From a virus: a DNA stretch of 64,000 nucleotides. The translations under genes were made by a program, and so were the position numbers. The notes beneath the pieces were generated by a model, which was given only the letters and a program-made list of their open reading frames with translations, was not told the origin of the DNA and did not search any database. Position 1 is the stretch's first letter, and every line of letters begins with the position of its first letter. Below, in pieces: positions 1-64,000 of the stretch. The stretch covers positions 2,570 through 66,569 of IMG/VR virus record IMGVR_UViG_3300021420_000028, one strand, 5' to 3'.

Positions 1-84
1 AAAAACGCTAAGGAATTTCACTTCACCATGTGGGCCATGATGACCGCCGATCCGGCGAACGAAAGGCTCATGGCACTACACTGA
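1..84 (+). CDS. 3' end of a gene entering from outside the window (possibly the primase whose start is at 63973 if the genome is circularly permuted)
   Basis: Open frame KNAKEFHFTMWAMMTADPANERLMALH* from base 1. Identity inferred only from context. Confidence 0.3.
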   Translation, partial: KNAKEFHFTMWAMMTADPANERLMALH

Positions 85-91
85 AAACGCT

Positions 92-299
92 GTAACGGGT
101 AACGGTGTAACCGCTGATTCCCATAGAGCTGTAGGAATCGGGAGCGTATTATTAAAGGCGTATATATGGGTGGTGGGAGTGGTGGTTGGTTATTACTACT
201 CTACTCCAATATAAGTTACACCAGTTACACCAGTTACCACATTGGAATTGAAAGCGAATTTTTGTAACGGTGGCGTTACAAAAAATCCTTATCCGTTAC
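92..299. repeat. GTAAC/GTTAC iteron-like repeats, candidate replication origin
   Basis: GTAAC at 92, 99, 107 and 264; GTTAC at 215, 224, 233 (9-bp period AGTTACACC), 275 and 295; inverted repeat tttttgtaacg-gtgg-cgttacaaaaa; non-coding. Confidence 0.5.
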
Positions 300-315
300 G
301 CCAGTGACCAGTCGA

Positions 316-510
316 TCAAAAAATAATTTCTCTGTCGTCCTCTTGTTGTGTAATCAGGATGCGTGGCTTGTGGTCGGGATTGTCATCTTTTTTCTCTGGT
401 TTTCCAAAGTCGCGCTCGTACTTCATTTCACACACCGCGTCCTTGACGCGCTGCGAGTGCATCAAGCAGTCCGCCATGGCCAGAAGCAATTCCAGTTGAG
501 CCTTGGTCAT
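316..510 (-). CDS. hypothetical protein
   Basis: 64-aa ORF with GGGAGG RBS, divergent from the DUF932 gene. Confidence 0.55.
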   Translation of the reverse strand: MTKAQLELLLAMADCLMHSQRVKDAVCEMKYERDFGKPEKKDDNPDHKPRILITQQEDDREIIF

Positions 511-625
511 GCAAGCCTCCCTTCATTTGCTGCGTCAAAAGATAGCAAAATCCGAAAGCGTTTAATAATCACGAAATATTTCAGCCTGAAATAATCGATC
601 AAAACGGTAACATGGCAAAATCCGT

Positions 626-655
626 TTGACTCCCGTTTTAAATCGTGTTTAATAA
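626..655 (+). promoter_or_regulatory. sigma70-like promoter with a CtrA box (TTAA-N7-TTAA, 638-652) and a GANTC site (628-632)
   Basis: TTGACT at 626-631, AT-rich -10 region near 649-655, TTAAatcgtgtTTAA lying between them. Confidence 0.6.
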
Positions 656-696
656 TTGTTGCGCCGATCAAGGCGCTTTCGGAAGGATTAAATCAG

Positions 697-1752
697 ATGG
701 CACACGAAATCGACATGACCAACGGCCGCGCGAATATCGCCTTCATGGGGAATCGCAATGACGTGTGGCACCGCTTGGGGCAAGAGATGAAAGAGGGGAT
801 GACGATTGAGCAATGGGCCAAGGCCGCAGGCCTCGATTGGACTGCGGTCAAGGTTCCTGCGCTCCTGGACCTTTCCGGCGCGTCCTGGGACCATCTCAGG
901 CCTGCCGCGGGCACTTACAACAGCACACCGCTGGCACGCGACCGCGCTTTCATGGTGCGGTCGGACACGGGGAGCATGCTGGGCGACAATTGCGTGACTG
1001 ACGTGTACCAAGCGGTGCAGCCTGCCGAGCTCCTCGCATGGTTCGATCAGTACATTGCGGTTGACGATCGTTTCGCGCTGGACGTGGCCGGCTCGCTGAA
1101 AGGCGGTTCGGTCATCTGGGCAACGGCGACCTGGAAAGAGCCGCTCGTGGTGGCCGGTGATGCGCACACCGCTCGTGTGCTCATGTCGACCACGTTTGAT
1201 GGTTCTGGCGCGACGATCAACCAAATGACCACGACGCGAGTCGTGTGCAACAATACGCTGCGGTGTGCGCACAGCGACAAGCATAACGCGGTGGTGCGGA
1301 CTCGGCACAATACGAAATTCGACGCCAAGGCCGTCGGCGCCGAGCTCGCTGGTCTTGCGCAGTCGATCGCTCAGTTCAAGAAGGTTGGCGACGCCATGGC
1401 ACAGGTGACCATGACGGCCGGGGATGTTTCCGCTTTCTTCAAGGCTTGTTTGGATATCAAGCCTGAAGAAAAGCAGGAAGATATCAGCACGCGGAAAATG
1501 AATCAGTTCCGCGCCATTTCGCAAGCGTTCAACACGACGCGGCGCGAACGTGACGCCAGGCAGGGCGACGTAATCGACGTGTGGACGGCTTTGCAGGCCG
1601 TGACCAGGTACGTCGATCACGAGCGCGTTTCGATCAATGGCGACCACGGCGAGAAGCAATTCACGTCTGCCAATTTTGGGTCGGGCGACGCGTTGAAGGG
1701 CAAGGCAATGAATCTGCTGATGCCGCGTGTTGCGGAGCTGGTTGCAGCCTAG
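697..1752 (+). CDS. DUF932 family phage/plasmid protein (TIGR03299-like)
   Basis: MAHEI...WHRLG N-terminus; AGSLKGG..IW, STTFDGS, TRVVCNNTL and RHNT motifs typical of the family. Confidence 0.85.
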   Translation: MAHEIDMTNGRANIAFMGNRNDVWHRLGQEMKEGMTIEQWAKAAGLDWTAVKVPALLDLSGASWDHLRPAAGTYNSTPLARDRAFMVRSDTGSMLGDNCVTDVYQAVQPAELLAWFDQYIAVDDRFALDVAGSLKGGSVIWATATWKEPLVVAGDAHTARVLMSTTFDGSGATINQMTTTRVVCNNTLRCAHSDKHNAVVRTRHNTKFDAKAVGAELAGLAQSIAQFKKVGDAMAQVTMTAGDVSAFFKACLDIKPEEKQEDISTRKMNQFRAISQAFNTTRRERDARQGDVIDVWTALQAVTRYVDHERVSINGDHGEKQFTSANFGSGDALKGKAMNLLMPRVAELVAA

Positions 1753-1824
1753 TCCGTTGCGGTCAGCGCCCGTGTGCGACGGGCGCACTCCGCAGCGATC
1801 TTGCTGCATGCACGGGGATTAATC

Positions 1825-2127
1825 ATGAATTGGGGAAATCTGACTCGCGTATTGCTCGATTCGCCTTGGCTGGAGCAATCGGACGATTTGTCGACTCCCG
1901 AGGGGATGATTGCAACGGCCGTTGCAATCCTGGATCGGATGAAAAACGGGGAGGTGCTGCGCACCGTATCGTGGCGCCCGATGCGCTTGATCGATGCGCC
2001 GGTTTATGTGCCGCCGCCTGTTGCCGCGAAGCATGAGGGGCCGATCGGCGGGGCGACTGTGACGCGGCCTAGCGCACCCCCTCGGTCACCAAGCCCTGCG
2101 CCGGCCTATGCCGAGATTGAGTTTTAA
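1825..2127 (+). CDS. hypothetical protein, Pro-rich C-terminus
   Basis: ORF after DUF932 with GGGGA RBS before ATG 1825; followed by a terminator. Confidence 0.5.
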   Translation: MNWGNLTRVLLDSPWLEQSDDLSTPEGMIATAVAILDRMKNGEVLRTVSWRPMRLIDAPVYVPPPVAAKHEGPIGGATVTRPSAPPRSPSPAPAYAEIEF

Positions 2128-2133
2128 TCGTTC

Positions 2134-2162
2134 AAGAGCGGCCAATGCAGCCGCTCTTTTTT
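2134..2162 (+). terminator. intrinsic terminator
   Basis: aagagcggc-caatgca-gccgctctt hairpin followed by a T run. Confidence 0.75.
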
Positions 2163-2522
2163 CTTGACGAACGCGCCGAAGTCGCAAGCGCACCGTGCGG
2201 CTCTTGCAGCGGGACGACGGTTTTGTTTGCGAGTGCTAAGCGCTTTTCTCGGGGTCGCGTTCAAGGGCCAGCAATTCGCCGGCCCTTTTCTTTTCGCGTT
2301 CCTCCGCTTGACGGGCGTTCCAGCGGCTGAGCGGCACCCCGCTCGCCTGGTCCGGGACGAGACGGTCGATCCTTGCAGGGGCGCATAATGAGCGAAGAAG
2401 ACAAGCGAATTTTACTAGGATTGGGTAAAAAGCGCTCTTTCACGTCAATATGGGATATTCGCAGAAGCAAAAGACGACGTTTGGTTAAACGTGTTACCAA
2501 GAAACGCAAAAGAAAAAAATGG

Positions 2523-2732
2523 TCACTGTTTTAATATGAATTTTAGATTTATATCATCGTGTCGTGTCGGCAAATTAGCATGGTGGCGTTTTGTTATTGT
2601 TATTTCTGTTATACTTCTCTCTCGCATCAAAATATATGCCGCTTGTTCGATACTTTCTGCAAAGACTACGCTGTTGCCAGTGCTGATATGTTTCGGTCCT
2701 TTATAAACAAAGGATAAATGAAAGCGTTGCAT
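2523..2732 (-). CDS. hypothetical protein (AT-rich)
   Basis: 69-aa ORF with a weak GGA RBS in a low-GC patch. Confidence 0.45.
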   Translation of the reverse strand: MQRFHLSFVYKGPKHISTGNSVVFAESIEQAAYILMRERSITEITITKRHHANLPTRHDDINLKFILKQ

Positions 2733-2797
2733 TTGATGTTTTCCAATCTTAAAGGCGTTGGCTGTATTTTGGATTGTGTCGCCTTAGTAACGTCTTT

Positions 2798-2896
2798 TCA
2801 TACTGCCCAAAACCACAGCCCGCGGTGATCAAGCCAATAACTGTATTCAGGGTAATATAGCGCGTGCATAACCCAGTCAATTGGGGGATATGGCAT
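2798..2896 (-). CDS. small hypothetical peptide (32 aa)
   Basis: MPYPPIDWVMHALYYPEYSYWLDHRGLWFWAV* with GGAGAG RBS; below the ORF-track cutoff. Confidence 0.35.
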   Translation of the reverse strand: MPYPPIDWVMHALYYPEYSYWLDHRGLWFWAV

Positions 2897-2970
2897 TTTA
2901 GCTCTCCAAGGTTATGCCCGTTTCAAGGGCGATGCTGGGATGATTTCGCCTGTAAGGTTTTGCGCCTGTC

Positions 2971-3378
2971 CTAGGGAATAGGGGCCTTTTTCTTTGCCTC
3001 GCGTTCCTCCGCTTGCTTGGCGCGCCACGCGTGCAGCTGAGCTGTGCCGCGGATCGCTGGCCCCGGTCCGCGTTTAGCGAGCGAGCGCGCCACGCTTTTG
3101 AACGTCGTAGCGCGCCGCTCTAATTCATGCCGAATCATTTCCGACGCCCAATCGGGCGGGATGCGATGACCGTAGCGCCAATTGCGAATTGCCGCGTATT
3201 GCGCGCGATGTTCGAAGAAATTAACGAGTTTGTCGCGGGTGTAGGGCGGCTCGATTAGGAGCACCATTGCGCGCCAGAAAGGCGATGCTTCCGTCTTGCC
3301 CGGGAGCGAATCGCGGTGCTCTAGAGGCCTGCTATCGCGCGCGGCAAGGGCAAATTCCGATTGTCGGTCAAGCGTCAT
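2971..3378 (-). CDS. putative HTH DNA-binding protein
   Basis: AAIRNWRYGHRIPPDW resembles an XRE-type recognition helix and resembles TVRRWLSGDTKVPP in 18573..18785. Confidence 0.45.
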   Translation of the reverse strand: MTLDRQSEFALAARDSRPLEHRDSLPGKTEASPFWRAMVLLIEPPYTRDKLVNFFEHRAQYAAIRNWRYGHRIPPDWASEMIRHELERRATTFKSVARSLAKRGPGPAIRGTAQLHAWRAKQAEEREAKKKAPIP

Positions 3379-3928
3379 TTTCGCATCCTACTGCGAGCCG
3401 TCTCCCAGCGCACCTCCCCTCTCGACCAAGCGCCGCTCGACCGGCGAATCGCTTCTCAAACCTCAGATCGGTTGCACCGCGCGCACTACAACCGCATTTC
3501 TCAGTTACAATTGAGAAATGAAGCGGGCAAATTCCCCAATCATTACAACGAAACGCCTCGCGAGCGACGCGCGATGCGGGGCGCGGAGGTAATAAGGTGT
3601 GCTTGCCGACCATGCACTACTGACCGTTCGGTAACTTAGGTCAGCGGTAATAGGGTAAGTGCGACAATGCGACAAAATGTAGCTGCACAACCGTCACTAC
3701 TTCAACCATTGCGCGAGTGGATGGACCAATGCAAGAGGAGTTTCGAGGCACCTCACCCTCCCGGCGGGGCCAAATTTTTCCAAAAATTTGCGTCCCCTCT
3801 CATTTCGTGCTTATCATTCCTCACCATGCCCGCCCTCTGGAACCTCTACGCACATCTCATCGCCGACGCCCAGATCGCGGTAATTCTCGGCGTCACCGCT
3901 CACGCCTTGTGCGAGGCATGGGGGTGAA

Positions 3929-4408
3929 ATGCCAACCGTAAATTACGACTGGACCCCCGACCGCGTCGAGAAACTCAAGTCGCTCTTCGCCGACGGCCTG
4001 TCTTTCTCCCAGATAGCCTCCGAGCTCGCGCTGACCCGCTCCGCGATCATGGGCAAGGCGCAGCGTCTTGGTTTGCAGCGCGCGGTCCACCCGCGCCTCG
4101 GCGGGCGCTTCCCTCGCAAGGATCCTCGCATCAAGAACCCCGGCGCCCAGAACCGCTCGCGCATCTCCAGGATTGTCGACGGACCTGTTGTCAACCCGCA
4201 AGGCAATCCGCCCGACGATCCCGCCGACCAGGACATCCCCAAGCGGCAGCGCAAGACGATCTTCACGGTTGGTCGCGAGCACTGTAAATTCGGAATTGGC
4301 GATCCGCGCGAGAAAGGCTTTTTCTTTTGCGGCGCCATCAGGCAATTCCCGCTTCCCTACTGCGCGGCGCACGCGCGGGTATGCTTCCGCCCCGCCAGGG
4401 GCACTTGA
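3929..4408 (+). CDS. gcrA: GcrA cell-cycle regulator homolog
   Basis: WTPDRVEKLKSLFADGLSFSQIASEL..TRSAIMGKAQRLGL N-terminal HTH; C-terminal CKFGIGDP...FFFCG...PYCAAH. Confidence 0.9.
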   Translation: MPTVNYDWTPDRVEKLKSLFADGLSFSQIASELALTRSAIMGKAQRLGLQRAVHPRLGGRFPRKDPRIKNPGAQNRSRISRIVDGPVVNPQGNPPDDPADQDIPKRQRKTIFTVGREHCKFGIGDPREKGFFFCGAIRQFPLPYCAAHARVCFRPARGT

Positions 4409-4434
4409 CACGATGTAGTGAACTGCACTACGTT
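4405..4434 (+). promoter_or_regulatory. promoter with palindromic operator, copy 1
   Basis: TTGACA 4405-4410; TGTAGTG-aactg-CACTACG 4414-4432. Confidence 0.65.
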
Positions 4435-4461
4435 CCTTCTCGGCGACCTCCAAGGCGCCAG

Positions 4462-4510
4462 GAGGCGGACGCTTCACACCCCGGTGCCTCCCGCGGCGTC
4501 CGCCTCTTTT
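4462..4510 (+). terminator. terminator/attenuator-like hairpin
   Basis: gaggcggacgc (4462-4472) pairs with gcgtccgcctc (4496-4506), followed by Ts; long loop. Confidence 0.45.
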
Positions 4511-4524
4511 ATCCGGGAGTCCTG

Positions 4525-4716
4525 ATGCCCAAGCAAGCCAAGGTCGACGTCAGCTACACGCCGAAGGCAAAGAATACGTCGGAGCAGTGCCAGTGGTGCG
4601 CGCACTTTTTCTCGTTGCCGTCGGCCTCTACCGGAACCGGGCATCGCTGTACGAAAGTTGAAGGTTCGATCGAGCCGCAAGGCTGGTGCAAATTGTTCAG
4701 GGCTGATTCTCAATGA
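4525..4716 (+). CDS. HiPIP-like (high-potential 4Fe-4S) small protein, no export signal
   Basis: V-S-Y...CQWCAHF...C-TKVEGSIEPQGWC-KLF matches the small HiPIP pattern C-x2-C-xn-C-x-V-x-G-x-I-x-P-x-GWC; GGGAG RBS. Confidence 0.75.
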   Translation: MPKQAKVDVSYTPKAKNTSEQCQWCAHFFSLPSASTGTGHRCTKVEGSIEPQGWCKLFRADSQ

Positions 4717-4729
4717 GAGGAACACGGTC

Positions 4730-4933
4730 ATGAGTTTTTTGTTCGGTCTTCTTTTTGGCGTTATTATTGCTGCTCATCACGTGCCGTATGAATATGCGCC
4801 GTATACTTTTACCGACTATGTGGTAGCAGCGGTTTTTATTATCTTCATAGCGGGATTTGTTGCGCTGATAATTTTTGTTAATTTGATAGACAAATTTCCG
4901 TCGTTGAGACCTCGCTGGTGGAGATGGTCGTGA
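4730..4933 (+). CDS. small membrane protein
   Basis: Two hydrophobic segments; GAGG RBS. Confidence 0.6.
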   Translation: MSFLFGLLFGVIIAAHHVPYEYAPYTFTDYVVAAVFIIFIAGFVALIIFVNLIDKFPSLRPRWWRWS

Positions 4934-5160
4934 GGCATCCCGAATATCCGACCAGCATCCGGTTGTCGGTCCCTGACAAGAAGCGCCTGCGCAAGCTGGC
5001 GTCCAAGTGGCAGCTCTCGCTTGCCGGTCTGATCCAAATGATCATCAAGCAGTGGTTGGAGTCGCAGGATAAGCCAGCATCAACTCGACAGGAAGCTCAC
5101 ACGTCTTCCGAGCCTGCCCGGTCTGAAGAAGGCAAACCTTTTATTGGGGCGATGGAATGA
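4924..5160 (+). CDS. ribbon-helix-helix DNA-binding protein
   Basis: PTSIRLSVPDKKRLRKLASKWQLSLAGLIQMIIKQWL fits the RHH (CopG/Arc) pattern. Confidence 0.7.
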   Translation: MVVRHPEYPTSIRLSVPDKKRLRKLASKWQLSLAGLIQMIIKQWLESQDKPASTRQEAHTSSEPARSEEGKPFIGAME

Positions 5161-5420
5161 CTGACTTCAGCGACCATCCGGTTTCTCTCGCCGAGACCAA
5201 GGCCGAGCGTGATCTTGACGGCAAGGCTTGGACGCCTCGCGATGTCTTGCTGAAGCTGCTGCGGGATATTGACAGTGGCAAATGCAATCCTGATCTCCTC
5301 GTAGTTGCGTACAGCGAGGTCGTGGACGGCAAGCGCATGGGTAACTTCTGGCAAGCCACCCCGTGCGGTCTGCTGTCTCTTGGATTGATGCAGTCGACGA
5401 TCTTCAAGATGCAGGATTAA
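5157..5420 (+). CDS. hypothetical protein
   Basis: ATGA-coupled ORF in the operon. Confidence 0.65.
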   Translation: MTDFSDHPVSLAETKAERDLDGKAWTPRDVLLKLLRDIDSGKCNPDLLVVAYSEVVDGKRMGNFWQATPCGLLSLGLMQSTIFKMQD

Positions 5421-5422
5421 CC

Positions 5423-5647
5423 ATGTCCGTGACAGTTTGCTGGCGCCCGATCAAAGGGACGCAGTATTTCGAGGGCGGTCGCCCGGATTCTCTAGCCGCC
5501 GTTTTGGAGGCGTGCGGTCGCGCGCTTACCGCGAATCACATTCCAATTCTCCGCGCGATGACCGTCGCGGCGCGCGATCCGTTCTTTGCACAAGTGGCGG
5601 ATAAGATCGAGCAGGTTGGTGCGATCGAAGTGTGGGGAGAATATTGA
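5423..5647 (+). CDS. hypothetical protein
   Basis: AGGA RBS; TGATG coupling to the next gene. Confidence 0.6.
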   Translation: MSVTVCWRPIKGTQYFEGGRPDSLAAVLEACGRALTANHIPILRAMTVAARDPFFAQVADKIEQVGAIEVWGEY

Positions 5648-6669
5648 TGCGCGTCGCGCTGATTCTCACAACGATCAATATCCCTACGGTCCTCTCCCTC
5701 TATCGGGTGCACGATCCGGACGTCCGCTTCTTTGTCGCCGGGGATTACAAGACCCCGGTGGGGATTGAAGGGTTCTGGCACGATTTAGACAACTGCGAGT
5801 ATTATTCTCCTGAGCGGCAGAAAAATTATTTGAGTTATAAGTGTTCCGAGTTGATCGGCTGGAACACGATCGCCCGCCGCAACATCGCCCTCCTCGAAGC
5901 TCTCAAATGGGGTGCGGAATTGATCGTCAGTATCGATGACGACAATATTCCTTTGGGCGCGGCGTACTTCGACTGTTACAGATTCTCCTTTTTAGGAAAT
6001 TATGCAGGACTCAAGGCGCAACCGTTTGGTAATTGGTTCGATCCTGGACGTTTATCTTTTCCCAGGGACAGGAGCGGTGTCAGCCAGCGCGGTTTTCCAA
6101 GCCAGTGTTGGACTGGTTCGCCGCGAATCACTTCAGTGGTCGGCGCTAAGATCGGCGTCGCTCAAGGCACGATTCTATTTGATCCAGATACTTCTGCGGT
6201 TGATCGGATTTCACAACATCCTGAAGTGCATCAGGTCAGCGAACTCCTGCGCGCCGGCATTGTTACTGATCCTTGTGAGTGCTACGCGCCAATAAACACG
6301 CAAAATTTAGCGTTTGTGCGCGAATTGGCACCGTGTTTCTTGATGGTCCCGTTTTACAAGAGGTTTGATGATATCTTTGGCGGATTTGTCGCACAGCGAA
6401 TTATGCGCGAGCATGGTTACCACGTTCATTTCGGGCAACCGTTCGCGGCACAAGAAAGAAATGCGCACGATCTGTTGAAAGACTTGGAAGCAGAACTGTG
6501 GGGCATGCAGCACACACTGGAATTCGCGGCGTGGTTGGATGGGTTCTTAGGACAGACGAGCGTAATTGGAATGCTACGGGTCATGGCGACTAATTTGCCA
6601 AAGTTTATCCCAACTAGTGTTCAGGAATTGTGGCTCGCTTGGTTGCAGGATTGTGAGCAGGTGTTGTAA
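5647..6669 (+). CDS. STELLO/DUF288-like or GT75 (RGP/UDP-arabinopyranose mutase)-like glycosyltransferase
   Basis: TTINIP, VAGDYKTP, ARRNIALL, SIDDDN, RGFP, NTQN, RFDDIF and QERNAHDLLKDL motifs. Confidence 0.75.
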   Translation: MRVALILTTINIPTVLSLYRVHDPDVRFFVAGDYKTPVGIEGFWHDLDNCEYYSPERQKNYLSYKCSELIGWNTIARRNIALLEALKWGAELIVSIDDDNIPLGAAYFDCYRFSFLGNYAGLKAQPFGNWFDPGRLSFPRDRSGVSQRGFPSQCWTGSPRITSVVGAKIGVAQGTILFDPDTSAVDRISQHPEVHQVSELLRAGIVTDPCECYAPINTQNLAFVRELAPCFLMVPFYKRFDDIFGGFVAQRIMREHGYHVHFGQPFAAQERNAHDLLKDLEAELWGMQHTLEFAAWLDGFLGQTSVIGMLRVMATNLPKFIPTSVQELWLAWLQDCEQVL

Positions 6670-7184
6670 TGCGTAAGATTTTGCCTCCTGTTGAATACTT
6701 GCTGGCGTGTTTTTCATACAACCCGTCGACGGGGGATATGGTTTGGCGGCATCGACCGCGAGAACATTTCGTGAGTAAGCGAAGTCACACTCTTTGGAAC
6801 GCTAGGTACTCTGGTACTAAGGTAGGATATTTGGTAGCTTCTGGGCATCTGAACACGTCCATTAACGATTCGCATTTTTTGCTGCATCGTATTATTTGGA
6901 AAATGATGCGTGCAGAGGAGCCGCCCGAGATCGTAGATCATAAAGACCGTGACCCGCTGAATAATAAATGGCATAACTTGCGAGAGGCAACAAAGGCGCA
7001 AAATAACGTAAACGCCCTTAAAAAAGACCGCGGGGTATATTTTGACCCGACGCGCGGTAAATGGGAAGCGGCTGTAAAGGTCAATCAGCAAAAGATTCAT
7101 CTTGGGCGGCACGATACGAAGGCGCGAGCATTGGCAGCGAGAGCGGCGGGTGTTCGCAAGTATTTCGGAGAATTTGCTCCATGA
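6669..7184 (+). CDS. HNH homing endonuclease with C-terminal AP2 domain
   Basis: LHRIIW...VDHKDRDPLNNKWHNLREAT..QN, then GVYF..RGKWEAAV...IHLGRH. Confidence 0.9.
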   Translation: MRKILPPVEYLLACFSYNPSTGDMVWRHRPREHFVSKRSHTLWNARYSGTKVGYLVASGHLNTSINDSHFLLHRIIWKMMRAEEPPEIVDHKDRDPLNNKWHNLREATKAQNNVNALKKDRGVYFDPTRGKWEAAVKVNQQKIHLGRHDTKARALAARAAGVRKYFGEFAP

Positions 7185-8452
7185 ACAAAATCGCAATTGC
7201 CTTCCTCACTCGTGACCGCGTCGACCTGTCCAAGCGCACGATCGTCCCGTTGCTGCAGCCCGACAAGTTCACGACGTTCATAATCGATGGCAGCGACACG
7301 CCGGCCGGCGTGCGATTCGCGGGTGACTATGTGGAAGAAGGGAACGTTCATATTAACGTCAAAGGCGGCGCCGATACCGCCGTCGTCTACGCGCTGACCG
7401 AAATGCTCAGGGGAGACTACACGCATGTCGGACTTGTCGAAAATGACGTCTTGCTCCACGCAGACTGGTTTGGGCCGACTTTCGCGTTGTTTGACCGAGG
7501 GGCAGCGGAGGGTCTTGCTGTTGGCGCTGTGTCTGCCCGAGCCTATTGCGACCGAATTCTTTCGCAGCGCGATGGCTACGCACTATGCCATAACCTCGGT
7601 TGGGGCATGCAAATCCTGACGCGCCAGGCCGCCGAGCTGACGCTCAGGCATTTCCGCACGCACTGGACGACCGAGAACCGCCGCACGTTCGCCCGGCTTT
7701 CCGGCATCGACATCGGCTCTTACTGGGCTTTCAGGACAAATGATCACTGGACGACCCCGGATTGGGGCAATGATGCGGTTCTGGCTTCGCACGGTCTTGC
7801 GTCGCTTGCGTTGGTACCGTCGCCCGTCGAGATGATCGGCCAGAAGCCTTCTCTCGCCGACCAGGGCCTCAAGCTCGCGGATGCCCCCGTCGAGGACAGG
7901 AGGAACGACGACGCTTTCGACCGTTTTGCAACGATGACTTCGCTTATTCGGGGGAATCACTTGGATATCGGCATTCCGCCCGTCCGCTTCCGGGGCGATG
8001 ATGGAACGGAAATTATTTTCGCACATCAATTGGATTCCTTGCGAGGCGCCTTCTGGAGCGGCGACTGGCGCCTCAAATGGTCCCCCGGCCTCGGAGGCTT
8101 CGCGGCGCGCGGTTTCAGTCCGGCGCTTGTTAACGCCAAGCAGCCGGAACCTGGCGCTTCCTTCGAATGCTACGCCTCCGGCACCGCCCGCTTCATGGTG
8201 ATGGGCGGCGAGAAGGGGGGCCAGATTCAGATTGAGGATACGAAGTCGGGCTATGTGGTGAGGCCTACGCTTCTCCCCGAGGCATCCAACCAAGTCACAC
8301 AGGTGGTCGCCCCGACAGGCGTGTCCTGGCGCCTGTTGCGGTTGACCGTCCTCTCGAGTTCCGCGCTCCTGTACGGGATGCAGTTCCAAGAGCCGCAGCC
8401 GACCGTTGGCGGGCGGAAGTTCGATTATTCGAAACTGTGGAAGGTCGCATGA
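7181..8452 (+). CDS. GT-A fold (GT2-like) glycosyltransferase with C-terminal extra domain
   Basis: IAFLTRDR..L, IIDGS and GLVENDVLL (DxD-equivalent) motifs; lies in the sugar gene cluster. Confidence 0.65.
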   Translation: MNKIAIAFLTRDRVDLSKRTIVPLLQPDKFTTFIIDGSDTPAGVRFAGDYVEEGNVHINVKGGADTAVVYALTEMLRGDYTHVGLVENDVLLHADWFGPTFALFDRGAAEGLAVGAVSARAYCDRILSQRDGYALCHNLGWGMQILTRQAAELTLRHFRTHWTTENRRTFARLSGIDIGSYWAFRTNDHWTTPDWGNDAVLASHGLASLALVPSPVEMIGQKPSLADQGLKLADAPVEDRRNDDAFDRFATMTSLIRGNHLDIGIPPVRFRGDDGTEIIFAHQLDSLRGAFWSGDWRLKWSPGLGGFAARGFSPALVNAKQPEPGASFECYASGTARFMVMGGEKGGQIQIEDTKSGYVVRPTLLPEASNQVTQVVAPTGVSWRLLRLTVLSSSALLYGMQFQEPQPTVGGRKFDYSKLWKVA

Positions 8453-9174
8453 TGCCGGAAACAGTTAATCATCCTGATCATTATGGCGGCGCTGATAATC
8501 CATACGAAGCGATCAAGGTTCTTGATCACGGTTTCGTGCGGTTGATCGATCACATGGGGGGTGATCTATCAGTGGTGCGGGCCGCGCGCAACAGCTATGA
8601 CGCGGCATGGCGGGCTGGCGTCGATGAAAAGTCTGACGCCAAGCTGATCAACTACCTGTGGTCACACTATCATACGACCCCATTTGAGGCGGTCACATTC
8701 ACTTTTGAGGTCAAGGCACCGATTTTCGTATTTCGGCAATGGCATCGACATCGCACGTGGTCATACAACGAAGTGTCTGCCCGCTATACTGAGTTGCCGG
8801 AAGAATTCTATGTGCCTAAGCTAGAACATATTGGGTATCAATCGACCACCAACAAGCAGGCACGTGATGTGGGTTCAATTAACGCATATGCTGCATTGAT
8901 TGCAACCATGATCAAGGAAAGTTGTGCCGCTTCCTTCAGGGAGTATCATAAGCTATTGGCTCTAGGAACTCCGCGAGAATTGGCGAGATTGGTGTTGCCG
9001 ATGGGCACGTACAGTAAGATGTTCGGCACTGTTAATTTGCTGAATCTGTTTCGGTTCATGACGCTTCGCAGCGATGCTCATGCACAGTATGAAATTCGTG
9101 TCTATTCGGACGCGATGATCGAGTTGATCAAGCCGATCGTTCCCGTCTGCGTGGCAGCTTGGGAGGGAAAATGA
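8449..9174 (+). CDS. thyX: FAD-dependent thymidylate synthase with a DUF3310-like N-terminal peptide
   Basis: VRAARNSY, HTTPFE, RQWHRHRTWSYNEVSARY (RHR-x7-S), ELARLVLP and HAQYEIR motifs. Confidence 0.92.
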   Translation: MMPETVNHPDHYGGADNPYEAIKVLDHGFVRLIDHMGGDLSVVRAARNSYDAAWRAGVDEKSDAKLINYLWSHYHTTPFEAVTFTFEVKAPIFVFRQWHRHRTWSYNEVSARYTELPEEFYVPKLEHIGYQSTTNKQARDVGSINAYAALIATMIKESCAASFREYHKLLALGTPRELARLVLPMGTYSKMFGTVNLLNLFRFMTLRSDAHAQYEIRVYSDAMIELIKPIVPVCVAAWEGK

Positions 9175-10172
9175 AACGCGTTCTCATCACTGGCGCTGCC
9201 GGCTTTGTCGGGCGCGCCTTCACCCGTCGCTTCGTTCGCGATGGCTGGGAAGTCGTCGCGCTCGACAACATGAGTGCCGGAGAACGCCTGCATAAATGGC
9301 ACGACCCAGTATTGCCCTATTTGGCGCGTTTTGCCCCGCCATGGGATGTTCGTCGCGGGACGCATTCCATGGACATTCCAGATATGTACGATCTTGTCAT
9401 TCATTGTGCCGCTGTTGTTGGCGGCCGACTCAAACTGGATGGTGATCCGCTCGCGGTCGCGACAGACCTTGCGATCGACAGTGATTTTTTTAATTGGGTC
9501 ATCAAGGCGAAGAACAAACCGAAGGTGATCTACTTCTCGTCCTCTGCCGTCTATCCCGTCGAGTTGCAGCAGCGCCTGCAGTACATCAAGCTCGCCGAGT
9601 CGCTTGTGACCCAAGGCGCCACCAAGTTCGGCCGCCCGGATGTCACGTATGGATGGGCCAAGCTGACGGGCGAGTATCTAGCGCATCTCGCAGTCAAGCA
9701 GTACGGCGCCGACGTCCTGATCTATCGACCGTTTTCCGGCTACGGCGAGGATCAGTCCTTCGACTATCCCTTCCCGTCGATCATCCGCCGCGTCGTCAAT
9801 CGGGAGAACCCGATCGCGATCTGGGGTTCCGGGGAACAATGTCGCGACTTCATTCACATCGATGATATCGTCGAAGCGGTCATGCAGAGCAAGGACGTTT
9901 TGAAGCCTAGCGATACGCTCAATCTTGGTACGGGCGTGCCGACGTCGTTTACTCATTTGTCGTGTGCGGCATGGAATCTTATTTTCGATCCCGAGATAAA
10001 ATACTACCCGCCTACTATAGAGTGCGACACTACCAAACCCGAAGGCGTCTTCTACCGTGTCGCTGACACCTATAAGCTGCGGCAGTTCTACAAGCCCAGG
10101 ATCACCTTGGAAGAAGGGATCAGGCGGGTGGCGAAACACTTGACGGAGGCAAAAAAGAAGTGTAGTGAATAA
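9171..10172 (+). CDS. NAD-dependent NDP-sugar epimerase/dehydratase (extended SDR)
   Basis: TGAAGFVG Rossmann motif, SSSAVY, YGWAK (YxxxK), WGSGEQCRDFIHIDD. Confidence 0.92.
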   Translation: MKRVLITGAAGFVGRAFTRRFVRDGWEVVALDNMSAGERLHKWHDPVLPYLARFAPPWDVRRGTHSMDIPDMYDLVIHCAAVVGGRLKLDGDPLAVATDLAIDSDFFNWVIKAKNKPKVIYFSSSAVYPVELQQRLQYIKLAESLVTQGATKFGRPDVTYGWAKLTGEYLAHLAVKQYGADVLIYRPFSGYGEDQSFDYPFPSIIRRVVNRENPIAIWGSGEQCRDFIHIDDIVEAVMQSKDVLKPSDTLNLGTGVPTSFTHLSCAAWNLIFDPEIKYYPPTIECDTTKPEGVFYRVADTYKLRQFYKPRITLEEGIRRVAKHLTEAKKKCSE

Positions 10173-10179
10173 CACTACA
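10140..10179 (+). promoter_or_regulatory. promoter with palindromic operator, copy 2
   Basis: TTGACG 10140-10145; TGTAGTG-aataa-CACTACA 10161-10179. Confidence 0.6.
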
Positions 10180-10190
10180 TGGAGGGAGTC

Positions 10191-10343
10191 ATGCGGCGGC
10201 ACCAGCATAAACGTCCAGCTAAAACGGCAGAGTGGAAAGTGCGTCGAGGCTCTCGTATTGTAGCTACGACTCAAGATTCCAAACGAGAGTATTGGATTCA
10301 CGCGACTAAAGGTTATCGATCTTACCGAAAGGTATCGCCGTGA
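10191..10343 (+). CDS. small basic hypothetical protein (50 aa)
   Basis: MRRHQHKRPAKTAEWKVRRGSRIVATTQDSKREYWIHATKGYRSYRKVSP*; GGAGGGAG RBS; GTGA coupling to the recombinase. Confidence 0.55.
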   Translation: MRRHQHKRPAKTAEWKVRRGSRIVATTQDSKREYWIHATKGYRSYRKVSP

Positions 10344-11050
10344 TTTGCGCCTACGCCCGCACCTCGACGCTCAAGCAGGCTGGTCCCGACAAGACCACGA
10401 TCGCGGAGCAATTGGCGAAATGCAAGGCGATTGCCGGACTGCGCGGCTCGGCCGGCAAGTACGATTTTCAAACTTACACCGATGCCGGCGTCTCCGGGTC
10501 TACCCCCCTGAGCGAGCGCCCCGGAGGCAAGGATCTCCTTGCCGCGGTCAAGCCGGGCGACATCGTGATCGCCGCCAAGATGGATCGCCTTTTTCGTTCC
10601 GCATCCGACGCGCTCGCGACGATCGAGCGGTTCAAGAAGCAGAAGATCGGCTTGATCCTATGCGACATGAGCGTGGAGCCTGTGGCCGACAGCCCTGCGG
10701 CGACGATGTTTTTCAACATGCTGGCTGCTTTTGCCCAGTTCGAGCGCGAACGTATCCGCGAGCGCATCGCCGACGGCAAGCGCGCCAAGCGCGAGCGTGG
10801 CGGGCACACGGGCGGCCCGGTCCCGTACGGCTGGCGCAAGGTTGGAGAGGGCACCAGGGCCGTCCTCGTGCGGAACGAAGCCGAGGAGGAGCATGCGCGT
10901 GCGGCCCGCTGGTTCCGGGACCAGGCGCGTGCTAGAGGTCCGACGCGCATCGCCGAGCTGATGTCGCATGAGGGTATGCTGGGGCGAGACGGCAAGCCGT
11001 ACACGGCCTTGGCGGTGTGGCGGATGCTCAAGAGGAAGGAAGCTGCGTGA
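10340..11050 (+). CDS. serine recombinase (resolvase/invertase-type)
   Basis: YARTST catalytic motif, DAGVSG, KMDRLFRS, FAQFERERIRER, GGPVPYG. Confidence 0.92.
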   Translation: MICAYARTSTLKQAGPDKTTIAEQLAKCKAIAGLRGSAGKYDFQTYTDAGVSGSTPLSERPGGKDLLAAVKPGDIVIAAKMDRLFRSASDALATIERFKKQKIGLILCDMSVEPVADSPAATMFFNMLAAFAQFERERIRERIADGKRAKRERGGHTGGPVPYGWRKVGEGTRAVLVRNEAEEEHARAARWFRDQARARGPTRIAELMSHEGMLGRDGKPYTALAVWRMLKRKEAA

Positions 11051-11655
11051 TGGGTAAACCTATTTTATGTTTGGATTTTGACGGTGTGATTCACAGCTAT
11101 TCGAGCGGTTGGAAGGGCGCGGACACGATCCCCGATCTTCCGGTCGCGGGCGCGATGCAATTCATCTGGGATGCGACCGAGCACTTTCGTGTTGCCGTCT
11201 TCTCGTCGCGCTCCAATCAGCCAGGCGGATTAAGCGCAATGAAGGCGTGGCTCTATCACCACTTCAAAGACTACTGGGGAACACACGCGACGCAGGCCGA
11301 TGACAAGCTGTCTGACATAGAGTGGCCGCTGGAAAAACCGGCGGCGATGGTTACCATCGACGACCGCGCGCTGACCTTTGACGGCACGTGGCCGCGGATC
11401 GAAGACCTCAAAGCCTTCCAACCTTGGAATAAGCGTCCGATCGGCGCCACGGGCGACTTCCCGCAAGGACAACTCAACGATGATGACCAGGGTGAGCTTC
11501 GAATGGCGGTCGCCTACGACAAGCTAGACGGCATCGTGCGCATCGAGTTTGGTAAGCCGGTAGCGTGGCTTGGGCTGCCGCCGCCGCAAGCGATCGAATT
11601 AGCCAAGCTTCTTTTGAGGCACGCTGGCGCCAAAAAGATCGAGGTTGAATTGTAA
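11050..11655 (+). CDS. HAD-superfamily phosphatase fused to a C-terminal domain of unknown function
   Basis: LDFDGVIH, FSSR and KP..IDDRA motifs; separate C-terminal GATGDFPQG...WLGLPP module. Confidence 0.75.
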   Translation: MGKPILCLDFDGVIHSYSSGWKGADTIPDLPVAGAMQFIWDATEHFRVAVFSSRSNQPGGLSAMKAWLYHHFKDYWGTHATQADDKLSDIEWPLEKPAAMVTIDDRALTFDGTWPRIEDLKAFQPWNKRPIGATGDFPQGQLNDDDQGELRMAVAYDKLDGIVRIEFGKPVAWLGLPPPQAIELAKLLLRHAGAKKIEVEL

Positions 11656-13064
11656 TGGGTGACCGTCAGCAAGCGACGCTTTTTTACAACCAGGCGGTTG
11701 CGTCCAGCAACAACAAGGATGATCCCAAGCATCTGGAGCACGCGCTCCATTTGTTCTCGTCCGCCTGCAATGCGGATCCGACCTGGGGGCAGGCGTTTTA
11801 CCAGGCTGGCTGCAACCATTCCGATCTCAACGCGATCCCGTCCGCGATCGCCTGCTGGCGCCGCGCCTTGGAGTGCGGCCTGGATGATGGCACCAAGGCC
11901 AAGGCGCTGGTCAACATAGGTTATCGGCTTCACGGTCTTGGGCAGTCGCGAGAGGCTCTCTGCGTGACCGAGGAGGGTTTGAAGGTCGATCCCAACCTCC
12001 AGTATGGCTGGGTTCACATTTCCCAAATTAAGACGATCCAGAACAGGGTTGGCGAAGCGCTGGAGGCGGCGCAGCGCGCGTGGGACTTGATGCCGTCCGA
12101 TCCGATCGTCGAACTCGCTTATGCGTTCGCGTTGCTTCAAGCTCGGAAGCTGGATGAAGGCTTCAAACGGTTCGAGGTACGTTTCAGGTACAAACTGAAG
12201 TCGTATCTGAATCTGCCTTATGCACAATGGGAGGGTGAAAGTGAAAAAACGGTCTACGTCGATGCAGATCAAGGTCTCGGGGACACCATCAGCTTTGCAA
12301 GATTTATCTCGCTTGCTGCGAAACGTGCGCGTTACCTCCACCTTATGGTGCAGCCCGAGCTCGTGCGGCTTTTTATGAACGCCTTCGTCGGGATTCCAAA
12401 TGTTAATATCGTCCCCAAGCCCGCTCCCCTCCCCGAAGCGGATTGCTGGACGACCTTCGTCAGCCTCCCGACCGCGCTCGGGCTCTCGACCGAAGAAATC
12501 CGACAAGCACCGCATATCTCGTACCCGGTCGTCCAGCTCCCGCTGAATTGGAAGGTTACGGATCGCAAGCTGCATATCGGCATCGCCTGGGCAGGGAGCC
12601 CGTTCAATGACATCAACTCGCATCGGTCAATCCCCGTCGAGCAATTCTTTGACTTATACCGAATCCCAAGTATTCAGCTATATGCTCTCCAAATTGGGCC
12701 TGAATCCCAGCGCTTGTATGACAATCACGGTCTTCCCCTCGTGCGAGACCTTTCTCCTTACATCCGAGACGTCGTCGATACCATCTCCGTCCTCAAGCAA
12801 CTCGACCTAGTGATCTGCTGCGAATCGGCCCTCGCCCACATCTGCGCTTTGACGGGGACCGAGTGCTGGGTGCCCTACAGCCGACTGGGCAAGGACTATC
12901 GTCTGGGCACGAATGGCCGGGATCAGGTATGGTCGAATCACCGCGTGTTCAATCAGGGCGAAGACTTGCGCTGGGCGCCCGTTTTTAACGACATCTCACT
13001 GGCGCTGGAGGCTCGTATTCATGCACTTGATCGACAGGTTGGAAAAAAGAGCGCGAGAGCTTGA
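11655..13064 (+). CDS. TPR-repeat protein with GT9-like (GT-B) glycosyltransferase domain
   Basis: N-terminal TPR helices; DQGLGDTISFARF, IGIAWAGSP..RS and LDLVICCESALAH motifs. Confidence 0.85.
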   Translation: MGDRQQATLFYNQAVASSNNKDDPKHLEHALHLFSSACNADPTWGQAFYQAGCNHSDLNAIPSAIACWRRALECGLDDGTKAKALVNIGYRLHGLGQSREALCVTEEGLKVDPNLQYGWVHISQIKTIQNRVGEALEAAQRAWDLMPSDPIVELAYAFALLQARKLDEGFKRFEVRFRYKLKSYLNLPYAQWEGESEKTVYVDADQGLGDTISFARFISLAAKRARYLHLMVQPELVRLFMNAFVGIPNVNIVPKPAPLPEADCWTTFVSLPTALGLSTEEIRQAPHISYPVVQLPLNWKVTDRKLHIGIAWAGSPFNDINSHRSIPVEQFFDLYRIPSIQLYALQIGPESQRLYDNHGLPLVRDLSPYIRDVVDTISVLKQLDLVICCESALAHICALTGTECWVPYSRLGKDYRLGTNGRDQVWSNHRVFNQGEDLRWAPVFNDISLALEARIHALDRQVGKKSARA

Positions 13065-13311
13065 TCAGCGGGTTCGCCAGAATTATTACAACCAGCAGGC
13101 GGCTGATGATCGGGAACTCATGTTTCTGGCCGCCAAAAAACTATCGTTATATGAAGCGTTATCTACGTCGAACATAGAAAACGGTATTCGCTTGATGGAA
13201 GAGGTTCTTGCCAATGACCGACGACGAGATGACCGTGCTGATGATCGCGGCGGAAGGCGAGTCGATGGCCCCGATTGGCCGGTGGAAGGAACCGTTACTG
13301 GCGCTGACTGA
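13021..13311 (+). CDS. hypothetical protein
   Basis: GGAGG RBS before ATG 13021; overlaps both neighbours. Confidence 0.35.
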   Translation: MHLIDRLEKRARELDQRVRQNYYNQQAADDRELMFLAAKKLSLYEALSTSNIENGIRLMEEVLANDRRRDDRADDRGGRRVDGPDWPVEGTVTGAD

Positions 13312-14257
13312 ACGCGGGCTGATGAGCGCCAACGACCCCGTTAATTACGTCATTACTGGCAAGGGACGGGCCGAATTGGCGCGGGAAGAGAAGCTGCGTG
13401 ACGGCGCTTTCGCCAAGGCGTTGTCCGCGCAGCGGTGCGAGAGCAGCGACCTGCACGTACACATGACCGTACTCGGTCGCGAGATCGTGTTCGACTTGGT
13501 GTATGATCCCGGTTTCATTGCTGACGTCATGACGAAGCGCTTTCTTGAACATAACGGTGCCTGCGAGCCGGAGACCGTTCATCTCATGCGGCGTGTTCTG
13601 CGTCCGGGCGATTTTGCCATCGATGGAGGCGCCAACATTGGTTTTTTCACGATGGTGATGTCTTGCCTGGTCGGCGATTCTTCGATAGGCTCAGAAGGTC
13701 ATGTCGAGGCGTTCGAGCCGTCCACGGTTAATTTCAAGAAGCTGCGCATCAACGTGGAGCGCAGCCACGCCGAGAACGTCACGGTCATCAATCGCGCCTT
13801 GTGGAGCGAGGATACCCAGGTTACGCTTCATCAGCCGGCGGATACCGGCATGAGCAGCCTGGCCCCGTTGCAGGGAACCTTGAACCGGACGCCGGTTGGC
13901 GGGCTCACTCTTGACAAGTGGTGTCTAGCTTACGACCAGAAGCCGCGGTTGTTGAAGCTGGACATTGAGGGTGCCGAGTTGCATGCATTGATTGGCGCGG
14001 GGCAGTTGCTGACGCGAGGAATCGATTTCGTTTGCTGCGAGATGAACCTGCCCGCGCTCAACCGGTTTGGAGCGTCTCAGATGGACCTGCGCGATTACAT
14101 GGCGGGTAAAGGCTACACGACGTTCGAGCTAAGGCAGGACGGAGGACGACCGGTTCCTGTCGATCGGGAGCGCTTGTTGGTGCCGGAAGTTGCTAACTTT
14201 AATGTGCTGTTCTCGACAGTCGAGAGGGTACATGAGGCTTGGGAGCAACCGTTGTGA
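13214..14257 (+). CDS. FkbM-family SAM methyltransferase with N-terminal winged-helix-like extension
   Basis: EPET, IDGGANIGFFT, AFEP and LKLDIEGAE motifs. Confidence 0.88.
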   Translation: MTDDEMTVLMIAAEGESMAPIGRWKEPLLALTERGLMSANDPVNYVITGKGRAELAREEKLRDGAFAKALSAQRCESSDLHVHMTVLGREIVFDLVYDPGFIADVMTKRFLEHNGACEPETVHLMRRVLRPGDFAIDGGANIGFFTMVMSCLVGDSSIGSEGHVEAFEPSTVNFKKLRINVERSHAENVTVINRALWSEDTQVTLHQPADTGMSSLAPLQGTLNRTPVGGLTLDKWCLAYDQKPRLLKLDIEGAELHALIGAGQLLTRGIDFVCCEMNLPALNRFGASQMDLRDYMAGKGYTTFELRQDGGRPVPVDRERLLVPEVANFNVLFSTVERVHEAWEQPL

Positions 14258-14466
14258 CGAGTGTCGGTTTTTCTAATGCCGTTGAGATCGATTACACGAA
14301 TTATCGCGGTGAACGCGCTAAGCGGCTTATCCGTCCGATGTCGATCTGCTTTGCGGCGAACGAGTATCATCCCGCCGTGCAGTGGCTTATAAAAGCTGTG
14401 GATTTGGAAAAGGATGCAATTCGCACGTTTGCTATGACTCAAATTCATTCTTGGGTTCCAAAATGA
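14254..14466 (+). CDS. stand-alone WYL-domain protein
   Basis: IDYTNYRGE...R.IRP...WLIKAVDLEKDAIRTFAM..I fits the WYL Sm-like pattern. Confidence 0.75.
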   Translation: MTSVGFSNAVEIDYTNYRGERAKRLIRPMSICFAANEYHPAVQWLIKAVDLEKDAIRTFAMTQIHSWVPK

Positions 14467-14792
14467 CCGATCGCAAAGCCCTTGAGAAGCTGTGGGAGCG
14501 CGCCGATGGCACTTATTTCCGGCGCTATCCTGATCGCTTTTATCACATCCGTAACGCCTACGAGCACGAATGCAGCGGAGAATTCTGGACTCTCGGAGCG
14601 CACGAGACTAACCGCCGCCGGATCATCCTGTGCCGGGCCGATGCCGAGCAGAAGCCGCTGCCGGACAACAAGGTCATGAAGATCCCGTTCTTGGCGTTTG
14701 CGGATGAAAGTATTGAGGATGACGACGATACGCTTTATCCGATCGTCAGGGACATTATGCTCGACGCTTTGAAGAGGGAGAAGTTGAAATGA
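14463..14792 (+). CDS. hypothetical protein
   Basis: ATGA-coupled ORF. Confidence 0.65.
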   Translation: MTDRKALEKLWERADGTYFRRYPDRFYHIRNAYEHECSGEFWTLGAHETNRRRIILCRADAEQKPLPDNKVMKIPFLAFADESIEDDDDTLYPIVRDIMLDALKREKLK

Positions 14793-14980
14793 GTGGAGTC
14801 GAGACGAGCAAGTCGTTCGGGGAAGAAACGTATCTAGGCGACGCGGTCTATGCATGGTTCGACGGGTATCAAATATGGTTGCGGACTGGTGATGGAAACG
14901 ATAACCGGATCGCACTTGAACCTGGAGTATACGCCGCACTTCGGAAGTACGGTGACGATATATGGGGGTTGGCGCCATGA
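14789..14980 (+). CDS. hypothetical phage protein
   Basis: YLGDAVYAWFDGYQIWL...IALEP; ATGA-coupled. Confidence 0.65.
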   Translation: MSGVETSKSFGEETYLGDAVYAWFDGYQIWLRTGDGNDNRIALEPGVYAALRKYGDDIWGLAP

Positions 14981-15192
14981 GTTGGTCCCAATCCGTTTTC
15001 TCTTCCGTCGTCTCCGAAGTCGGCTACGATTCGGACAGCGGCGAGCTTCTCGTGACGTGGTCGAAATCAGGTAAGGTCTCCGCTTACCAGGGCGTCCCCG
15101 AGGATGTCGCCCAGAGGCTTGCCAACGCGCCGTCAGTCGGGCAGATGATCAATGACGAGATCAAACCGTACTTTTCCCACAGCTATAGATGA
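14977..15192 (+). CDS. KTSC-domain protein
   Basis: SSVVSEVGYD...L.VTW...Y.GVP...L.NAPSVG..IN..IK..F. Confidence 0.85.
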   Translation: MSWSQSVFSSVVSEVGYDSDSGELLVTWSKSGKVSAYQGVPEDVAQRLANAPSVGQMINDEIKPYFSHSYR

Positions 15193-15292
15193 TTACGACT
15201 GGACTGACGACCACCGAAAGAATATCGAATTCGCCTATGCGTTCATCCGCGAGCGTGTCGCCGATGGCGGGAAGGGATGGAGAGGATATCCG

Positions 15293-15559
15293 ATGGATGG
15301 TCAATCGCTAGTCGAGCGCTCCGAACAAAAGATCGCGGAGCGTTTCCGCGTCATGGCGGAACGAATCGAACGTAATCCTCAAGAGTTTGGCGGCGCCTGC
15401 GTGATCGTCCCGCCCGGCGGTACTGAGCCGATCGAGTTCCTGCTGATCGATGCGAAGGGGGACGTAGCCCAATTTTATGGGACCATAAAAAGCAAGCTGG
15501 AGATACAGTTGGAGGAGTTGCGGGCGGCGCAGCAGAAGCAACAGCATTGGGGGCGTTGA
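15293..15559 (+). CDS. hypothetical protein
   Basis: GAGG RBS; high-GC codon usage like the core genes. Confidence 0.6.
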   Translation: MDGQSLVERSEQKIAERFRVMAERIERNPQEFGGACVIVPPGGTEPIEFLLIDAKGDVAQFYGTIKSKLEIQLEELRAAQQKQQHWGR

Positions 15560-15587
15560 CAAAGCAGATGTAGTGCTATACACTACA
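15556..15587 (+). promoter_or_regulatory. promoter with palindromic operator, copy 3
   Basis: TTGACA-17 bp-TACACT; TGTAGTG-ctata-CACTACA 15569-15587 overlaps the -10. Confidence 0.75.
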
Positions 15588-15617
15588 TGATGTTAACAAC
15601 CCATTGGAGACGATAAA

Positions 15618-15881
15618 ATGGCCGCCAGAGTTCAGAAATCCGAAAACATCGTTACGAAATTGGAGACTGTTCCGATGCCGCGCGTGCAGCGTTCGTTCGA
15701 TGGCATCCGTTCGGCATTGTTCGACGAGTGGGACAGTTTGCGGTCTGGCAACACTACCGCGGATAACGCCAAAGCCGCGTCCCGCATGGCGGACGTCATT
15801 CTCAAGAGCGTAGAGACGCAGCTGGAAACCTTGAAATTTTCCAGCACCCATTCTCAGCAGGCCGGCTTGCTGTTGAAATGA
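15618..15881 (+). CDS. hypothetical protein
   Basis: GGAG RBS downstream of the promoter. Confidence 0.65.
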   Translation: MAARVQKSENIVTKLETVPMPRVQRSFDGIRSALFDEWDSLRSGNTTADNAKAASRMADVILKSVETQLETLKFSSTHSQQAGLLLK

Positions 15882-16465
15882 GGACGCATTGTCCTGTTTG
15901 CGGTCGGGGGTTGTGCCCCGACTTGCAACCTGTTCTCGAGTGGTGGTCGCCACAGGTTAGTGGCCGTATGAGACCGCCGTGGATTTCGTCGGATTGGATA
16001 AAAAGCATATGCGGCGGTTGTCAAGAGCGTTTTGCGCTGTGGTTGCGTCGACGAGATGAGCGCCTCTATTGGGTTGAGGATAACCAGTTTAATTTTAATG
16101 TTTGGTTGGCTGTTCAGCTAAATAAAGATTTGAAACGTATTCGCACTAAGAATTCTTTGCGTGTTTGGTGCCGAGAAGTCACGGCATACGGACCTTGTTC
16201 GCGCGAAGCCAAGTACGAAAATGGCTTTTGCACTCGTCACGAGCCGGGAGTTTATACCGTAGCGAGTCGCACCGGTCGTATGGATCGAGTAGCGGCTGGA
16301 CAGCGCGAGCAGGAAAATGTTAAGCGTCGCCGCCGCATAGCGGAACGGGCATACTTGCGTAAGCAGCTTTTTAGCGCTAGCTTGTCGCCATGGCAGGCTG
16401 GAGCGAAGCGAAAAGGGATCGTGTCGAGGCGGCGTTTTATGCCTTCCTGGCCCGTTGCTATATAA
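15878..16465 (+). CDS. Cys-rich hypothetical protein
   Basis: CPVC, CGGC and C..C..CTRH; ATGA-coupled; overlaps the terminase start. Confidence 0.5.
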   Translation: MRTHCPVCGRGLCPDLQPVLEWWSPQVSGRMRPPWISSDWIKSICGGCQERFALWLRRRDERLYWVEDNQFNFNVWLAVQLNKDLKRIRTKNSLRVWCREVTAYGPCSREAKYENGFCTRHEPGVYTVASRTGRMDRVAAGQREQENVKRRRRIAERAYLRKQLFSASLSPWQAGAKRKGIVSRRRFMPSWPVAI

Positions 16466-18321
16466 ATTCAAAAGACAAGGGGCGAATCTGCCTCGGCGAG
16501 CATCTCTACGACGGGCAGATGCAGTTCATAACAGCCGTCTTTGACGCGCTGGAAGCGGACATCCATCACATTTATTGCCTCAAGAGCCGGCAGCTTGGCA
16601 TTTCTACGATCGTTCGCGCCTTGATCGCGTTCTACGTCGGCATCCACGACGGTCTCAAAGGCGCTTTGATCTTCGACACAAGTCCCCACAAGGAGAGCGC
16701 GCGCAAGGAGCTCGTCACGCTCATAAAGAACTTGCCGCGCAGCCTGCGCTTTCCGGAAGTTCAGGGGACCGGGTCGGGCAATCGCGAGAGCCTGACCCTG
16801 ATGAACGAGTCGGTGATCCTCTTCATGTCGGCCGGCGTCAAGGAGAGCAAGTCCAGCGGTACGCTGGGCCGCTCCGAGGGTTTGACCGTCGCGCATCTCA
16901 GCGAGCTTTGCTCGTACGAAAATCCTACTGGCATAAAAGCTCTGGAACAGTCGTTTTCTGACGAGCATCCAGATCGGCTTTACATTTATGAGTCGACCGC
17001 CCGCGGTTACAATATGTGGAAAACGATGTGGGATAAAGCGAAGGCCGACCCCCATCATTGCAAGTGTCTATTTCTCGGCTGGTTTTCGAAGCCTAGCCAG
17101 AGCATCCCACAAGAGCATGCTGATTTTCAATTGTATGGACTCGCCCCACCGACGACGGAAGAGGCGGTTCGGATCAAGGCAGTGAGGGACCAGTACGGCC
17201 ACGTCATAACGCCCGAGCAGCTGGCTTGGATTCGCAAGAAGGTGAATCCCGAGGTGAACGCCGAGAACGACTCGGCTGTTGAGGAAGACGACACGATCAT
17301 GCTTGCCGAGCAGGCCTGGACGGAAGAGGAGGCTTGGCAGCAGACGGGATCGGTATTTTTTGCCGGTGCCGACTTGACCGACATGACGAACAAGCATGTC
17401 AGTCGCAAGTTCAAGTCTTTTATGTTCCTGGCTGGCGAAGAGTTCGCCGACATGAAAATTTACCGGTCGGAGAATCCCCGGTCGACCGAGTTGAAGGTGT
17501 GGGAAGAACCAGCCCCGGAGGGTGTCTATGTCGCAGGAGTCGATCCCGCCTATGGAGAAAACGAGAACAACTGCAATTCTGCAATTCAAATCCTTCGATG
17601 CTATGCGGACGGGGTCGACCAAGTTGCTGAGTACGCTTGGCCTCTCCAAACAACACGTCATCTTGCATGGACCTTGGCGGCTATCTTGGGATGGTACGGC
17701 GCTAGTCCTAGAGCCGTTATCCGATACATCCTCGAACTCAACGGTCCCGGCACCGCCGTCTACAACGAAATAAAGGCGTTGAAGTTCTACATTGAGAACG
17801 CGACTTATGTTCAGAAGCCGCTGGAAGAACGCGGGCTCATGAATCTGTTTCAGAACGTCAAGACTTATATTTATACCCGTCCGGATTCGATGGGGCCGGG
17901 GTATAATTATCACTGGCTTACGAATACCCGTTTGAAGATCACGATCATGGAGCAGCTGCGCGACATCGCGTCTAACGGCAAGTTGCGCATCCGGTCCATG
18001 GATCTGATCGAGGAGATGCGGTCGATCTCGCGGGAAGGCGATTCGATCGGGGCGCCGTCGTCTATGCGCGACGACCGGGCGGTTGCAATGGCGCTCGCCA
18101 ATTATTATTGGATGACCAAGATTCGCCAGGGGCTGATCGGCGAGCGGCGCACCCGTGCTGCGGAGGAATCCCGGCAGCGGCTGTCGATAGTTGACCAGGT
18201 GACGCTTTTCAACCAGAATAGCTTGGAGACGTTTTTTGCGGCCAAGCAGGCGGGGCGGCGCCGAGATGCAGTTGCCGCCACTCGCAATGCCTGGCGCTAC
18301 GGAACGGGTCGGAGGTATTGA
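16390..18321 (+). CDS. terL: terminase large subunit
   Basis: LKSRQLGIST Walker A, AHLSE Walker B, ESTARG, GVDPA and DDRAVA nuclease acidic motifs. Confidence 0.92.
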   Translation: MAGWSEAKRDRVEAAFYAFLARCYINSKDKGRICLGEHLYDGQMQFITAVFDALEADIHHIYCLKSRQLGISTIVRALIAFYVGIHDGLKGALIFDTSPHKESARKELVTLIKNLPRSLRFPEVQGTGSGNRESLTLMNESVILFMSAGVKESKSSGTLGRSEGLTVAHLSELCSYENPTGIKALEQSFSDEHPDRLYIYESTARGYNMWKTMWDKAKADPHHCKCLFLGWFSKPSQSIPQEHADFQLYGLAPPTTEEAVRIKAVRDQYGHVITPEQLAWIRKKVNPEVNAENDSAVEEDDTIMLAEQAWTEEEAWQQTGSVFFAGADLTDMTNKHVSRKFKSFMFLAGEEFADMKIYRSENPRSTELKVWEEPAPEGVYVAGVDPAYGENENNCNSAIQILRCYADGVDQVAEYAWPLQTTRHLAWTLAAILGWYGASPRAVIRYILELNGPGTAVYNEIKALKFYIENATYVQKPLEERGLMNLFQNVKTYIYTRPDSMGPGYNYHWLTNTRLKITIMEQLRDIASNGKLRIRSMDLIEEMRSISREGDSIGAPSSMRDDRAVAMALANYYWMTKIRQGLIGERRTRAAEESRQRLSIVDQVTLFNQNSLETFFAAKQAGRRRDAVAATRNAWRYGTGRRY

Positions 18322-18322
18322 G

Positions 18323-18556
18323 GTGCTGAATCGTAGAACGTTGTTCGGTTTGCTTGCTGCGGTGCCGGTAGCGGTGCAAGAGGTTGTTAAGAATCCGCCA
18401 TGGGTGTTGCAAGAAATTGGCGGTGTTAAAGTCAGCACTTTGGTGCAAAATCGGGAAGAACTGTGGAACGGGTCTCCACGCCAGACTCATATGGATAAAG
18501 TTGTGGTTAACTCACTGATGGTGCAAGGTCAATTTACTGGCTTCGGCGGCCTGTAA
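18323..18556 (+). CDS. hypothetical protein with twin-arginine-like N-terminus
   Basis: MLNRRTLFGLLAAVPVAV; GGAGG RBS. Confidence 0.5.
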   Translation: MLNRRTLFGLLAAVPVAVQEVVKNPPWVLQEIGGVKVSTLVQNREELWNGSPRQTHMDKVVVNSLMVQGQFTGFGGL

Positions 18557-18572
18557 CAGGTCGGAGGCGTCG

Positions 18573-18785
18573 ATGGTGTCGAATCGCCTGCGCAAATTCG
18601 GAGAGTTGCTGTTTGGGGTTCGTTGGCAGACTGAGTTGGCGAAGGCGCTATCGGTCAGCGATCGTACGGTGCGACGTTGGCTTTCGGGGGATACGAAGGT
18701 GCCGCCAAGTGTAGATGAGGAGCTGAAAATCATGCTTGTGAAGCGTCGGGCAGCAATCGAGGAAGTGTTGATTCGGAGGTATTAG
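18573..18785 (+). CDS. XRE/Cro-type HTH protein
   Basis: WQTELAKALSVSDRTVRRWLSG; GGAGG RBS. Confidence 0.85.
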   Translation: MVSNRLRKFGELLFGVRWQTELAKALSVSDRTVRRWLSGDTKVPPSVDEELKIMLVKRRAAIEEVLIRRY

Positions 18786-18907
18786 TCGGCCGGATAATGA
18801 GGGCCGGAGCGGAGGTCCGACAACGGAAGGCGGGATGCGGGGCCTTCATACGTGGGGTTCTTTACCGTCACAATGCCGCTGATCCGCTCAACCATTATGG
18901 AGTCTTG

Positions 18908-19486
18908 ATGGCCGTCGTCATCCGTTGCCCTGCTTGCCGGACCAAGTTCCGGTGGCTCGCCGAGACTGAGGCGTATCCGTCCGATTGCCCGCAATGCGGG
19001 GCCTATGTAGGGCACGATCGCGCTGACGATGACGTCGTCATGCCAAATATCCTGAGTTTCTCGACGCGTTGCTCGGACGGCGTCTACAAGGCGATGGAGA
19101 AGGCGTCCCAGGAGCGGGTTTATCAGGCCGCCGAGATGGCGGGTTGCGACGCTTCCGACATGGCCGACCTCAAGATCACCAATCTCCGCGACAATATGAA
19201 GCAGGGCGAGATCGCTGCCATGCCGGTGGTTAACGACCTGACCAGGCACATGGATGCCATGCGGGCGAGAAATCCCAATGCGCATGTCGGCTTTGGTTCG
19301 GATCATAATTCGATCGCAATGGAGTATGCGGCTGGTGCCGCTACTGGACACATCGCTCAAGGCGTTCCCGGGTCGATTTTGCCGCGCCGGGGCGCACAGG
19401 TGGGAACGGCTTTGACATCTGCGCATGCGGAAAAGGCGGACGCCGTGTTGCAGGCATCGTACATGAGCAAGGGTTACCTTCGGTGA
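18908..19486 (+). CDS. zinc-ribbon protein
   Basis: CPAC...CPQC at the N-terminus; GGAG RBS; lies between terL and portal. Confidence 0.65.
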   Translation: MAVVIRCPACRTKFRWLAETEAYPSDCPQCGAYVGHDRADDDVVMPNILSFSTRCSDGVYKAMEKASQERVYQAAEMAGCDASDMADLKITNLRDNMKQGEIAAMPVVNDLTRHMDAMRARNPNAHVGFGSDHNSIAMEYAAGAATGHIAQGVPGSILPRRGAQVGTALTSAHAEKADAVLQASYMSKGYLR

Positions 19487-21228
19487 TAACGGTCCCCACC
19501 GACTACAACAAGCTTCTCCAATTCTCCCGCGACATGGTCGAGCAGTGCCGGGTCTCGTCGGCTTCACGGTCCGCTTATTACATGAGCCTCAATCAGATCG
19601 CCGAGACCGGCCGCTATGACGGCAACAAGGCGCTGATCAACAAGATCGACCCCCATCTTTCCCGAATCGCCGCTCACATTTTTTCCCCCGTCGAGTTGAA
19701 ATTCACGATCGATTACGACCGCATGCACCCGAGGCAGGATTTGGATCGGGCGCGCGTCGCGGCAATGCAGCTCACACGTCAATGGGATCGGACATCGACC
19801 GATATTTTGTATGGACGGGGCGTATTCGAGAGTCTCAAGTACGGGTGGTGCGGCGTCAAGCAGTGGCCGCAGTCCGAGGGGTCGGATGAAACTTATCGGC
19901 AGTACGCGCGCCTAGTCATGCCTTGGAATTTCGGCGTCTACAATGAGGCTGAGACTGACATTTCGCGGCAGATTGCTACTTGCGAAACGGTTGCATTGAC
20001 GCTTCCAGAGGTGTGGCGGCGCATCTGGCACCTTCCGAAAGCTGAGAAGCTGTTTGAGCGTATTCGAGCGCACGCGGCGCCGGGGCAGAGTCACGATGCC
20101 AACCAGTCGTTCTTCCATCAGGTGCTGTCGACCAACCAGATTCAGACGCAAAATCCCAACGGTTTCTCGGGGACTCTGCCCGGCGGCATGGTGAACGTAT
20201 CGAGCGGCGGCAGCTTCCAGATCATGGGGCCGCAGGTCGCCGCCGAGACGTGCACGATGCACGAGCTTTGGATTCAGGGACACGACGACTACGTCACGTT
20301 GCAGCTGATCGAGCCCGATATTCTGGTTTCGCCGCCCGTGATGGATGGCAAGGTGCTGAAGCACTCGAATTTGCTCGGGCTTCTCTCTCATCAGCAGCCG
20401 ATTCGGTCAATCCAAGTCAACGAGACCAGCGGCTGGTTCTGGGGCAAGAGCGAGTTGGTCAATCTGGCCGAACCGCAGTCGTTTCTTGCTGGCCTTCTGG
20501 ACGACATGCGGCGGCTGATCGGTCTGCAGGTCGACCGGATTCTGTTCTTCACCGGTGAGAACCGGATTACCGACGAGCTTTATGGGCAGATGCGGATGGC
20601 CGGTTTCGGCAGCAGCGACCCCAACATGAAGGTTGAGGATCTGACTCCACCGTTCTCGTCCGACCTGCTTCCCGTGATCAAGTTCGTAATCGAGCAGATG
20701 GATATTAACTCGGGTTTTCCGCCGATCATGCAGGGACAGGGTGAGCAGGGGGTCCGAGCGGGCTCGCATGCGGGCACGCTGATGAAGACGGCTTCGCCCA
20801 CGTTGCGTGATCGCGCCCTGATCGCCGAGCGCAACTGCGCGGTTGCCGCCGATCTCACGATGGAGATCAAGGAGGCCAAGGACGATTCGACCTATTGGAC
20901 GAAGGCCGACACCATTCAAGATGTGCGGCAGACCGAGTTCAAGCTCATGGACTTGCCCGACGATTGGCGCGTCACCGTGGACTCGCATTCGTCCAGCCCG
21001 ATCTTCAGCGACGAGAATGCGCAGCTGATCTTGGCCGCTCATGCAAAAGGACTGGTTCAGACCGAGTACGTGCTCAACAACATGCCGTTCCCTAATCGGG
21101 AGGACGCCCTGGCTCAGAACCGCGAGGCGGATAAGAACAAGCAGGCGATGATCCGGCAGTTGATGCAGGATAATCCGGAGGCGGCCGAGAAGGTGCTGGC
21201 GAAGACGCTGGGAGGGGGAAGAAGGTAA
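19483..21228 (+). CDS. portal protein
   Basis: 581 aa, helical, located between terminase and scaffold/capsid. Position- and size-based inference. Confidence 0.7.
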   Translation: MITVPTDYNKLLQFSRDMVEQCRVSSASRSAYYMSLNQIAETGRYDGNKALINKIDPHLSRIAAHIFSPVELKFTIDYDRMHPRQDLDRARVAAMQLTRQWDRTSTDILYGRGVFESLKYGWCGVKQWPQSEGSDETYRQYARLVMPWNFGVYNEAETDISRQIATCETVALTLPEVWRRIWHLPKAEKLFERIRAHAAPGQSHDANQSFFHQVLSTNQIQTQNPNGFSGTLPGGMVNVSSGGSFQIMGPQVAAETCTMHELWIQGHDDYVTLQLIEPDILVSPPVMDGKVLKHSNLLGLLSHQQPIRSIQVNETSGWFWGKSELVNLAEPQSFLAGLLDDMRRLIGLQVDRILFFTGENRITDELYGQMRMAGFGSSDPNMKVEDLTPPFSSDLLPVIKFVIEQMDINSGFPPIMQGQGEQGVRAGSHAGTLMKTASPTLRDRALIAERNCAVAADLTMEIKEAKDDSTYWTKADTIQDVRQTEFKLMDLPDDWRVTVDSHSSSPIFSDENAQLILAAHAKGLVQTEYVLNNMPFPNREDALAQNREADKNKQAMIRQLMQDNPEAAEKVLAKTLGGGRR

Positions 21229-21339
21229 GCGGCGACACCCTCTCTCGGGTCCGGACCTTCGACCGAAGTCGCACCGGTATTTAGCGCGTCACACCACTCG
21301 GGTACACTAGTATCGCCCTCGGCAGGTGTCGCCGGTTCG

Positions 21340-21750
21340 TTAAGCTGGAAACCTCCCGTTAGGCGAAAATCCCGTCGGCATAGGCTGCATGATCGGCATC
21401 CCGCCTTGCGCGCGGCGGCGCGCTTGCGCCAGTACCGGATCGCTGTCGGCGATCTCCGCGCCTTTTGCTTGCGTGCGCGCTTGATGCAGGGCGCGTTCGA
21501 TGTGGGCGAGCTTGGATTGCTCCATGTTTTCGAGCATAAAACCATGAAGACTTTCCGTTGTTACCTCGGCGATCTGGCCGAAATCGTCTTTAAGTGAAAC
21601 GGCGCTGATCGGCGAAAAATTGGTATCTTTGCCGCGCGCTTGCAATATGGAGCGAACGGCTAAAGCTGCGTCTTCTGCTGCTTCCTCCGTCTTGAACATC
21701 AACGTCCACACCATCGGACCGGGTCCGAAAACGATCGTCAGGCTGAACAT
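21340..21750 (-). CDS. hypothetical protein
   Basis: GAGG RBS; coupled to the upstream HTH gene on the - strand. Confidence 0.65.
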   Translation of the reverse strand: MFSLTIVFGPGPMVWTLMFKTEEAAEDAALAVRSILQARGKDTNFSPISAVSLKDDFGQIAEVTTESLHGFMLENMEQSKLAHIERALHQARTQAKGAEIADSDPVLAQARRRAQGGMPIMQPMPTGFSPNGRFPA

Positions 21751-21938
21751 TTTTTATCCTCGTTTGTTTCGATCCACTTCTCGTACCAGTCCTTCCGGAT
21801 CAGGTAGCGCGCTCCGTAGCGTTTGAATTGAGGCCCGTCGCCGCGGCGCAGGATGCGCCTGAAGGCGTCGTAATGCACGCCCATGTCGGCGCAGATTTGT
21901 TTGGGTGTAAGCCACCGTTTCGACAGGACATCGACCAT
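21738..21938 (-). CDS. AlpA/excisionase-like HTH protein
   Basis: WLTPKQICADMGVH...GDGPQF.R.GARYLI...WI. Confidence 0.8.
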   Translation of the reverse strand: MVDVLSKRWLTPKQICADMGVHYDAFRRILRRGDGPQFKRYGARYLIRKDWYEKWIETNEDKKCSA

Positions 21939-22070
21939 GTTGGCTGAACCTACCCGCTTTTACGACCTGTTGCAACCCTCTGCGGTCTTATCAAACCACG
22001 TAGGTCGATCTCGCCAAGCGTCGGATACTCCATCTGTTTTGGACCAACCCCTCACACTAGGAGATCTTCA

Positions 22071-22112
22071 ATGATCCGTAATCGTCGGCGAGGGCGCAAG
22101 GGCCGCCACTAA
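22071..22112 (+). CDS. 13-aa Arg-rich micropeptide MIRNRRRGRKGRH
   Basis: AGGAG RBS 7 nt upstream; TAATG coupling to 22112. Confidence 0.6.
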   Translation: MIRNRRRGRKGRH

Positions 22113-22522
22113 TGCCCGAGCCCGTTCCTGCAGGGTCGGGGCTTCCCCGGCCACAACAGACGCAATCGCCCCCGATGGGTGTCAGCCCGGCAACGGGTCC
22201 GACTCCCAACAAGGGGTACGAGGCGGCTGCCATGCAGCGGCTGGGCTTAGTGATCAAGCAACTTACTGACATCTTGCCGCTGGCGGGCGCGACGTCCGAC
22301 ATCGGCAAGACCGTTCTTGATGTTCTCGGCAAGCTCGCCAAGCACGTTCCGGCGGGGTCGAACACGCAGGCGTCCGAGCGCAATGCGATCGATCAGATGG
22401 CCATGAAGAACGCGCAGGCTGCGCAGACCAATAAGACGCTGCAGCAGCCGCAAGGCCAACAGGGCGGGCAGCCGCCTGGTGGCGGCCAAGGCATGCCGCT
22501 CGGCATGGGGATGGCCGCATGA
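22112..22522 (+). CDS. hypothetical head-module protein (Pro/Gln/Gly-rich)
   Basis: Lies between portal and scaffold. Confidence 0.65.
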   Translation: MPEPVPAGSGLPRPQQTQSPPMGVSPATGPTPNKGYEAAAMQRLGLVIKQLTDILPLAGATSDIGKTVLDVLGKLAKHVPAGSNTQASERNAIDQMAMKNAQAAQTNKTLQQPQGQQGGQPPGGGQGMPLGMGMAA

Positions 22523-22728
22523 ACCTTTTTGAAGACAAGACGCCGATGCCGGACAACGCGCATGTCAAGCGCGCGGGTGGCGATACGGTGTTTCTTGGAC
22601 CGGCGCCGCCGCGCAGCGATGCGCCCGTGCGCGTCTCGCAGACGCTGCAGGAGCGCTACGCTGATCGAGCCGATGATGCTCAGAGCGTCGTCAACGTCAT
22701 TCGCCCGCGTCGCGGGCACGGTTATTGA
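22519..22728 (+). CDS. hypothetical protein
   Basis: ATGA-coupled. Confidence 0.55.
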   Translation: MNLFEDKTPMPDNAHVKRAGGDTVFLGPAPPRSDAPVRVSQTLQERYADRADDAQSVVNVIRPRRGHGY

Positions 22729-22740
22729 GGAGCCTGGCTC

Positions 22741-23250
22741 ATGCCCGTCACCGATCTCGACACCTTGATTGCGAAATTGAAAGATCCTGGCGTCGATGCG
22801 CACGATCTGGATTCGCGCGTCCTGGCCGCCGGTCTTGAAGATCTTCGCAATCGTGTGAGTCATGCGGAGTATTCGCAGCTCAAGGCGCTCTCGCAGGCGC
22901 GAATTAATGCCGACCGGCTCACGGCTGTCGAGGCAGGCACTGCTGCTTTGACGAACGATAACGTCGAGTTCCGACGGTCGGTCAACGATGCGACCAAGCT
23001 GCCGCACGAGCATGCCGAGAAGCTGACGGAGCTGGAAGGGCGAGTCCGCGCTTGCGAGGGCGCGGTTGGAGCGGCTCCTTACAAGGTTCCGAAGCCGATC
23101 GAGCCGGTTTCGGTTGAGCCGGCCAAGGTAGAGGCGCCGAAAGCGCCGTTTTACCCAAAGACTGAAACGACGTCTGCACCGCCCGCGCCGAAACCGTCCG
23201 TTCCGCCTCCCGTCAGTCCCGCGGCGCAAAAGCCGCCGACCCCGATGTAA
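22741..23250 (+). CDS. hypothetical coiled-coil protein, Pro-rich tail
   Basis: GAGGAG RBS. Confidence 0.65.
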   Translation: MPVTDLDTLIAKLKDPGVDAHDLDSRVLAAGLEDLRNRVSHAEYSQLKALSQARINADRLTAVEAGTAALTNDNVEFRRSVNDATKLPHEHAEKLTELEGRVRACEGAVGAAPYKVPKPIEPVSVEPAKVEAPKAPFYPKTETTSAPPAPKPSVPPPVSPAAQKPPTPM

Positions 23251-23262
23251 AGGATTCAGCCG

Positions 23263-23442
23263 ATGGACCTCTTCCACAACCCCGCCAAATCGATCCCGAC
23301 TTCGGACGAGCAGATCGTGCGCGTCGGGATGGAGCAGGACGACATCCAGGGTCGCAAGTCGCACTTGCCGGCGCAGATGAAGTCGGGCGCGCTCACCATC
23401 AGCCACGTGCCGAATGCCGGCACCAGCATCGGGACCAAGTAA
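23263..23442 (+). CDS. hypothetical protein (59 aa)
   Basis: MDLFHNPAKSIPTSDEQIVRVG...; AAGGA RBS; fills the gap before the scaffold. Confidence 0.6.
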   Translation: MDLFHNPAKSIPTSDEQIVRVGMEQDDIQGRKSHLPAQMKSGALTISHVPNAGTSIGTK

Positions 23443-24045
23443 GTGCCACAAGTCGAGATCGACGAAACCGAGTTGCTGCGGCTGCGCCGGACGGGCGAGA
23501 CCGTTGGCGCCATGCTCAAGTCGCCGAGCGCCAAGCGCAAGCTGCTTGAGGCGCTCAAGGACGTCCATCCGGAAGATCCCGCGGTCAAGGAGCTTGAACG
23601 TCCCGATCCGACCGAGGATCGGTTTTCCAAGCTGGAGCGCGAACTCGCCGAGGAGCGCAAGGCGCGCGCGGATGCCGAAGCCGAGCGCGAGAAGAATTCC
23701 AAGCTGGACGATATCCGGCGCGAGCAGGCGGAAGGCTTCGACAAGCTGAAGCGTGCCAGGTGGACGGATGACGGGATCGCCAAGGTCAAGGCGGTCATGG
23801 AGGAAAAGGGGATTCTCGACGTCGCCATCGCGGCGACGTGGATCGAGAGCCAGATGCCCCCGGTCGCGGAGCCGGTCATGCCTGGTGGGCACGGCGCATG
23901 GAATTTCCAGGATTCGCTCACTGACGGCGATGTCGATCTCAAGAAGCTGATCGAGGCGAAGGGCGAGAATGAGGGCCTTTTGCGCAAGATGGCCGGCGAG
24001 GCGATTGCGGAAGTCAGGGGTTCGGTGCTGGGGGCGAGGCGGTAA
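23443..24045 (+). CDS. capsid scaffolding protein (putative)
   Basis: Highly charged coiled-coil protein upstream of the major capsid gene. Confidence 0.6.
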
Positions 24046-24119
24046 CAATGTGCTTGCGTTCGACATATGAGCAGCCTAGTGTGGGGACGGTTAAACCCGT
24101 TTTCCATAGGAGTCTTCTC

Positions 24120-24815
24120 ATGACGCGGATGACGCTCGAACGAGTTACGCTGACCTGTATGAATTGCCAGCAAGAATTCTCAGTTAACGGCGCGCAGGCG
24201 AAAGCTTATGAAGCGCGTCAAGGCAAGGTCCGAAAGTATTGTTCTTCCGAGTGTTTTAACGTGCACAGGAAGATTCCGATTCCGACTTTTAACTGTGCTC
24301 ATTGCGGTAAGCTGACTGAACGAAAAGGTTATAAGAACGCAAAGGGTTCGTTTGGCATTTTCAACTATAAAACTAAGTTCTGTTCGATTAGCTGTTCGGC
24401 CAAGGCGCAGTTTCGAAGAAAAGATTTCGGTGTCGGACGAATTGATAAGTGCGGTTATCGCTTGTTGAAGCGCGGCGGGCGCTACGTTCCTGAGCATCGG
24501 CTCGTGATGGAAGCGCATATTGGGCGCTTGCTGCGTTCCGAAGAAACCGTTCACCATATTAACGGCCTGAAGTTGGATAACAGGCTAGAAAATTTGGAAC
24601 TTTGGGCCGCGAATCACGGCAAAGGGCAGCGAGTTTCCGATCAAGTGGCGTGGGCGATCGAGGTACTTAAGAATTATCCCGAATACGCTCGCGAGCGAGG
24701 GTTCGAGATTCAGCCTGTGAAATCAGAGGGTTCGACATCCGCTGTCCCTCCGGCAATCTTGCACATTTCAGAAACGGAATCTGCGTACGTTTCTGGTTGT
24801 GCCGGAATAACTTAA
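24120..24815 (+). CDS. HNH homing endonuclease with Zn-finger repeats
   Basis: CxxC...YCSxxC repeats; EHRLVME..IGR.L...[19 protein letters not shown]. Confidence 0.9.
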
Positions 24816-24828
24816 ATAGGAGGCTAGA

Positions 24829-25872
24829 TTGCCACTTCCGGGCATCGGTGTCGCGCCCCCAGCCGGGTCATTATACACCGAACTAACAGCCGCGACACGT
24901 CGTGCTTATGTGCCAAGGCTCTTTGTACAGATATATTTCGCAAGTCCTTCGTTATTTTACCTGACCGGCAATGCGCAGCGCGCTGCGGGTGGACTGAATC
25001 AGATCACAGTACCCATGCAAGGCCAAAGCATGGTCCAAGGCCAGTTCACCGGCTACGGCGGCGGCTTCAATTCTCCCAACGTCACTCCCGGCGTGCAAAA
25101 CGGGCAGTGGAACTTGGCTTACTGGGTCGTTCCCGTTCCGCTCCCCTTCGGCGAATCCGTGCTTCAAGCGACCGATCGCGAGATCAGCCTGCTCAAGGCG
25201 CGCATGAATGACGTTTACGCGGTGACGCGCCAGAATATGGCGCGTTTGCTTTACACCAATAACTCGTCCAATTCCCTCTTCCCGAACAGCTTCCTCGATG
25301 CCTTTGACAATGGGACCAATTTCCCGAATTACGGCGGTATCAGCCGCAACGCTGCTGGCAACTCGGCCTTCAAGGGCCAGTACATCAACATGGGCGCGAA
25401 TACCTACACGACGGTGTCGACGTCCGGCTTTACCCGCGCGACGATGGCTACGCTGCTGGCAAACATTACCGACAGCGCTGGCGGCGAGGCGCCGACTTAC
25501 GGGGTCATGAATCCCGGCGACTTCGCGACTCTGAACAAGGACTTCGTCTCGAACGAAACCGCGTTCGTGGATCCGGGCGGCAACTATTCGATGGACACCA
25601 GCCGCCGGACCAGCTTCCCGAACCTGAATGTCAGCGGCATCCCGATCTTCGCCGACCATTTCGTGCCGCAGGGACAGGCGTTCTTTCCCAATGTCAAGTA
25701 CACGGCGATGTACCTGTCCGAGGACGCCGCGTTCGACTTCAGCGGGTTCTACTCGCTGGTCCCCTTGGGGCAGATCGGCCAGCAAGGCGTCGTCGTGGTC
25801 GGCTACAACCTCGTCTCAGCGAAGTCGAGTTCGGGCGCAATAGCCTACAATATTGGCGCGAATTCGTTTTAA
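24829..25872 (+). CDS. major capsid protein (TTG start)
   Basis: 347 aa after the scaffold; AGGAGG RBS; C-terminal GIPIFADHFVP..AFF.N resembles HK97-fold capsid C-termini. Confidence 0.75.
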   Translation: MPLPGIGVAPPAGSLYTELTAATRRAYVPRLFVQIYFASPSLFYLTGNAQRAAGGLNQITVPMQGQSMVQGQFTGYGGGFNSPNVTPGVQNGQWNLAYWVVPVPLPFGESVLQATDREISLLKARMNDVYAVTRQNMARLLYTNNSSNSLFPNSFLDAFDNGTNFPNYGGISRNAAGNSAFKGQYINMGANTYTTVSTSGFTRATMATLLANITDSAGGEAPTYGVMNPGDFATLNKDFVSNETAFVDPGGNYSMDTSRRTSFPNLNVSGIPIFADHFVPQGQAFFPNVKYTAMYLSEDAAFDFSGFYSLVPLGQIGQQGVVVVGYNLVSAKSSSGAIAYNIGANSF

Positions 25873-25886
25873 AAAGGAGCGCCCTG

Positions 25887-27218
25887 ATGGCGAAGTTCAA
25901 GATGACCCGCGTCACGGACTCCGGCGACCTCTCTTGGGGGATGGTCCAGTCTGGGCCGATGTCCGGGCCTGGTGTCGGCCTGCAGCTACCTCAAAATTTG
26001 TATCCTTCAGAATTGAACGCGAGTCCCTACGACGCGAACAACAACTATGTTGGTCTCGCGGCTGGGGATCAGATCACGATTCCCCGCGGCGATTGGCTGA
26101 TCTCGCTCGGCTCCTATTGCGTGCTTCAGTTCGATGATCCGGTCAATGCCTCCGGCGTTTGGTCAATCATCGCCTCCGCGGCGTGGGACAGCGGCCTTTT
26201 GTACGTTCAGAGCGACGGCTTCTCGTATCGCATCGCCAACATGACCGGTTGCCCGGTTGGCGGCATCGTGAACGCCTACGGCTCGGGATATGTCCAGGCG
26301 ACGACTTCGATCGCGGTGACCGGCGGTGGCGGCTCGACCTGGGCGCCGATCGTCGGCGGCCAGCTCGTCATGACGACTGCGACCATCGTGACGGCGAATG
26401 CCGGCGCGGGGTATGGCGTCGCGCCGATTGCCATCCTGCCGGCGCCTCCCGGTCCGAACAACAACGCGAACGGCATCGGAGGCGTCCAGGCGACCGGTTT
26501 CTGCACGATTGCTTCGGGGACGGTGTCGGGCTTCACCTTCACCAATCCGGGGGCCGGCTATCCGTCGGGCACGACGTACTCGGTTGCGCTGCTGCCGAAC
26601 CCGACCGACCCGAACATCCCGACGGGCATCACGCTCGCGACTGCCGTGTTCAGCATCACGGGCTCGGGGTCGATTTGCGGCGTGCTCTGCACCAATCCTG
26701 GTGCCCCGCTCGCGACGCCGAACAACATCACGCTGACTCTCTCGGGCGCCGGCACCAACGGCACTGTTTCGGCGATCATGTGCCAGACGGTCGTTTCGAC
26801 CAGCGTGATCGGCGGCTCTACGATCGTCGGCGCGGGCTCGGTGGCTGCGCTGCTCACGAGCGTCGGCGGCTATCCGCAGTCGGCAGGTCCGGCGACGCCG
26901 ATTACCGGCACCATCACCAACGCCCCGGTGTACTTGATCGCGGGCGCCGTTTCCATCGGCGGGGCAGGCGTGTACGGCCTCTGGGCGCGGCCTCGTCCGC
27001 TGCAGGCGCAGTTGGCGGTGGGCGGTACGGGCACGATCGCTGCGCAGGTGGGCATCATCTACGACGGCGGCCTGTTCTTCGGCGTTCCGACTCCGATCGT
27101 GTCGCCGTACGGCGGCCTGTTGACCGGCGCCGCGTCGACGATCACCGGGACCAGCACGATCACCTTCAGCATGGGTCCGCGGCCCGACTTCGTGCTGTTG
27201 CAACCGCTCAAGGTGTGA
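25887..27218 (+). CDS. virion structural protein, Gly/Thr-rich with GxGY repeats (decoration/fibre-like)
   Basis: Follows the capsid gene; AGGAG RBS; beta-rich composition. Confidence 0.6.
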   Translation: MAKFKMTRVTDSGDLSWGMVQSGPMSGPGVGLQLPQNLYPSELNASPYDANNNYVGLAAGDQITIPRGDWLISLGSYCVLQFDDPVNASGVWSIIASAAWDSGLLYVQSDGFSYRIANMTGCPVGGIVNAYGSGYVQATTSIAVTGGGGSTWAPIVGGQLVMTTATIVTANAGAGYGVAPIAILPAPPGPNNNANGIGGVQATGFCTIASGTVSGFTFTNPGAGYPSGTTYSVALLPNPTDPNIPTGITLATAVFSITGSGSICGVLCTNPGAPLATPNNITLTLSGAGTNGTVSAIMCQTVVSTSVIGGSTIVGAGSVAALLTSVGGYPQSAGPATPITGTITNAPVYLIAGAVSIGGAGVYGLWARPRPLQAQLAVGGTGTIAAQVGIIYDGGLFFGVPTPIVSPYGGLLTGAASTITGTSTITFSMGPRPDFVLLQPLKV

Positions 27219-27221
27219 TCG

Positions 27222-27470
27222 GTGGCGACCTTCAGCATCACGTTTGTCGCCGGGTTGGGGAGCAGCAATTCCGCCTACCCGTCGATGAATCTGCAGCAGC
27301 CGGCCGTTCAGATCGATGATACCAATGCGACTGACGGCGCGCAGCAAAAAGACATGGCGCTAAATAGGCAGATCAACATCCTAGGGTCGGATGGTGTTAT
27401 TCGGAAATGTACGATCGATGCATCCCGTAGTGATCCGTCCCGCAACCTGATATATTACAATCTCATCTGA
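27222..27470 (+). CDS. hypothetical structural-module protein
   Basis: 82-aa ORF in the operon. Confidence 0.55.
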   Translation: MATFSITFVAGLGSSNSAYPSMNLQQPAVQIDDTNATDGAQQKDMALNRQINILGSDGVIRKCTIDASRSDPSRNLIYYNLI

Positions 27471-27494
27471 TGCGTGCCAGCAAGGAGGTGCGCC

Positions 27495-28259
27495 TTGCTG
27501 CAAACGTACCTGACTCGCACACAGCAGCTCCTGCAGAACCCCGCGGCGCCGACCTCGCTTTATGCGACGGCCGATTTGACGTCCTACATCAACGTCGCGA
27601 GAGGGCAACTCGCTGGCGAAACCGAGTCCTGCAGAGCGCTTGGGACGCTTTCAACGGTCATCGGGACGCGCAACTATAACTTCTCCTCGATCAGCTTGGG
27701 CGCGGGCACCGGTTTGGCCGGCGTCATCAACACGCGCGGGATGTTGTACGCGGTGGCGTCGGGCTATCAGTGGATTCGCCCGCGGCCGTGGCCGTGGTAC
27801 TGGCTGTTCAAGTTCAACAATCCGGTTCCGCAGGGCGGTGCACCGCAGGTCTTCAGCCAATTCTCGCAGGGCTCGTCGGGCCAGGGCTCGATTACCGGTA
27901 TCGGGACCGGTACGATGTCGTCGGGAAGCTTCTATCTCGACCCGCCGCCCGATCTCGTTTACTCGCTCCTGATCGACTGTTCGTGCTACCCGATCGCGCT
28001 GGTGGCGGATACGGACGTGGAGGCACTGCCGTATTTGTTCACGGATGCGGTCCCATACTTTGCGGCCTATCTCGCGTTGTTGTCGTCGCAGACCTCGGCG
28101 CGGGTGGAGGATGCGCAGAAAATGTTCGATCTCTACAAGATGTTCGTCGATCGCGCCAGCCAGGCGTCGGCACCGAACGTCAACCGGTACTTGTATGAGA
28201 GGCAGGCTGATCCGACTTCAATCAACAAGTTGGGCATCACGACTAAGGCGGGGCAGTGA
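27495..28259 (+). CDS. head-to-tail adaptor-like protein 1
   Basis: AGGAGG RBS before TTG; YINVAR helix and DAVPYFAAYLAL C-terminal helix; position in the module. Confidence 0.6.
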   Translation: MLQTYLTRTQQLLQNPAAPTSLYATADLTSYINVARGQLAGETESCRALGTLSTVIGTRNYNFSSISLGAGTGLAGVINTRGMLYAVASGYQWIRPRPWPWYWLFKFNNPVPQGGAPQVFSQFSQGSSGQGSITGIGTGTMSSGSFYLDPPPDLVYSLLIDCSCYPIALVADTDVEALPYLFTDAVPYFAAYLALLSSQTSARVEDAQKMFDLYKMFVDRASQASAPNVNRYLYERQADPTSINKLGITTKAGQ

Positions 28260-28260
28260 C

Positions 28261-28602
28261 ATGGGACCGTTGAGTGCAAAGTTGCGCAGCGTCGAGGGTG
28301 GTGTCGCCCATTGGTGTCCTGCGTGTGATGAGTCGCATGTTTATCGCGTGCCGCGATGGATGTTTGATGGAAATGTTGATTCGCCGACGTTTTCGCCCAG
28401 CATGCTAATTAGTTGGGGAACTTGGGGCGATGACGATCCGGAGGACAAGGAAAAGTATGACGGGCGAATTTGTCACTATTTTTTGACGGCTGGAAAGTTG
28501 GCGTATTGTGGCGATAGCACGCATGCGTTAGCTGGGCAGACTGTCGATTTACCAGATTGGCCTAAAGCGTACGAGGAGCGTCCCGGTGCCGATGACGCTT
28601 AA
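28261..28602 (+). CDS. DUF6527-like Cys/His protein
   Basis: HWCPAC..H, W.FDGN..SPTFSPS, CHYFLT.G...YCGDSTH. Confidence 0.7.
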   Translation: MGPLSAKLRSVEGGVAHWCPACDESHVYRVPRWMFDGNVDSPTFSPSMLISWGTWGDDDPEDKEKYDGRICHYFLTAGKLAYCGDSTHALAGQTVDLPDWPKAYEERPGADDA

Positions 28603-29530
28603 CCAATACGTCGAGGACGTTCAAACCTTCTTGCGTGACAGCAAGCAGGATTTGCTCGATCCGCAGGACATCATCAAGTACATCAACCGCGCTCGCCGGG
28701 AGATCGCGATCCGGACGCAGTGCGTGCGCGTTCTCACGCCGATCACGGGAGCGGTTATTGGAGCATCGGTTGTTTCCGGAGGTTCAGGGTATGGTAGCGG
28801 GACCACGACGATAACGCTTACGCCGCCTGATTTTCCTTCTGGCGCTGGACCTTTTCCGAACGGGAGTCAGGGCTCCGTTACGCCGATCGTCAGTGGCGGT
28901 TCGATCACGGGCGTGAATGTCGTTTATGGCGGTGCTGGCTACTGGCAGCCATCGTTCTCGATCACTGGGGCGGGGAGCGGGGCGACGGTGACGCCGGTTT
29001 TGTCCAAGATCGAGCAACTAAGTCAAGGCCAGGAAGTATTGAATTTTTCAGACGTAGACTTGACTCCGTTTCCAGGAGTACAGTCCGTGTACGCCGTACA
29101 ATCGGTAAGTGTTCTTTATAGCGGGTTTAGGTATTCGTTGATTTGTTACTCATTTTCTACTTACCAAAGCTTAATCCGCATCTGGGCTCAACAATGGCAA
29201 TACGTGCCGGCGGTATTTGCCCAGTACGGACAAGGTACAAACGGCACGCTATACTGCTATCCGATCGCTTCGCAGAATTGGCAGGTTGAGCTAGACTGTT
29301 ATTGTCTGCCTCAAGACTTGCTGACGGATTTAAGTGTTGAAGTTATACCGGACCCGTGGACCGATGCGGTGGCTTATTTCGCTGCTCACCTGTGCTACTT
29401 GAGTATTCAGAATTTTAATGCTGCAAAATACTATGAGGACATGTTCAATAGGCGATGTTTGGGGTACAGCAACGCCGCGCGGGTTAGTCGCGCGACTTCG
29501 CCATATGGCAGGTACGCGGGAGGGGCGTGA
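28586..29530 (+). CDS. head-to-tail adaptor-like protein 2 (paralog of 27495) with GxGY insert
   Basis: YINRAR...DAVAYFAAHLCYL aligns with adaptor 1. Confidence 0.6.
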   Translation: MPMTLNQYVEDVQTFLRDSKQDLLDPQDIIKYINRARREIAIRTQCVRVLTPITGAVIGASVVSGGSGYGSGTTTITLTPPDFPSGAGPFPNGSQGSVTPIVSGGSITGVNVVYGGAGYWQPSFSITGAGSGATVTPVLSKIEQLSQGQEVLNFSDVDLTPFPGVQSVYAVQSVSVLYSGFRYSLICYSFSTYQSLIRIWAQQWQYVPAVFAQYGQGTNGTLYCYPIASQNWQVELDCYCLPQDLLTDLSVEVIPDPWTDAVAYFAAHLCYLSIQNFNAAKYYEDMFNRRCLGYSNAARVSRATSPYGRYAGGA

Positions 29531-30260
29531 TGGAATTATTTACCAATGCTCGCGCTATACGAATCATGTCTTCGTCCGTGCCCGTGAACTTGAGTAAGTT
29601 CACCCCGAAAAGGATAAATCGACAATTGTCAGTAACGTACCCCTTTGCGGGTTCTATGCGGTCTATACTGGGAGAAAAAATAGATCGTCCAGGGGAGACA
29701 AGATCAAAGTCGATTCCCGTTAGTTTGCACTTGCCGTTCCAGTTATCTTCACACCAAGCTTCAGTGAGGTTGAACGGAAGCTGTTTCTTGATGCAGCGAT
29801 GCCTAGCGCCCGTGAGCAGAGGTAGCCATGGATGCTTTGCCTTTTCGTAAATCGCTTTTTCTGATCCTCGTGTTTCGCGCATTGCGGCCCATGTCGCTCT
29901 GTCGCGCGCTCGGTACTCAGCTAGATGCTGTTGCCGCAGCGCGATGGATTTGGCTTTTAGTTTTTCGGTGTTTTCGGCATACAGCAGTTTTTCCATGCAT
30001 GTATCAGAGCATGTTCGTTGCCTCGAATAGCGTGTTTCAAACGCATTTCCGCACGTGGCACAAATTATTCGTGTTGAAGGCGATCTTCTTGATAAAAAAG
30101 CCCGATAGCTTCGTTCGCGTGCCGCTTCCTTGTTCCCAGCGTACCAATTATCATAACTGCACTGTTTGGAACAACACGTATTGCCTTTTCGGGAAGGTTG
30201 AAAAAGCCGCTCGCAAGCAGCACAAGTGGTTGGTGCGGGTTTCGGTTTTGCTTTTGTCAC
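29484..30260 (-). CDS. HNH-like homing endonuclease (antisense insertion)
   Basis: Two CxxC..CSxxC fingers; CKLTG...SPSIDRIEPAKGY..DNCRF...N..K. Confidence 0.8.
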   Translation of the reverse strand: MTKAKPKPAPTTCAACERLFQPSRKGNTCCSKQCSYDNWYAGNKEAARERSYRAFLSRRSPSTRIICATCGNAFETRYSRQRTCSDTCMEKLLYAENTEKLKAKSIALRQQHLAEYRARDRATWAAMRETRGSEKAIYEKAKHPWLPLLTGARHRCIKKQLPFNLTEAWCEDNWNGKCKLTGIDFDLVSPGRSIFSPSIDRIEPAKGYVTDNCRFILFGVNLLKFTGTDEDMIRIARALVNNSITPLPRTCHMAKSRD

Positions 30261-30268
30261 GGTTAATT

Positions 30269-30297
30269 TTTGTAGTGCGACGCACTACATTTGTCAA
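30269..30297 (-). promoter_or_regulatory. promoter with palindromic operator, copy 4
   Basis: TTGACA on the - strand (30297-30292), 17 bp, TACAAA; TGTAGTG-cgacg-CACTACA 30271-30289. Confidence 0.7.
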
Positions 30298-30309
30298 GGG
30301 CTTCCTCTG

Positions 30310-32574
30310 ATGCCCGTCCAAGGCAACCCCTACGTTCCTCCCGCTCCCGGCCCCCTCGTCATGGAAATGTTCGAGGGGATGAACACGAGCACGTCTCGCG
30401 TCGGCATTCCTGATGAACAAGTCAAATGGCTGGACGGGTTCTTCCCTTTAGATCACCACAACCTCCGCACTCTCTACGACGTCGGCGCCACGCTCTACAC
30501 CGCGGTCGGCACGACGATCGTTTTCTTCGGCTTCGTCAACATCTCCTCGACGCCCTACGCGATTATTTTCCAGGCCGACGGCTCGGTTGTCGCGGTCAAC
30601 GTAAACACGGCGGTGGTCACGACTATTTTAGCGGCAGGCACGATCGTGGTGCCATCTCAGCTCACGATTGGGCTCTCTCAATGGGGGCAGCAATACGCCA
30701 TTATCGTCGCTAATCAGGCGAACGGCTACTGGTTGTGGGATGGCTTGATTACCTATAGCACGGGGACGATCGCGCCAAACGTAGTGTTGAGCAACAATGG
30801 TTCCGGATATGTGTCTCAGCCGGCCATAGGACTGATCGGCGGTAGTGGTTCCGGCGCCGTATTTACCTCTTCTATAAACAACGGATCGGTAGTATCCGTT
30901 CAGATCGTCAATCCCGGTACCGGGTATTTGGCCTCCGATACTCCTACTCTGACGTTCGTAGGCGGCAATCAGGCGGGCACCGGCGCCAGCATATACGCCA
31001 ATTTGGGACATCATGCGGGTGGTTCCGGCGCGGTTATTGTCGTGACCATGGTTTACGAACCCAATGTGCCGGCGTATAATGCTTATCCTACCTTGACCGT
31101 GCCCGGTTCAGGATACGGGCCTAATACTAAAGTAAATGTTTATAATAATGGAAACGTGGTTGTTGGTACTGCACTCAAAATAACGTGCTCAGTTGTTGGC
31201 GGTTCTATTGCCAGCATAAAATCAACTTTTCCATCGTTGTATAATACCGCAACCCCTGTAGTCACTGCGACCGTGGTGGATACCGGGTATTACGCAATAA
31301 CTTCGGCAACGGTAGATCCGTCGCACGAAGGTTCTGGATACAGCAACTACCCGGTTCTCACTGTTGTCGACGTAAACGGAAGCATTCAATCCTCCCCCGT
31401 CTTGACAGCCAATGTGACGGGTGCTGGAGCCTCTGTTACTTCTGTAAACATAATATCGGGCGGCATATTTGCAGCCAACGTGGCTCCGACAGTGGTAATT
31501 ACCGACGTCGCGACCAATGCTGCCGGCTCTATCACTATCATGCCCTATGGCGTCAGCGGCAACGCGGTCGAAACCTATTCCGGCCACGTGTGGGTTGCCA
31601 ACCAGAACAATTACAGCTGGTCCGCGCCCGGCTCGGCGTCCAACTTCGCCACCAGCGCGGGCGGCGGCTCGGCACAGTCCGCGGACTCCTACCTCAAGAT
31701 CGGCTACACGCGCCTGATCCAGTCGAATGGGTTTCTCTATCTGATCGCCGATTCCTCGATCGACTACATCTCGGGTGTCCAGACGGCGGGCACGCCGCCC
31801 ACGACGACCTTCACCAAGCAGAATGCCGACCCGACGATCGGCACGCCCTACCCGTGGTCGGTCATCCTGCATGGGCAGGATCTGCTGTTTTCCAATTCTG
31901 TCGGCATTTATGGTGTTGCCGGAGCTCGCCCGACCAAGATCAGCGCCATGCTGGATGGTATCTGGGGCACCGGCAACCTTAACCTGTCCGCAGCGCATGC
32001 GACGATCTTCAAACGTGAAGTGTGGATGACGCTGACGACTTTCGTCAATCCGCTCACAGGCGCGACGGTGACGGAGCCGCTGATGTGGGATGGCAAGCGC
32101 TGGTTTGCTTCGCCGCAGAACATGAACATGATTTTCATCGGCAGCCAGGAGCTCAATTCCGTCTTCACGGCCTACGGCACTGACGGCACGATCGTAGCGC
32201 CGCTGTTCACGACCCCGTCCACCAACTTCACCAAAGTCGTGGAGTCGAAGCTATGGGCTGAACCGGGCGGTTACCTGCTCAACAAGGCGACGGACCGCTT
32301 TTGGGCAATTGCCAATTACGCCTCGATCGCGTCGCCGTCGATCGTCCTGTCGATCGACGCCGTGTCGGCCGATCCGAACGTGGCGGGCAGCATTGTCTCG
32401 ACGTCGGCCGGCTACACGATCCCCGGTCCATCGATTACCGGGCACTGGGTCACGCCCCCGCAGGCCGTAGGCCAGCAAGGCATCCTGACGGGGATGACGA
32501 TCAAGACGAATTGCGCCGACATGACGCTGATTTCTGCTATGATCGACAACAAAATCGTCAGATACAGAGGTTAG
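30310..32574 (+). CDS. tail nozzle/tail tubular protein B-like protein with inserted GxGY repeat domains
   Basis: About 750 aa, beta-rich, FEGMN near the N-terminus; lies between the adaptors and the ejection proteins. Confidence 0.6.
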   Translation: MPVQGNPYVPPAPGPLVMEMFEGMNTSTSRVGIPDEQVKWLDGFFPLDHHNLRTLYDVGATLYTAVGTTIVFFGFVNISSTPYAIIFQADGSVVAVNVNTAVVTTILAAGTIVVPSQLTIGLSQWGQQYAIIVANQANGYWLWDGLITYSTGTIAPNVVLSNNGSGYVSQPAIGLIGGSGSGAVFTSSINNGSVVSVQIVNPGTGYLASDTPTLTFVGGNQAGTGASIYANLGHHAGGSGAVIVVTMVYEPNVPAYNAYPTLTVPGSGYGPNTKVNVYNNGNVVVGTALKITCSVVGGSIASIKSTFPSLYNTATPVVTATVVDTGYYAITSATVDPSHEGSGYSNYPVLTVVDVNGSIQSSPVLTANVTGAGASVTSVNIISGGIFAANVAPTVVITDVATNAAGSITIMPYGVSGNAVETYSGHVWVANQNNYSWSAPGSASNFATSAGGGSAQSADSYLKIGYTRLIQSNGFLYLIADSSIDYISGVQTAGTPPTTTFTKQNADPTIGTPYPWSVILHGQDLLFSNSVGIYGVAGARPTKISAMLDGIWGTGNLNLSAAHATIFKREVWMTLTTFVNPLTGATVTEPLMWDGKRWFASPQNMNMIFIGSQELNSVFTAYGTDGTIVAPLFTTPSTNFTKVVESKLWAEPGGYLLNKATDRFWAIANYASIASPSIVLSIDAVSADPNVAGSIVSTSAGYTIPGPSITGHWVTPPQAVGQQGILTGMTIKTNCADMTLISAMIDNKIVRYRG

Positions 32575-32578
32575 AGCA

Positions 32579-33457
32579 ATGATTTACGATATGTCCGTTC
32601 CGTGTCCGCTGGACGACCATCCCGTTACGTTTAAATTTGAACTGGATAAGCGTAATAAAAACAAAGCTTTCATCATGGATTTTTTCCAGAAGGGGCTTCT
32701 TTATGAGCCCGAGATTTCATGGTTCATGCTCCGGGCGATAAAACCAGGCGATTTCGTCGTGGACGTCGGCGCCAATATTGGTGTTTTCACGGTTCTCATG
32801 TCCAAGATGGCAGGGCCTGATGGACTCGTACTGGCGTTTGAGCCTGATGCAGATAATCTTTCGTGTTTAAAGAACAATTTGCGTATAAACAATATCAGCA
32901 ACGTCGAGATTGTCGAGCGCCCCCTGTGGATTCGAGAGGAAGAGGTTAGATTGTACGAATGTAAGGATACGACTGGTAGTCACGCACTTTGGGATGTGTC
33001 GCTGTGGCCTGGCAATGAGCTGACCCGGCACGATGGCGTCAAGTCTAAAGCTTTCATGGCGTGCACGTTGGAAAAAGAACTGGCCCGAACAGGGCGGAGG
33101 TGCGCTTTCATCAAGTTGGATACCGAGGGGGTCGACGAACCCATCTTGAAGTCTCTCGGATCGCAGCGTCCTGATTACATAGTATCAGAGTTGAACCCGT
33201 TCGGCATGCTTCAGGTTGGTTCTGATAACGACGCGATGCGGACGCTCATGTCGAGTTATGGATATGAGTGTTTTTTCATTCACAGGGATGACCGACTGCC
33301 TTCGCTGATTCCGGCCAGTTCCAAGCTGATGAACGGTCCTAACGGCTGTATCGTGATGAACGTGCTGTTCTCGACGTTGGAGAAGGTTGGCGAGGTCTAT
33401 CCGTATGTATCAAGCATAAACAAGTGGGACTTCTTGAAAAAAGACGTAGTCAAATGA
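32579..33457 (+). CDS. FkbM-family methyltransferase 2
   Basis: YEPE, VDVGANIGVFT, AFEPD and IKLDTEG motifs. Confidence 0.88.
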   Translation: MIYDMSVPCPLDDHPVTFKFELDKRNKNKAFIMDFFQKGLLYEPEISWFMLRAIKPGDFVVDVGANIGVFTVLMSKMAGPDGLVLAFEPDADNLSCLKNNLRINNISNVEIVERPLWIREEEVRLYECKDTTGSHALWDVSLWPGNELTRHDGVKSKAFMACTLEKELARTGRRCAFIKLDTEGVDEPILKSLGSQRPDYIVSELNPFGMLQVGSDNDAMRTLMSSYGYECFFIHRDDRLPSLIPASSKLMNGPNGCIVMNVLFSTLEKVGEVYPYVSSINKWDFLKKDVVK

Positions 33458-33819
33458 GTCTTGCAACCCTCGCCTTCGTCCCCGACACGCCCGCCGATTT
33501 CCAGCGGTGGAGCTTCTCGAACCAGGCGTCGCATCGCGACATCATCCGCGTGATCGAGCAAAATCAAGTCGCGATGACGCTGGGGTTCACGCTGACGCCG
33601 GTAGACGAATACCTGATCGACCCCTTCGACCCCGATAACCTGGGCAACTGGCCGTACTTGCATCAGGTCATGCACAACCAGATGTTTCAAGCCGCCGGTC
33701 TGCCCGCCAGCTACGACCTGACCGGGATCGATTGGCAAGACCCCCAGGTTGTGCAAAACTGGATCTCGGCTCACGCCGACGATCATAACCGAATCTCAGC
33801 CTTTTTAGGATTGTCCTGA
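33454..33819 (+). CDS. hypothetical His-rich tail-module protein
   Basis: H..H helix motifs (HQVMH, HADDH); ATGA-coupled. Confidence 0.6.
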   Translation: MSLATLAFVPDTPADFQRWSFSNQASHRDIIRVIEQNQVAMTLGFTLTPVDEYLIDPFDPDNLGNWPYLHQVMHNQMFQAAGLPASYDLTGIDWQDPQVVQNWISAHADDHNRISAFLGLS

Positions 33820-34292
33820 TGCCCGCAGAAGCCCTGAAGCCCGTCGCCCCGCCTCCCGTCGTCTACGCCGAGGTGCGCCGGTTCGAGCTGCCCGATCTCG
33901 ACACGCATGCGCGGTGGTTCATGCCGCGCTTTCTGAAGGAGTACCCGCACCTCAACGAGCGCTCGGCGATCGGCTTCTTGCGCGGGATCGTCTACTCCAA
34001 CGAGTTTCTGTTTCTCTTCCAGGAGAAGGGCGTCGCCTTGGCGCAGGCGATGGGGTCCGGCGGCCTGGAAGCCGAACCGATCGTCTGGGAACGGTTCGTC
34101 TGGGTCGAGAATCCAGCCGATGCCGGCCAGCAGCAGGCGGCCTCGTTTTTCTACGATCGGATCGTCAAGTGGGCGAAGACGATGGGCGTGTCGAAGGTGC
34201 ACGTCGAGGAGCATAGCGACTGCACTCACGACCAGATCAAGGCGCGCGTGGGGCGGGTGTTCGAGACGCAGCAGCGCTATGTGAGGCCGTAA
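33819..34292 (+). CDS. possible GNAT-like virion assembly protein
   Basis: WAKTMGVSKVHV GNAT-like end; occupies the position of P22 gp14/T7 gp13 upstream of the ejection proteins (inference). Confidence 0.45.
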   Translation: MPAEALKPVAPPPVVYAEVRRFELPDLDTHARWFMPRFLKEYPHLNERSAIGFLRGIVYSNEFLFLFQEKGVALAQAMGSGGLEAEPIVWERFVWVENPADAGQQQAASFFYDRIVKWAKTMGVSKVHVEEHSDCTHDQIKARVGRVFETQQRYVRP

Positions 34293-35419
34293 TGAGTTTC
34301 CTAACGGATCTTGTCGAGGGGCACGATAGTAATCTCGGCAATGACATCACCGGTATGTTCCGGCCCAACGAGATTGGCCAAACGCTGGAGGGCGCAGGTT
34401 TGCTCGCGGGCGGCCTGTTGACGGGTGGCGCGTTGCTGGGCGGTGCGGGGGGGCTGTTTGGCGCGGGCGCAGGGGCGGGCGCAGCGGCTGATGCGGGCGC
34501 AGGAGTGGATGTTGGCGGGATGTTCAGCAGCATCTTTGGTAATACTGCCGGAGCAAGCACCGATGCGGCAGTAACGGCTGCCGATCCGCTTTCTCTTGTT
34601 GCGCCGACCGATGCAACTTCAACTTTTGGCAGCACGCCTGCCGGTGGAGCAATCCAAAGTGCGCTCGGTTATGGTGGAGGAGCGGGAGATGTGACGCTGC
34701 CGCCTTCGCCTCCGACAGGCATTCCCGGCGATCCTGGTTTGGGTGGCGGGCCAATAGGGCCGCAATTGCCCACTGATCCCTACGCGGGAGGCGATCCTAC
34801 GCTTGGTGCCAATCCAAGCCAGGGCGGCGGGATGATTGGCCCTCCAGCGCCTGCTGGCAGCACCGGCTTCTTGTCCAGCCTGAATCCTTCCAACTGGACC
34901 CTCGGCGGCGTCGGCAAGGTAGCGGGCGTGGCAGCGGCTGGCGCTGGTCTCGGCATGGACCTTCTAAATCGGGGTCAAACAGACCCCAATCAGGCGATGC
35001 TGGCGCAGCAGGCCGCCCAACTCGGGCAGTCCGGACAGGTGCTGGAGTCCTACCTCAAGACCGGCAAGTTGCCCCCCGCTCTCCAGGCGCAGCTCGACCA
35101 GGCGGTCGCCGCCGAGAAGGCGCGTATCGTTTCGGGCTACGCAGCCAAGGGCATGCCGACCGATCCCAACCAGAATTCCGCGCTCGCACAAGATCTGAAC
35201 AACGTGCAGACTAATGCGATCGCGGCGATGGCGAATGTCCAGGTCGAGATGATGAATACCGGCTTGAAAGAAACCGGTTTGTCGTCGCAGCTCTATCAGA
35301 TGCTGACCCAGCTCGACCTCCAGCAGAACAAGGACTTGATGTCGGCGATCTCGTCGTTCGCCGCGGCGCTCGGGGGCGGGATGGGTGGCGGGCAGAATGT
35401 TAAGTTGAGCCTGGCATGA
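34292..35419 (+). CDS. DNA ejection/internal virion protein (Gly/Ala-rich)
   Basis: Hydrophobic Gly-rich segments and Gln-rich helices; position in the module. Confidence 0.6.
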   Translation: MSFLTDLVEGHDSNLGNDITGMFRPNEIGQTLEGAGLLAGGLLTGGALLGGAGGLFGAGAGAGAAADAGAGVDVGGMFSSIFGNTAGASTDAAVTAADPLSLVAPTDATSTFGSTPAGGAIQSALGYGGGAGDVTLPPSPPTGIPGDPGLGGGPIGPQLPTDPYAGGDPTLGANPSQGGGMIGPPAPAGSTGFLSSLNPSNWTLGGVGKVAGVAAAGAGLGMDLLNRGQTDPNQAMLAQQAAQLGQSGQVLESYLKTGKLPPALQAQLDQAVAAEKARIVSGYAAKGMPTDPNQNSALAQDLNNVQTNAIAAMANVQVEMMNTGLKETGLSSQLYQMLTQLDLQQNKDLMSAISSFAAALGGGMGGGQNVKLSLA

Positions 35420-35772
35420 CCCCTCGCGATTTCAATCGGGGAACGTTGAAGCGCTTTTTCGAAAGAAAAATGGTGGTAGAGCGGCAGTGTGCCGTTGCCG
35501 CCGACATGAGTCTTAAAATAAAGACTCCCGTAGGGACATCCAATTCGGAGTGCAGCATGCGAGATATTGGCACGCCAGTCGAAAGTTTGACGTATAATTT
35601 TGTGCGCCATATAGGACAATTGTACCTGCCGGAAGGCTGTTGTTGCGATATGTACGGGTGCATAGAACTGTTTCAAAAAATTGATAAAAACGTGAGACGC
35701 ATTGATACTTTTTCCGGCATGGAGTCTGATACTATTTATATACGTAATGGAACTAATTGGTTTGCCACCTAG
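35416..35772 (+). CDS. AT-rich inserted hypothetical gene
   Basis: LPEGCCCDMYGCIELF; low GC relative to the flanks. Confidence 0.5.
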   Translation: MTPRDFNRGTLKRFFERKMVVERQCAVAADMSLKIKTPVGTSNSECSMRDIGTPVESLTYNFVRHIGQLYLPEGCCCDMYGCIELFQKIDKNVRRIDTFSGMESDTIYIRNGTNWFAT

Positions 35773-35791
35773 TTGAATGGAATAAGCTATT

Positions 35792-36358
35792 ATGATTAAC
35801 TCACTGGAAAAGAACATTGCCATGGTCCGTTGGCGAACCATATTCGTGCCGTTGCTCATCGGGGCTGCTTGCTCCGGGTGGGTGAGCGTCGATTTTTGGG
35901 ACGCAAGCAGACAAGCGTTGCTGGTGTGTCTTTCGGTCATAGCCGCAGGGGTGTTAGTCCGTCTCGCGCGTGCGCTTCCGTTCACCGTCGCTGACCAATA
36001 CGAGCTCGATGAAATCCGGAGCCTTACGAGCGCTGTCTCGCAAATAGCTCGATCGTTGCGGGCTCTGCTGATCGCGGTGCTTGTGGGGATGATTGGTCTA
36101 GTCGTCGCTAAACCGCTGCTTGATTTTGCAGCAGCCACTCCTGTTCTTGCCGAACATCTTGCGCTGGCCGGTTCGTCAATCTCAGGCCTACTTGGAGTCG
36201 TCATCGGATATGTGTTCTTTCGGATGCTGCAAGTGGTGAGCAGCGATCAAAGTCTGACGGAACTGCAATCAAAATTCATTGTACGCGCCGTCGAGCGCAA
36301 GCAGGCCGAACGATTTGAAAAGCAGCAGGCAAAGTTTTTCAAAGGAACGAACGAGTGA
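35792..36358 (+). CDS. four-TM membrane protein (moron-like)
   Basis: Four hydrophobic helices; inserted between ejection genes. Confidence 0.65.
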   Translation: MINSLEKNIAMVRWRTIFVPLLIGAACSGWVSVDFWDASRQALLVCLSVIAAGVLVRLARALPFTVADQYELDEIRSLTSAVSQIARSLRALLIAVLVGMIGLVVAKPLLDFAAATPVLAEHLALAGSSISGLLGVVIGYVFFRMLQVVSSDQSLTELQSKFIVRAVERKQAERFEKQQAKFFKGTNE

Positions 36359-38244
36359 CTGACGTTTTTGTAAACGATCCTCCGGCGCTTCCTGGTCCAG
36401 CCCTGTCCTGGAAACCGGGCGAGCCGCCTGTCGGACAGTCGGCCCTGCCGCAAGCCGCCCCTCCGCCCGGTCCCGCCCTTCCCGACTACGCGCCCTACGG
36501 CGGCGCCAACATGACCGGCCTGGCGCCGGGTTCCCCCGGCTATGTGTCGAGCCGCCTTGCCGGCGAAGCCGCGGCAAAGGGCGAGGCGCAAACTGACTTC
36601 GATCGGCGGGCGGAAGACCAGATGAGACAGGATCGCCAGAAGATGGCGCAATCCTACGACCTGGAGGCGGCCGATGCGCGCGATCCTGCCCTCCGGCCGT
36701 GGAACGCCGAGCAGGAGAAAGCCAAATACATCCGCGGCCCCATGGAGAACTTCGGCTCGGTCGGCATGATCTTCGCCATGGCTGCCTCCGCGTTCACCCG
36801 CACGCCCATGATCAGCGCCTTGAATGCGGGTGCCGCCGCCATGCAGGCAACTGCGCAGTCCGACGAGAAAGCGTACAAGCAGGCTTTCGACGCTTGGAAA
36901 AGCAATTCCGACCTGGCACTCAAGCGCTTCGACATGGAGCGCAACCTCTATGAGGACGCCAACAAGCTGCTGACGACCGACATGGGTCTCTGGAAGCAGA
37001 AAAGCTTGATGCTCGCGGCGCAGTTCGACAACCAGAAAATGCGAATCATGCTGGAAAACGGCATGGACAAGGAGGTGCTGGACGCGCAGGCCGCGCAGTT
37101 CAAGGCGGCGGAGGAGATGCGCAAGTCGAAGTTCGAGTTCGAGAAGCAGGATTTCTTCCGGCAGCAGTACGCGGATTCGATCAAAGAGTATCAAGACGCC
37201 CATCCGGGGGTGAACGATAAGAACAAGACGCCGGAATACGTGGCGTTTAAGGCCAAGGCGTGGAGTGATGCCCTGCGCGCTTCGCAAGGCGAGATGACCC
37301 CGGAGCAGCTCGCGCAGCTTCGCGCGACGGCGACAGGCTCGGCAGCAACGAAACCCGGCACTCCGTCGTCCGATAATGCCAAAAGAGACGCCGATATACG
37401 GGCGGCGAATCCCGGAATTAGCGATACCGACGTCATAAAAGAACGCAACCGGCAGATCAAGGAAGAAAAAGAAACCAAGCCGACCATGAATGCTGCTGGT
37501 ATTGATCTCGCTGCCAATATGTTCATCAAAGGTAATCCGGCCGCCATGACCAACGTCGGACGCGGAGTGCAAGGCGCGGCTAACCTCAACGCCATAAGGA
37601 ATCGGGCCGCCGAGCTTCTCCAAGAACGCGGTTTGAATCCTGAAGAATCGGCCACATTGATCAACGAGAATACCGCGGCGTTCCAAGGCGACAAGCGCGG
37701 TGCGGCCAATTTGGCGTTGCGTTCTTCCCAGATCATCGGGGCATCGACGGTCGCGCTGAACACCATGGATCGCGTGCTTGAAACGTCCAGGAAGGTGTCT
37801 CGCACCGAATTTTCGGACATCAACAAGATATTGTTAGCCGGTGAACAGCGCACCGGAGATACGAACGTCATCAATTACGGTATCGCGTTGAATACGCTTA
37901 TTAACAACTATGCTCGGGCAATTGGTGCCGGGAGCAACGCGCTGACCGACACGGCCCGCAGGGAAGCGCACGAATTGCTCGAAAAATCGTGGAGTCAAGG
38001 TCAGATCGAGTCCGCGATCGGGCAGTTGAAGAAAGAACTTCATGACGAATTGAGAGGCGCGCAGGAAGCGCGCAAGATTTGGGCGGAAGGCGGTTCGGCA
38101 GTGCCTGAATTGGGCAGCGGAGCCGTTACAGGAACTCCGAAAGTGCCGCCTGTGAATCTTCTCAAGGAAGGCACGATTACCCCCTTCGGCGATAAGGGTG
38201 ATTGGACTTTGCGGAACGGTAAGCCTGTTCGGGTTGATCAATAA
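36355..38244 (+). CDS. DNA ejection/internal virion protein
   Basis: 629 aa, helical, Ala/Gln/Glu-rich; position in the module. Confidence 0.6.
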   Translation: MTDVFVNDPPALPGPALSWKPGEPPVGQSALPQAAPPPGPALPDYAPYGGANMTGLAPGSPGYVSSRLAGEAAAKGEAQTDFDRRAEDQMRQDRQKMAQSYDLEAADARDPALRPWNAEQEKAKYIRGPMENFGSVGMIFAMAASAFTRTPMISALNAGAAAMQATAQSDEKAYKQAFDAWKSNSDLALKRFDMERNLYEDANKLLTTDMGLWKQKSLMLAAQFDNQKMRIMLENGMDKEVLDAQAAQFKAAEEMRKSKFEFEKQDFFRQQYADSIKEYQDAHPGVNDKNKTPEYVAFKAKAWSDALRASQGEMTPEQLAQLRATATGSAATKPGTPSSDNAKRDADIRAANPGISDTDVIKERNRQIKEEKETKPTMNAAGIDLAANMFIKGNPAAMTNVGRGVQGAANLNAIRNRAAELLQERGLNPEESATLINENTAAFQGDKRGAANLALRSSQIIGASTVALNTMDRVLETSRKVSRTEFSDINKILLAGEQRTGDTNVINYGIALNTLINNYARAIGAGSNALTDTARREAHELLEKSWSQGQIESAIGQLKKELHDELRGAQEARKIWAEGGSAVPELGSGAVTGTPKVPPVNLLKEGTITPFGDKGDWTLRNGKPVRVDQ

Positions 38245-41200
38245 TGGCGACCGAACTCCCAGAAATCATCGTCACGGCGGACGAAACGCCGAAAAAGCCG
38301 CCTGTTGATACGGGACCTGCCGCAGTTGTCGCTCAAGAAGGGCCTGCAACCGCCGTCGAGGACGGCGAGTGGAAGGTCAGCGGCCCTGAGCGCCCCGATA
38401 CTGATGAGTGGAAGGTCAGCGGCCCTGAGCGCCCCGACAAGTCGACCGTGCTCGGTCAGATGGGGACCGGGTTCATGGACCCGGTCGAGGGCGGCGGGCA
38501 GTTGATCTCTAACATACTCCCCAAACCAGTGCGCGAGACGCTCGATACGTTCAATAACTGGGCGGCCAAGCACTCGGGCGGATTGATTCGCGAACTGCCC
38601 CCCGGTGGCAAAAACCAGCAAATGCAGGAGCGCGAGGCCGCAATCCAGGAACAGCGTGGCGCCAACAAGGATAACATCGATTGGTCGCGCATGGGCGGCG
38701 ACCTGCTTAACCCGATCAACTATGTTGGTGGAGGTGGGATCGGCGGCGCAAGCAAACTGGTCAATGCCGGCCGCGCATTCTTAGGCGGTGCGAGTTCCGG
38801 CGCGATCCAACCTGCTTCCGATCCCGACTACTGGCGCGAGAAGCAGAAGCAAGTTGGACTGGGAGCAGCATTCGGTCTGGTAGCAGGCGCGGCAGCTTCC
38901 GCGGTTGGAAAGGGCTTGGATGCTGTCGGCGCTGTTTTAGCGCGCAAGAATCCCGAATTCTTGGAAAACAACTACATTAAGGAAATAATAAAGCGTATCG
39001 GTCAGGACGAGAAAGTTGGCGGGCCTTCGGCGCAGGATATGATTGATATTGTCAACGCTGGCAAGAAACCGTTGACCTTGGCCGATGCAGCTTTACCAAA
39101 AGGGAACGTGCGAGGACTCGCAGGCAGCGTTGCTCGACAACCCGGCGAATCGAAAGCGATTGCAGCCCAATTGATAGGTAAGCGTGACGAGGCGGCAGCG
39201 CAGCGTATTCGTCAGGACATCGAAACCTACATGCACGGCGGCGATTCCGCTTACCAAACCAACGAGATGTTGCTTGCCGCGCGCAGCTCGGCATCGACTC
39301 CTGCTTATAACGCTGCTTACAAATTAAAAAACATATGGAGTCCTCGTCTTCAGCAGTTTATCGACGATCCAGATTTCAAAAAGGGACTGAATCGCGGTTG
39401 GCATCTCGAACGCCTGCGCGCCCTTGCAGAAGGGCGCAAGATCACGGCGACCGAACTCGGGGTCGATATCGACATGGAGGGTAATGTCAATCTGATAGAA
39501 GTGCCGAACATGCGCTTGCTCGACATGGCGAAGCGCGGTTTGGACGCCATGATAGCTGATACGCGCGATCCGATTACCGGACGATTGTCGGCGCACGGAG
39601 TAGCTTTGAATCAGGCGCGGCACGCCTACGTCAAGGAATTGGAGGCGCTCGACACCAGCGGTGCTTACAAGCGTGCCAGGCAGGCATGGGAAGGCCCGTC
39701 GGCTAGCCGCGACGCTGTCCAACTCGGCCGTGCCGTGTTCCAGTATTCCCCGGAAGAAATGGCGGCTGAGGTAGCGAAGCTATCGCCTGCCAACCGGGAA
39801 TTTGGTCGCATCGGCGTTGCTGACGTTTTGCAGGAAAGGCTTGCCAAGACCGGCTTGCATGGAGACGAGGCCAAGGCGATCCTTAAGAATTCGTGGACGC
39901 GAGAACAACTGCGACCGTGGTTCCGGTCGCCGGCTGATTTTGACAAGTTCGTTGATTCCATCACGACTGAAACTAAGATGTTTGAGGCTGGTTCCGAGTG
40001 GGTGGGAGGTTCGGCGACGGCCGGGCGGGTAGCTGAAGACACAGGCGGTAATGGACTGAAGGTGGCGTTTGATGCCGCCCGGATAGCGCGCGATCTGGCT
40101 AGTGGCGCGTGGGGACCTGTACGTGCGGCGGTTAATTCGTGGCGCCTTTATCGCGATCTGACGACGAAGAACGACCCCGCTTTCAATGAAAAAATCGCCC
40201 AAATCCTGTTCGCAACCCGCATCTCGCCCGAGACCGCGGCCAAATTGACCGGCAAAACCCCCCTCAATACCGTTAACCCACTGGAGAAGACCGGCGCGGC
40301 CGTGTCGGCAGGCGGCGTACCTGCCGCTGCTGCAGTGGGAGTGCCGCAGGCGCAGGATCGAGGCGGTTCTAGCGCCCCCCAACAAAATCCATCAAGTGGT
40401 AACCAGCTACCTCAAGGCAAACCAGCACCGCACGCCCAGTTGCAAAGGCCGCCCGGCGCGGTGCTGTCGGATGAGAGTCCTGATCCCGTTCGTCCCGGCG
40501 CGCAGTACGCCTCAAATGAACCGGCGAAACCCGAGAGCGCTCTGCCGCAAGAACCCTCTAATTTCCTGGCTGACGCCGATCCGGCTCAGCAGGCGCAACA
40601 AGCCCGCGAGGTCGCGGCACAGCGGCAGCGCCAGGCCGTCCAGCCCGCCGAGGGACGCCAGGAAGGCGCGTTCACCGACGCGCTGTTCGATGCGCTCATT
40701 CCCGGCCGCGCCGCTGTCCGGTCGCTGACGCAGGGCGAGTACGGGCAAGCCGCCGTGGAGGCCGGCATGTCCGCGGTGCCTTATGGCGGCAAAGCACTTG
40801 GAGCGGCGTTGCAGGCCGCGCCGATGCTGACAAAAGCCGTTGCCGCTTCTACCGCCGCCCTGACATCGTTGTTCATGGATACGTCGGAAGGCGCTTCCAA
40901 GCTCTCGCCCGAAGACCAGTCACGAATCCGGATGATGCAAGAAAAGTCCAAGCAGGAACAGCAGAACCGGGCCAAGGATGCTGAGCTGCGGAAGAAGGAA
41001 GCCGACGAAAAGGCGGATCGCGACGCCAAAGCCGCTCAAGCTGCGGCGCAGACTCAGGCTGATTTGCAGGCAAAACTTGCCCGGATCGAGGCAGACAAGC
41101 AGCGCGAGCAAGCCAAGATCGAGGACGAAAGACGCCGAGCCGAGCAAAAGGCAGCCGAAGATGCTATTATAGCTAACGCTAATGAGAACAAGCGCTTGGC

Positions 41201-41921
41201 TGAGCGGCCTTTCCGGGAGAAGCACCCGGAGGCGGCATTGGCCATGTTCATGGGCGGCATCGCCGCGGCATCAATTCTCCCCGGCGCCACTCAGGCTTAC
41301 AAACAGTGGGCGTTCAACTCGTACCTGAAGGATTGGGAAAAGCTGGACGCGGCTGCCGCGCAGGCTCTTAAAACCGGTACCCGCGAAGAGCAGCAACTCG
41401 CGGTCAACCGCTTGTCCGCCGCGGCGGCGGAATTGGCAAAGCGCGAAGGCAAGCTGGAAAAATATCCGTGGCTAACTCAGCTGGCCGCACCTACTGTAGC
41501 GATGGAGATGAGCGCGCTGCCGGCAGAAATAGACATCGCTCAACCGGTCGGCACGAAGGCACACGAGTCAGCCGTGGAGTATTATACCGACCCCGCCACG
41601 CTCGGAAGCTTGGCAGCTGTCGGCGCTGGCGGCTTTGGAGTTGGGCATTTCTCTCGCGAAGCGGCCGAGGGGTTGCTGCCTAAAGGCAAAATTCCCGCCG
41701 GCACGTCGGGCACTATCAAGACGTTCGAGGAGCGTAACACGGCTGAAGCAATCGCAGCAGAAGCTGCGGCCAAGAAGAAGGCTGAATCTGTCGCGAAGCG
41801 CAAAGCAACGCTTGAAGCGAAAAAGAAGGCCGAAGCCAAAGCGGAAAAGAAGGAAGAGGAGCCGCGCAAGGCCAAGGTACCGCGCGGCGGCTCTAAGATT
41901 TACGGACTGAGGGACGAATGA
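38244..41921 (+). CDS. large DNA ejection/internal virion protein
   Basis: 1225 aa, helical, with hydrophobic Gly/Ala segments; last of three ejection-like genes. Confidence 0.65.
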   Translation: MATELPEIIVTADETPKKPPVDTGPAAVVAQEGPATAVEDGEWKVSGPERPDTDEWKVSGPERPDKSTVLGQMGTGFMDPVEGGGQLISNILPKPVRETLDTFNNWAAKHSGGLIRELPPGGKNQQMQEREAAIQEQRGANKDNIDWSRMGGDLLNPINYVGGGGIGGASKLVNAGRAFLGGASSGAIQPASDPDYWREKQKQVGLGAAFGLVAGAAASAVGKGLDAVGAVLARKNPEFLENNYIKEIIKRIGQDEKVGGPSAQDMIDIVNAGKKPLTLADAALPKGNVRGLAGSVARQPGESKAIAAQLIGKRDEAAAQRIRQDIETYMHGGDSAYQTNEMLLAARSSASTPAYNAAYKLKNIWSPRLQQFIDDPDFKKGLNRGWHLERLRALAEGRKITATELGVDIDMEGNVNLIEVPNMRLLDMAKRGLDAMIADTRDPITGRLSAHGVALNQARHAYVKELEALDTSGAYKRARQAWEGPSASRDAVQLGRAVFQYSPEEMAAEVAKLSPANREFGRIGVADVLQERLAKTGLHGDEAKAILKNSWTREQLRPWFRSPADFDKFVDSITTETKMFEAGSEWVGGSATAGRVAEDTGGNGLKVAFDAARIARDLASGAWGPVRAAVNSWRLYRDLTTKNDPAFNEKIAQILFATRISPETAAKLTGKTPLNTVNPLEKTGAAVSAGGVPAAAAVGVPQAQDRGGSSAPQQNPSSGNQLPQGKPAPHAQLQRPPGAVLSDESPDPVRPGAQYASNEPAKPESALPQEPSNFLADADPAQQAQQAREVAAQRQRQAVQPAEGRQEGAFTDALFDALIPGRAAVRSLTQGEYGQAAVEAGMSAVPYGGKALGAALQAAPMLTKAVAASTAALTSLFMDTSEGASKLSPEDQSRIRMMQEKSKQEQQNRAKDAELRKKEADEKADRDAKAAQAAAQTQADLQAKLARIEADKQREQAKIEDERRRAEQKAAEDAIIANANENKRLAERPFREKHPEAALAMFMGGIAAASILPGATQAYKQWAFNSYLKDWEKLDAAAAQALKTGTREEQQLAVNRLSAAAAELAKREGKLEKYPWLTQLAAPTVAMEMSALPAEIDIAQPVGTKAHESAVEYYTDPATLGSLAAVGAGGFGVGHFSREAAEGLLPKGKIPAGTSGTIKTFEERNTAEAIAAEAAAKKKAESVAKRKATLEAKKKAEAKAEKKEEEPRKAKVPRGGSKIYGLRDE
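38367..38437 (+). repeat. in-frame tandem repeat, 39-bp period (EWKVSGPERPD x2)
   Basis: gagtggaaggtcagcggccctgagcgccccga at 38367 and 38406. Confidence 0.9.
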
Positions 41922-42157
41922 GCGCCAAGGAGAAGATCGAGGAACTCGCGCTGCGCGTCGCCCAAGATGCGCTGGATCCGAGCGCGACCCCCGAAGACCG
42001 CCGCGAGGCGTTGAAAATCCTTAATCCGCACTATACGATGCTGTTGAAATCTAAAGTAAAGGATGACTTGCCCGCCGAAGGCGGGTTCGACTTTGATCGA
42101 TTCAACCAGGAGAACCGCGATGGTCGACCCGGAAATATACGACGAGTTGCGTCCTGA
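41918..42157 (+). CDS. hypothetical protein
   Basis: ATGA-coupled, GAGGG RBS. Confidence 0.6.
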   Translation: MSAKEKIEELALRVAQDALDPSATPEDRREALKILNPHYTMLLKSKVKDDLPAEGGFDFDRFNQENRDGRPGNIRRVAS

Positions 42158-42290
42158 TCCGAAGCAGCCTCCTGTCATGCTTGAACCGTGGCAGTGGGAG
42201 ATTTGGCAACCGCTATTGGACCGCCTGAAGAAGGAAAAACGCGATGAGCGACCCGGCACGAAAGTGGGAAGTCATTCAGGACGAGCCTGA
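42120..42290 (+). CDS. hypothetical protein
   Basis: AGGAG RBS before ATG 42120; overlaps neighbours. Confidence 0.4.
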   Translation: MVDPEIYDELRPDPKQPPVMLEPWQWEIWQPLLDRLKKEKRDERPGTKVGSHSGRA

Positions 42291-42549
42291 AGAGACGGAT
42301 GCTCCTTTGACAAAGGCTCAGGAGCGACAAGACGCCGCACCTCCTGGGCTCGATCTCCTGTTGCTGAGCTTGAAGACGCTGTCTCAGCGCACGCTCTCTG
42401 CCATCGCCAATCTCTTCACCCTGGTGACCATGACAGGCACGTGGTGGTTGTGGTACAAGACGCCGGATCCTAATCCGACCCAGATCGTGTCTCTATCGAT
42501 CTTCGCCGCGTTCGTGCTTGCGGCCAATTGGCTGGTGAGGCGGAAATGA
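42244..42549 (+). CDS. two-TM membrane protein
   Basis: Acidic N-terminus, two C-terminal TM helices, basic end. Confidence 0.65.
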   Translation: MSDPARKWEVIQDEPEETDAPLTKAQERQDAAPPGLDLLLLSLKTLSQRTLSAIANLFTLVTMTGTWWLWYKTPDPNPTQIVSLSIFAAFVLAANWLVRRK

Positions 42550-42998
42550 AGCGAAACGCTCTTGTAGTCGTATTCACTACAATATTATTGCTGGTCGCTG
42601 GAGTCAACCCGCTTCGAGCGCAAAGCAATGTGCGTCTTGCGCCCCCAAACCTTGGGCTCCAGAGCCAAACTTGCGGCTCGGCCGTGTCAAGCTGCGTCTT
42701 GAAGGCCAGCAACGGCTTCTTGCTGGGGGTTTACGCCGAATGCACGGCGGCTTGCTGGATCATGGTGTTCAATACTACAACCGCGCCAAGCAACGGATCT
42801 ACGACTGCGGGGGACGGAAGCGGGGCGTCCGGTAACTTGGTCGATTGCGTCGACGTGGCGGCGGGTTCGTCCCGATCCCTCACTTATCCGAATTACCCCG
42901 TATGGTATTCGGTCGGAATCACGGTTGCCATCAGCTCAACCGCGTGTGCCACGCTGACACTTTCCACGGTTGGTTTTGTGCGAGGAACCTATCAATGA
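42546..42998 (+). CDS. signal-peptide-bearing beta-sandwich protein (6 Cys)
   Basis: MKRNALVVVFTTILLLVAGVNPLRA-Q signal peptide. Confidence 0.7.
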   Translation: MKRNALVVVFTTILLLVAGVNPLRAQSNVRLAPPNLGLQSQTCGSAVSSCVLKASNGFLLGVYAECTAACWIMVFNTTTAPSNGSTTAGDGSGASGNLVDCVDVAAGSSRSLTYPNYPVWYSVGITVAISSTACATLTLSTVGFVRGTYQ

Positions 42999-43972
42999 TC
43001 TGGAGAATCCTCGTATTAATGCTGCTTGCCCACGCTGCTTGGGCACAGCAGATATCGGGCGGCGCTGGGGGCGGCTCATCTTCTTCCCTCGTCATCGGCA
43101 CCACGGCGATCACGGGATGCGGCACAAGCGGGTTTGTGCTGTATAACAACTCCAGCGCCGTAGGCTGTGAAGCGACTATCGTTTCCGGATCCTCGGCGAC
43201 AAGCGGCTGCGGGTTCAGTTCCACTGGAAACTTTGGCGGGGTTTTGTGGAATAACAACGGGGTAGTAAACTGCGCTGTAAATGTGCTCTCGACTGACGGC
43301 TTATCCAGCTTTCGGATTAGCAGCGGTAGCGGCGGAACGTATGGGACCGTTCAGATATGGGATGTTGCGGGGACGGGCAGTAGGGCTGTTTTCATAGGCG
43401 GGGCGTCATTCGGAATTGCACAGTATTCGACGGCGCGCTATGCCTGGAATTCTTCCGCCTCTGGCGATGTTCTAGGCTCGATCGACACGACACTATGCCG
43501 ACAAGGTGTCGGTATTGTCGAGATTGGTTCTGGGACGGGATGTGGAGCCAGCGGCAGTCTACTCACGACGAATATCACAGCCAGCGGCGCAAACGTGCTG
43601 TTTAGTGGGATAAACGCCACGACCGAGACGGACATGCTTTGCTTCAATACGAGCACGGGCCTCGTTACGCACAGCACCGTCGCTCAGCAATGCACGGTCT
43701 CGGATGCAAATCTCAAGCAGGAAATCACTCCGATTGACCCGCGCCGAGCGCTCGCTGTCGTGACTGGTTTTGATCCGATCGAGTTTCACTATCGTCCCGA
43801 AGCCGATATGGGCAGCGATTTGCACATGGGTTTTACGATGCAGCGGGTGGCATCCATCGAACCGAAACTGGCAACACCTAATGGCATCAAATATGGCGAG
43901 TTAAGCCCATGGCTGGTCGCAGCGATTCAGCAATTGAAAGCCGAGATTGATGCTTTGAAGGCGGCTAAATGA
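42995..43972 (+). CDS. tail fibre with C-terminal intramolecular chaperone (peptidase S74) and N-terminal signal peptide
   Basis: MIWRILVLMLLAHAAWA-QQ; SDANLKQEI autocleavage motif, GF..Q and Y..L...LVAAIQQL coiled end. Confidence 0.8.
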   Translation: MIWRILVLMLLAHAAWAQQISGGAGGGSSSSLVIGTTAITGCGTSGFVLYNNSSAVGCEATIVSGSSATSGCGFSSTGNFGGVLWNNNGVVNCAVNVLSTDGLSSFRISSGSGGTYGTVQIWDVAGTGSRAVFIGGASFGIAQYSTARYAWNSSASGDVLGSIDTTLCRQGVGIVEIGSGTGCGASGSLLTTNITASGANVLFSGINATTETDMLCFNTSTGLVTHSTVAQQCTVSDANLKQEITPIDPRRALAVVTGFDPIEFHYRPEADMGSDLHMGFTMQRVASIEPKLATPNGIKYGELSPWLVAAIQQLKAEIDALKAAK

Positions 43973-45228
43973 TAAAAGTCATTGCCGCTATTCTTCTGTC
44001 GACGCTACCTTGCTGTGCAGTGACGTGTGCAGATTTCAAATATGATTATTATCCCTGCCAGAGATTAAATGCGGAATCGTTTCAGGGTATCACAATCGGT
44101 GACCAGATAGCTGCCTGCGTAGCGGCGCTCCCGCCCTCTGGCGGCATTTGCAATGCTCGCGATCTTCCTTCCGGCGGGACCGTCCCAGGATTAACTATTA
44201 CGCAAAGCGGCGTCACAATCGTTGGCCCGTGTGGGACTTTCAATGTCACGGGTACGATCAACATATATAATCCTGACGGAATTTCGGCCTTCAAGTGGGA
44301 GATGTGCGGATCATCTTTCAACGGAAACGGTACCACTCTGGTTTGGCAAGGGGATGCAGCAAGTCCGATGTTTCGCCTGCGCGGCGTGCGCGATTCGATT
44401 TTAAGCGATTTCAGCATTAATTCGAGTTCAGCATTCCCCCTCGCAGAAGGTATCAGATTGGAGACTGCAACGGGGACGACCTCTACTCATCGTATCTATC
44501 GAAATGTAAAGATGAACGGGACCAATACTGGCGGCCTGATTAAAGGCATGCGATGGTGCATCGGCGATGACTGCGGTGGGGCCGGGCCGGACGGCAACAA
44601 TGATGTGGACCTCATCGACGGCGTGCAGGTAGCGAATTACACCAACTGTGCTTTTTCGATCGAAGGCACCCAATCGAAGGCGCATCAGTTCACGGGGCAG
44701 TCATTCTTCGCGGGAAATCAGATCGGCCAGCGTGGCGTCTGTACCACGCAGGCCGCCAACCCTCTCCGTAACTCGGGAAGTTATCATTGGCAAGGCGGCG
44801 CTGGCGGCGGCAATACGGTCGCTGATTTCGATCTCGGCAATCCGAACGACACGATCACGATTCGGGATTTCAATCTCGAAAACTCGGCTCGCCTGCTGCA
44901 GACCGGACCCGTAAGTTCGAGCACGTTTCCCCTTACAATCAGCGGCGGGCGCTGGGCGGCAAACAAGCTCGCTCCCGACAACATCGTCGTGCTGTATCAA
45001 TGGAACGGCCCGTTGTTCGTCGAGGGATCGAATATCGAGGGAGCACCACAGAACGCAACCCCATCGATCAGCCTCACATTTCCAGGCGCGACCGGTGTGG
45101 CGATCGGCAATTCGATCTCATGGGTGCCGGCATCGAGCGGCGGGCAGCCATTCATCGGCAGTGGGACGTGGCAGAAGACGGGTAACCTGCTCACGGACAA
45201 TGCCGGCAACGTGTTCCCGATTCAATGA
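43969..45228 (+). CDS. tailspike-like beta-helix protein with signal peptide
   Basis: MIKVIAAILLSTLPCCA; I.AC.AALP.SGG cap helix; N/G-rich beta-helix repeats. Confidence 0.7.
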   Translation: MIKVIAAILLSTLPCCAVTCADFKYDYYPCQRLNAESFQGITIGDQIAACVAALPPSGGICNARDLPSGGTVPGLTITQSGVTIVGPCGTFNVTGTINIYNPDGISAFKWEMCGSSFNGNGTTLVWQGDAASPMFRLRGVRDSILSDFSINSSSAFPLAEGIRLETATGTTSTHRIYRNVKMNGTNTGGLIKGMRWCIGDDCGGAGPDGNNDVDLIDGVQVANYTNCAFSIEGTQSKAHQFTGQSFFAGNQIGQRGVCTTQAANPLRNSGSYHWQGGAGGGNTVADFDLGNPNDTITIRDFNLENSARLLQTGPVSSSTFPLTISGGRWAANKLAPDNIVVLYQWNGPLFVEGSNIEGAPQNATPSISLTFPGATGVAIGNSISWVPASSGGQPFIGSGTWQKTGNLLTDNAGNVFPIQ

Positions 45229-45232
45229 GGGT

Positions 45233-45463
45233 ATGATGGTGCGCGCTATCGCTATTCTGCTTTGCCTCGCCACTCCTGCCCTGGCTCAGCAGCTCCCGCC
45301 GCTCGATCCTGCCGTCCAGCTCGGCGTCTGCCAGCAGCAGCGTGCCCGCTTTCTCGACGACAGCGAGAAGGCGTCGGCCTACGCGAACCAGTTCCTTGCC
45401 GAGATCGCCGATCTGAAAAAGAAGCTTGCCGAAGCAGAGGCGAAGATTCCGAAAGAAAGATAA
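45233..45463 (+). CDS. small signal-peptide coiled-coil protein
   Basis: MMVRAIAILLCLATPALA-QQ; C-terminal heptads. Confidence 0.7.
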   Translation: MMVRAIAILLCLATPALAQQLPPLDPAVQLGVCQQQRARFLDDSEKASAYANQFLAEIADLKKKLAEAEAKIPKER

Positions 45464-45464
45464 A

Positions 45465-45956
45465 ATGACTACGGTCCAGCAAAGCGGCGCTCCGACTCCC
45501 TATCACATCGCCCAATGGCTAGCGAACGGTGTGATCGGAGATGGTGGGGCAATGCCAACAGGACGACTTATCGTCTCCGGCCGCGGGCTAAATTTCAATA
45601 CGACTGCCGATCAGCCGATCGCAATCCCGCAATACATCACCGCCTTCCGGATCGCCAACATCATCATCACCAATGCTTCGATCAGCCTGACGACGGCGCA
45701 AGGCGGGTTCTACCCGGCCGCCTCCAAGGGCGGCACGCCGATCGTGGCGAACTCGCAGGCGTACTCGGCGCTGACGACGTCGGCCGGGCTGATGACTGCC
45801 GCGCTGGCGCCATTTGGATCCGGCACGCGGTTCTCGGCGGCGAATCTCGGGACGATCGGCGGTCTCCTTGCAATCTGGTTTTCGCTTTCGGTTGCTCAAG
45901 GTGCGGCAGCGGCAGCGACTGCGGACATCTACTTCGTAATTGATAATTTGAGTTGA
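45465..45956 (+). CDS. virion fibre-module protein without signal peptide
   Basis: N-terminus VQQSG.PTPYH...W..NGVIGD shared with the mature 45961 protein; no Cys. Confidence 0.65.
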   Translation: MTTVQQSGAPTPYHIAQWLANGVIGDGGAMPTGRLIVSGRGLNFNTTADQPIAIPQYITAFRIANIIITNASISLTTAQGGFYPAASKGGTPIVANSQAYSALTTSAGLMTAALAPFGSGTRFSAANLGTIGGLLAIWFSLSVAQGAAAAATADIYFVIDNLS

Positions 45957-45960
45957 GCGC

Positions 45961-47916
45961 ATGAAAAAAATTCTCGCACTCCTGTTCGCTCTTGGTGCTT
46001 CTCCGGCGTCAGCACAACAACCGGTTGTGCAGTCAGGTTTTGTAACCCCTGGTCACGGCGTTAATTGGATCACCAACGGCGTAGTTGGTGACAGCGGCGC
46101 CCCGAGCGGCGGCGTCGGCCTGGTTGGCAGCTTCGTCATCAACGACATGCTGTGCGCCAGCGCGACCGGCACAAGCATCTCGGTCATCGACTGCGGGTTC
46201 TCGGCGACCGGGACCAACAATTGGGTCGGACTGCAAAATCTGAACGGAGGCGCAACAGCGCCCACGCGACCAGCGAACGATTCGACGACAAACGTCGCCA
46301 CCACCGCCTTCGTCCAGAATTTCGGTGCCGCGCCCGCCAACGTGATGAACTTCGGCGCGAAGTGCGATGGCTCGACCGACGACACGACCGCCATCCAGAC
46401 CGTCCTGAACACCTACAAGTACGTCCTGATCCCGGCGAGCGGCTCTGGGTGCAAGGTATCGACCTTGACGGTAGGCGCTGCCTTTCTAGGGCAAACGCTT
46501 GTCGGTTCCGGTAGCGGCGTATCTTTTCTAACTTCTTCGTCCACCACGGCTGACATTATACAGGTAGTGGCCACAAGCTACGGAGCTATAATCAGGGATT
46601 TTGGGATCAAGCGCTCAGTTACGGCTTCGGCAGGCTGCGGAATCCACTATTTAGGTTATGTGGACGTGCCAGAAATCGTCAACATGGAGATTCAGCAGCA
46701 ATACGTTGGACTCTGCCTGTCCAGCACTGGTTACGGAATTCTTAGAAACAGTTTTATTCACAATAATATCAGCGACAACTGGACAATCAGCAATCCGACT
46801 ATAAACAATCAGTATCAGTGGTATCTCGACACGGTTCTCGGCGAGAGCAGCGGGGGCCGGTGTTCTACGGTGACTGCGCCACCGACTGCGGCTTTAGGCG
46901 CCACTGTAACCATGGGGACGTGGACTAACGTCTTCTGTTTTGCAAACATGGGAAAAGGTAATGCCTTCCTAGGTAATTCTTCAGTTGGAATTTACGGAGT
47001 TAGAATTATTGGTGGGTTTCACGGGACGGATGGAGACGTCGAAGATTATTTCGACACCTATTCCGGGGGAATCCAAATTAATGGCTTGTTTACGGAGCAA
47101 ACGGCTTCTAATAGTTGCATCCAATTTACTTCCAATGTGTCCGACGCGACGCTGACTGGTGTAGTCGCCCGTAGTTGTTCAGCGGCTGGGATCGCCAGTG
47201 CCGCTACGACAATGTTGAACCTTACTGGCGGGGCGCTGATCACGAACGGTACCTACGGCTTGGTCAACACGGGCATTGCCAACCTGACAGGCGTCGAGTT
47301 CAACGCAAATACGGCGGGAACCGTCAGCAACTCCGGCACCTTCACCGGCCGCGGCAATTTTCCGGCAAGCGTCGACACGCTGCTCGGTCTCGCTCAAGGC
47401 GGGACGAACGCCAATCTCTCCGCGACCGGCGGCACATCCCAGGTTCTCAAGCAGGTTTCGACCGGCGGCGCAGTCACAGTCGGCCAGCTTCAGTGTACCG
47501 ATCTCTCGACCGCTGGTACCGCCTGCACGGCCAACACGGGGACTTCTGGTGCCACCGTGCCCCTGCTCAACGGCAATAACACGAACAGCGGCCTGAACAC
47601 GTTTTCCGGACAGATCGTCTCGACTTTCGGTACTCCCACGATCGCTTCGGGCGCGTGCGGAACTGGAACGAACGGGAGCATTTCCGGCACCAACCAGTCA
47701 GGAAGCATCACAATTGGCGCTTCGGCAACAACGACCTGTACTATTTCATTTTCTACGACTATAACAGCTCCAGGGGCGTGCTTGATCTTTCCCGGCAACG
47801 CGACTGCTGCCGCGACCGGAACGACGGTGGCACGTGTCGGAACGCCCTCGGCAACAGCGTGGGTCGTTACTGGATCCGCACTGGCGAACACCGTATATAG
47901 TTACATCTGTCTGTAA
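45961..47916 (+). CDS. tailspike/depolymerase (pectate lyase 3-like beta-helix) with signal peptide
   Basis: MKKILALLFALGASPASA-QQ; ATTAFV fibre motif; NVMNFGAKCDGSTDDTTAIQ. Confidence 0.85.
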   Translation: MKKILALLFALGASPASAQQPVVQSGFVTPGHGVNWITNGVVGDSGAPSGGVGLVGSFVINDMLCASATGTSISVIDCGFSATGTNNWVGLQNLNGGATAPTRPANDSTTNVATTAFVQNFGAAPANVMNFGAKCDGSTDDTTAIQTVLNTYKYVLIPASGSGCKVSTLTVGAAFLGQTLVGSGSGVSFLTSSSTTADIIQVVATSYGAIIRDFGIKRSVTASAGCGIHYLGYVDVPEIVNMEIQQQYVGLCLSSTGYGILRNSFIHNNISDNWTISNPTINNQYQWYLDTVLGESSGGRCSTVTAPPTAALGATVTMGTWTNVFCFANMGKGNAFLGNSSVGIYGVRIIGGFHGTDGDVEDYFDTYSGGIQINGLFTEQTASNSCIQFTSNVSDATLTGVVARSCSAAGIASAATTMLNLTGGALITNGTYGLVNTGIANLTGVEFNANTAGTVSNSGTFTGRGNFPASVDTLLGLAQGGTNANLSATGGTSQVLKQVSTGGAVTVGQLQCTDLSTAGTACTANTGTSGATVPLLNGNNTNSGLNTFSGQIVSTFGTPTIASGACGTGTNGSISGTNQSGSITIGASATTTCTISFSTTITAPGACLIFPGNATAAATGTTVARVGTPSATAWVVTGSALANTVYSYICL

Positions 47917-47924
47917 GGATAGGC

Positions 47925-48188
47925 ATGAGACACAAGCGACGCCTTTTTGTTGGTCCGTACAGCCGTTGGCCGAGAAAACGTGCATATCGCTGGCGCAAAG
48001 CAACTTTATGGAATAGTCTCTCGCGGCATCGTTTTTATGTGGATCATTTGCCTCTCAAGGAGCTGACAAAAAGGACGCTGATGGTGGTGCAAAAGGTGCG
48101 CTATCTCACCGCTCAAGAACAACGAATTTTTAGTTCTGCGCTGCGCCGAAGCGTAAAAGTTGTGCACGTCGGGGCGTTACTTCTGTAA
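47925..48188 (+). CDS. basic hypothetical protein
   Basis: AAGGA RBS; very Arg-rich. Confidence 0.4.
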   Translation: MRHKRRLFVGPYSRWPRKRAYRWRKATLWNSLSRHRFYVDHLPLKELTKRTLMVVQKVRYLTAQEQRIFSSALRRSVKVVHVGALLL

Positions 48189-48222
48189 ACATAATATGAA
48201 CTGACAAAAAGGACAAACAGAA

Positions 48223-48552
48223 ATGAACCCGAATACCTGGATCAGTTTTTTGACTACCACGATCGGCGCTGCTGCCACGGCTTCGGCGACAGATGGATTG
48301 ATCACTGGAAACGCGGCTCAAACAATCATTAGCGTGGCGGGCATAGCGGTTCCCTATCTCTGGGGCCTGTTCATCCACCGGGACAGCAAGGTCGTCCAGA
48401 CGGCGAGCCAAGTGGCGGGCGTCCAACCGATCAAGATCACTACCGACGCTTCACCCGCCCTGCAGAGTATGGCCAAGGATGACTCGATCAAGACCGTCAT
48501 CGAGGCCGCACCGCAGCCCTCCCCCTACGCCACCAGCATACAGAGGCAATAA
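48223..48552 (+). CDS. holin-like membrane protein
   Basis: Two N-terminal hydrophobic segments; upstream of the endolysin. Confidence 0.5.
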   Translation: MNPNTWISFLTTTIGAAATASATDGLITGNAAQTIISVAGIAVPYLWGLFIHRDSKVVQTASQVAGVQPIKITTDASPALQSMAKDDSIKTVIEAAPQPSPYATSIQRQ

Positions 48553-48905
48553 TGGACTGGACATCAATCCTAAACCTGTTCCCCATCGTGGTCCGGCTCG
48601 AGCCCGTCATCGCCAAGTACGGACCGGCCGCGATTGCGCTCTACAAAGCGGACGAGCCGACCGCGCTGCAACTGTTCTCGGATGTGGCGGCTACCGTCGG
48701 CGATTCGAATCCCGTCGCGTGGATCAATCTGGCGATCAAGTGGGGACCGACCTTGGCAACGTTCGTCCAGACCGAGGGTCCAGTAGTGCAGCAGTTCATC
48801 GCGGACGTTAAAGCGGCGATCGGCACCATGCCGGTTCCGTCGATTGCATCGCCCACGGCGCCAGCCCCCGTGTCGTCAGGGTCTATTGTTTTTCCGCCCG
48901 CATGA
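48552..48905 (+). CDS. hypothetical amphipathic-helix protein (lysis module)
   Basis: TAATG-coupled; internal repeat (IAKYGPAAIAL / AIKWGPTLATF). Confidence 0.6.
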   Translation: MDWTSILNLFPIVVRLEPVIAKYGPAAIALYKADEPTALQLFSDVAATVGDSNPVAWINLAIKWGPTLATFVQTEGPVVQQFIADVKAAIGTMPVPSIASPTAPAPVSSGSIVFPPA

Positions 48906-48914
48906 GGCGTCCAC

Positions 48915-50270
48915 ATGACCGTTGACCCCGTTCTGGCCCTACTGATCAGCTCCGTTGTCGGCAACGTTGTACTTGGTCTAGTCGCATGGGCCAGCATTAA
49001 CAAGGCGAGCACTGATCGTGCCCAACCATCCGCACCGGCCGTCCCTAGTGGGCCTCCTGTTGCTTGGCCCCCTGTCATTGTCGCCCCTCCTGTTACTGAG
49101 CCACCCGTCAGTCCCATTCCCCCGGCCCCGCCCGTCAGTCCTCCAGTTGTTATCGCTCCACTCGCTCCACCAACGCCCCCGGTGGTTGTCCCTCCAGTCG
49201 TCCAACCAGCCCCTCCCGCCACCATCCCTGCCGGAACCGACTTCGACCAGTGCCTCGCCCTCGTTCTCAAGTACGAAGGCGGCAACGACGACGATCCCCG
49301 TGACCCTGGCGGCCGGACCTCGCGCGGAATACTCCAAACCGAGTGGGATGCGTGGCGGCAAACGCATTCTGGTCTCCCATCGGATGTCTGGCAGGCGCCA
49401 CAAGACCAGGTAACTGCGATTTATCGGCAGAATTACTGGAACGCGCTCTACTGCGACAGCCTGCCTCCGGGCGTGGACCTCGCCGTGTTCGACTACGGCG
49501 TCAACTCGGGCATCAGCCGCTCGGCGAAGCTATTGCAGACGCTGACCGGTGTGGACGTCGATGGCGAGATCGGCCCCGACACGATTGGCGCAGCAGCAAA
49601 GGCCGATCCCGTCAGTCTCGTAGGCCGGTTCTGTGACGCGCGGCTTGCGTTTCTGCAGGGACTCGGGACGTGGGGAACGTTCGGACGGGGGTGGACGTCG
49701 AGGGTGCAGGACGTGCGCACGCATGCACTCGCGATGGCTTCCGCCGCCCCGCAACCAAAGCTGACGCTCCCCTCCGCGGCGAACATCCCGGCCCCTGCGA
49801 CCGCCGCACCGTGGCTTACGCTGGCCCGCAGCCTCGTCGGGACGCACGCGCAGAACGACAATGCCACCATCATTGGCTGGCCCCAGGCCATCGCGGCGAA
49901 GTACCCCGACATGGCTTCCTATGCCGCGCGCTATGTTCACGACTCGACGCCCTGGTGCGGCGTCTTTGCCGCATATTGCCTGGCGATGAACGGCATCCGC
50001 CCGATCTTCGGTCCGACCGACACCGACAAGTGGATGTGGGCGGACGCATGGAAGAATTTTGGAACTGCGGTTGATGTCCCACAGCCCGGCGACGTGCTAG
50101 TGTTCAGGTGGGCCGGCGGCGGCGAGCACGTGACGTTCTACGATCACGAGGACGACACAGACGACAATTACCATTGCACTGGAGGCAATCAGGGCAGCAG
50201 CCACGTCGTCTCGACCGAGGCGATGCCGATGGGGAACTGCATCGCAATCAGACGGCCGCCGGCTTCGTGA
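48915..50270 (+). CDS. modular endolysin: TM anchor, Pro linker, GH108 muramidase, PG-binding region, NlpC/P60-like (TIGR02594-like) domain
   Basis: EGGNDDDPRDPGGRT, FDYGVNSG, VDGEIGPDT, FGRGWTSR; PWCG..H V.F..GGNQ. Confidence 0.88.
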   Translation: MTVDPVLALLISSVVGNVVLGLVAWASINKASTDRAQPSAPAVPSGPPVAWPPVIVAPPVTEPPVSPIPPAPPVSPPVVIAPLAPPTPPVVVPPVVQPAPPATIPAGTDFDQCLALVLKYEGGNDDDPRDPGGRTSRGILQTEWDAWRQTHSGLPSDVWQAPQDQVTAIYRQNYWNALYCDSLPPGVDLAVFDYGVNSGISRSAKLLQTLTGVDVDGEIGPDTIGAAAKADPVSLVGRFCDARLAFLQGLGTWGTFGRGWTSRVQDVRTHALAMASAAPQPKLTLPSAANIPAPATAAPWLTLARSLVGTHAQNDNATIIGWPQAIAAKYPDMASYAARYVHDSTPWCGVFAAYCLAMNGIRPIFGPTDTDKWMWADAWKNFGTAVDVPQPGDVLVFRWAGGGEHVTFYDHEDDTDDNYHCTGGNQGSSHVVSTEAMPMGNCIAIRRPPAS

Positions 50271-51676
50271 TGGAAACAGCGAGGAAAACCATGACAGCAC
50301 CAGCAAGAACAGTTCCAGCCATTCACGCCTACATAAAGCACCAGGGCGACGGTGCGCACGCCACGGAGGCGCCGTGGACCATGCCGGCTCTTGCCACGCG
50401 GTACAGGTTCCCGACCAATCAAGCAGGCGGGGGCGTAATTGGCATCCTGGAGATGGGCGGCGGCTGGACGGCGTCGGACATGACGTCGTTCTTCGCCTCG
50501 ATCGGACAGCCGGTTCCAAGCATCACCGACATCTCGGTTGACGGGACGACCAATACGCCCGGCAGCGACGACGATTTCGAAGTCGCCTTGGACATTCAAG
50601 TGGCTGCCGCAGCGTATTATGTTGCTACGGGACGAGCTGCTGGCATTCGCGTCTACTGGGCGCAGGACATCGCAACTGCATTGCGTGCAGCGACGAAAGA
50701 TGGCTGCTCTGTGTTTTCAATGTCATGGGGTGCCAACGAGGCGGACTGGAATTCAGGTTCCGGCGCCGGGTCGTGCCTCGACATGCAGGCGGCTGCGCTC
50801 GCGGCGGTGGCGGCTGGGACGGTCCCCTTTGCAGCATCCGGCGACAACGACAGTGACGACGGTGCGCGCAAGGCGGCCGTGGATTGTCCGGCGAGCTGCC
50901 CAAGCGTGGTCGGCTGTGGCGGGACGACACTGACAGTGGGCAGTGAAATCGTCTGGAACAACAATCCGGGCAACAATGACGGCGAGGGGACCGGAGGCGG
51001 ATTCAGCAAAATCTTCCCGATCCAATCATGGCAAAAGGGAGTTCCCGCCGCGCCGTCCGGCCTCGGCCGCATGGTTCCGGATGTCGCGAGCTGCGCCGAC
51101 CCAAACACTGGTATCGAGATATTCTGCCAGGGGTCAGCTACGGTTGTCGGCGGCACGAGTGCTGCGGCGCCGCTGTGGGCCGGCCTGGTCGCCGCTTGCG
51201 GGGTGAGACTGGGCTCGATCGCGCCCAAGTTCTACCTCGCGCCGAGCGCTTTCACGGATATCACTTCGGGCGGAAACGGTTCTTACAATGCCGGACCTGG
51301 ACCGGACCCGTGTACGGGCATGGGCTCCCCGATCGGATCGGCCATCGCGACGATGCTGTCCGGAATCGCTACGAATCCGCCGGGGACGACACCGCCGCCG
51401 GTAACCACATCGCCTCCTGCTCCAGGCGTACCTCCTAGCCATGCCGCTGTCGACGCGGCATATGGAGCGCTCGGCACTGCGCTGGCGGCCTACGAAGCGG
51501 CGGTAGCGGCCTGGGTGGCCGGCAGCGCACAAGCGCGCCCTGTGCCGCCGCGTCCGCCGGAAGCTCCTCCGCAGCGCCCCGAACCGCGTCCAGAGCCGCC
51601 ACAAGGCGGTCCGCAACCTCGTCCGCAGCCGGGAAGACCCGGCGGCAACGATCCGCGCGGCGGCGGACGTAGGTAG
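50270..51676 (+). CDS. S53 sedolisin/kumamolisin-like peptidase lacking the prodomain
   Basis: EVALD (Glu/Asp), SMSWG, ASGD oxyanion Asp, RMVPDVA, GGTSAAAP (Ser), DITSG.NG...G.DPCTGMGSP Ca loop. Confidence 0.9.
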   Translation: METARKTMTAPARTVPAIHAYIKHQGDGAHATEAPWTMPALATRYRFPTNQAGGGVIGILEMGGGWTASDMTSFFASIGQPVPSITDISVDGTTNTPGSDDDFEVALDIQVAAAAYYVATGRAAGIRVYWAQDIATALRAATKDGCSVFSMSWGANEADWNSGSGAGSCLDMQAAALAAVAAGTVPFAASGDNDSDDGARKAAVDCPASCPSVVGCGGTTLTVGSEIVWNNNPGNNDGEGTGGGFSKIFPIQSWQKGVPAAPSGLGRMVPDVASCADPNTGIEIFCQGSATVVGGTSAAAPLWAGLVAACGVRLGSIAPKFYLAPSAFTDITSGGNGSYNAGPGPDPCTGMGSPIGSAIATMLSGIATNPPGTTPPPVTTSPPAPGVPPSHAAVDAAYGALGTALAAYEAAVAAWVAGSAQARPVPPRPPEAPPQRPEPRPEPPQGGPQPRPQPGRPGGNDPRGGGRR

Positions 51677-51677
51677 G

Positions 51678-52121
51678 ATGACCTTGACCGTCCAAGAACT
51701 GATTGAACTGATCGAGGAGCTGATCGCCCTCCTCCGACGCAGGCACTCTCCAAGTGCTATAAAGAACCTCACGGCGGCCTTCAAAAGGAGCAACACCATG
51801 TCAACCGTAACTCTCAATTGGACTCTTCCGACGACTCGCGTGGATGGATCGCCGTTGGCCACGACCGACATCGATCACGTCGATATCTTTGACGTCTCGA
51901 CCGCCGACCCAGCGAGCGAAAAGGTTGCCACGATCCCCGGAGCTGCGACCAGCTTCATCCTGAGCGGCACGTTCACCGTCGGATTTCACAACTACACGGC
52001 AACCGTGACCGACACTCAGGGAAACGTATCCGGACCAAGCAATGTCGCCAGCCTCACGGTCGCGTCGACGCTGTCGCCTCCATCACCCATCGCCGACTTG
52101 ACGGCAGTATTTGCCCAGTAG
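51678..52121 (+). CDS. fibronectin type III-like protein (alternative start 51798)
   Basis: VTLNWTLPTTRVDGSPL...Y.ATV.D..G..S.PSN; internal AAGGAG RBS before ATG 51798. Confidence 0.7.
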   Translation: MTLTVQELIELIEELIALLRRRHSPSAIKNLTAAFKRSNTMSTVTLNWTLPTTRVDGSPLATTDIDHVDIFDVSTADPASEKVATIPGAATSFILSGTFTVGFHNYTATVTDTQGNVSGPSNVASLTVASTLSPPSPIADLTAVFAQ

Positions 52122-52127
52122 TCGCCT

Positions 52128-52289
52128 ATGAAGAAGTGTCCCCGCTGCGGCGCGGAAGTTGTCCGGCGTGTGATGTCGACGGCCAGGTTCTGCAGTGGGA
52201 CATGCCGGCTCGCGTACAACAATGCGAAGCGGTCGAAGCGCACACCGGCGCGCAATAAACGCGCGCACCCAACGCCTGAAAGGAGCTAA
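52128..52289 (+). CDS. Zn-finger peptide, possible homing-endonuclease relic
   Basis: MKKCPRCG...RFCSGTCR; same finger type as 24120 and 30260, no HNH domain. Confidence 0.45.
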   Translation: MKKCPRCGAEVVRRVMSTARFCSGTCRLAYNNAKRSKRTPARNKRAHPTPERS

Positions 52290-52290
52290 A

Positions 52291-52455
52291 ATGCCGATCG
52301 GAATGGTTTTCTGGATGCTCATGATCCTGTGGGTTATCTTCTGGGGATGGACGACTTGGGGGCCTGGCGCGACGTACGCCTGGGGCGGGAGTCTGCTGTT
52401 ATTCGTCCTGCTGTTCCTCCTCGGTTGGCACGACTTTGGTTTCGTGGTGCACTGA
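52291..52455 (+). CDS. small two-TM membrane protein
   Basis: AAGGAG RBS; MPIGMVFWMLMILW...LLFLLGW. Confidence 0.7.
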   Translation: MPIGMVFWMLMILWVIFWGWTTWGPGATYAWGGSLLLFVLLFLLGWHDFGFVVH

Positions 52456-52465
52456 GCGGCGACGG

Positions 52466-52705
52466 ATGACCTTCGCCGATATAGCTAGCCTTATCACCGC
52501 TGTCGCTGCCCTCGGCGGCGTATTCATGGGCTTCCGAAACAGCCGTAAAATTCAGGAAGTTCACCTTTCCATCAACAGCCGAATGGATCAACTTTTATTG
52601 GCGACCAAAGAGTCCGCACACGCGGCTGGCGTGAACGAAGAGAAGGCCAAGAACATTCCCGAGCAAACCATTACGGTGCCGGAGCAGACACTCAAGGTCC
52701 AATAG
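52466..52705 (+). CDS. membrane-anchored small protein
   Basis: N-terminal TM then EVHLSINSRMDQLL helix. Confidence 0.65.
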   Translation: MTFADIASLITAVAALGGVFMGFRNSRKIQEVHLSINSRMDQLLLATKESAHAAGVNEEKAKNIPEQTITVPEQTLKVQ

Positions 52706-52747
52706 TGCCGCAATCCAAACGGCCGGAAATAAAGCGCGAAATGTGAA

Positions 52748-53059
52748 GTGGCTCACACCAGTGACGATCGGCGCGAGGTAGAAGAACAAGCAAGGCGAGG
52801 CGCTTACCTCGTCGCAGGACACACGCCAGAGACCCAACTGGCCCTGATCACTCGCGACATGGAGCACCTGATCAAAAAGGTGCACAAAACGGAAGACGAA
52901 AATGAAAAGCTCAGGCAGCGCCAGGACGCGCTGGAGAAGGCGTTCGACAATTTGATCGTCCGCGGGACGACTGCCTTCGCCCTGGTAGTGGCCGCTGGAG
53001 TGTTTCTAGGATGGTTGGCATCGTTCATCAAGGACGCCCGCAACCTTATTGGGCGTTGA
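52748..53059 (+). CDS. coiled-coil protein with C-terminal TM
   Basis: Heptad repeat then AFALVVAAGVFLGWL. Confidence 0.6.
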   Translation: MAHTSDDRREVEEQARRGAYLVAGHTPETQLALITRDMEHLIKKVHKTEDENEKLRQRQDALEKAFDNLIVRGTTAFALVVAAGVFLGWLASFIKDARNLIGR

Positions 53060-53122
53060 CATGGCGCCAAAGGATAGCCGTGTTCTCGATGTGCCTCGGG
53101 CTTGGCCTCGCAACCGCGTTCC

Positions 53123-53440
53123 TCACTTTTCAGGTTTTGGCGTGCCGGTAGCGTCCTGGAGGGCGGCGCGGGCTTTCGCGAGGGCCGTGCGGGCGTCATC
53201 GAACACGCTCTGCCCGTCACCGTCTGATGCGTCGGGCACGCACTGGTAATCGGTAATCAGCCGATCCAAGGTCGGGATCATGCTCAAGATTGCCTCCGCC
53301 CATGCGGCAAGCTTGATGTCGATCTGCTTTGCCTTTATTTCCCAATTCTCAGCGATCTCTCGCATGTCGGCGAGTTCGGCGCGGAGACGGGCGATTTCGT
53401 CATCCTTATCCGCCTGATCCGTGTGATAGTTGCCCATCAT
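53123..53440 (-). CDS. hypothetical coiled-coil protein
   Basis: AAGGAG RBS; DEIARLRAEL. Confidence 0.6.
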   Translation of the reverse strand: MMGNYHTDQADKDDEIARLRAELADMREIAENWEIKAKQIDIKLAAWAEAILSMIPTLDRLITDYQCVPDASDGDGQSVFDDARTALAKARAALQDATGTPKPEK

Positions 53441-53522
53441 CCCTCTCCTTGCGTTCCCTGGCGGCGAAAGGCCCACCGGTATCAGCGGTGGGCCTTGCTT
53501 CCGCAGCCCGCTATCTGCGAGC

Positions 53523-54629
53523 TCAACCAAATACCGATTTGATTGCGGCCTCCAGCTGCGAATTTGGAGCAACCGCGGGCGCCATGCCGAACTGGCCATT
53601 AGGCGCTTGTCCGCCTTCGGCGGGCTGCCTGAACGGGGCGACGGGATTACCTGTTACTGCAGCCGGATCAACTTTCGGTGGGCGGCCGCGGCGGCGCGTA
53701 GGCGCCCCAGTAGATGCCGGCACCTCTGCATTTGCCGCAGACGGTGCCGACGGCGGGATTACTGTACCCGCAGCCGCAACATTGGTCGCAGATAAAGGGC
53801 TAGTTGTCTCCACAGGTACAGACGCGGGTGACGACGCAATATGAGCAGGGGGGGCGCCCAGTGCCAAAGGGGATTGGTCGCCCGTGGACTGCACAGCGAC
53901 CGCCAAAACGCGCGGCTTGTCGCCCCGGCCGACCAGGGCGTCCGTCTTCTTGGCGAGCAGCACCTCGTTGCGCTGCTTGGCGGTCACTTCGTCAATGAAG
54001 CCCAGCCCGGAGAACGTAAGCGTGCCGATGCCGCCCGGTTCGAATGAGATACGCGTGACGACGTCTCGCACCGTGAACGCGTGCCCCTTGAACTTGTTAT
54101 TGTAAGCCCGCAAATTTTCCAGAGAATTGGGCGGCACCCGCAGCAGAAATTCGACATCGTCGCCGGGAATCAGGAGCGCCAGCTTCTGGTACTTTCCGCA
54201 TGCGGGGACGCCTTTCCCGGTGACCTTGGATGTCGCCGAGCCCCACACCGCCAGCTTGCAGCCGTTGACGCCGGTAGGATCCGCTGCGCAGGAGACGGCT
54301 TGCGGCTCGCTGCAATTGACGCTCGGGGCCACACCATTGTCCGACCAGCATTTAGGCGGGCTGTACGACTGCGCGCCGGGATCGAACGCCTGTCCAAAAT
54401 AAATCTTGGAGGGGTGATCTCCGGCGTCGATAATGACGCAGTCGAGATACGGCACCCCCGTCTTCGGGTCGACGGTCACCACGGGTTCGGTGTCGCCGAC
54501 CGAGTCGATCAAGGTGAAGCGCTGGCCTTGAATCGACACGTAGGGAGGCGTCCCGGTGCCGAGATTGGCGCCCAGGCGATCGGTAAAGTCGGGGAGGCCG
54601 GTGTTTTTAAGATATTCAGGCAAGTTCAC
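53523..54629 (-). CDS. putative ssDNA-binding/annealing protein
   Basis: Beta-rich core with Cys motifs (CWSDNG, C...C..WGS, GVPAC), low-complexity tail; in the replication module; AGGAG RBS. Confidence 0.55.
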   Translation of the reverse strand: MNLPEYLKNTGLPDFTDRLGANLGTGTPPYVSIQGQRFTLIDSVGDTEPVVTVDPKTGVPYLDCVIIDAGDHPSKIYFGQAFDPGAQSYSPPKCWSDNGVAPSVNCSEPQAVSCAADPTGVNGCKLAVWGSATSKVTGKGVPACGKYQKLALLIPGDDVEFLLRVPPNSLENLRAYNNKFKGHAFTVRDVVTRISFEPGGIGTLTFSGLGFIDEVTAKQRNEVLLAKKTDALVGRGDKPRVLAVAVQSTGDQSPLALGAPPAHIASSPASVPVETTSPLSATNVAAAGTVIPPSAPSAANAEVPASTGAPTRRRGRPPKVDPAAVTGNPVAPFRQPAEGGQAPNGQFGMAPAVAPNSQLEAAIKSVFG

Positions 54630-54906
54630 GATATGACTCCTTTTTTAGGTTTCGTTTTCGGATAAAACGCATTCGATCTCTAGCACGTTCACAGATTGCG
54701 ATCCCCCGACTTGCGCAGCTCTTCCGCAGCGCGCCGCCTAGGCTTAACTCTGACCTGTCTGCTGCCCTCCGGCACCAAACGACACCCCGGTCTCAGAGCC
54801 CGGAGCACCAGCTCCTGGTACCTCTGGAGTTTCGGGCTCCGGCAGTTCATCGTCGGCCGCTTCGACTCGTCGCATTCGAAGACGAGGTCGCCATTTTGAC
54901 GGTCGA

Positions 54907-55059
54907 TCATTTGCGGCGATCCGAGTCTGTTTTTCCGTAACGCCCGTATTCATGTTTTCGTTCGTCAAATTCGCTGCGCTCCTCAACCGAGACCCACTCT
55001 CCGTCGACGAACTCTTCGAGCACTCGCTCTCCATCAAGCTTTACATACCACCGCATCAT
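54907..55059 (-). CDS. hypothetical protein (50 aa)
   Basis: MMRWYVKLDGERVLEEFVDGEW...; GAGG RBS; stop overlaps the duplicated start (ATGA). Confidence 0.5.
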   Translation of the reverse strand: MMRWYVKLDGERVLEEFVDGEWVSVEERSEFDERKHEYGRYGKTDSDRRK

Positions 55060-55071
55060 GAGCGCCTCACG

Positions 55072-55257
55072 TTAACCCGAGTTTTTGCGGCTACACCCGC
55101 TACAAGTATGCACCCATTCGGTGCCGATCTTTTTTACGCGCCATCCGTCGCGCTTGGCCTGGTTCCAAGCCGAATTGAAGTCCGAGGTGGCGGACTCAAA
55201 GGTCTCGCCGCACTCATCGCATTCGAAGACGAGGTCGCCATTTTGACGGTCGATCAT
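55072..55257 (-). CDS. small Zn-ribbon protein
   Basis: CDECG...AKRDGW...HTCSGC. Confidence 0.75.
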   Translation of the reverse strand: MIDRQNGDLVFECDECGETFESATSDFNSAWNQAKRDGWRVKKIGTEWVHTCSGCSRKNSG

Positions 55258-55694
55258 CGTGGATTCCTACTACGATCATATTTATGGTTTACTTTTCTCT
55301 GGTAGGCGTTCTCGCAAACGCGACATCGCCGATGACCGGTCTTTTTTGCCACAATCAAATTATCGCCGTCAAGGGGGTGTCCGTTTTTGCAATGCGTTTG
55401 CCGCATTTTTGGTCCAGAAAATCCTTCTCCCCGACGCATGTTCTCGCGGTGCGTTACCGGTTCCAAATGATCTGGATTCACGCAACACGGAAGCCGACAG
55501 CGATGATCCAACTCAAGCCCGGCCGGTACAGGGCCTTTTAGTAATTCGTAAATAACGCGATGCGCTCCCCTTATTTTGCCACCTATGTTAACCCGTCCAT
55601 ACCCCAATTTATGACAATACCCAACCCATATCCAACAACCTGAATTAGGTTCTGGAATAATATTTCGTTGCATGCGTTCGGGCAAGCTTAACAT
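55254..55694 (-). CDS. HNH endonuclease (Zn-binding-loop type)
   Basis: SGCWIW..GYG, AHRVIY, LDHRC..PCCVNPDHLEPVT..EN, THCKNGH. Confidence 0.9.
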   Translation of the reverse strand: MLSLPERMQRNIIPEPNSGCWIWVGYCHKLGYGRVNIGGKIRGAHRVIYELLKGPVPAGLELDHRCRLPCCVNPDHLEPVTHRENMRRGEGFSGPKMRQTHCKNGHPLDGDNLIVAKKTGHRRCRVCENAYQRKVNHKYDRSRNPR

Positions 55695-55695
55695 C

Positions 55696-56409
55696 TTAGG
55701 AACGCCTTATATTAACTTTACGGAACCAACTTATTTTTAAACCCGGCGGCGGGCGTCCTTCGTGATCTTCCATGTACCGTCTTACAGTATCCTTTTGAGC
55801 CTGAACCATTAATATATCTGCGCCGTAAGTCGCCCAATTTTCTAAAGCCCAATCAAGCAAAGCCATTCTACCAATTTGTTTTTCGCCTTCTGAATTTACA
55901 TAGGATTCAGAATCGGGGTCAATACCCACGTTAAGCAAATTTGAAATATAAGCCGTTCCTGCATCGGTCGACAAATTTGCCTTGTCGCCGGTTCCGAGCG
56001 CATTGAGCATAGCGTGCAGCTCGGCGTCGATCGCCTCCAGGCGCGCCTTGTGAGGCGCGAGCAATTCAGCGACACGCTTGTTCGCCTCCTTGATCTTGTC
56101 CTGGAGATCGAAGTGCTCGGTGATCAGTTCTTCGGCGGTAGCCTTAATGGGAATCGGGCGCTCGGTGATCAGTTCTTCGGCGGTAGCCTTAATGGGAATC
56201 GGGCGCCCAACAGGCCCATCGTACTTCCTGCGCAACACGGCTCCACGATTTTTTACATTGTGGTGCATGCAAGCTTCGCACATTCGGTATTCGCGATTGT
56301 GATGAAAAACAATATGAGTCGCCACTGCATTGCACGGAATATAGAATCTACTCGATTGGGGCGACGCTTCTTCGCATCGCCCTTCTCCGGCTTCTAGATT
56401 TAGGCTCAT
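55696..56409 (-). CDS. replication-module coiled-coil protein (gene B) with fused Cys/His N-terminal domain
   Basis: TAEELITEH coiled coil, TDAGTAY, PPPGL...VNIRRS C-terminus. Confidence 0.65.
   Translation of the reverse strand: MSLNLEAGEGRCEEASPQSSRFYIPCNAVATHIVFHHNREYRMCEACMHHNVKNRGAVLRRKYDGPVGRPIPIKATAEELITERPIPIKATAEELITEHFDLQDKIKEANKRVAELLAPHKARLEAIDAELHAMLNALGTGDKANLSTDAGTAYISNLLNVGIDPDSESYVNSEGEKQIGRMALLDWALENWATYGADILMVQAQKDTVRRYMEDHEGRPPPGLKISWFRKVNIRRS
56116..56205 (-). repeat. perfect 45-bp in-frame tandem duplication (RPIPIKATAEELITE x2)
   Basis: 56116-56160 equals 56161-56205. Confidence 0.95.
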
Positions 56410-56446
56410 AACTCTCCCCTCTACTCTTCGGCGGTCGGTTTGCCGG

Positions 56447-56647
56447 TCACGACATCCGCCTGCACGTTACGCGATGAAACGATTTGACGGCAAGTTTATT
56501 TATATGAGGTGAATTATCGGGCGCCCATATAGAATCCAACCGCGTGTCAAGAACCAAACGCAATGCTTTTACCGCGTCTCTTTCCGTCATGGCCGCAGAT
56601 GTTGTGATCTCAACCACAACCTTATTTTTCTTTCTGAGATAATTCAT
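56447..56647 (-). CDS. cassette gene, hypothetical
   Basis: Start lies in the repeat, which provides the RBS. Confidence 0.65.
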   Translation of the reverse strand: MNYLRKKNKVVVEITTSAAMTERDAVKALRLVLDTRLDSIWAPDNSPHINKLAVKSFHRVTCRRMS

Positions 56648-56719
56648 AACTCTCCCCTTCTCACCATGTCGAGCATCAGCCCTTGAAGCGATGTCTGGGT
56701 CCCCTCTACTCTTCGGCGG

Positions 56720-57001
56720 TCATGGCTTATGCAACTTATTTCTATAATACTCGTACATTTTCTCGTCTTGCTGCCGCGAGCGTATTGCTGTTTGGCGCGC
56801 TTCCTCCACGCGTTCCAGGCGCTCGGTTGCTGTCTCCGGTCTACAAAAAGATACCGTGAGGTGCTCCCCATCGCTATCCACGGTTACTGATGCGGAATCA
56901 CGATAATTTTCCGGTACGGTTTGCAATAAAACTAAGAATTCGGCAACGCTCCACTTCGCATACCCATAGTTGTCTAGAACTTTTATTTTGATTTCTTTCA
57001 T
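56720..57001 (-). CDS. cassette gene, hypothetical
   Basis: Start lies in the repeat; RPET..E motif and charged C-terminal helix. Confidence 0.7.
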   Translation of the reverse strand: MKEIKIKVLDNYGYAKWSVAEFLVLLQTVPENYRDSASVTVDSDGEHLTVSFCRPETATERLERVEEARQTAIRSRQQDEKMYEYYRNKLHKP

Positions 57002-57014
57002 AACTCTCCCCTTC

Positions 57015-57254
57015 TCACCCCGCGTTAAAACTGGTAATCACGACACCTTCGCCAATTCCTTTTGCCGCCTCGCCTATGTATTTTACGGTCACCTGATCAG
57101 GGCTTTTTGCCCAGCAATCGTATTCGGATCCCCAATCGGGGTATTTGGACGGATGAATTTGTTGCGCGGCTTCAGCAGTTGGCGCAGCAACCACCGCGCT
57201 GTCGTAGGTATCGTAACCATTGTTTACGTCCTGTTTTATAAGCCAAAGTTTCAT
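57015..57254 (-). CDS. cassette gene, hypothetical phage protein
   Basis: MKLWLI.Q..NNGYDTYDSAVVAA...SFNAG. Confidence 0.75.
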   Translation of the reverse strand: MKLWLIKQDVNNGYDTYDSAVVAAPTAEAAQQIHPSKYPDWGSEYDCWAKSPDQVTVKYIGEAAKGIGEGVVITSFNAG

Positions 57255-57316
57255 AACTCTCCCCTCCTCACCATGTCGAGCATCATTTCCGCGCGTAGCT
57301 CTTCAACAGTAATCAT
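57251..57316 (-). other. chimeric mini-ORF MITVEELRAEMMLDMVRRGEL (gene-B-like start joined to helicase-like end)
   Basis: ATGA-coupled at both ends; 21 aa. Confidence 0.6.
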
Positions 57317-58920
57317 AACTCGCCCCTGCGCACCGCATCAAGCAGAACGCCCTGCATCGAAGTGTTGGTTTCCAACCGGCGGAACATCTCGATCTCGGCT
57401 TTGGTAGCAACCAACTGGTAAGCCGTGACCGGCCAAGACTGTCCAGGTCTATGCGCGCGACGGTTCCCTTGGATGTAGAAGCGCGTTTTATCCACGGCAG
57501 TTATCCATATTACCGTATCCGCGACAACGAAGTCATTAATCCCATGGCTGACAGACTGCGCATCGACAATCATTATCTTGAACTCCGGATCGTCGACGAA
57601 AGCCTGAATGATTGCCGGACGGTCGCTGACATTGACCGCGCCGTTAATGACGCCGCATTTCCACTTCTTCCCCAAGGTCGTTTTTAGAAAATCTATAATA
57701 CTCGTCAGCGGCGAAAAGATCAATACCTTTCTTGAGGTCGAGTTGATAATTCTTTCGACTTCCTCGTAACGAGGCGCTGCATCAACTTTATGAGCGTGAT
57801 GTCCATCGTCGTAAACCATGCCAAGACAAATTTGTAGGAATTTTTGCCGTGCTGCCGCCTCATTTATGCTGTCAATGACTTTACCACTCTGCATGGTAAC
57901 CTGCATATCGCGCTTCAACTCTGCCAGTTTTTTCTTTTGCTCCTCAGTGAGAGATACTGTGCGTTGCTGCACGGTAAATTCAGGTGCATCTTTCCAGACA
58001 TCTCTAATATCGTATCGGATAGCTGGCGCAAGAAGTCTGAAGGCTGTGTCGTAACCATCTTTGCGCGGGATCCATTTGAAATTGGAAACCTGAATCATAG
58101 TCTCTTCGCGGAACTGCCTGAAACTCTTTCCTTGGGCGTTGTTGAGGAACTTAGCAAGTCCGTAGGCATCCGTCGGTTTTTGGGCAGTTGGCGTGCCGGT
58201 AAGCATCCACGTGTACGGTCGCCTTCCGATGGCCAGTCGCGCGACCCGATGTCGCTTGGTTTGCGCATCGCAGTAGGCATCGGCTTCGTCCATGACGACG
58301 ATCTTGATTGCCTCGTCCTCGGCCAAATCTTTCGAAAGCCCGTCTAGCTCGAACTTCTTTCGCGTGTGTGCCCCGATCCCAACGCCATCCACGTTAATCA
58401 AAGCAAAATCCGGCTTCTTAGCGAGCAAAGCACGTCGCTTCTCAGCAGTCCCGTGGAGCAGCTCAAAAGAGCGTCGCCCCAGAAAAATGGCAAAGATGGC
58501 CTTTGCCCATACGCTTTCTATCACGTTCAACGGCGCCACAATAAGCGTACGCCAGCCGGGATTCTGCAACATCAAATGATCGGCAGCCCACAGCGCGGGT
58601 AGTGTTTTCATGGTTCCGGGATCGCTTAGATTGAAACAGCGCGGGTGCAATAGCTGGAAATTGCACATCACAATCTGATGTTCTAGTGGTTTGCGGCCAG
58701 GTTCAATCGGAAAATCGTAATTATGCGTCCCTATAACAGGAACTACCGGATATTGCATCCAACGCAACACTTGGCTGTTTTTCAACGTCGCCGGCACGGC
58801 AACGTAAGACCCGTTTATCTGCTTGGCCTCGGGCAAACTCTGCAACAGCTGCGCGACGTGCAAAGGAGATGGCGTCTCGTAGACGAGCAAGTTGCGCGGC
58901 TGGTCGAAGAAAAAGTTCAT
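57313..58920 (-). CDS. SNF2-like SF2 helicase
   Basis: SDPGTMKT (variant Walker A), DEAD Walker B, LTGTP, SHGIN, QGNRRAHRPGQ. Confidence 0.88.
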   Translation of the reverse strand: MNFFFDQPRNLLVYETPSPLHVAQLLQSLPEAKQINGSYVAVPATLKNSQVLRWMQYPVVPVIGTHNYDFPIEPGRKPLEHQIVMCNFQLLHPRCFNLSDPGTMKTLPALWAADHLMLQNPGWRTLIVAPLNVIESVWAKAIFAIFLGRRSFELLHGTAEKRRALLAKKPDFALINVDGVGIGAHTRKKFELDGLSKDLAEDEAIKIVVMDEADAYCDAQTKRHRVARLAIGRRPYTWMLTGTPTAQKPTDAYGLAKFLNNAQGKSFRQFREETMIQVSNFKWIPRKDGYDTAFRLLAPAIRYDIRDVWKDAPEFTVQQRTVSLTEEQKKKLAELKRDMQVTMQSGKVIDSINEAAARQKFLQICLGMVYDDGHHAHKVDAAPRYEEVERIINSTSRKVLIFSPLTSIIDFLKTTLGKKWKCGVINGAVNVSDRPAIIQAFVDDPEFKIMIVDAQSVSHGINDFVVADTVIWITAVDKTRFYIQGNRRAHRPGQSWPVTAYQLVATKAEIEMFRRLETNTSMQGVLLDAVRRGEL

Positions 58921-59261
58921 AAATCCTGCAACATTTGCTCTCGCGTTTGCAAATCGGTTTTGGTTTCGGCCTGTTGTTTTATGTAACTACACAACTCTGT
59001 AATCACCTTGTCTGCCGTCCCCCACAACGCCATTCCGCCCGCCGCCGAGATCGCTTTCATCCGCCGCATTTGCGTTGCGGTCGCGCCTTTCCCATGGCGC
59101 TTGACCTCGATCGAGACGAACTTGCCATCCAAGCAGGCAAGGATATCCGGGACGCCCGACTTGCCGTAGCCGAACGTCATTGGTTTGACGTACCAGCAAT
59201 TGGGCAGCGAATCTAGGTAGCGGCAGATGTCCTGTTTTTCCCACGCTTCAGGGGTTCGCAT
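58917..59261 (-). CDS. VRR-NUC domain nuclease
   Basis: GKSGVPDIL..GKFVSIEVK...T..Q...I..AGG. Confidence 0.88.
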   Translation of the reverse strand: MRTPEAWEKQDICRYLDSLPNCWYVKPMTFGYGKSGVPDILACLDGKFVSIEVKRHGKGATATQMRRMKAISAAGGMALWGTADKVITELCSYIKQQAETKTDLQTREQMLQDL

Positions 59262-59430
59262 CGTCGGGCTTCCTTTCAAAATCCTGACAACGAAACCGCG
59301 CATCGGTCCGATCGCCGTAATTTACCGACGATGACTTGCCGCACGTGCCTTCCCAATCGTTGGCTCTGTGCCAAGGGCCGGTGCAGGTCTCGCAGCAATT
59401 AGGGGGCCATTTAAGCCATGAAGGAACCAT
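59248..59430 (-). CDS. small Cys-rich protein
   Basis: CCETC...GTC...CQDF. Confidence 0.55.
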   Translation of the reverse strand: MVPSWLKWPPNCCETCTGPWHRANDWEGTCGKSSSVNYGDRTDARFRCQDFERKPDDANP

Positions 59431-59438
59431 CACTTTTT

Positions 59439-59615
59439 CTATCGAGAAAGCTGCTGAGATGCTGTGGCAAAATCTGTAGGGCGTGCAACACTCCGCCACG
59501 CATTACGCTCTCGCGTCGATTTGCCGTAGCACTCTTCCAACTGCCATTGACCGTTAGGGCAAGACACGATTCGAATTGAATTTTTCTCAGCGTGATAAAC
59601 TGGCTTCCTGCTCAT
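59439..59615 (-). CDS. hypothetical protein (58 aa)
   Basis: MSRKPVYHAEKNSIRIVSCPNGQWQLEEC...; ATGA-coupled to the nuclease; AGGAG RBS. Confidence 0.45.
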   Translation of the reverse strand: MSRKPVYHAEKNSIRIVSCPNGQWQLEECYGKSTRERNAWRSVARPTDFATASQQLSR

Positions 59616-60331
59616 GTTTTTCTCCTATTGTGTTCACAGTGTTTGACGTCGCAAAATCCGCAAAGAGGACCGGGTCGTTTCTCAAACTGCCCTGTTTGCC
59701 GATCGCGCTCGATCCGCTTGACGATTCCCGTGATCTTGGTCCATGCGTGGCGCGTGTCGGAAAGGTCGTACATCTCTCCGAGGCGGTTTTCTTTCAGCCA
59801 AGTGTAAGTACCCTTGATCTTCGTTAGATGCAGGTTGGCGGCGTGTAGCATGAGGGCGCCAACATCCAATTCGAAACGATCCTCGTATTTACTGGATCCG
59901 GACTTCCAATCATTCATATAAGCGCGATCGCCGTTGATCATGACTGCGTCCAGCTTGCCGCGCAACCACACTTTAGTATTGTCGAAGAAGTCGCAAGGCT
60001 TTCCTTCAACTGTAATCCCTAACTTCAACTCGCACGACAAACTTTTACCTGTAGCTGGCGATTCGCGAATCTTATCAAACGGCTCAGCAAACGGCTCCCA
60101 CTGTGCGAAGTCGGGATGCAGCGGCTTATTGTGCGCGATCCGGTGCTCCATTGCTTCGTGCACCTTGGTACCGTAACGCATTGCCTCGGTCTCAATAAAC
60201 GGAAGGTCTTTCTTTATATATCTGTGAAAAAATTGATAAGGACAGACATTTTCATAACAATTCAAATTCGTGTACGAATACACGAGCCGCGTGCGATCGA
60301 GGAAGGCGGGGAGGGGGCCGGGGTCGTGCAT
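59612..60331 (-). CDS. Cas4/AddB-like PD-(D/E)XK exonuclease
   Basis: SYT.L..Y..CP, GTKVH, RGKLD...DWKSG, C-terminal CGFC...C. Confidence 0.85.
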   Translation of the reverse strand: MHDPGPLPAFLDRTRLVYSYTNLNCYENVCPYQFFHRYIKKDLPFIETEAMRYGTKVHEAMEHRIAHNKPLHPDFAQWEPFAEPFDKIRESPATGKSLSCELKLGITVEGKPCDFFDNTKVWLRGKLDAVMINGDRAYMNDWKSGSSKYEDRFELDVGALMLHAANLHLTKIKGTYTWLKENRLGEMYDLSDTRHAWTKITGIVKRIERDRQTGQFEKRPGPLCGFCDVKHCEHNRRKT

Positions 60332-60332
60332 T

Positions 60333-60518
60333 TCAACCTCTCCAACCGTAATACTTGCAGGATAAAAATTTCTGCCAAGTTTTGTATGCCTTTACGGCGG
60401 CATCGTACTCTGCTTTCCGCGCATCCGTCAGCAATACGCCGCGATTGTGTACGGATTCAACATCCAGATAGTATTCTTGATCGCCTTCATCGAAATAGAT
60501 ACCATAACGCGTTTTCAT
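60333..60518 (-). CDS. hypothetical protein
   Basis: ATGA-coupled to the polymerase stop. Confidence 0.6.
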   Translation of the reverse strand: MKTRYGIYFDEGDQEYYLDVESVHNRGVLLTDARKAEYDAAVKAYKTWQKFLSCKYYGWRG

Positions 60519-62386
60519 TTCGAATACCTCGATCCCAACGATGCCTCGGCGTCAAGGGGCAAACCGGGAAGCCACGAAGGCGTCCGGCACATTTCCAGCC
60601 GGCACAGTTCCAATGTCTCTTCCGCCTTCGAGTTGTCAGGAATCAACAGCAGGAGTTCGTCGTAGGGCCAGTTCAAGCTCCTGATCCCATACTGGCGCTT
60701 GATCCGGATCATGGCCTGGCTGACGTGCACGCGCGACACAAATTCCATGATGTTCTGGCACAACTTAGAGGGCCACATCTTTTTCCAGCCGCGCTTGACC
60801 TTCATCCGCCAGTAGCCGTTGCGCTCGAAGTCGCGACAGTCCTCGCCGACATCCGGCCGGTGGAATTCGAGAGTATCGTACAGCATGGCTTGCCCTGACG
60901 GAAGAATTAACTTGTGATCTTTCACTAAGAATGGCCCCCAGTCCATCGGCGGGCCGCCCGCGAGGCGCGAAATGATCCTTCCGCACTGCGCCCAGTACCC
61001 CGTGTTAGGAGCGCAAACAGCCGGATGACTGTCACGGAAAATTGTCACGAAGCGGTCGGCTTCTTCCAGGCTCATGTCGACCGGAGGACCGTACAAGCCG
61101 GCCTTAGCCGTCTTCTGGAACTGTTTGGCGGCCGCCCCATAAATACACATGAGATTCGCTTGTTTCGAGCAACCTCTTTTTTGTTCCATTTCCAGTTTGC
61201 GAGGGTCGTCCTTGCCGGGCTTGTAAATTTCTTCGCCGTAAAACTCGCAGGCCAATGGTATATAGGGATCCTCGCCGCGACGAAGCCGCTCTACCACGTC
61301 GTCTTGCCCCGCCAGCTTCATCGCGAACCTGAATTCAACCTGCGAAGCATCAACCGGCCCTAGCAGATATCCTTTCGGCGCCAAAATCGAACGTCGGATA
61401 GCGGAACCACGCTTGAAGTTGAGCCAGTTCGCGCCATCGCCTCCCGTAGGCCGGAGGGTAGCAGCGCCACAGTAGCGCAGATAAACGCACAGAGGTCCTC
61501 GGTTAGCCATGTTACCGAGGGTCTCGGCGCGCGTCTGGAGAAGCGTCGACTTGGCGCCGATGCGGGCTTCGGCAAGCGTGCGGATGCGATCGTCGTCATG
61601 TTCGAGCAGCTCCTGCATGAAATCGTCGTTTTTGGCAAACTGCGGAATGTCGCCGTTCTTACCCTGCTTGTATTCGATCTCGACGCCCTCAGCTTCGAGG
61701 AGCGCTTGGAATTTAGCGGCGGATTGGACGTCGGCTTCGGTAATCTTGAGAGCTTGCATACGCTCTTGCTTGGCTTTCGCTTCGCTTTCCCAGAGGTCGG
61801 CGAGCATGCCGGTGTCGGCTTGTAGGACGGGGTCGACGAACATCGACACCAAAGAGTCAATTACGTCCAGCTCTTCTATCGGCATTTGTGACACAAACTT
61901 CTTAAACAATGTCCAAATACTATTTACCTCGTCGCACGCCCCCTCGCCGATCATCTCCTGTTCGCGTTTGGTAAGCTCATCCCATTTCTTACCCTTAAAG
62001 ATTGAATATGGCGTAATTTTTGCCGGCATTCCATATAGTTTGCGGATCGCATCGAGTGCCACGGACTGGTGAATGGGATGTAGAAGGCGCGCCATACTCA
62101 TCGGGCAGCCCCACATCTTGGGCTTTACACCGTAATGATGTGTGAGGATCAAACCATCAAAATTACAGTGCCACGCGAAGATTAAGGTGTCGCTCCAATC
62201 CTCTTGCGAGAGGACATAACGAAGGCGAGATTCATCATACCAAACTGGCTCAGTTGTCGCGCTCCAACGGATAGCAGCACCGTGCGCTTTGAAGCGCGGA
62301 TCTCGCACATAATTTTCTGTCGACATGCGCGACAGACTGTATTCATCGCTGAAATGCGTTTCGTAATCAATACAAATTGCCCTCAT
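60515..62386 (-). CDS. family A DNA polymerase with 3'-5' exonuclease
   Basis: IDYET ExoI, HCNFD ExoII, DASQVEFR motif A, KQANLMCIYG motif B, YDEL motif C; start 62386 is ATGA-coupled. Confidence 0.92.
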   Translation of the reverse strand: MRAICIDYETHFSDEYSLSRMSTENYVRDPRFKAHGAAIRWSATTEPVWYDESRLRYVLSQEDWSDTLIFAWHCNFDGLILTHHYGVKPKMWGCPMSMARLLHPIHQSVALDAIRKLYGMPAKITPYSIFKGKKWDELTKREQEMIGEGACDEVNSIWTLFKKFVSQMPIEELDVIDSLVSMFVDPVLQADTGMLADLWESEAKAKQERMQALKITEADVQSAAKFQALLEAEGVEIEYKQGKNGDIPQFAKNDDFMQELLEHDDDRIRTLAEARIGAKSTLLQTRAETLGNMANRGPLCVYLRYCGAATLRPTGGDGANWLNFKRGSAIRRSILAPKGYLLGPVDASQVEFRFAMKLAGQDDVVERLRRGEDPYIPLACEFYGEEIYKPGKDDPRKLEMEQKRGCSKQANLMCIYGAAAKQFQKTAKAGLYGPPVDMSLEEADRFVTIFRDSHPAVCAPNTGYWAQCGRIISRLAGGPPMDWGPFLVKDHKLILPSGQAMLYDTLEFHRPDVGEDCRDFERNGYWRMKVKRGWKKMWPSKLCQNIMEFVSRVHVSQAMIRIKRQYGIRSLNWPYDELLLLIPDNSKAEETLELCRLEMCRTPSWLPGLPLDAEASLGSRYSK

Positions 62387-62673
62387 ACCGGCACCACCTT
62401 GTAATTGCTCCACCGGCCCTGCCCGCTCCAAATCTTGATCCCCTGAGCACCCAGGACCTTGTTCATCTGATGGACGTGCACGTTGATGATCGAGATCGAC
62501 TCGGCACCGCCGTCCGGGTCGTCCGCATAAACGTGCGCCCTGATCTGATCGCCCGTCACGCCCTCGGGATGCTTGCAGACATAGGCGTATATGCGGCTCT
62601 TTACCGACCGCGCCGAGAACGGATTGTCGGGCGGGATCAGCTGGTGGCAAGTGGGGCAGCAGGATGGGTTCAT
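62383..62673 (-). CDS. winged-helix DNA-binding protein (OmpR C-terminal-like)
   Basis: CPTC, then I...VYADDPDGG...IINVHVHQMNK.L...GI.I. Confidence 0.75.
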   Translation of the reverse strand: MNPSCCPTCHQLIPPDNPFSARSVKSRIYAYVCKHPEGVTGDQIRAHVYADDPDGGAESISIINVHVHQMNKVLGAQGIKIWSGQGRWSNYKVVPV

Positions 62674-62750
62674 CTAAAATAACTCCAGAGGCCCGCAACG
62701 AGCGGAGGGATTGCGGCGAGGGCGAGATGGATCAAGATCCAAGTCCCCAT
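62670..62750 (-). CDS. 26-aa hydrophobic peptide
   Basis: MGTWILIHLALAAIPPLVAGLWSYFR*; coupled at both ends. Confidence 0.45.
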   Translation of the reverse strand: MGTWILIHLALAAIPPLVAGLWSYFR

Positions 62751-62920
62751 CAGAACGGCCTCATCAATTTGTGCATCTTGCGCGTGAGTTCGCGACCCTG
62801 CCGTATGCGCTCCTGCCGGCGCTTCTCATGGCGCCGTTCTAATTCGAAATAGATGAACCAGGAGACGGAACTGGCGATGAAGGCCAAGGAAGACAGAAAT
62901 CCGAGAGTGTGAAGGTTCAT
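62750..62920 (-). CDS. small membrane-anchored protein (56 aa)
   Basis: MNLHTLGFLSSLAFIASSVSWFIYF, then a basic tail; ATGA-coupled. Confidence 0.5.
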   Translation of the reverse strand: MNLHTLGFLSSLAFIASSVSWFIYFELERRHEKRRQERIRQGRELTRKMHKLMRPF

Positions 62921-63051
62921 GGCGTCCCCCTTTTCAGCGACTCGCGTTCCTTTTCGGCAGCGGCCAGTATTTCAGCTAACAGTTTTTCTCCATTTTCGCA
63001 CCAAGCACCCGCATGTTCAACGACATAATAAGCATTCTCGATCAATTTCAT
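62917..63051 (-). CDS. hypothetical protein (44 aa)
   Basis: GGAGG RBS before ATG 63051. Confidence 0.55.
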   Translation of the reverse strand: MKLIENAYYVVEHAGAWCENGEKLLAEILAAAEKERESLKRGTP

Positions 63052-63252
63052 CTGGAATCCTCCAGTTTGGCGAGGACGGCACCACTCGCCGCCCCGCCTG
63101 TCACGCGACCTCAACAAGATGGTCGGGCGGAAAACCGACGGAGTAACCATTCGTAAAATCCAATCCGAACGCAAGTCGGCGTTTCGGTTTCCATGGCGTA
63201 GACTTCCGCATACTCAAATTCCCAACAATCCGATATAGCGTAGCGATCGCCC

Positions 63253-63548
63253 TTCTGGTCGCTGTTGAAGCGCGGGATCATGGGTTCGTTCCACAAGGTC
63301 AGCCGCAAGTACCTGCCGCTGTATGTCGCTGAGTTTGAATTCCGGTATAACAACCGCAATAATCCCGACATCTTCAGCGCGGCTATAGGTCGTTGCTGAG
63401 GCGCCGCACTCGGAAGTCCAAGCAGCGTACTCAGCATCTAAAAATTGATTTGCGCCATGGGCGACGACGATAAAGCCACGATTTTAAGCTCGCCATCGTT
63501 CCGCCAGATGGCATGTTGTTCCGTCCCGATGAGGGGGGCAATTACGCC
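63253..63548 (+). mobile_element. IS1595-family relic: transposase C-terminal fragment (63253-63399) and possible right end
   Basis: FWSLLKRGIMGSFHKVSRKYLPLYVAEFEFRYNNR...* matches the ISXO2-like DDE C-terminus; ggcaattacgcc ending at 63548 is a tentative TIR. Confidence 0.75.
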
Positions 63549-63577
63549 AAATGAATTCGCGCTAGACTGTCTGGGCA

Positions 63578-63605
63578 AAAATAGCACGCATAGCGCTAGT
63601 GTCAA
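63578..63605 (-). promoter_or_regulatory. sigma70-like promoter for the replication operon
   Basis: TTGACA-16 bp-TATTTT with TGC extension on the - strand. Confidence 0.55.
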
Positions 63606-63972
63606 GAGGCAGATAATCGCCCTTGCAAGTCTAAGCGGTCGCCGACGCTTAATTTCGTCGATTCGTTTTGTAGACGGTGCCATTTCCCGAACTCCCCTTC
63701 GTTTTTACAATTCCAATAATTAATCCGCCAAAACGGCCAAGTCAAGCGAAATTGTAGTGAAAGTTGGGGCTTGACGCGCGGGCGTGGCCGGGAGGACACT
63801 CGCCGCCCCGCTCGGTGCCCGCTCCCTTGGGAGGCGCGCGGAAAAGAAAAGCCCCGGCAAAGGGTTGAAGCCTTGCCAGGGTAAAGTGGTATCGGGGAGG
63901 AACGTGAATCCAGCGACCGAAGCCGCCGACTCTTGTTTTATGCCGGGCGGCGGCAAAATGCAAGGGGTTAAA

Positions 63973-64000
63973 ATGAGCGCGATGCTAGAAGCCGCGTTAA
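63973..64000 (+). CDS. start of a gene running off the window (possible Prim-Pol primase)
   Basis: MSAMLEAAL... with AGGGG RBS; resembles typical Prim-Pol N-termini, but only 9 codons are visible. Confidence 0.3.

Follow-up and report, generated by a model that had tools for sequence, protein, structure and literature searches.

Signal-peptide-like leaders and even cysteine counts in a phage tail fibre module: a candidate route to virion completion at lysis

The receptor-binding parts of textbook tailed phages fold and join the virion in the reducing cytoplasm. Exported proteins of similar build are described from bacteria. As set out in the available text of PMC10769870, the MAT fibres of Bdellovibrio bacteriovorus carry a signal peptide, a conserved N-terminal domain and a variable trimeric fibre with an S74 or beta-sandwich tip, much like the proteins of the module reported here, and they are exported and act outside the cytoplasm; unlike phage fibres, they are encoded by the bacterium and shown on its own surface. 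The likeness is one of architecture, and a pattern scan of bacterial genomes for the family of our spike g6 came back empty. WceF of Pantoea stewartii is a trimeric tailspike-like beta-helix enzyme that reaches the envelope by signal-peptide export, which recalls g6, but its gene belongs to the host and lies in an exopolysaccharide cluster, its signal is of the Tat type and, as far as the available text of PMC7949094 goes, it has no fibre anchor. Among late phage gene products, use of host Sec, which the module proteins appear to share, is seen in Lys44 of fOg44, with a Sec signal, and in the SAR endolysins (PMC6116005); the endolysin of the phage studied here likewise has a membrane helix at its N-terminus. 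In P. gingivalis phages, proteins with signal peptides follow the Q-rule (PMC10367356). As the available parts of these papers present them, all of these either serve lysis as enzymes or have no known function, and none is an anchored fibre or spike with S74. Exported tail fibres were not described in any paper that our literature search turned up.

Genes, leaders and cysteines of the module

The window analysed here, a stretch of 64,000 nucleotides, belongs to the 66.6-kb genome of an uncultured soil phage of the short-tailed particle type, whose host is probably an alphaproteobacterium. Positions 42546-47916 are filled by six co-directional genes, g1-g6. The features are listed below, with a slash at each predicted cut.

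28586..29530, plus strand: SU10-type tail adaptor (PF24175, 53.3 bits against a cut-off of 27)
42244..42549, plus strand: two-helix gene directly upstream of the module, a conserved 101-aa protein with two C-terminal membrane helices (hydrophobic segments)
42546..42998, plus strand: g1, 150 aa, leader 1-25 (..NPLRA/QS) and a 125-aa mature part with 6 Cys
42995..43972, plus strand: g2, 325 aa, leader 1-17 (..HAAWA/QQ), Gly/Ser-rich fibre with 8 Cys and a C-terminal S74 chaperone
43969..45228, plus strand: g3, 419 aa, leader 1-17 (..LPCCA/VT) and then directly a spike domain, 10 mature Cys
45233..45463, plus strand: g4, 76 aa, leader 1-18 (..TPALA/QQ) and a 58-aa charged mature part with 1 Cys
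45465..45956, plus strand: g5, 163 aa, leaderless, Cys-free mini-fibre
45961..47916, plus strand: g6, 651-aa spike, leader 1-18 (..SPASA/QQ; DNA 45961-46014), 16 Cys
Within g6, residues 19 to about 118: anchor motif and conserved N-module; about 128-448: right-handed beta-helix; then a low-confidence linker; about 579-650: C-terminal beta-sandwich
48223-48552, plus strand: holin-like gene in the lysis region (48223..50270) downstream of the module
48915-50270, plus strand: endolysin with GH108, PG_binding_3 and CHAP domains, an N-terminal membrane helix and a proline-rich linker

The adaptor is the single tail part recognised; by its PF24175 match the phage appears SU10-like and short-tailed, and the adaptor is the likely docking partner of the fibres.

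Leaders were scored with an in-house heuristic n-h-c/-3,-1 scorer, not SignalP, on Sec/signal-peptidase-I criteria (charged n-region, a 7-15-residue h-region, small side chains at positions -3 and -1, a cut within ∼15-35 residues). With this scorer g1, g2, g3, g4 and g6 reach 5.05-6.19, the top five values among the 76 called genes, and the sole other gene scoring at least 5 encodes a four-helix membrane protein (35792-36358). Scores of at least 5 are found in five of the six module genes vs one of the remaining 70 (Fisher p 1.9e-6). The original prediction had claimed five signal-peptide-like leaders in six consecutive genes, with the gene at 45465 (g5) as the single signal-free member, and all the leaders that it quoted are present; its start for g4, 45232, was off by one (45233 is correct). 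The predicted cut lies before Gln in four of the five leaders. Neither a twin-arginine (RR, Tat) motif, in any of the five window leaders, nor a lipobox ([LVI][ASTVI][GAS]C), in their N-termini, was found. The g3 leader reads ..TLPCC.., with Pro preceding Cys, and itself holds two additional Cys; the other leaders have no Cys at the cut site. The starts of g2 and g3 overlap the stop codon of the preceding gene, and SD-like motifs lie upstream of g1, g2 and g4.

A survey of signal peptides in homologous fibres, which the original prediction had proposed, found the leaders conserved. All 23 aligned g6 relatives have one, built of K/R and a hydrophobic core, then A/V at -3 and A/G at -1, and followed by Q at +1, although mean identity is 49% in the leader vs 66% in the next 30 residues. 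All 14 g2 homologues begin with a leader, and one was called in 26 of the 34 members of the g3 family. In 17 of 36 related loci a homologue of the 101-aa two-helix protein occupies the equivalent position; across these 17 syntenic loci, where gene calls are crude and leaders were scored by the same heuristic, leaders occur in 48/125 genes up to 8 kb after the two-helix gene vs 1/101 up to 8 kb before it.

The cysteines were read by the logic that an even-number bias in exported, disulfide-bonded proteins is a compartment signature, as outlined in the available part of PMC2823432. The mature parts of g1, g2, g3 and g6 contain 6, 8, 10 and 16 Cys and g5 contains none, just as had been claimed; g4 has a single mature Cys, which had gone unmentioned. 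The further claim that the residues stand mostly in neighbouring pairs holds for g6 by gap lengths (10-43 residues within pairs and 44-106 between pairs in six of seven cases, the seventh being 14, with the last four Cys at 566-650), and positional pairing is less clear in g1-g3. Among related loci, 59 of 67 leader-bearing proteins have an even count vs 109 of 186 comparison proteins. In the g3 family, an even count is found in 25 of the 26 cores that bear a leader, and conservation of the Cys columns is pairwise: among 27 members retaining the first six, the last pair is lost in nine, jointly in every one. Four leaderless members retain just 1-3 of the 8 columns, and three of these have another fibre N-terminus. 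Long proteins with the anchor motif described below show the same trend (even Cys in 89/97 with a leader vs 9/18 without), and this family has 1.77 Cys per 100 aa with a leader vs 0.77 without. Equating Cys-rich with exported would nevertheless be too simple: some leaderless relatives are likewise Cys-rich (14 Cys in L007 and 18 in L015), and the feature that goes with the leader is an even number of Cys.

Spike, mini-fibre and a shared anchor motif

The smaller proteins differ in how much can be said of them. The g1 protein gave no Pfam or PHROG match and falls in no known family; its atlas neighbours are viral hypothetical clusters, and homologues occur in seven related loci (L002, L004, L017, L023-25 and L036). 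The predicted S74-chaperone fibre is g2, which matches PF13884 at residues 236-292 (34.4 bits against a cut-off of 22) and phrog_1980, tail fibre; it has the SDxxxK motif (SDANLK at 236), given as catalytic for S74 in the available text of PMC10769870. The mature part of g4 is probably helical; we speculate that it is a candidate periplasmic helper, and small leader-bearing genes like it adjoin fibres in nine related loci (L001-L006, L012, L030 and L032). Two beta-helix spikes had also been predicted. Neither g3 nor g6 has a Pfam match of its own at E ≤ 0.01; the assignment of g6 is borne out by a structure model and Foldseek, and that of g3 comes only from the labels of its relatives, which carry PF12708 (as on P0088) or PF26209. 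For the two spikes taken together, PF12708 is recorded only on the relatives P0025, P0026, P0035 and P0088.

In the g6 model, residues 128-448 have block pLDDT values from ∼51 to 93, mostly above 60, and Foldseek returned 29 PDB matches at E ≤ 0.001, including AlgE, GH87, CBA120 TSP2 and TSP3, and the Sf6 tailspike. In alignment A1, identity is 66-67% over residues 19-118 and 21% further on. The leader directly precedes a fibre-anchor motif of 30 residues. In leader-bearing proteins the motif follows the cleavage point immediately, and in leaderless relatives, whose extreme N-terminus it makes up, it starts 3-12 residues after Met. A database search with the motif gave 982 clusters, defined at 50% identity, at E ≤ 0.001, and the best 150 of these comprise 113 leader-bearing and 36 leaderless clusters. 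In one complete record (G001) the only anchor-motif gene encodes a leader-bearing 936-aa protein between adaptor-like and nozzle-like genes. By this comparison g6 appears to follow the virion-fibre pattern, in which a conserved N-terminal module shared with fibres of other phages is joined to a variable distal part. The motif is absent from g1, g2 and g3, and therefore nothing links these three to the particle.

The leaderless g5 consists of an anchor hairpin (residues ∼3-29) and a beta-sandwich knob (34-161; model pLDDT 83). Compared with the two ends of P0021, a 630-aa leader-bearing fibre, its anchor is 65% identical and its knob 30% (E 5e-6), the knob corresponding to the C-terminal tip of that long fibre. 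Fold matches of g5 are small uncharacterised phage proteins, along with a weak match of the knob to the Bd2133 tip (8ok3, E 0.02). On this evidence g5 is a minimal fibre and a further receptor-binding candidate, so the statement that the window holds no other receptor-binding gene was wrong.

A putative two-compartment route and its alternatives

The family-conserved leaders and the even Cys counts that track them, in sets matched for kinship, make export and disulfide folding of the leader-bearing proteins very probable, and the predicted periplasmic oxidative folding is thus strongly supported by sequence comparison. In the route that we propose, g1, g2, g3, g4 and g6 are very probably synthesised with cleavable Sec leaders, would pass the inner membrane unfolded and would lose their leaders to host signal peptidase I. 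Host Dsb, whose presence we assume, would then close 3, 4, 5 and 8 disulfides in g1, g2, g3 and g6, respectively. The S74 chaperone of g2 could act in the periplasm, as this type of intramolecular chaperone requires no ATP. Head, short tail and the leaderless g5 would presumably be assembled in the cytoplasm as usual. Once holin and membrane-anchored endolysin merge the compartments, g6 could dock via its N-terminal anchor motif, which is common to g5 and to leaderless fibres of other phages, and g1-g3 might either ride on g6 or work alongside it in free form, binding or cutting sugars. The supposed benefit would be disulfide-stabilised fibres suited to soil. Two circumstances tell against attachment at lysis: g5, with the same motif and no leader, could occupy the docking sites earlier, and attachment at that stage alone would compete with dilution.

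That the exported host-recognition proteins join the particle at lysis is our best guess, with roughly even prospects; for g6, the shared anchor motif and one cultured precedent make us lean toward virion attachment. An alternative is that the leader-bearing proteins are exported yet never become virion parts and stay free in the periplasm or on the infected cell surface, g5 being the only fibre of the particle. They might serve as polysaccharide depolymerases, easing release by loosening capsule or slime, or as receptor maskers or destroyers that prevent adsorption of progeny and rivals to the dying cell. Such roles would suit the g3 leader, which runs straight into a spike domain with no anchor, the likeness of the g6 core to polysaccharide-active beta-helices, the GDSL esterase and pectate-lyase-like domains in related modules, and a g5 that is conserved and leaderless within its clade; they also have counterparts in bacterial export of tailspike-like enzymes, as the available text on WceF and its Tat signal describes (PMC7949094), and in the secreted P. 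gingivalis phage proteins, of unknown role in the accessible part of PMC10367356. However, a free enzyme has no need of a fibre anchor, which g6 and 113 of the best 150 motif proteins have kept; the complete record G001 lacks a leaderless anchor gene, S74 fibres with both leader and anchor occur (L035:4929-8888 unites all three), and leader-bearing proteins of phage phi10:1 are annotated as virion proteins. We regard this alternative as possible but on balance doubtful.

It is improbable that the leaders do not serve export at all, with leaderless isoforms from internal starts entering the virion or an uncleaved leader tethering the protein to the inner membrane for assembly. A conserved hydrophobic residue, encoded by GTG in g6, does precede the anchor motif, and leaderless and leader-bearing versions share a genomic position (L007 vs L019 and L020; L013 and L031 vs L008). 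Yet that codon is GTG in just 4 of 16 non-redundant leader-bearing genes, matching general codon use, with no SD motif before it; A/V at -3 and A/G at -1 in 23/23 relatives fit cleavage and not an anchor; and the even-Cys bias requires an oxidising compartment. Moreover, Tat-type leaders occur in the same modules of relatives (L019 10573-11928, L002/L004 6849-8633 and P0088), which indicates export as the selected trait. Least probable is that the genes are morons, host genes for secreted enzymes captured recently, or products of faulty gene calling, and play no part in adsorption. Leaders and disulfides are usual in host secreted enzymes, and these families carry almost no annotation, but a pattern scan of one genome from each of 185,579 species found no g6 family member in bacteria (0 of 46 candidate stretches), and the g3 matches were two MAG contigs only, one with terminase, portal and head genes adjoining. 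In addition, the families recur at one and the same position of the structural operon across dozens of viral contigs 61-68 kb in length, and the starts are backed by stop-codon overlap and SD motifs.

Under the proposed route, a large group of tailed phages, probably of soil alphaproteobacteria, would build its virions in two compartments and complete them at lysis, which we put forward tentatively, at slightly less than even. With 982 clusters, and leaders in about three-quarters of the best 150, such a route would be widespread rather than exceptional. Should export and disulfide bonding of receptor-binding proteins be routine, virion assembly gains an extracytoplasmic, lysis-coupled final step, and Sec, signal peptidase and Dsb of the host join the host factors needed for infectivity. 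Cytoplasmic expression would then misfold such fibres, with effects on phage engineering, depolymerase production and structural work, and pipelines or host-range predictors that drop signal-peptide proteins as "non-structural" would overlook the true receptor-binding proteins of many phages from soil and sea.

Comparison with leaderless relatives and phage phi10:1

Some fibres and spikes that share modules with these proteins are leaderless. The fibres L007, L013, L015 and L031 share the anchor motif and the structural-operon position with leader-bearing proteins, and the spikes P0061, P0067 and P0069 combine the spike domain of the g3 family with another fibre N-terminus, P0067 adjoining terminase, portal and head genes. 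They differ in that the motif follows Met by 3-12 residues, Cys are fewer and show no even bias, and the paired Cys columns of g3 are replaced.

A cultured counterpart is the Cellulophaga phage phi10:1 (KC821618), a siphovirus with a Bacteroidota host. Its gp091-gp095 have no sequence similarity to the window genes (a search found only the phage itself), and they differ from the module proteins in having few Cys (0-2), another tail type and another host phylum. We found no paper commenting on their leaders. They nonetheless form a tail-module run that includes a pectate lyase, all have Sec-type leaders ending before Gln, and four (gp091-gp094) are annotated in the GenBank notes as "structural protein, experimental MS/MS proteomics", a detection that co-purifying envelope debris could also explain. 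As this phage is in culture, it allows a direct test of the claim.

The fibre module and its setting

The window runs from base 2570 to base 66569 of one virus record, which is 66,569 bases long, and the six co-directional genes considered here, g1 to g6, fill 42546-47916. As the original prediction held, five of these six consecutive genes (all except g5) start with a leader that has the form of a Sec-type signal peptide, with K/R in the n-region, then a hydrophobic core and an end of the A-x-A type. The small gene g4 starts at 45233, one base from where it had been placed. Leaders were called with our own scorer, not SignalP; the five are the top five of the 76 genes, and the only other gene scoring at least 5 encodes a multi-pass membrane protein (5/6 module genes versus 1/70 others, p 1.9e-6).

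Features of the window
32579-33457, 13208-14257, 5632-6669, and 9159-10172: two FkbM-type methyltransferases, one of them encoded within the structural operon; a glycosyltransferase-like protein that begins with a membrane helix; and a nucleotide-sugar epimerase
10340-11050: serine resolvase, early region
16390-18321: large terminase
24048-24815: HNH endonuclease gene amid the head genes
28586-29530: SU10-type tail adaptor (PF24175, 53.3 bits; cut-off 27)
30226-32574: Ig-domain protein, 782 aa, in nozzle position
Four-helix membrane protein, then two large cysteine-free proteins (629 and 1225 aa)
42244-42549: 101-aa protein just upstream of the module, acidic at its N-terminus and with two membrane helices at its C-terminus
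42546-42998: g1
42995-43972: g2
43969-45228: g3
45233-45463: g4
45465-45956: g5
45961-47916: g6
Holin-like gene, after the module
48915-50270: endolysin (GH108, PG_binding_3, CHAP), in which an N-terminal membrane helix leads into a proline-rich linker of ∼75 residues
50108-51676: subtilase-like (Peptidase_S8) gene after the endolysin, with a long proline-rich C-terminal tail
Opposite strand: DNA polymerase and helicase

The predicted S74 fibre is g2, which carries the S74 chaperone domain with its SDANLK motif intact. Two β-helix spikes had also been proposed; for g6 this is borne out by the structure model and by structural matches, and g3 is assigned a spike domain, beginning directly after the leader, from the Pfam labels of its relatives (PF12708 or PF26209). 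In the g6 model, the leader is followed by a hairpin motif, a right-handed β-helix (residues 128-448), a linker modelled with low confidence, and a C-terminal β-sandwich, with the helix matching AlgE epimerases, GH87 glucanases, and the CBA120 and Sf6 tailspikes. Sequence searches of g2, g3, and g6 against solved structures gave nothing meaningful. The last ∼90 residues of g6 (47650-47916), which include four Cys, are kept among the related proteins P0003-P0013 despite wholly different middles; these fibres are constant at both ends and variable between them, which is unusual for receptor-binding proteins. The leaderless g5 is modelled as an N-terminal hairpin and a β-sandwich (pLDDT 83), with no Foldseek match in the PDB at E ≤ 0.001. 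P0021, a 630-aa leader-bearing fibre, matches the g5 hairpin at residues 19-44 (65% identity) and the g5 sandwich over its last 118 residues (30% identity, E 5e-6), so that g5 is a fibre cut down to anchor and tip. No known family was found for g1 or g4, and an atlas search with g1 returned viral hypothetical clusters only.

The N-terminus of the endolysin looks signal-anchored or SAR-like, which would make the lysis enzyme a Sec user too. The Peptidase_S8 gene probably starts further downstream, since its longest reading frame overlaps the end of the endolysin. Homologues of the two-helix gene at 42244-42549 occupy the equivalent position in 17/36 related viral loci, and its product may have to do with the exported fibres or with DNA ejection. 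The methyltransferases, glycosyltransferase-like protein, and epimerase might form a sugar-modifying kit directed at host polysaccharide or at phage proteins. Pfam scans revealed no phage-encoded Dsb protein, signal peptidase, or glutaminyl cyclase.

Leaders and cysteine parity among relatives

A survey of signal peptides in homologous fibres, proposed with the original prediction, found leaders in 23/23 aligned members of the g6 family, 14/14 of the g2 family, and 26/34 of the g3 family. The g6 alignment comprises g6 and the 22 of its 43 homologues that bear the N-terminal module, and every one of the 23 sequences has K/R and a hydrophobic core, with A or V at position −3, A or G at −1, and Gln at +1. 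At 49%, identity across the leader falls below the 66% of the 30 residues behind it, as would be expected of a signal peptide. A pattern scan located 36 related loci on viral contigs, mostly of 61-68 kb, and gene order is conserved among them. In the 17 with the two-helix gene, leaders are found in 48/125 genes of the 8 kb after it versus 1/101 of the 8 kb before it (p 9e-14), on gene calls that are crude. Some proteins of the same modules have Tat-type (twin-arginine) leaders instead (L019 10573-11928; L002/L004 6849-8633; P0088).

What the sequence itself shows are the leaders, the domains, the patterns within families, and the parity of the cysteine counts. The mature Cys counts of 6, 8, 10, and 16 given for the four larger leader-bearing proteins are correct, with a single Cys in g4 and none in g5. 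Among 519 non-redundant genes of the related loci, Cys makes up 1.74% of mature leader-bearing proteins versus 0.75%, and among proteins with at least two Cys the count is even in 59/67 leader-bearing versus 109/186 control proteins (p 5e-6), a control set that includes spurious reading frames and missed leaders. Within the g3 family, 25/26 leader-bearing members have an even number of Cys in the shared core; all eight reference Cys columns are retained by 18/34 members and six by nine, and in those nine the last two columns have gone as a pair. Four leaderless members keep one to three of the eight columns (3-7 core Cys); the fibre N-terminus is of another kind in three of them, and one adjoins terminase, portal, and head genes. 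In P0088, the Tat-type g3 relative, all eight paired columns are gone. The third data set, proteins of at least 250 aa sharing the anchor motif described below, was drawn from the best 150 of 982 clusters: all 97 leader-bearing proteins have at least two Cys, with an even count in 89 (p 1e-18), versus 18 of 25 leaderless proteins, with an even count in nine of the 18. The three data sets agree on an excess of even counts in leader-bearing proteins, and, following PMC2823432, such an excess marks exported proteins that carry disulfide bonds.

Attachment to the particle or free action

The hairpin of g5 and g6 belongs to an anchor motif, QSGxVTPGHxxxWxTxGVxxDxG, which immediately follows the predicted cut site where there is a leader and sits 3-12 residues after the Met where there is none (L007, L013, L015, L031, and the g5 family). 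A large fibre beside the same small partner gene has the leader in L019 and L020 and lacks it in L007. With leaders excluded, a motif-only profile retrieved 982 clusters at E ≤ 0.001 from 1.84 billion representatives. The best 150 of these were divided by script into 98 leader-bearing and 29 leaderless; inspection by eye added 15 and 7, giving 113 versus 36, with P0115, an odd fusion, set aside. A gene with both leader and anchor is present in 20/36 loci by script and in six more by eye (L001, L003, L004, L005, L010, L026). The motif occurs in two to six copies in some database proteins (P0103, P0112, P0114, P0117, P0119, P0120), the second near residue 185; P0115 resembles a g5-type N-terminus fused to a leader-bearing fibre.

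From these features we infer that the leader-bearing proteins would be exported by Sec, cleaved before Gln, and folded in the periplasm with the help of Dsb, where S74 self-processing would also take place. Our guess for the later steps is that the compartments become one through the action of the holin and the anchored endolysin, upon which g6 docks on the short tail; g1-g3 would ride along or act as free enzymes, and g4 would assist in the periplasm. P22 tailspikes can be attached to completed heads in vitro, which makes joining at lysis plausible.

The exported proteins might instead act free, as secreted enzymes or receptor maskers. The shared anchor speaks for g6 as a candidate particle protein. 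In G001, a complete record (62,086 bases, terminal repeats), the sole anchor gene encodes a leader-bearing 936-aa protein with 20 Cys and is flanked by adaptor-like and nozzle-like genes, and a 1320-aa protein joins leader, anchor, and S74; we count both for virion attachment. In Cellulophaga phage phi10:1 (KC821618; L044 13848-20879), gp091-gp095 all have Sec-type leaders ending before Gln; the record's notes annotate gp091-gp094 as 'structural protein, experimental MS/MS proteomics', and gp095 is a pectate lyase. These leader-bearing structural proteins also favor attachment. Against it, g1-g3 are without the anchor, and g5 may take the docking sites first.

A further rival is that the leaders have no role in export. 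One form of it, a leaderless isoform made from an internal start, is not supported: the candidate codon is GTG in only 4/16 genes and no SD motif precedes it. Capture of genes for host secreted enzymes was rejected, as pattern scans for g6 and g3 across one genome from each of 185,579 species found no chromosomal relatives.

Host and known systems

No cultured relatives were found in the phage collection by blastn; tblastn gave weak partial matches only, to phages of Nostoc, Rhizobium, and Microcystis, while g3 and g5 had no match at all. A homologue of GcrA, an alphaproteobacterial cell-cycle regulator, is encoded at 3929-4408 (PF07750, 107 bits) and points to an alphaproteobacterial host. 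Gln occupies +1 in 4/5 window leaders and in 34/85 non-redundant leaders of the related loci, where it forms 3.8% of mature residues. A Bacteroidota host, which this residue would suggest, is unlikely given the encoded GcrA and the SD-like motifs before 32/75 genes (9.6% background).

In the literature searched, whose coverage leaves out most subscription journals, we found no account of signal peptides on tail fibres or spikes, including in the accessible portions of PMC6116005, PMC7949094, PMC10367356, PMC5723332, and PMC4615864. As far as those portions go, the nearest published cases are exported endolysins (PMC6116005), signal-peptide proteins of P. gingivalis phages whose role is unknown (PMC10367356), WceF (PMC7949094), and, from the part available of PMC10769870, bacterial MAT fibres. 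The frequent Gln at +1, in the window leaders and in those of the related loci, resembles the Bacteroidetes Q-rule (PMC5837995), yet the SD motifs and GcrA speak against a host of that group.

Follow-up and report, generated by a model that had tools for sequence, protein, structure and literature searches.

The window, a 64,000-nt stretch of DNA from a soil phage, carries on its minus strand four small genes (C1 to C4, starting at 57254, 57001, 56647, and 56409) that lie one after another between a helicase gene and gene B, the helicase's usual neighbor, to which C4 is fused (Table 1). All four have the same orientation, and their stops and starts overlap or are closely spaced. Each is preceded by a 17- to 57-nt remnant of a diverged helicase 3' end carrying a ribosome-binding site (RBS) and ATGA, and C2 and C3 are followed by 15- to 27-nt remnants of the start of gene B. 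In what follows, H denotes the resident helicase allele, H'' the diverged one, and J1 to J4 the junctions that contain the remnants. The assignment of the helicase rests on Pfam (SNF2-rel_dom, 3.8e-13; Helicase_C, 4.3e-8) and PHROGs (phrog_62, 7.5e-79). A tblastn search of public phage genomes with the helicase found only relatives of <60% identity, and a blastn search of the same genomes with positions 55600-58950 gave no match.

Table 1. Features of the cassette array and its surroundings, with positions in the window
Feature	Position	Strand	Basis or remark
SNF2-family helicase, resident allele H	57313..58920	-	Ends LLDAVRRGEL-stop; stop overlaps next ATG (ATGA)
J1 left, remnant from a third start allele of gene B (MITVEELRAE)	57286..57316	-	First half of 21-codon mini-ORF
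J1 right, 35- to 36-nt H'' helicase 3'-end remnant (MLDMVRRGEL-stop)	57251..57285	-	Candidate RBS and ATGA for C1
Cassette C1, 79 aa, widespread small phage protein	57015..57254	-	phrog_5444, 4.9e-19, profile positions 1-82 of 82
J2, 22-nt H'' helicase-end remnant	56998..57019	-	Holds C1 stop and candidate C2 RBS and ATG
Cassette C2, 93 aa	56720..57001	-	4 clusters, 78-99% identity, in a 5.8-billion-protein set
J3 left, gene-B start remnant (MTAEE)	56709..56723	-	ATGA overlap with C2 stop
J3 right, helicase-end pieces of 9 nt, then 57 nt of H'' (TQTSLQGLMLDMVRRGEL-stop)	56644..56708	-	Candidate RBS and ATGA for C3
Cassette C3, 66 aa	56447..56647	-	2 clusters
J4 left, gene-B start remnant ((V)TGKPTAEE)	56424..56450	-	GTGA overlap with C3 stop
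J4 right, 18-nt helicase-end remnant (stop-RGEL-stop)	56406..56423	-	Candidate RBS and ATGA for C4
C4::B fusion, 237 aa	55696..56409	-	Cys/His-rich N-terminal domain in frame with gene B
Perfect 45-nt tandem duplication of the B start (RPIPIKATAEELITE twice)	56115..56204	-	Direct-repeat search
Free-standing HNH endonuclease gene	55254..55694	-	Pfam HNH_3, 5.7e-15
Second site in the style of the array	54865..55257	-	blastn and direct repeats

An initial annotation of this DNA had listed the elements of the array, and every one of them was found on the minus strand where it had been placed. The helicase ends in TNTSMQGVLLDAVRRGEL-stop, the mini-ORF MITVEELRAEMMLDMVRRGEL-stop occupies 57316-57251, the VRRGEL-stop before 57001 reads in its frame as G-VRRGEL-stop, MTAEE-stop plus TQTSLQGLMLDMVRRGEL-stop precedes 56647, (V)TGKPTAEE-stop-RGEL-stop precedes 56409, and the gene starting at 56409 continues in frame into the core of gene B (IPIKATAEELITEH). 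The repeat described as identical in two of the spacers has an exact length of 22 nt (56415-56436 and 56700-56721). The 16-nt core GAGGGGAGAGTTATGA, searched with ≤2 mismatches, matched five times in the 64 kb, always at this locus (0.01 expected; none of 100 shuffles reached five matches), and ACCGCCGAAGAR gave four exact matches, all within the locus (1.13 expected), plus two one-mismatch matches elsewhere in the 64-kb window. The 64 kb contain 10 families of direct repeats of ≥20 nt, four of them within 54.8-57.4 kb.

The repeats had also been thought to encode a diverged helicase allele, and a search for helicases with that ending turned up an exact match in relatives: the helicase of L002 ends in ETQTSLQGLMLDMVRRGEL-stop and that of L009 in LQGVMLDMVRRGEL-stop. 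By blastn, the pieces of 36, 22 to 23, and 57 nt matched the 3' ends of the L002 and L009 helicase genes at 94 to 100% identity, as opposed to 74 to 77% for the window's own helicase end; the source of the remnants is thus the foreign H'' allele and not the resident one. The window's helicase itself is 99% identical to that of a further relative, L001 (DNA identity, 95%). In viral contigs, neither the exact H''-end pattern nor the helicase-H/B' junction pattern had a match.

Because the virus record was assembled from a metagenome and related strains share habitats, the array could in principle be a chimera of the assembly, or its RBS sequences could have come to resemble one another by convergence. 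From run X1, probably the source sample, a k=31 Logan contig of 17,493 nt spans the whole array and covers 56177-58000 without a difference. In other studies, contigs run across J1 and J3 (X2, records 14 and 12) and across J2 (X3, record 23), and J4 is present in the independent contig L002; runs X2 to X4 cover the stretch in part, and gaps there were not counted as absence. The joints are thus real in the reads, and the array is not an assembly chimera. As to convergence, the similarity runs for 22 to 57 nt at 94 to 100% identity into the helicase coding sequence, well past an RBS, and the motif does not occur elsewhere in the 64 kb. Both explanations are contradicted by these data and highly improbable.

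The anatomy of the joints can be read directly. The right part of J1 matches the ends of the L002 and L009 helicases at 94 to 97% identity, and in a contig of run X4 the H''-type helicase sequence continues upstream of 57285. J2 is identical to L009 positions 5764-5785 at 22 of 22 nt. In the right part of J3, the 9-nt piece (56700-56708) belongs to the 22-nt copy shared with J4, and the 57-nt piece is 96.5% identical to L009 5729-5785. The start of C4, preceded in the window by the remnant in J4, comes in L009 after a complete H'' helicase. On the gene-B side, MITVEELRAE matches the B start of L001 at 8 of 10 residues when the PIKP segment is left out, and the closest start of a homologue is that of P0112 (MGMTVDELIAEH); the exact donor allele was found neither among the B homologues nor in viral contigs. 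The remnants in J3 and J4 match real start alleles of B homologues, which speaks for accretion: 18 of 120 homologues begin with MTAE and 4 of 120 with M..KPTAE, P0123 bears a longer version of the start in J4 (VTGKPTAEQLIAE), and the left part of J4 also occurs in L002. At J1, J3, and J4 the start of the downstream gene is placed before the end of the upstream gene, as in a joint of the unequal-crossover type. Microhomology of 1 to 5 nt is readable only at the two joints with known parents. The proposal that the array consists of units of helicase end and gene-B start holds for several of the cassettes but not for all, as C1 has no B-start remnant after it and C4 forms the N-terminal domain of a fusion with B.

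We then compared the boundary between helicase and gene B across relatives, and both the content and the order of the cassettes turned out to vary. L001 is an empty site, where nothing separates helicase H from B; in L009, C4::B comes after H''; L002 has H'', C3, J4, and C4::B, its C3 homologue lying directly after the H'' helicase and differing by an in-frame 12-nt indel; and the window has C1, C2, C3, and C4. In run X4 a diverged H'' helicase end lies directly before C1, and the contig diverges from the window precisely at the J1 breakpoint (57285). Parental arrangements therefore exist for the empty site (L001), for H''-C4 (L009), for H''-C3 (L002), and for H''-C1 (run X4); none of the relatives examined has H''-C2. 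At P0123, located together with P0126 on one 22,907-nt contig, the tail of C3 is followed by a B start, a helicase end, and C2, the reverse of the window. Because this B-start-to-helicase-end joint is a different and longer one and has C2 downstream of C3, such joints are recurrent and the order of cassettes is variable. In L001, L009, L002, the window, X4, and P0123 alike, whole-cassette differences are bounded by the linkers.

The boundary between helicase and B is an insertion spot throughout the family: in 19 family contigs, including the window, the gap between the two genes ranges from 0 to about 900 nt and has at least 10 different contents. Among 17 loci, however, helicase-end remnants occur only in the window (four) and L002 (one), and the other multi-gene gaps, those of L093 and L098, are free of them, so the remnants are a habit of one clade and not of the whole family. 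A single metagenome scan with two peptide patterns returned one locus, L009.

We consider it probable (roughly 70%) that the array arose by accretion through repeated unequal recombination, of the tandem-duplication type, between co-infecting related phages. The usual state in this phage family is a helicase joined directly to gene B through an ATGA overlap, and different relatives each hold a different small gene at this boundary. Out-of-register recombination would join the B start of one parent to the last 17 to 57 nt of the other's helicase, and because such a joint links downstream sequence to upstream sequence, the cassettes of both parents would be kept in tandem, while longer partial duplicates would be lost. 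We propose that the helicase-end piece survives selection because its Shine-Dalgarno sequence and ATGA start translation of the incoming gene; the RBS and ATGA present in the linkers suggest that cassettes may arrive ready to be translated, as the initial annotation had put it. The linkers could subsequently serve as short homologies for the gain, loss, and reordering of cassettes. The joining itself would be the work of phage or host recombination, or of template switching; no recombinase of the SSAP type was recognized in the genome. Recombination between linkers could turn an L002-like array into that of L009, so that some steps of the graded series may have been losses and not gains.

The topology of the array recurs three more times nearby. 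The first instance is the 45-nt duplication within the B start, which is present as a single copy in L002 and L009; in X1, unitigs cross its joint (record 6) and the depth of the repeat unitig is roughly doubled (record 7). It is the youngest joint of this topology. The other two belong to the second site, where gene D (55257-55072) is followed by a foreign remnant of a gene-B 3' end (55082-55056) that supplies an apparent RBS and ATGA for cassette E (55059-54907), and where the initial 46 nt of D appear once more after E (54910-54865), joined to other sequence.

This second site bears on the possibility that the units left the genome as small circles and returned to it through homologous recombination within the helicase end or the B start. 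Circle integration into an empty or an occupied site would give the same B-start-to-helicase-end joint and could account for the different cassette orders of relatives, and it has a precedent in the mini-circles reported for the promoter-early stem-loop (PeSL) elements of T4-type phages (PMC2839356). At the second site, however, the unit follows a complete D (D, B end, E, D start), which simple homologous insertion of a circle does not yield, and the same illegitimate joint would still be needed for a circle to form. The contigs of four runs contained no circle or deletion joint, although contigs drop rare forms. We regard an origin through circles as unlikely.

The free-standing HNH gene raises another possibility, namely, that such an endonuclease cuts the helicase/B boundary of co-infecting relatives and that imprecise repair concentrates the joints within about 60 nt. 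The gene adjoins a replaced patch of B (about 55950-55696), where identity to relatives drops at about 55950 from 93-100% to 55-67% and is back at 99.3% from 55266. In L092 an HNH gene 48% identical to that of the window sits exactly between helicase and B, and HNH genes stand at differing module boundaries in L001 (DNA similarity only), L009, and the window; nuclease genes at exchange boundaries are described in a preprint (bioRxiv 10.1101/2023.03.23.533998). On the other hand, the enzyme has no known cleavage site and the array holds no HNH remnant, so that HNH breaks as the source of the joints are rather improbable; they would in any case be compatible with unequal recombination and not exclusive of it.

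The array had been called an integron-like accretion site. The stacking of cassettes from relatives is borne out, and as in integron arrays these form a promoterless stack in one orientation behind a fixed gene, variable in content and order; the integron itself is only an analogy. In contrast to integron arrays, the locus lacks IntI, attI, the attC hairpin, and a fixed crossover point. A system with a site-specific recombinase and a defined attachment site could in principle use the serine recombinase/invertase encoded at 10340-11050, but this only recombinase found lies 45 kb away, and there was no tyrosine integrase among the 54 ORFs scanned against PHROGs. The four junctions, on both strands where tested, fold no better than shuffles (z, -0.98 to +1.15), 56300-57450 contains no inverted repeat, and the variable length of the remnants (17 to 57 nt) does not fit a fixed crossover point. 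A true integron-like system thus has very little probability. There was likewise no excess of promoter or terminator matches (8 versus 4.5 expected and 8 versus 6.5 expected). Only one match touches a junction; it is promoter-like (9-of-12, 57341-57312) and extends from the helicase end just into the beginning of J1.

The closest parallel known to us is the PeSL, described as an autonomous sigma-70 promoter plus terminator hairpin found at many loci of T4-type phages (Arbiol et al. 2010, PMC2839356); its authors demonstrate mini-circles, propose circle excision and re-insertion, and themselves compare PeSLs with integrons. As in that account, small ORFans accumulate here in a plastic region between core genes with no dedicated integrase, and a short repeated boundary element that would supply expression signals and homology for insertion, deletion, and reordering flanks the ORFans and marks whole-cassette differences between close relatives. 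Unlike the PeSLs as presented there, the linkers have neither promoter nor hairpin and would act at the level of translation, through RBS and ATGA. They can also be recognized as scars of both flanking core genes, in a foreign allele, which makes their origin by unequal recombination directly legible. Judged by its sequence features, the array is a translation-level analogue of PeSL cassettes. Morons, as summarized in the same paper after Hendrix and colleagues, have their own promoter and terminator and often the opposite orientation. Moron accretion and illegitimate mosaicism, so summarized, resemble the present case in that single genes are added at boundaries by non-homologous joints and selection keeps viable products; the cassettes here differ in lacking their own promoter and terminator and in being co-oriented, presumably coupled in translation by their ATGA or GTGA overlaps, and four deep, with legible joints. 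In the linker model of Botstein and Campbell, again as summarized there, conserved flanks give correct module placement and regulation; conserved flanking sequences position the exchanged modules here too, but the linkers are secondary junction scars and not pre-existing conserved intergenic linkers.

The way in which phages come by their many small genes is usually inferred from mosaic boundaries that have kept no sign of how they arose. In this array, every joint reveals which two gene ends met and from which allele, and since the parental, one-, two-, and four-cassette states also all occur in nature, the locus can be read as a record of genes accreted step by step. A search of the open literature found no description of an array whose linkers are the ends of flanking core genes. 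Scraps of core genes could, it appears, be reused both as translation starts and as recombination homology, which offers a model that can be put to the test for hyperplastic regions in phages beyond the T4 group. A further reading, which we put forward only tentatively and hold to be doubtful, is that units of helicase 3' end, cassette, and gene-B 5' start form an integrase-free, self-perpetuating vehicle, in which the helicase-end half would be a portable translation start, both halves would be portable homology through which any relative could gain, lose, or rearrange cassettes at the helicase/B boundary, and breaks made at that boundary by the free-standing HNH endonucleases of the family may trigger exchange. 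Such a vehicle would be a translation-level counterpart of the PeSL and a mechanistic route for the accretion of ORFans in phages.

The cassette genes are early-module ORFans that may benefit the phage, and they are natural candidates for host-takeover or counter-defense roles. Relatives of C1 are encoded in 86 of the 101 pattern stretches in viral contigs, and in the Atlas C1 falls into viral clusters only, with no Pfam family; C2 had no relatives in viral contigs, and all five of its sequences end in KP. Gene B is the conserved partner of the helicase, which lies directly upstream of it in 17 of 17 loci. Pfam searches with 32 homologues of B gave nothing beyond one chance-level match, a sequence profile search of the PDB gave nothing below an E value of 0.2, and its AlphaFold model (pLDDT, 88) had no Foldseek match at an E value of ≤0.001. 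In a wide structure search the best Z score was 5.5; the putative host-nuclease inhibitor Gam (2p2u_B; Z, 4.8; rmsd, 4.1; 70 residues) was rejected as lying within the coiled-coil background. The Atlas points from gene B to DUF7307 clusters, which we note as a lead only. A more distant B homologue, P0079, has an N-terminal domain similar to that of the C4::B fusion.

The virus record comprises 66,569 bases, of which the window holds 64,000, and is classed as linear in IMG/VR and estimated to be complete by CheckV; soil and freshwater metagenomes make up the runs in which the stretch occurs. On the minus strand, a replication module surrounds an array of four small cassette genes (C1 to C4), each preceded by a junction (J1 to J4), between the SNF2 helicase gene and its usual downstream neighbor, gene B. 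Every element listed in the initial annotation, which had described a tandem gene-cassette array with spacers joining a gene B start to a helicase end, was found there, and the exact repeat within the array was verified as 22 nt by direct-repeat analysis. The 16-nt core GAGGGGAGAGTTATGA (up to 2 mismatches) has five matches in the window, all five in the array (0.01 expected), and 4 of the window's 10 direct-repeat families of at least 20 nt fall in 54.8-57.4 kb.

Coordinates of the array and of other features of the window
Feature	Position	Strand	Remark
Family-A DNA polymerase	62698-60515	-	
PD-(D/E)XK nuclease	60331-59612	-	
Nuclease-like gene	59303-58917	-	
SNF2 helicase	58920-57313	-	ends LLDAVRRGEL, stop; ATGA overlap with next start
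J1	57316-57251	-	21-codon mini-ORF MITVEELRAE/MMLDMVRRGEL, stop
C1	57254-57015	-	
J2	57019-56998	-	
C2	57001-56720	-	
J3	56723-56644	-	
C3	56647-56447	-	
J4	56450-56406	-	
C4::B fusion	56409-55696	-	
HNH endonuclease gene	55694-55254	-	3' of gene B
Second accretion site, between B and D	54865-55257	-	compare L009 6650-7060, L002 8540-8625
Small genes D and E, then 368-aa protein without known family		-	3' of the HNH gene
Small serine recombinase/invertase gene	10340-11050		phrog_95 and phrog_125

A 17,493-nt contig (k=31) from metagenome run X1 covers 56177-58000 with zero differences; since X1 is probably the source sample, this contig is not independent. Run X2, from a different study, crosses J1 (57072-57469) and J3 (56568-56741), and run X3 crosses J2 (56897-57260), although the runs spanning junctions are possibly from related sampling campaigns. 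J4 also occurs in the relative L002.

The origin of the repeats is indicated by two relatives with a diverged helicase allele, H'', about 60% identical to the allele class of the window, H. In the 66.3-kb viral contig L002, the helicase gene (60% identity to that of the window) ends in ETQTSLQGLMLDMVRRGEL and is followed directly by a C3 homologue, J4, and C4::B, and in L009, a metagenome contig, it ends in LQGVMLDMVRRGEL with C4::B directly 3'. By blastn, these ends match window positions 57285-57250 (36 nt, 94-97%), 57019-56997 (22-23 nt, 96-100%), and 56700-56644 (57 nt, 96.5%); for the helicase end of the window itself, identity to them is just 74-77%. From these matches, 17-57 nt of H'' stand before every cassette. 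The suggestion that the repeats encode a diverged helicase allele was thus borne out by a real one, and the repeats are pieces of the foreign H''. Their length differs at each junction, which is at odds with a fixed crossover site. The helicase genes of the window, L009, and L002 are mosaic: in L009, the ~70 N-terminal residues match the window and the remainder matches L002.

The other halves of the junctions are gene B starts. The empty site is represented by L001, in which the helicase is 99% identical and its stop overlaps the ATG of B (start, MIPIKPTAEELIAEHFDL). Among the 120 matches listed for B (123 homologues at E <= 0.001 among 176 candidates), 18 start with MTAE, as does the MTAEE piece of J3, and 4 with M..KPTAE, which corresponds to (V)TGKPTAEE in J4. 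None of the starts listed equals the MITVEELRAE of J1 exactly, the closest among these matches being P0112 (MGMTVDELIAEH). Gene B could be assigned to no family or fold from sequence and structure searches, a Gam-like match (Z 4.8) lying within background.

Cassette content differs among relatives, from none in L001 to C4 in L009, C3-C4 in L002, and C1-C2-C3-C4 in the window. The order differs too: P0123, a homologue of C2 with 85% identity whose call begins at an upstream start, reads VQADVV-TGKPTAEQLIAE-SEEGRV-MKEIEIK..., i.e., the end of C3 read in its other frame, 13 B-start codons, a helicase-end piece, and C2, so its contig has C3 before C2, opposite to the window, via a different, longer joint. 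The contig of the C3 homologue P0126 (22,907 nt) has the same size as that of P0123. A contig of run X4 contains C1 with a 35-nt remnant and continues past 57285 into H''-type helicase sequence; in some relative C1 thus comes immediately after an H'' end, and the J1 breakpoint of the window is a derived joint. The helicase lies directly upstream of B in all 17 loci found with B. Over 19 contigs, the window among them, the gap between the two genes spans 0 to about 900 nt with at least 10 different contents; it is empty in L001, L094, and L103, and holds an HNH gene in L092 and various ORFans elsewhere. Within the gap, helicase-end remnants were present only in the window (four) and L002 (one) among the 17 loci tested. 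Insertion at the helicase/B boundary is thus family-wide, but stacking via junction scars is the habit of one clade only.

The small viral proteins to which C1 is related form a widespread family. C2 and C3 are narrow ORFans kept in few relatives, with an in-frame indel in C3. C4 is a Cys/His-rich N-terminal domain of B, to which it is fused in frame, and is also found on P0079, a B homologue at greater distance. At 57192-57051, a contig of run X3 carries a C1 variant in which 140 nt from the middle are replaced by 32 other letters, a 108-nt difference that keeps the frame.

The integron part of the initial annotation held only as an analogy: inverted repeats were absent at the array, folding of the junctions was no stronger than that of shuffles (z from -0.98 to +1.15), and the only recombinase among the 54 ORFs scanned was one serine recombinase, 45 kb off. 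Integron, PeSL, and moron each fail as a class for the array on a defining feature. Promoter-like and terminator-like sites showed no excess at the array, the lone promoter-like match touching a junction (9 of 12) running from the helicase end into the first bases of J1. The closest described system is PeSL-mediated modular shuffling in T4-type phages (PMC2839356), in which a short repeated element at ORFan boundaries likewise gives expression and homology without an integrase. PeSLs supply transcription signals, form hairpins, and occur at many loci, whereas the array linkers carry translation signals, have no hairpin, occupy a single boundary, and are recognizable scars of flanking core genes from another allele. 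The literature searched held no account of an array with such scars as linkers, which is not proof of absence. A follow-up to the PeSL study is PMC4122927.

All the novel joints share one topology, the start of the downstream gene being placed before the end of the upstream gene. Such a topology results when two genomes exchange unequally while misaligned, as it does from tandem duplication, parents helicase-X-B and helicase-Y-B giving helicase-X-[B start/helicase end]-Y-B. J3-left and J4 have a 22-nt joint in common, with a 12-nt indel difference upstream in the B-start piece, and so appear to be one old joint inherited twice, whose left-hand cassette would have been swapped later by homologous recombination. 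The window needs a minimum of four joints (J1, J2, J3-right, and J4 = J3-left), that of P0123 being separate. Selection would retain the helicase-end scrap, presumably for the purine-rich RBS and the ATGA with which it provides the incoming gene, while longer partial duplicates would be lost.

Joints of the same topology lie nearby. Where C4 is fused to B (56115-56204), 45 nt of the B start are perfectly duplicated in tandem, which doubles RPIPIKATAEELITE; the duplication is supported by X1 unitigs, L002 and L009 have a single copy, and the unit has GAGC-type microhomology at its bounds. At the second accretion site, a 27-nt foreign B 3'-end remnant (55082-55056; 92.6% identical to the L002 B end) provides cassette E, a 50-aa gene, with its RBS and ATGA. 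The first 46 nt of D, at 55257-55212, reappear at 54910-54865, where unrelated sequence is joined to them. In L002, all that is left of E is its last ~20 nt, between B and a D-start copy. The gene after B in L001 (8069-8180, against L002 11258-11455) starts MIDLCETLK... and looks like a deletion joining the D start ATGATCGAC to an internal ATCGAC of a 65-aa gene that is present in L002. A 353-aa ORF opposite a long antisense ORF interrupts the B-to-D region of L002 (9914-10975) and may be an insertion element.

HNH endonucleases possibly drive exchange at the helicase/B boundary, to judge from gene positions. Free-standing HNH genes stand at different boundaries of the module in L092 (exactly helicase/B), L009, and the window, and L001 has DNA similarity to the window's HNH gene at a further position; between the L092 protein and that of the window, identity is 48%. 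The HNH gene and the adjoining 3' half of B make up a replaced patch (55254-55950), 55-67% identical to relatives inside and 93-100% on either flank, which looks like homing with co-conversion. The HNH positions and replaced patch fit a report that nuclease genes mark exchange boundaries (bioRxiv 10.1101/2023.03.23.533998). The genome carries three HNH genes, at 6669-7184, 24048-24815, and 55254-55694.

Two further repeats were noted: a 22-nt perfect direct repeat in the structural region (31435-31456 = 48176-48197, 16.7 kb apart), which may be a regulatory motif, and a 32-nt perfect repeat with 39-nt spacing (38367-38437) within a 1225-aa ORF (38244-41921).
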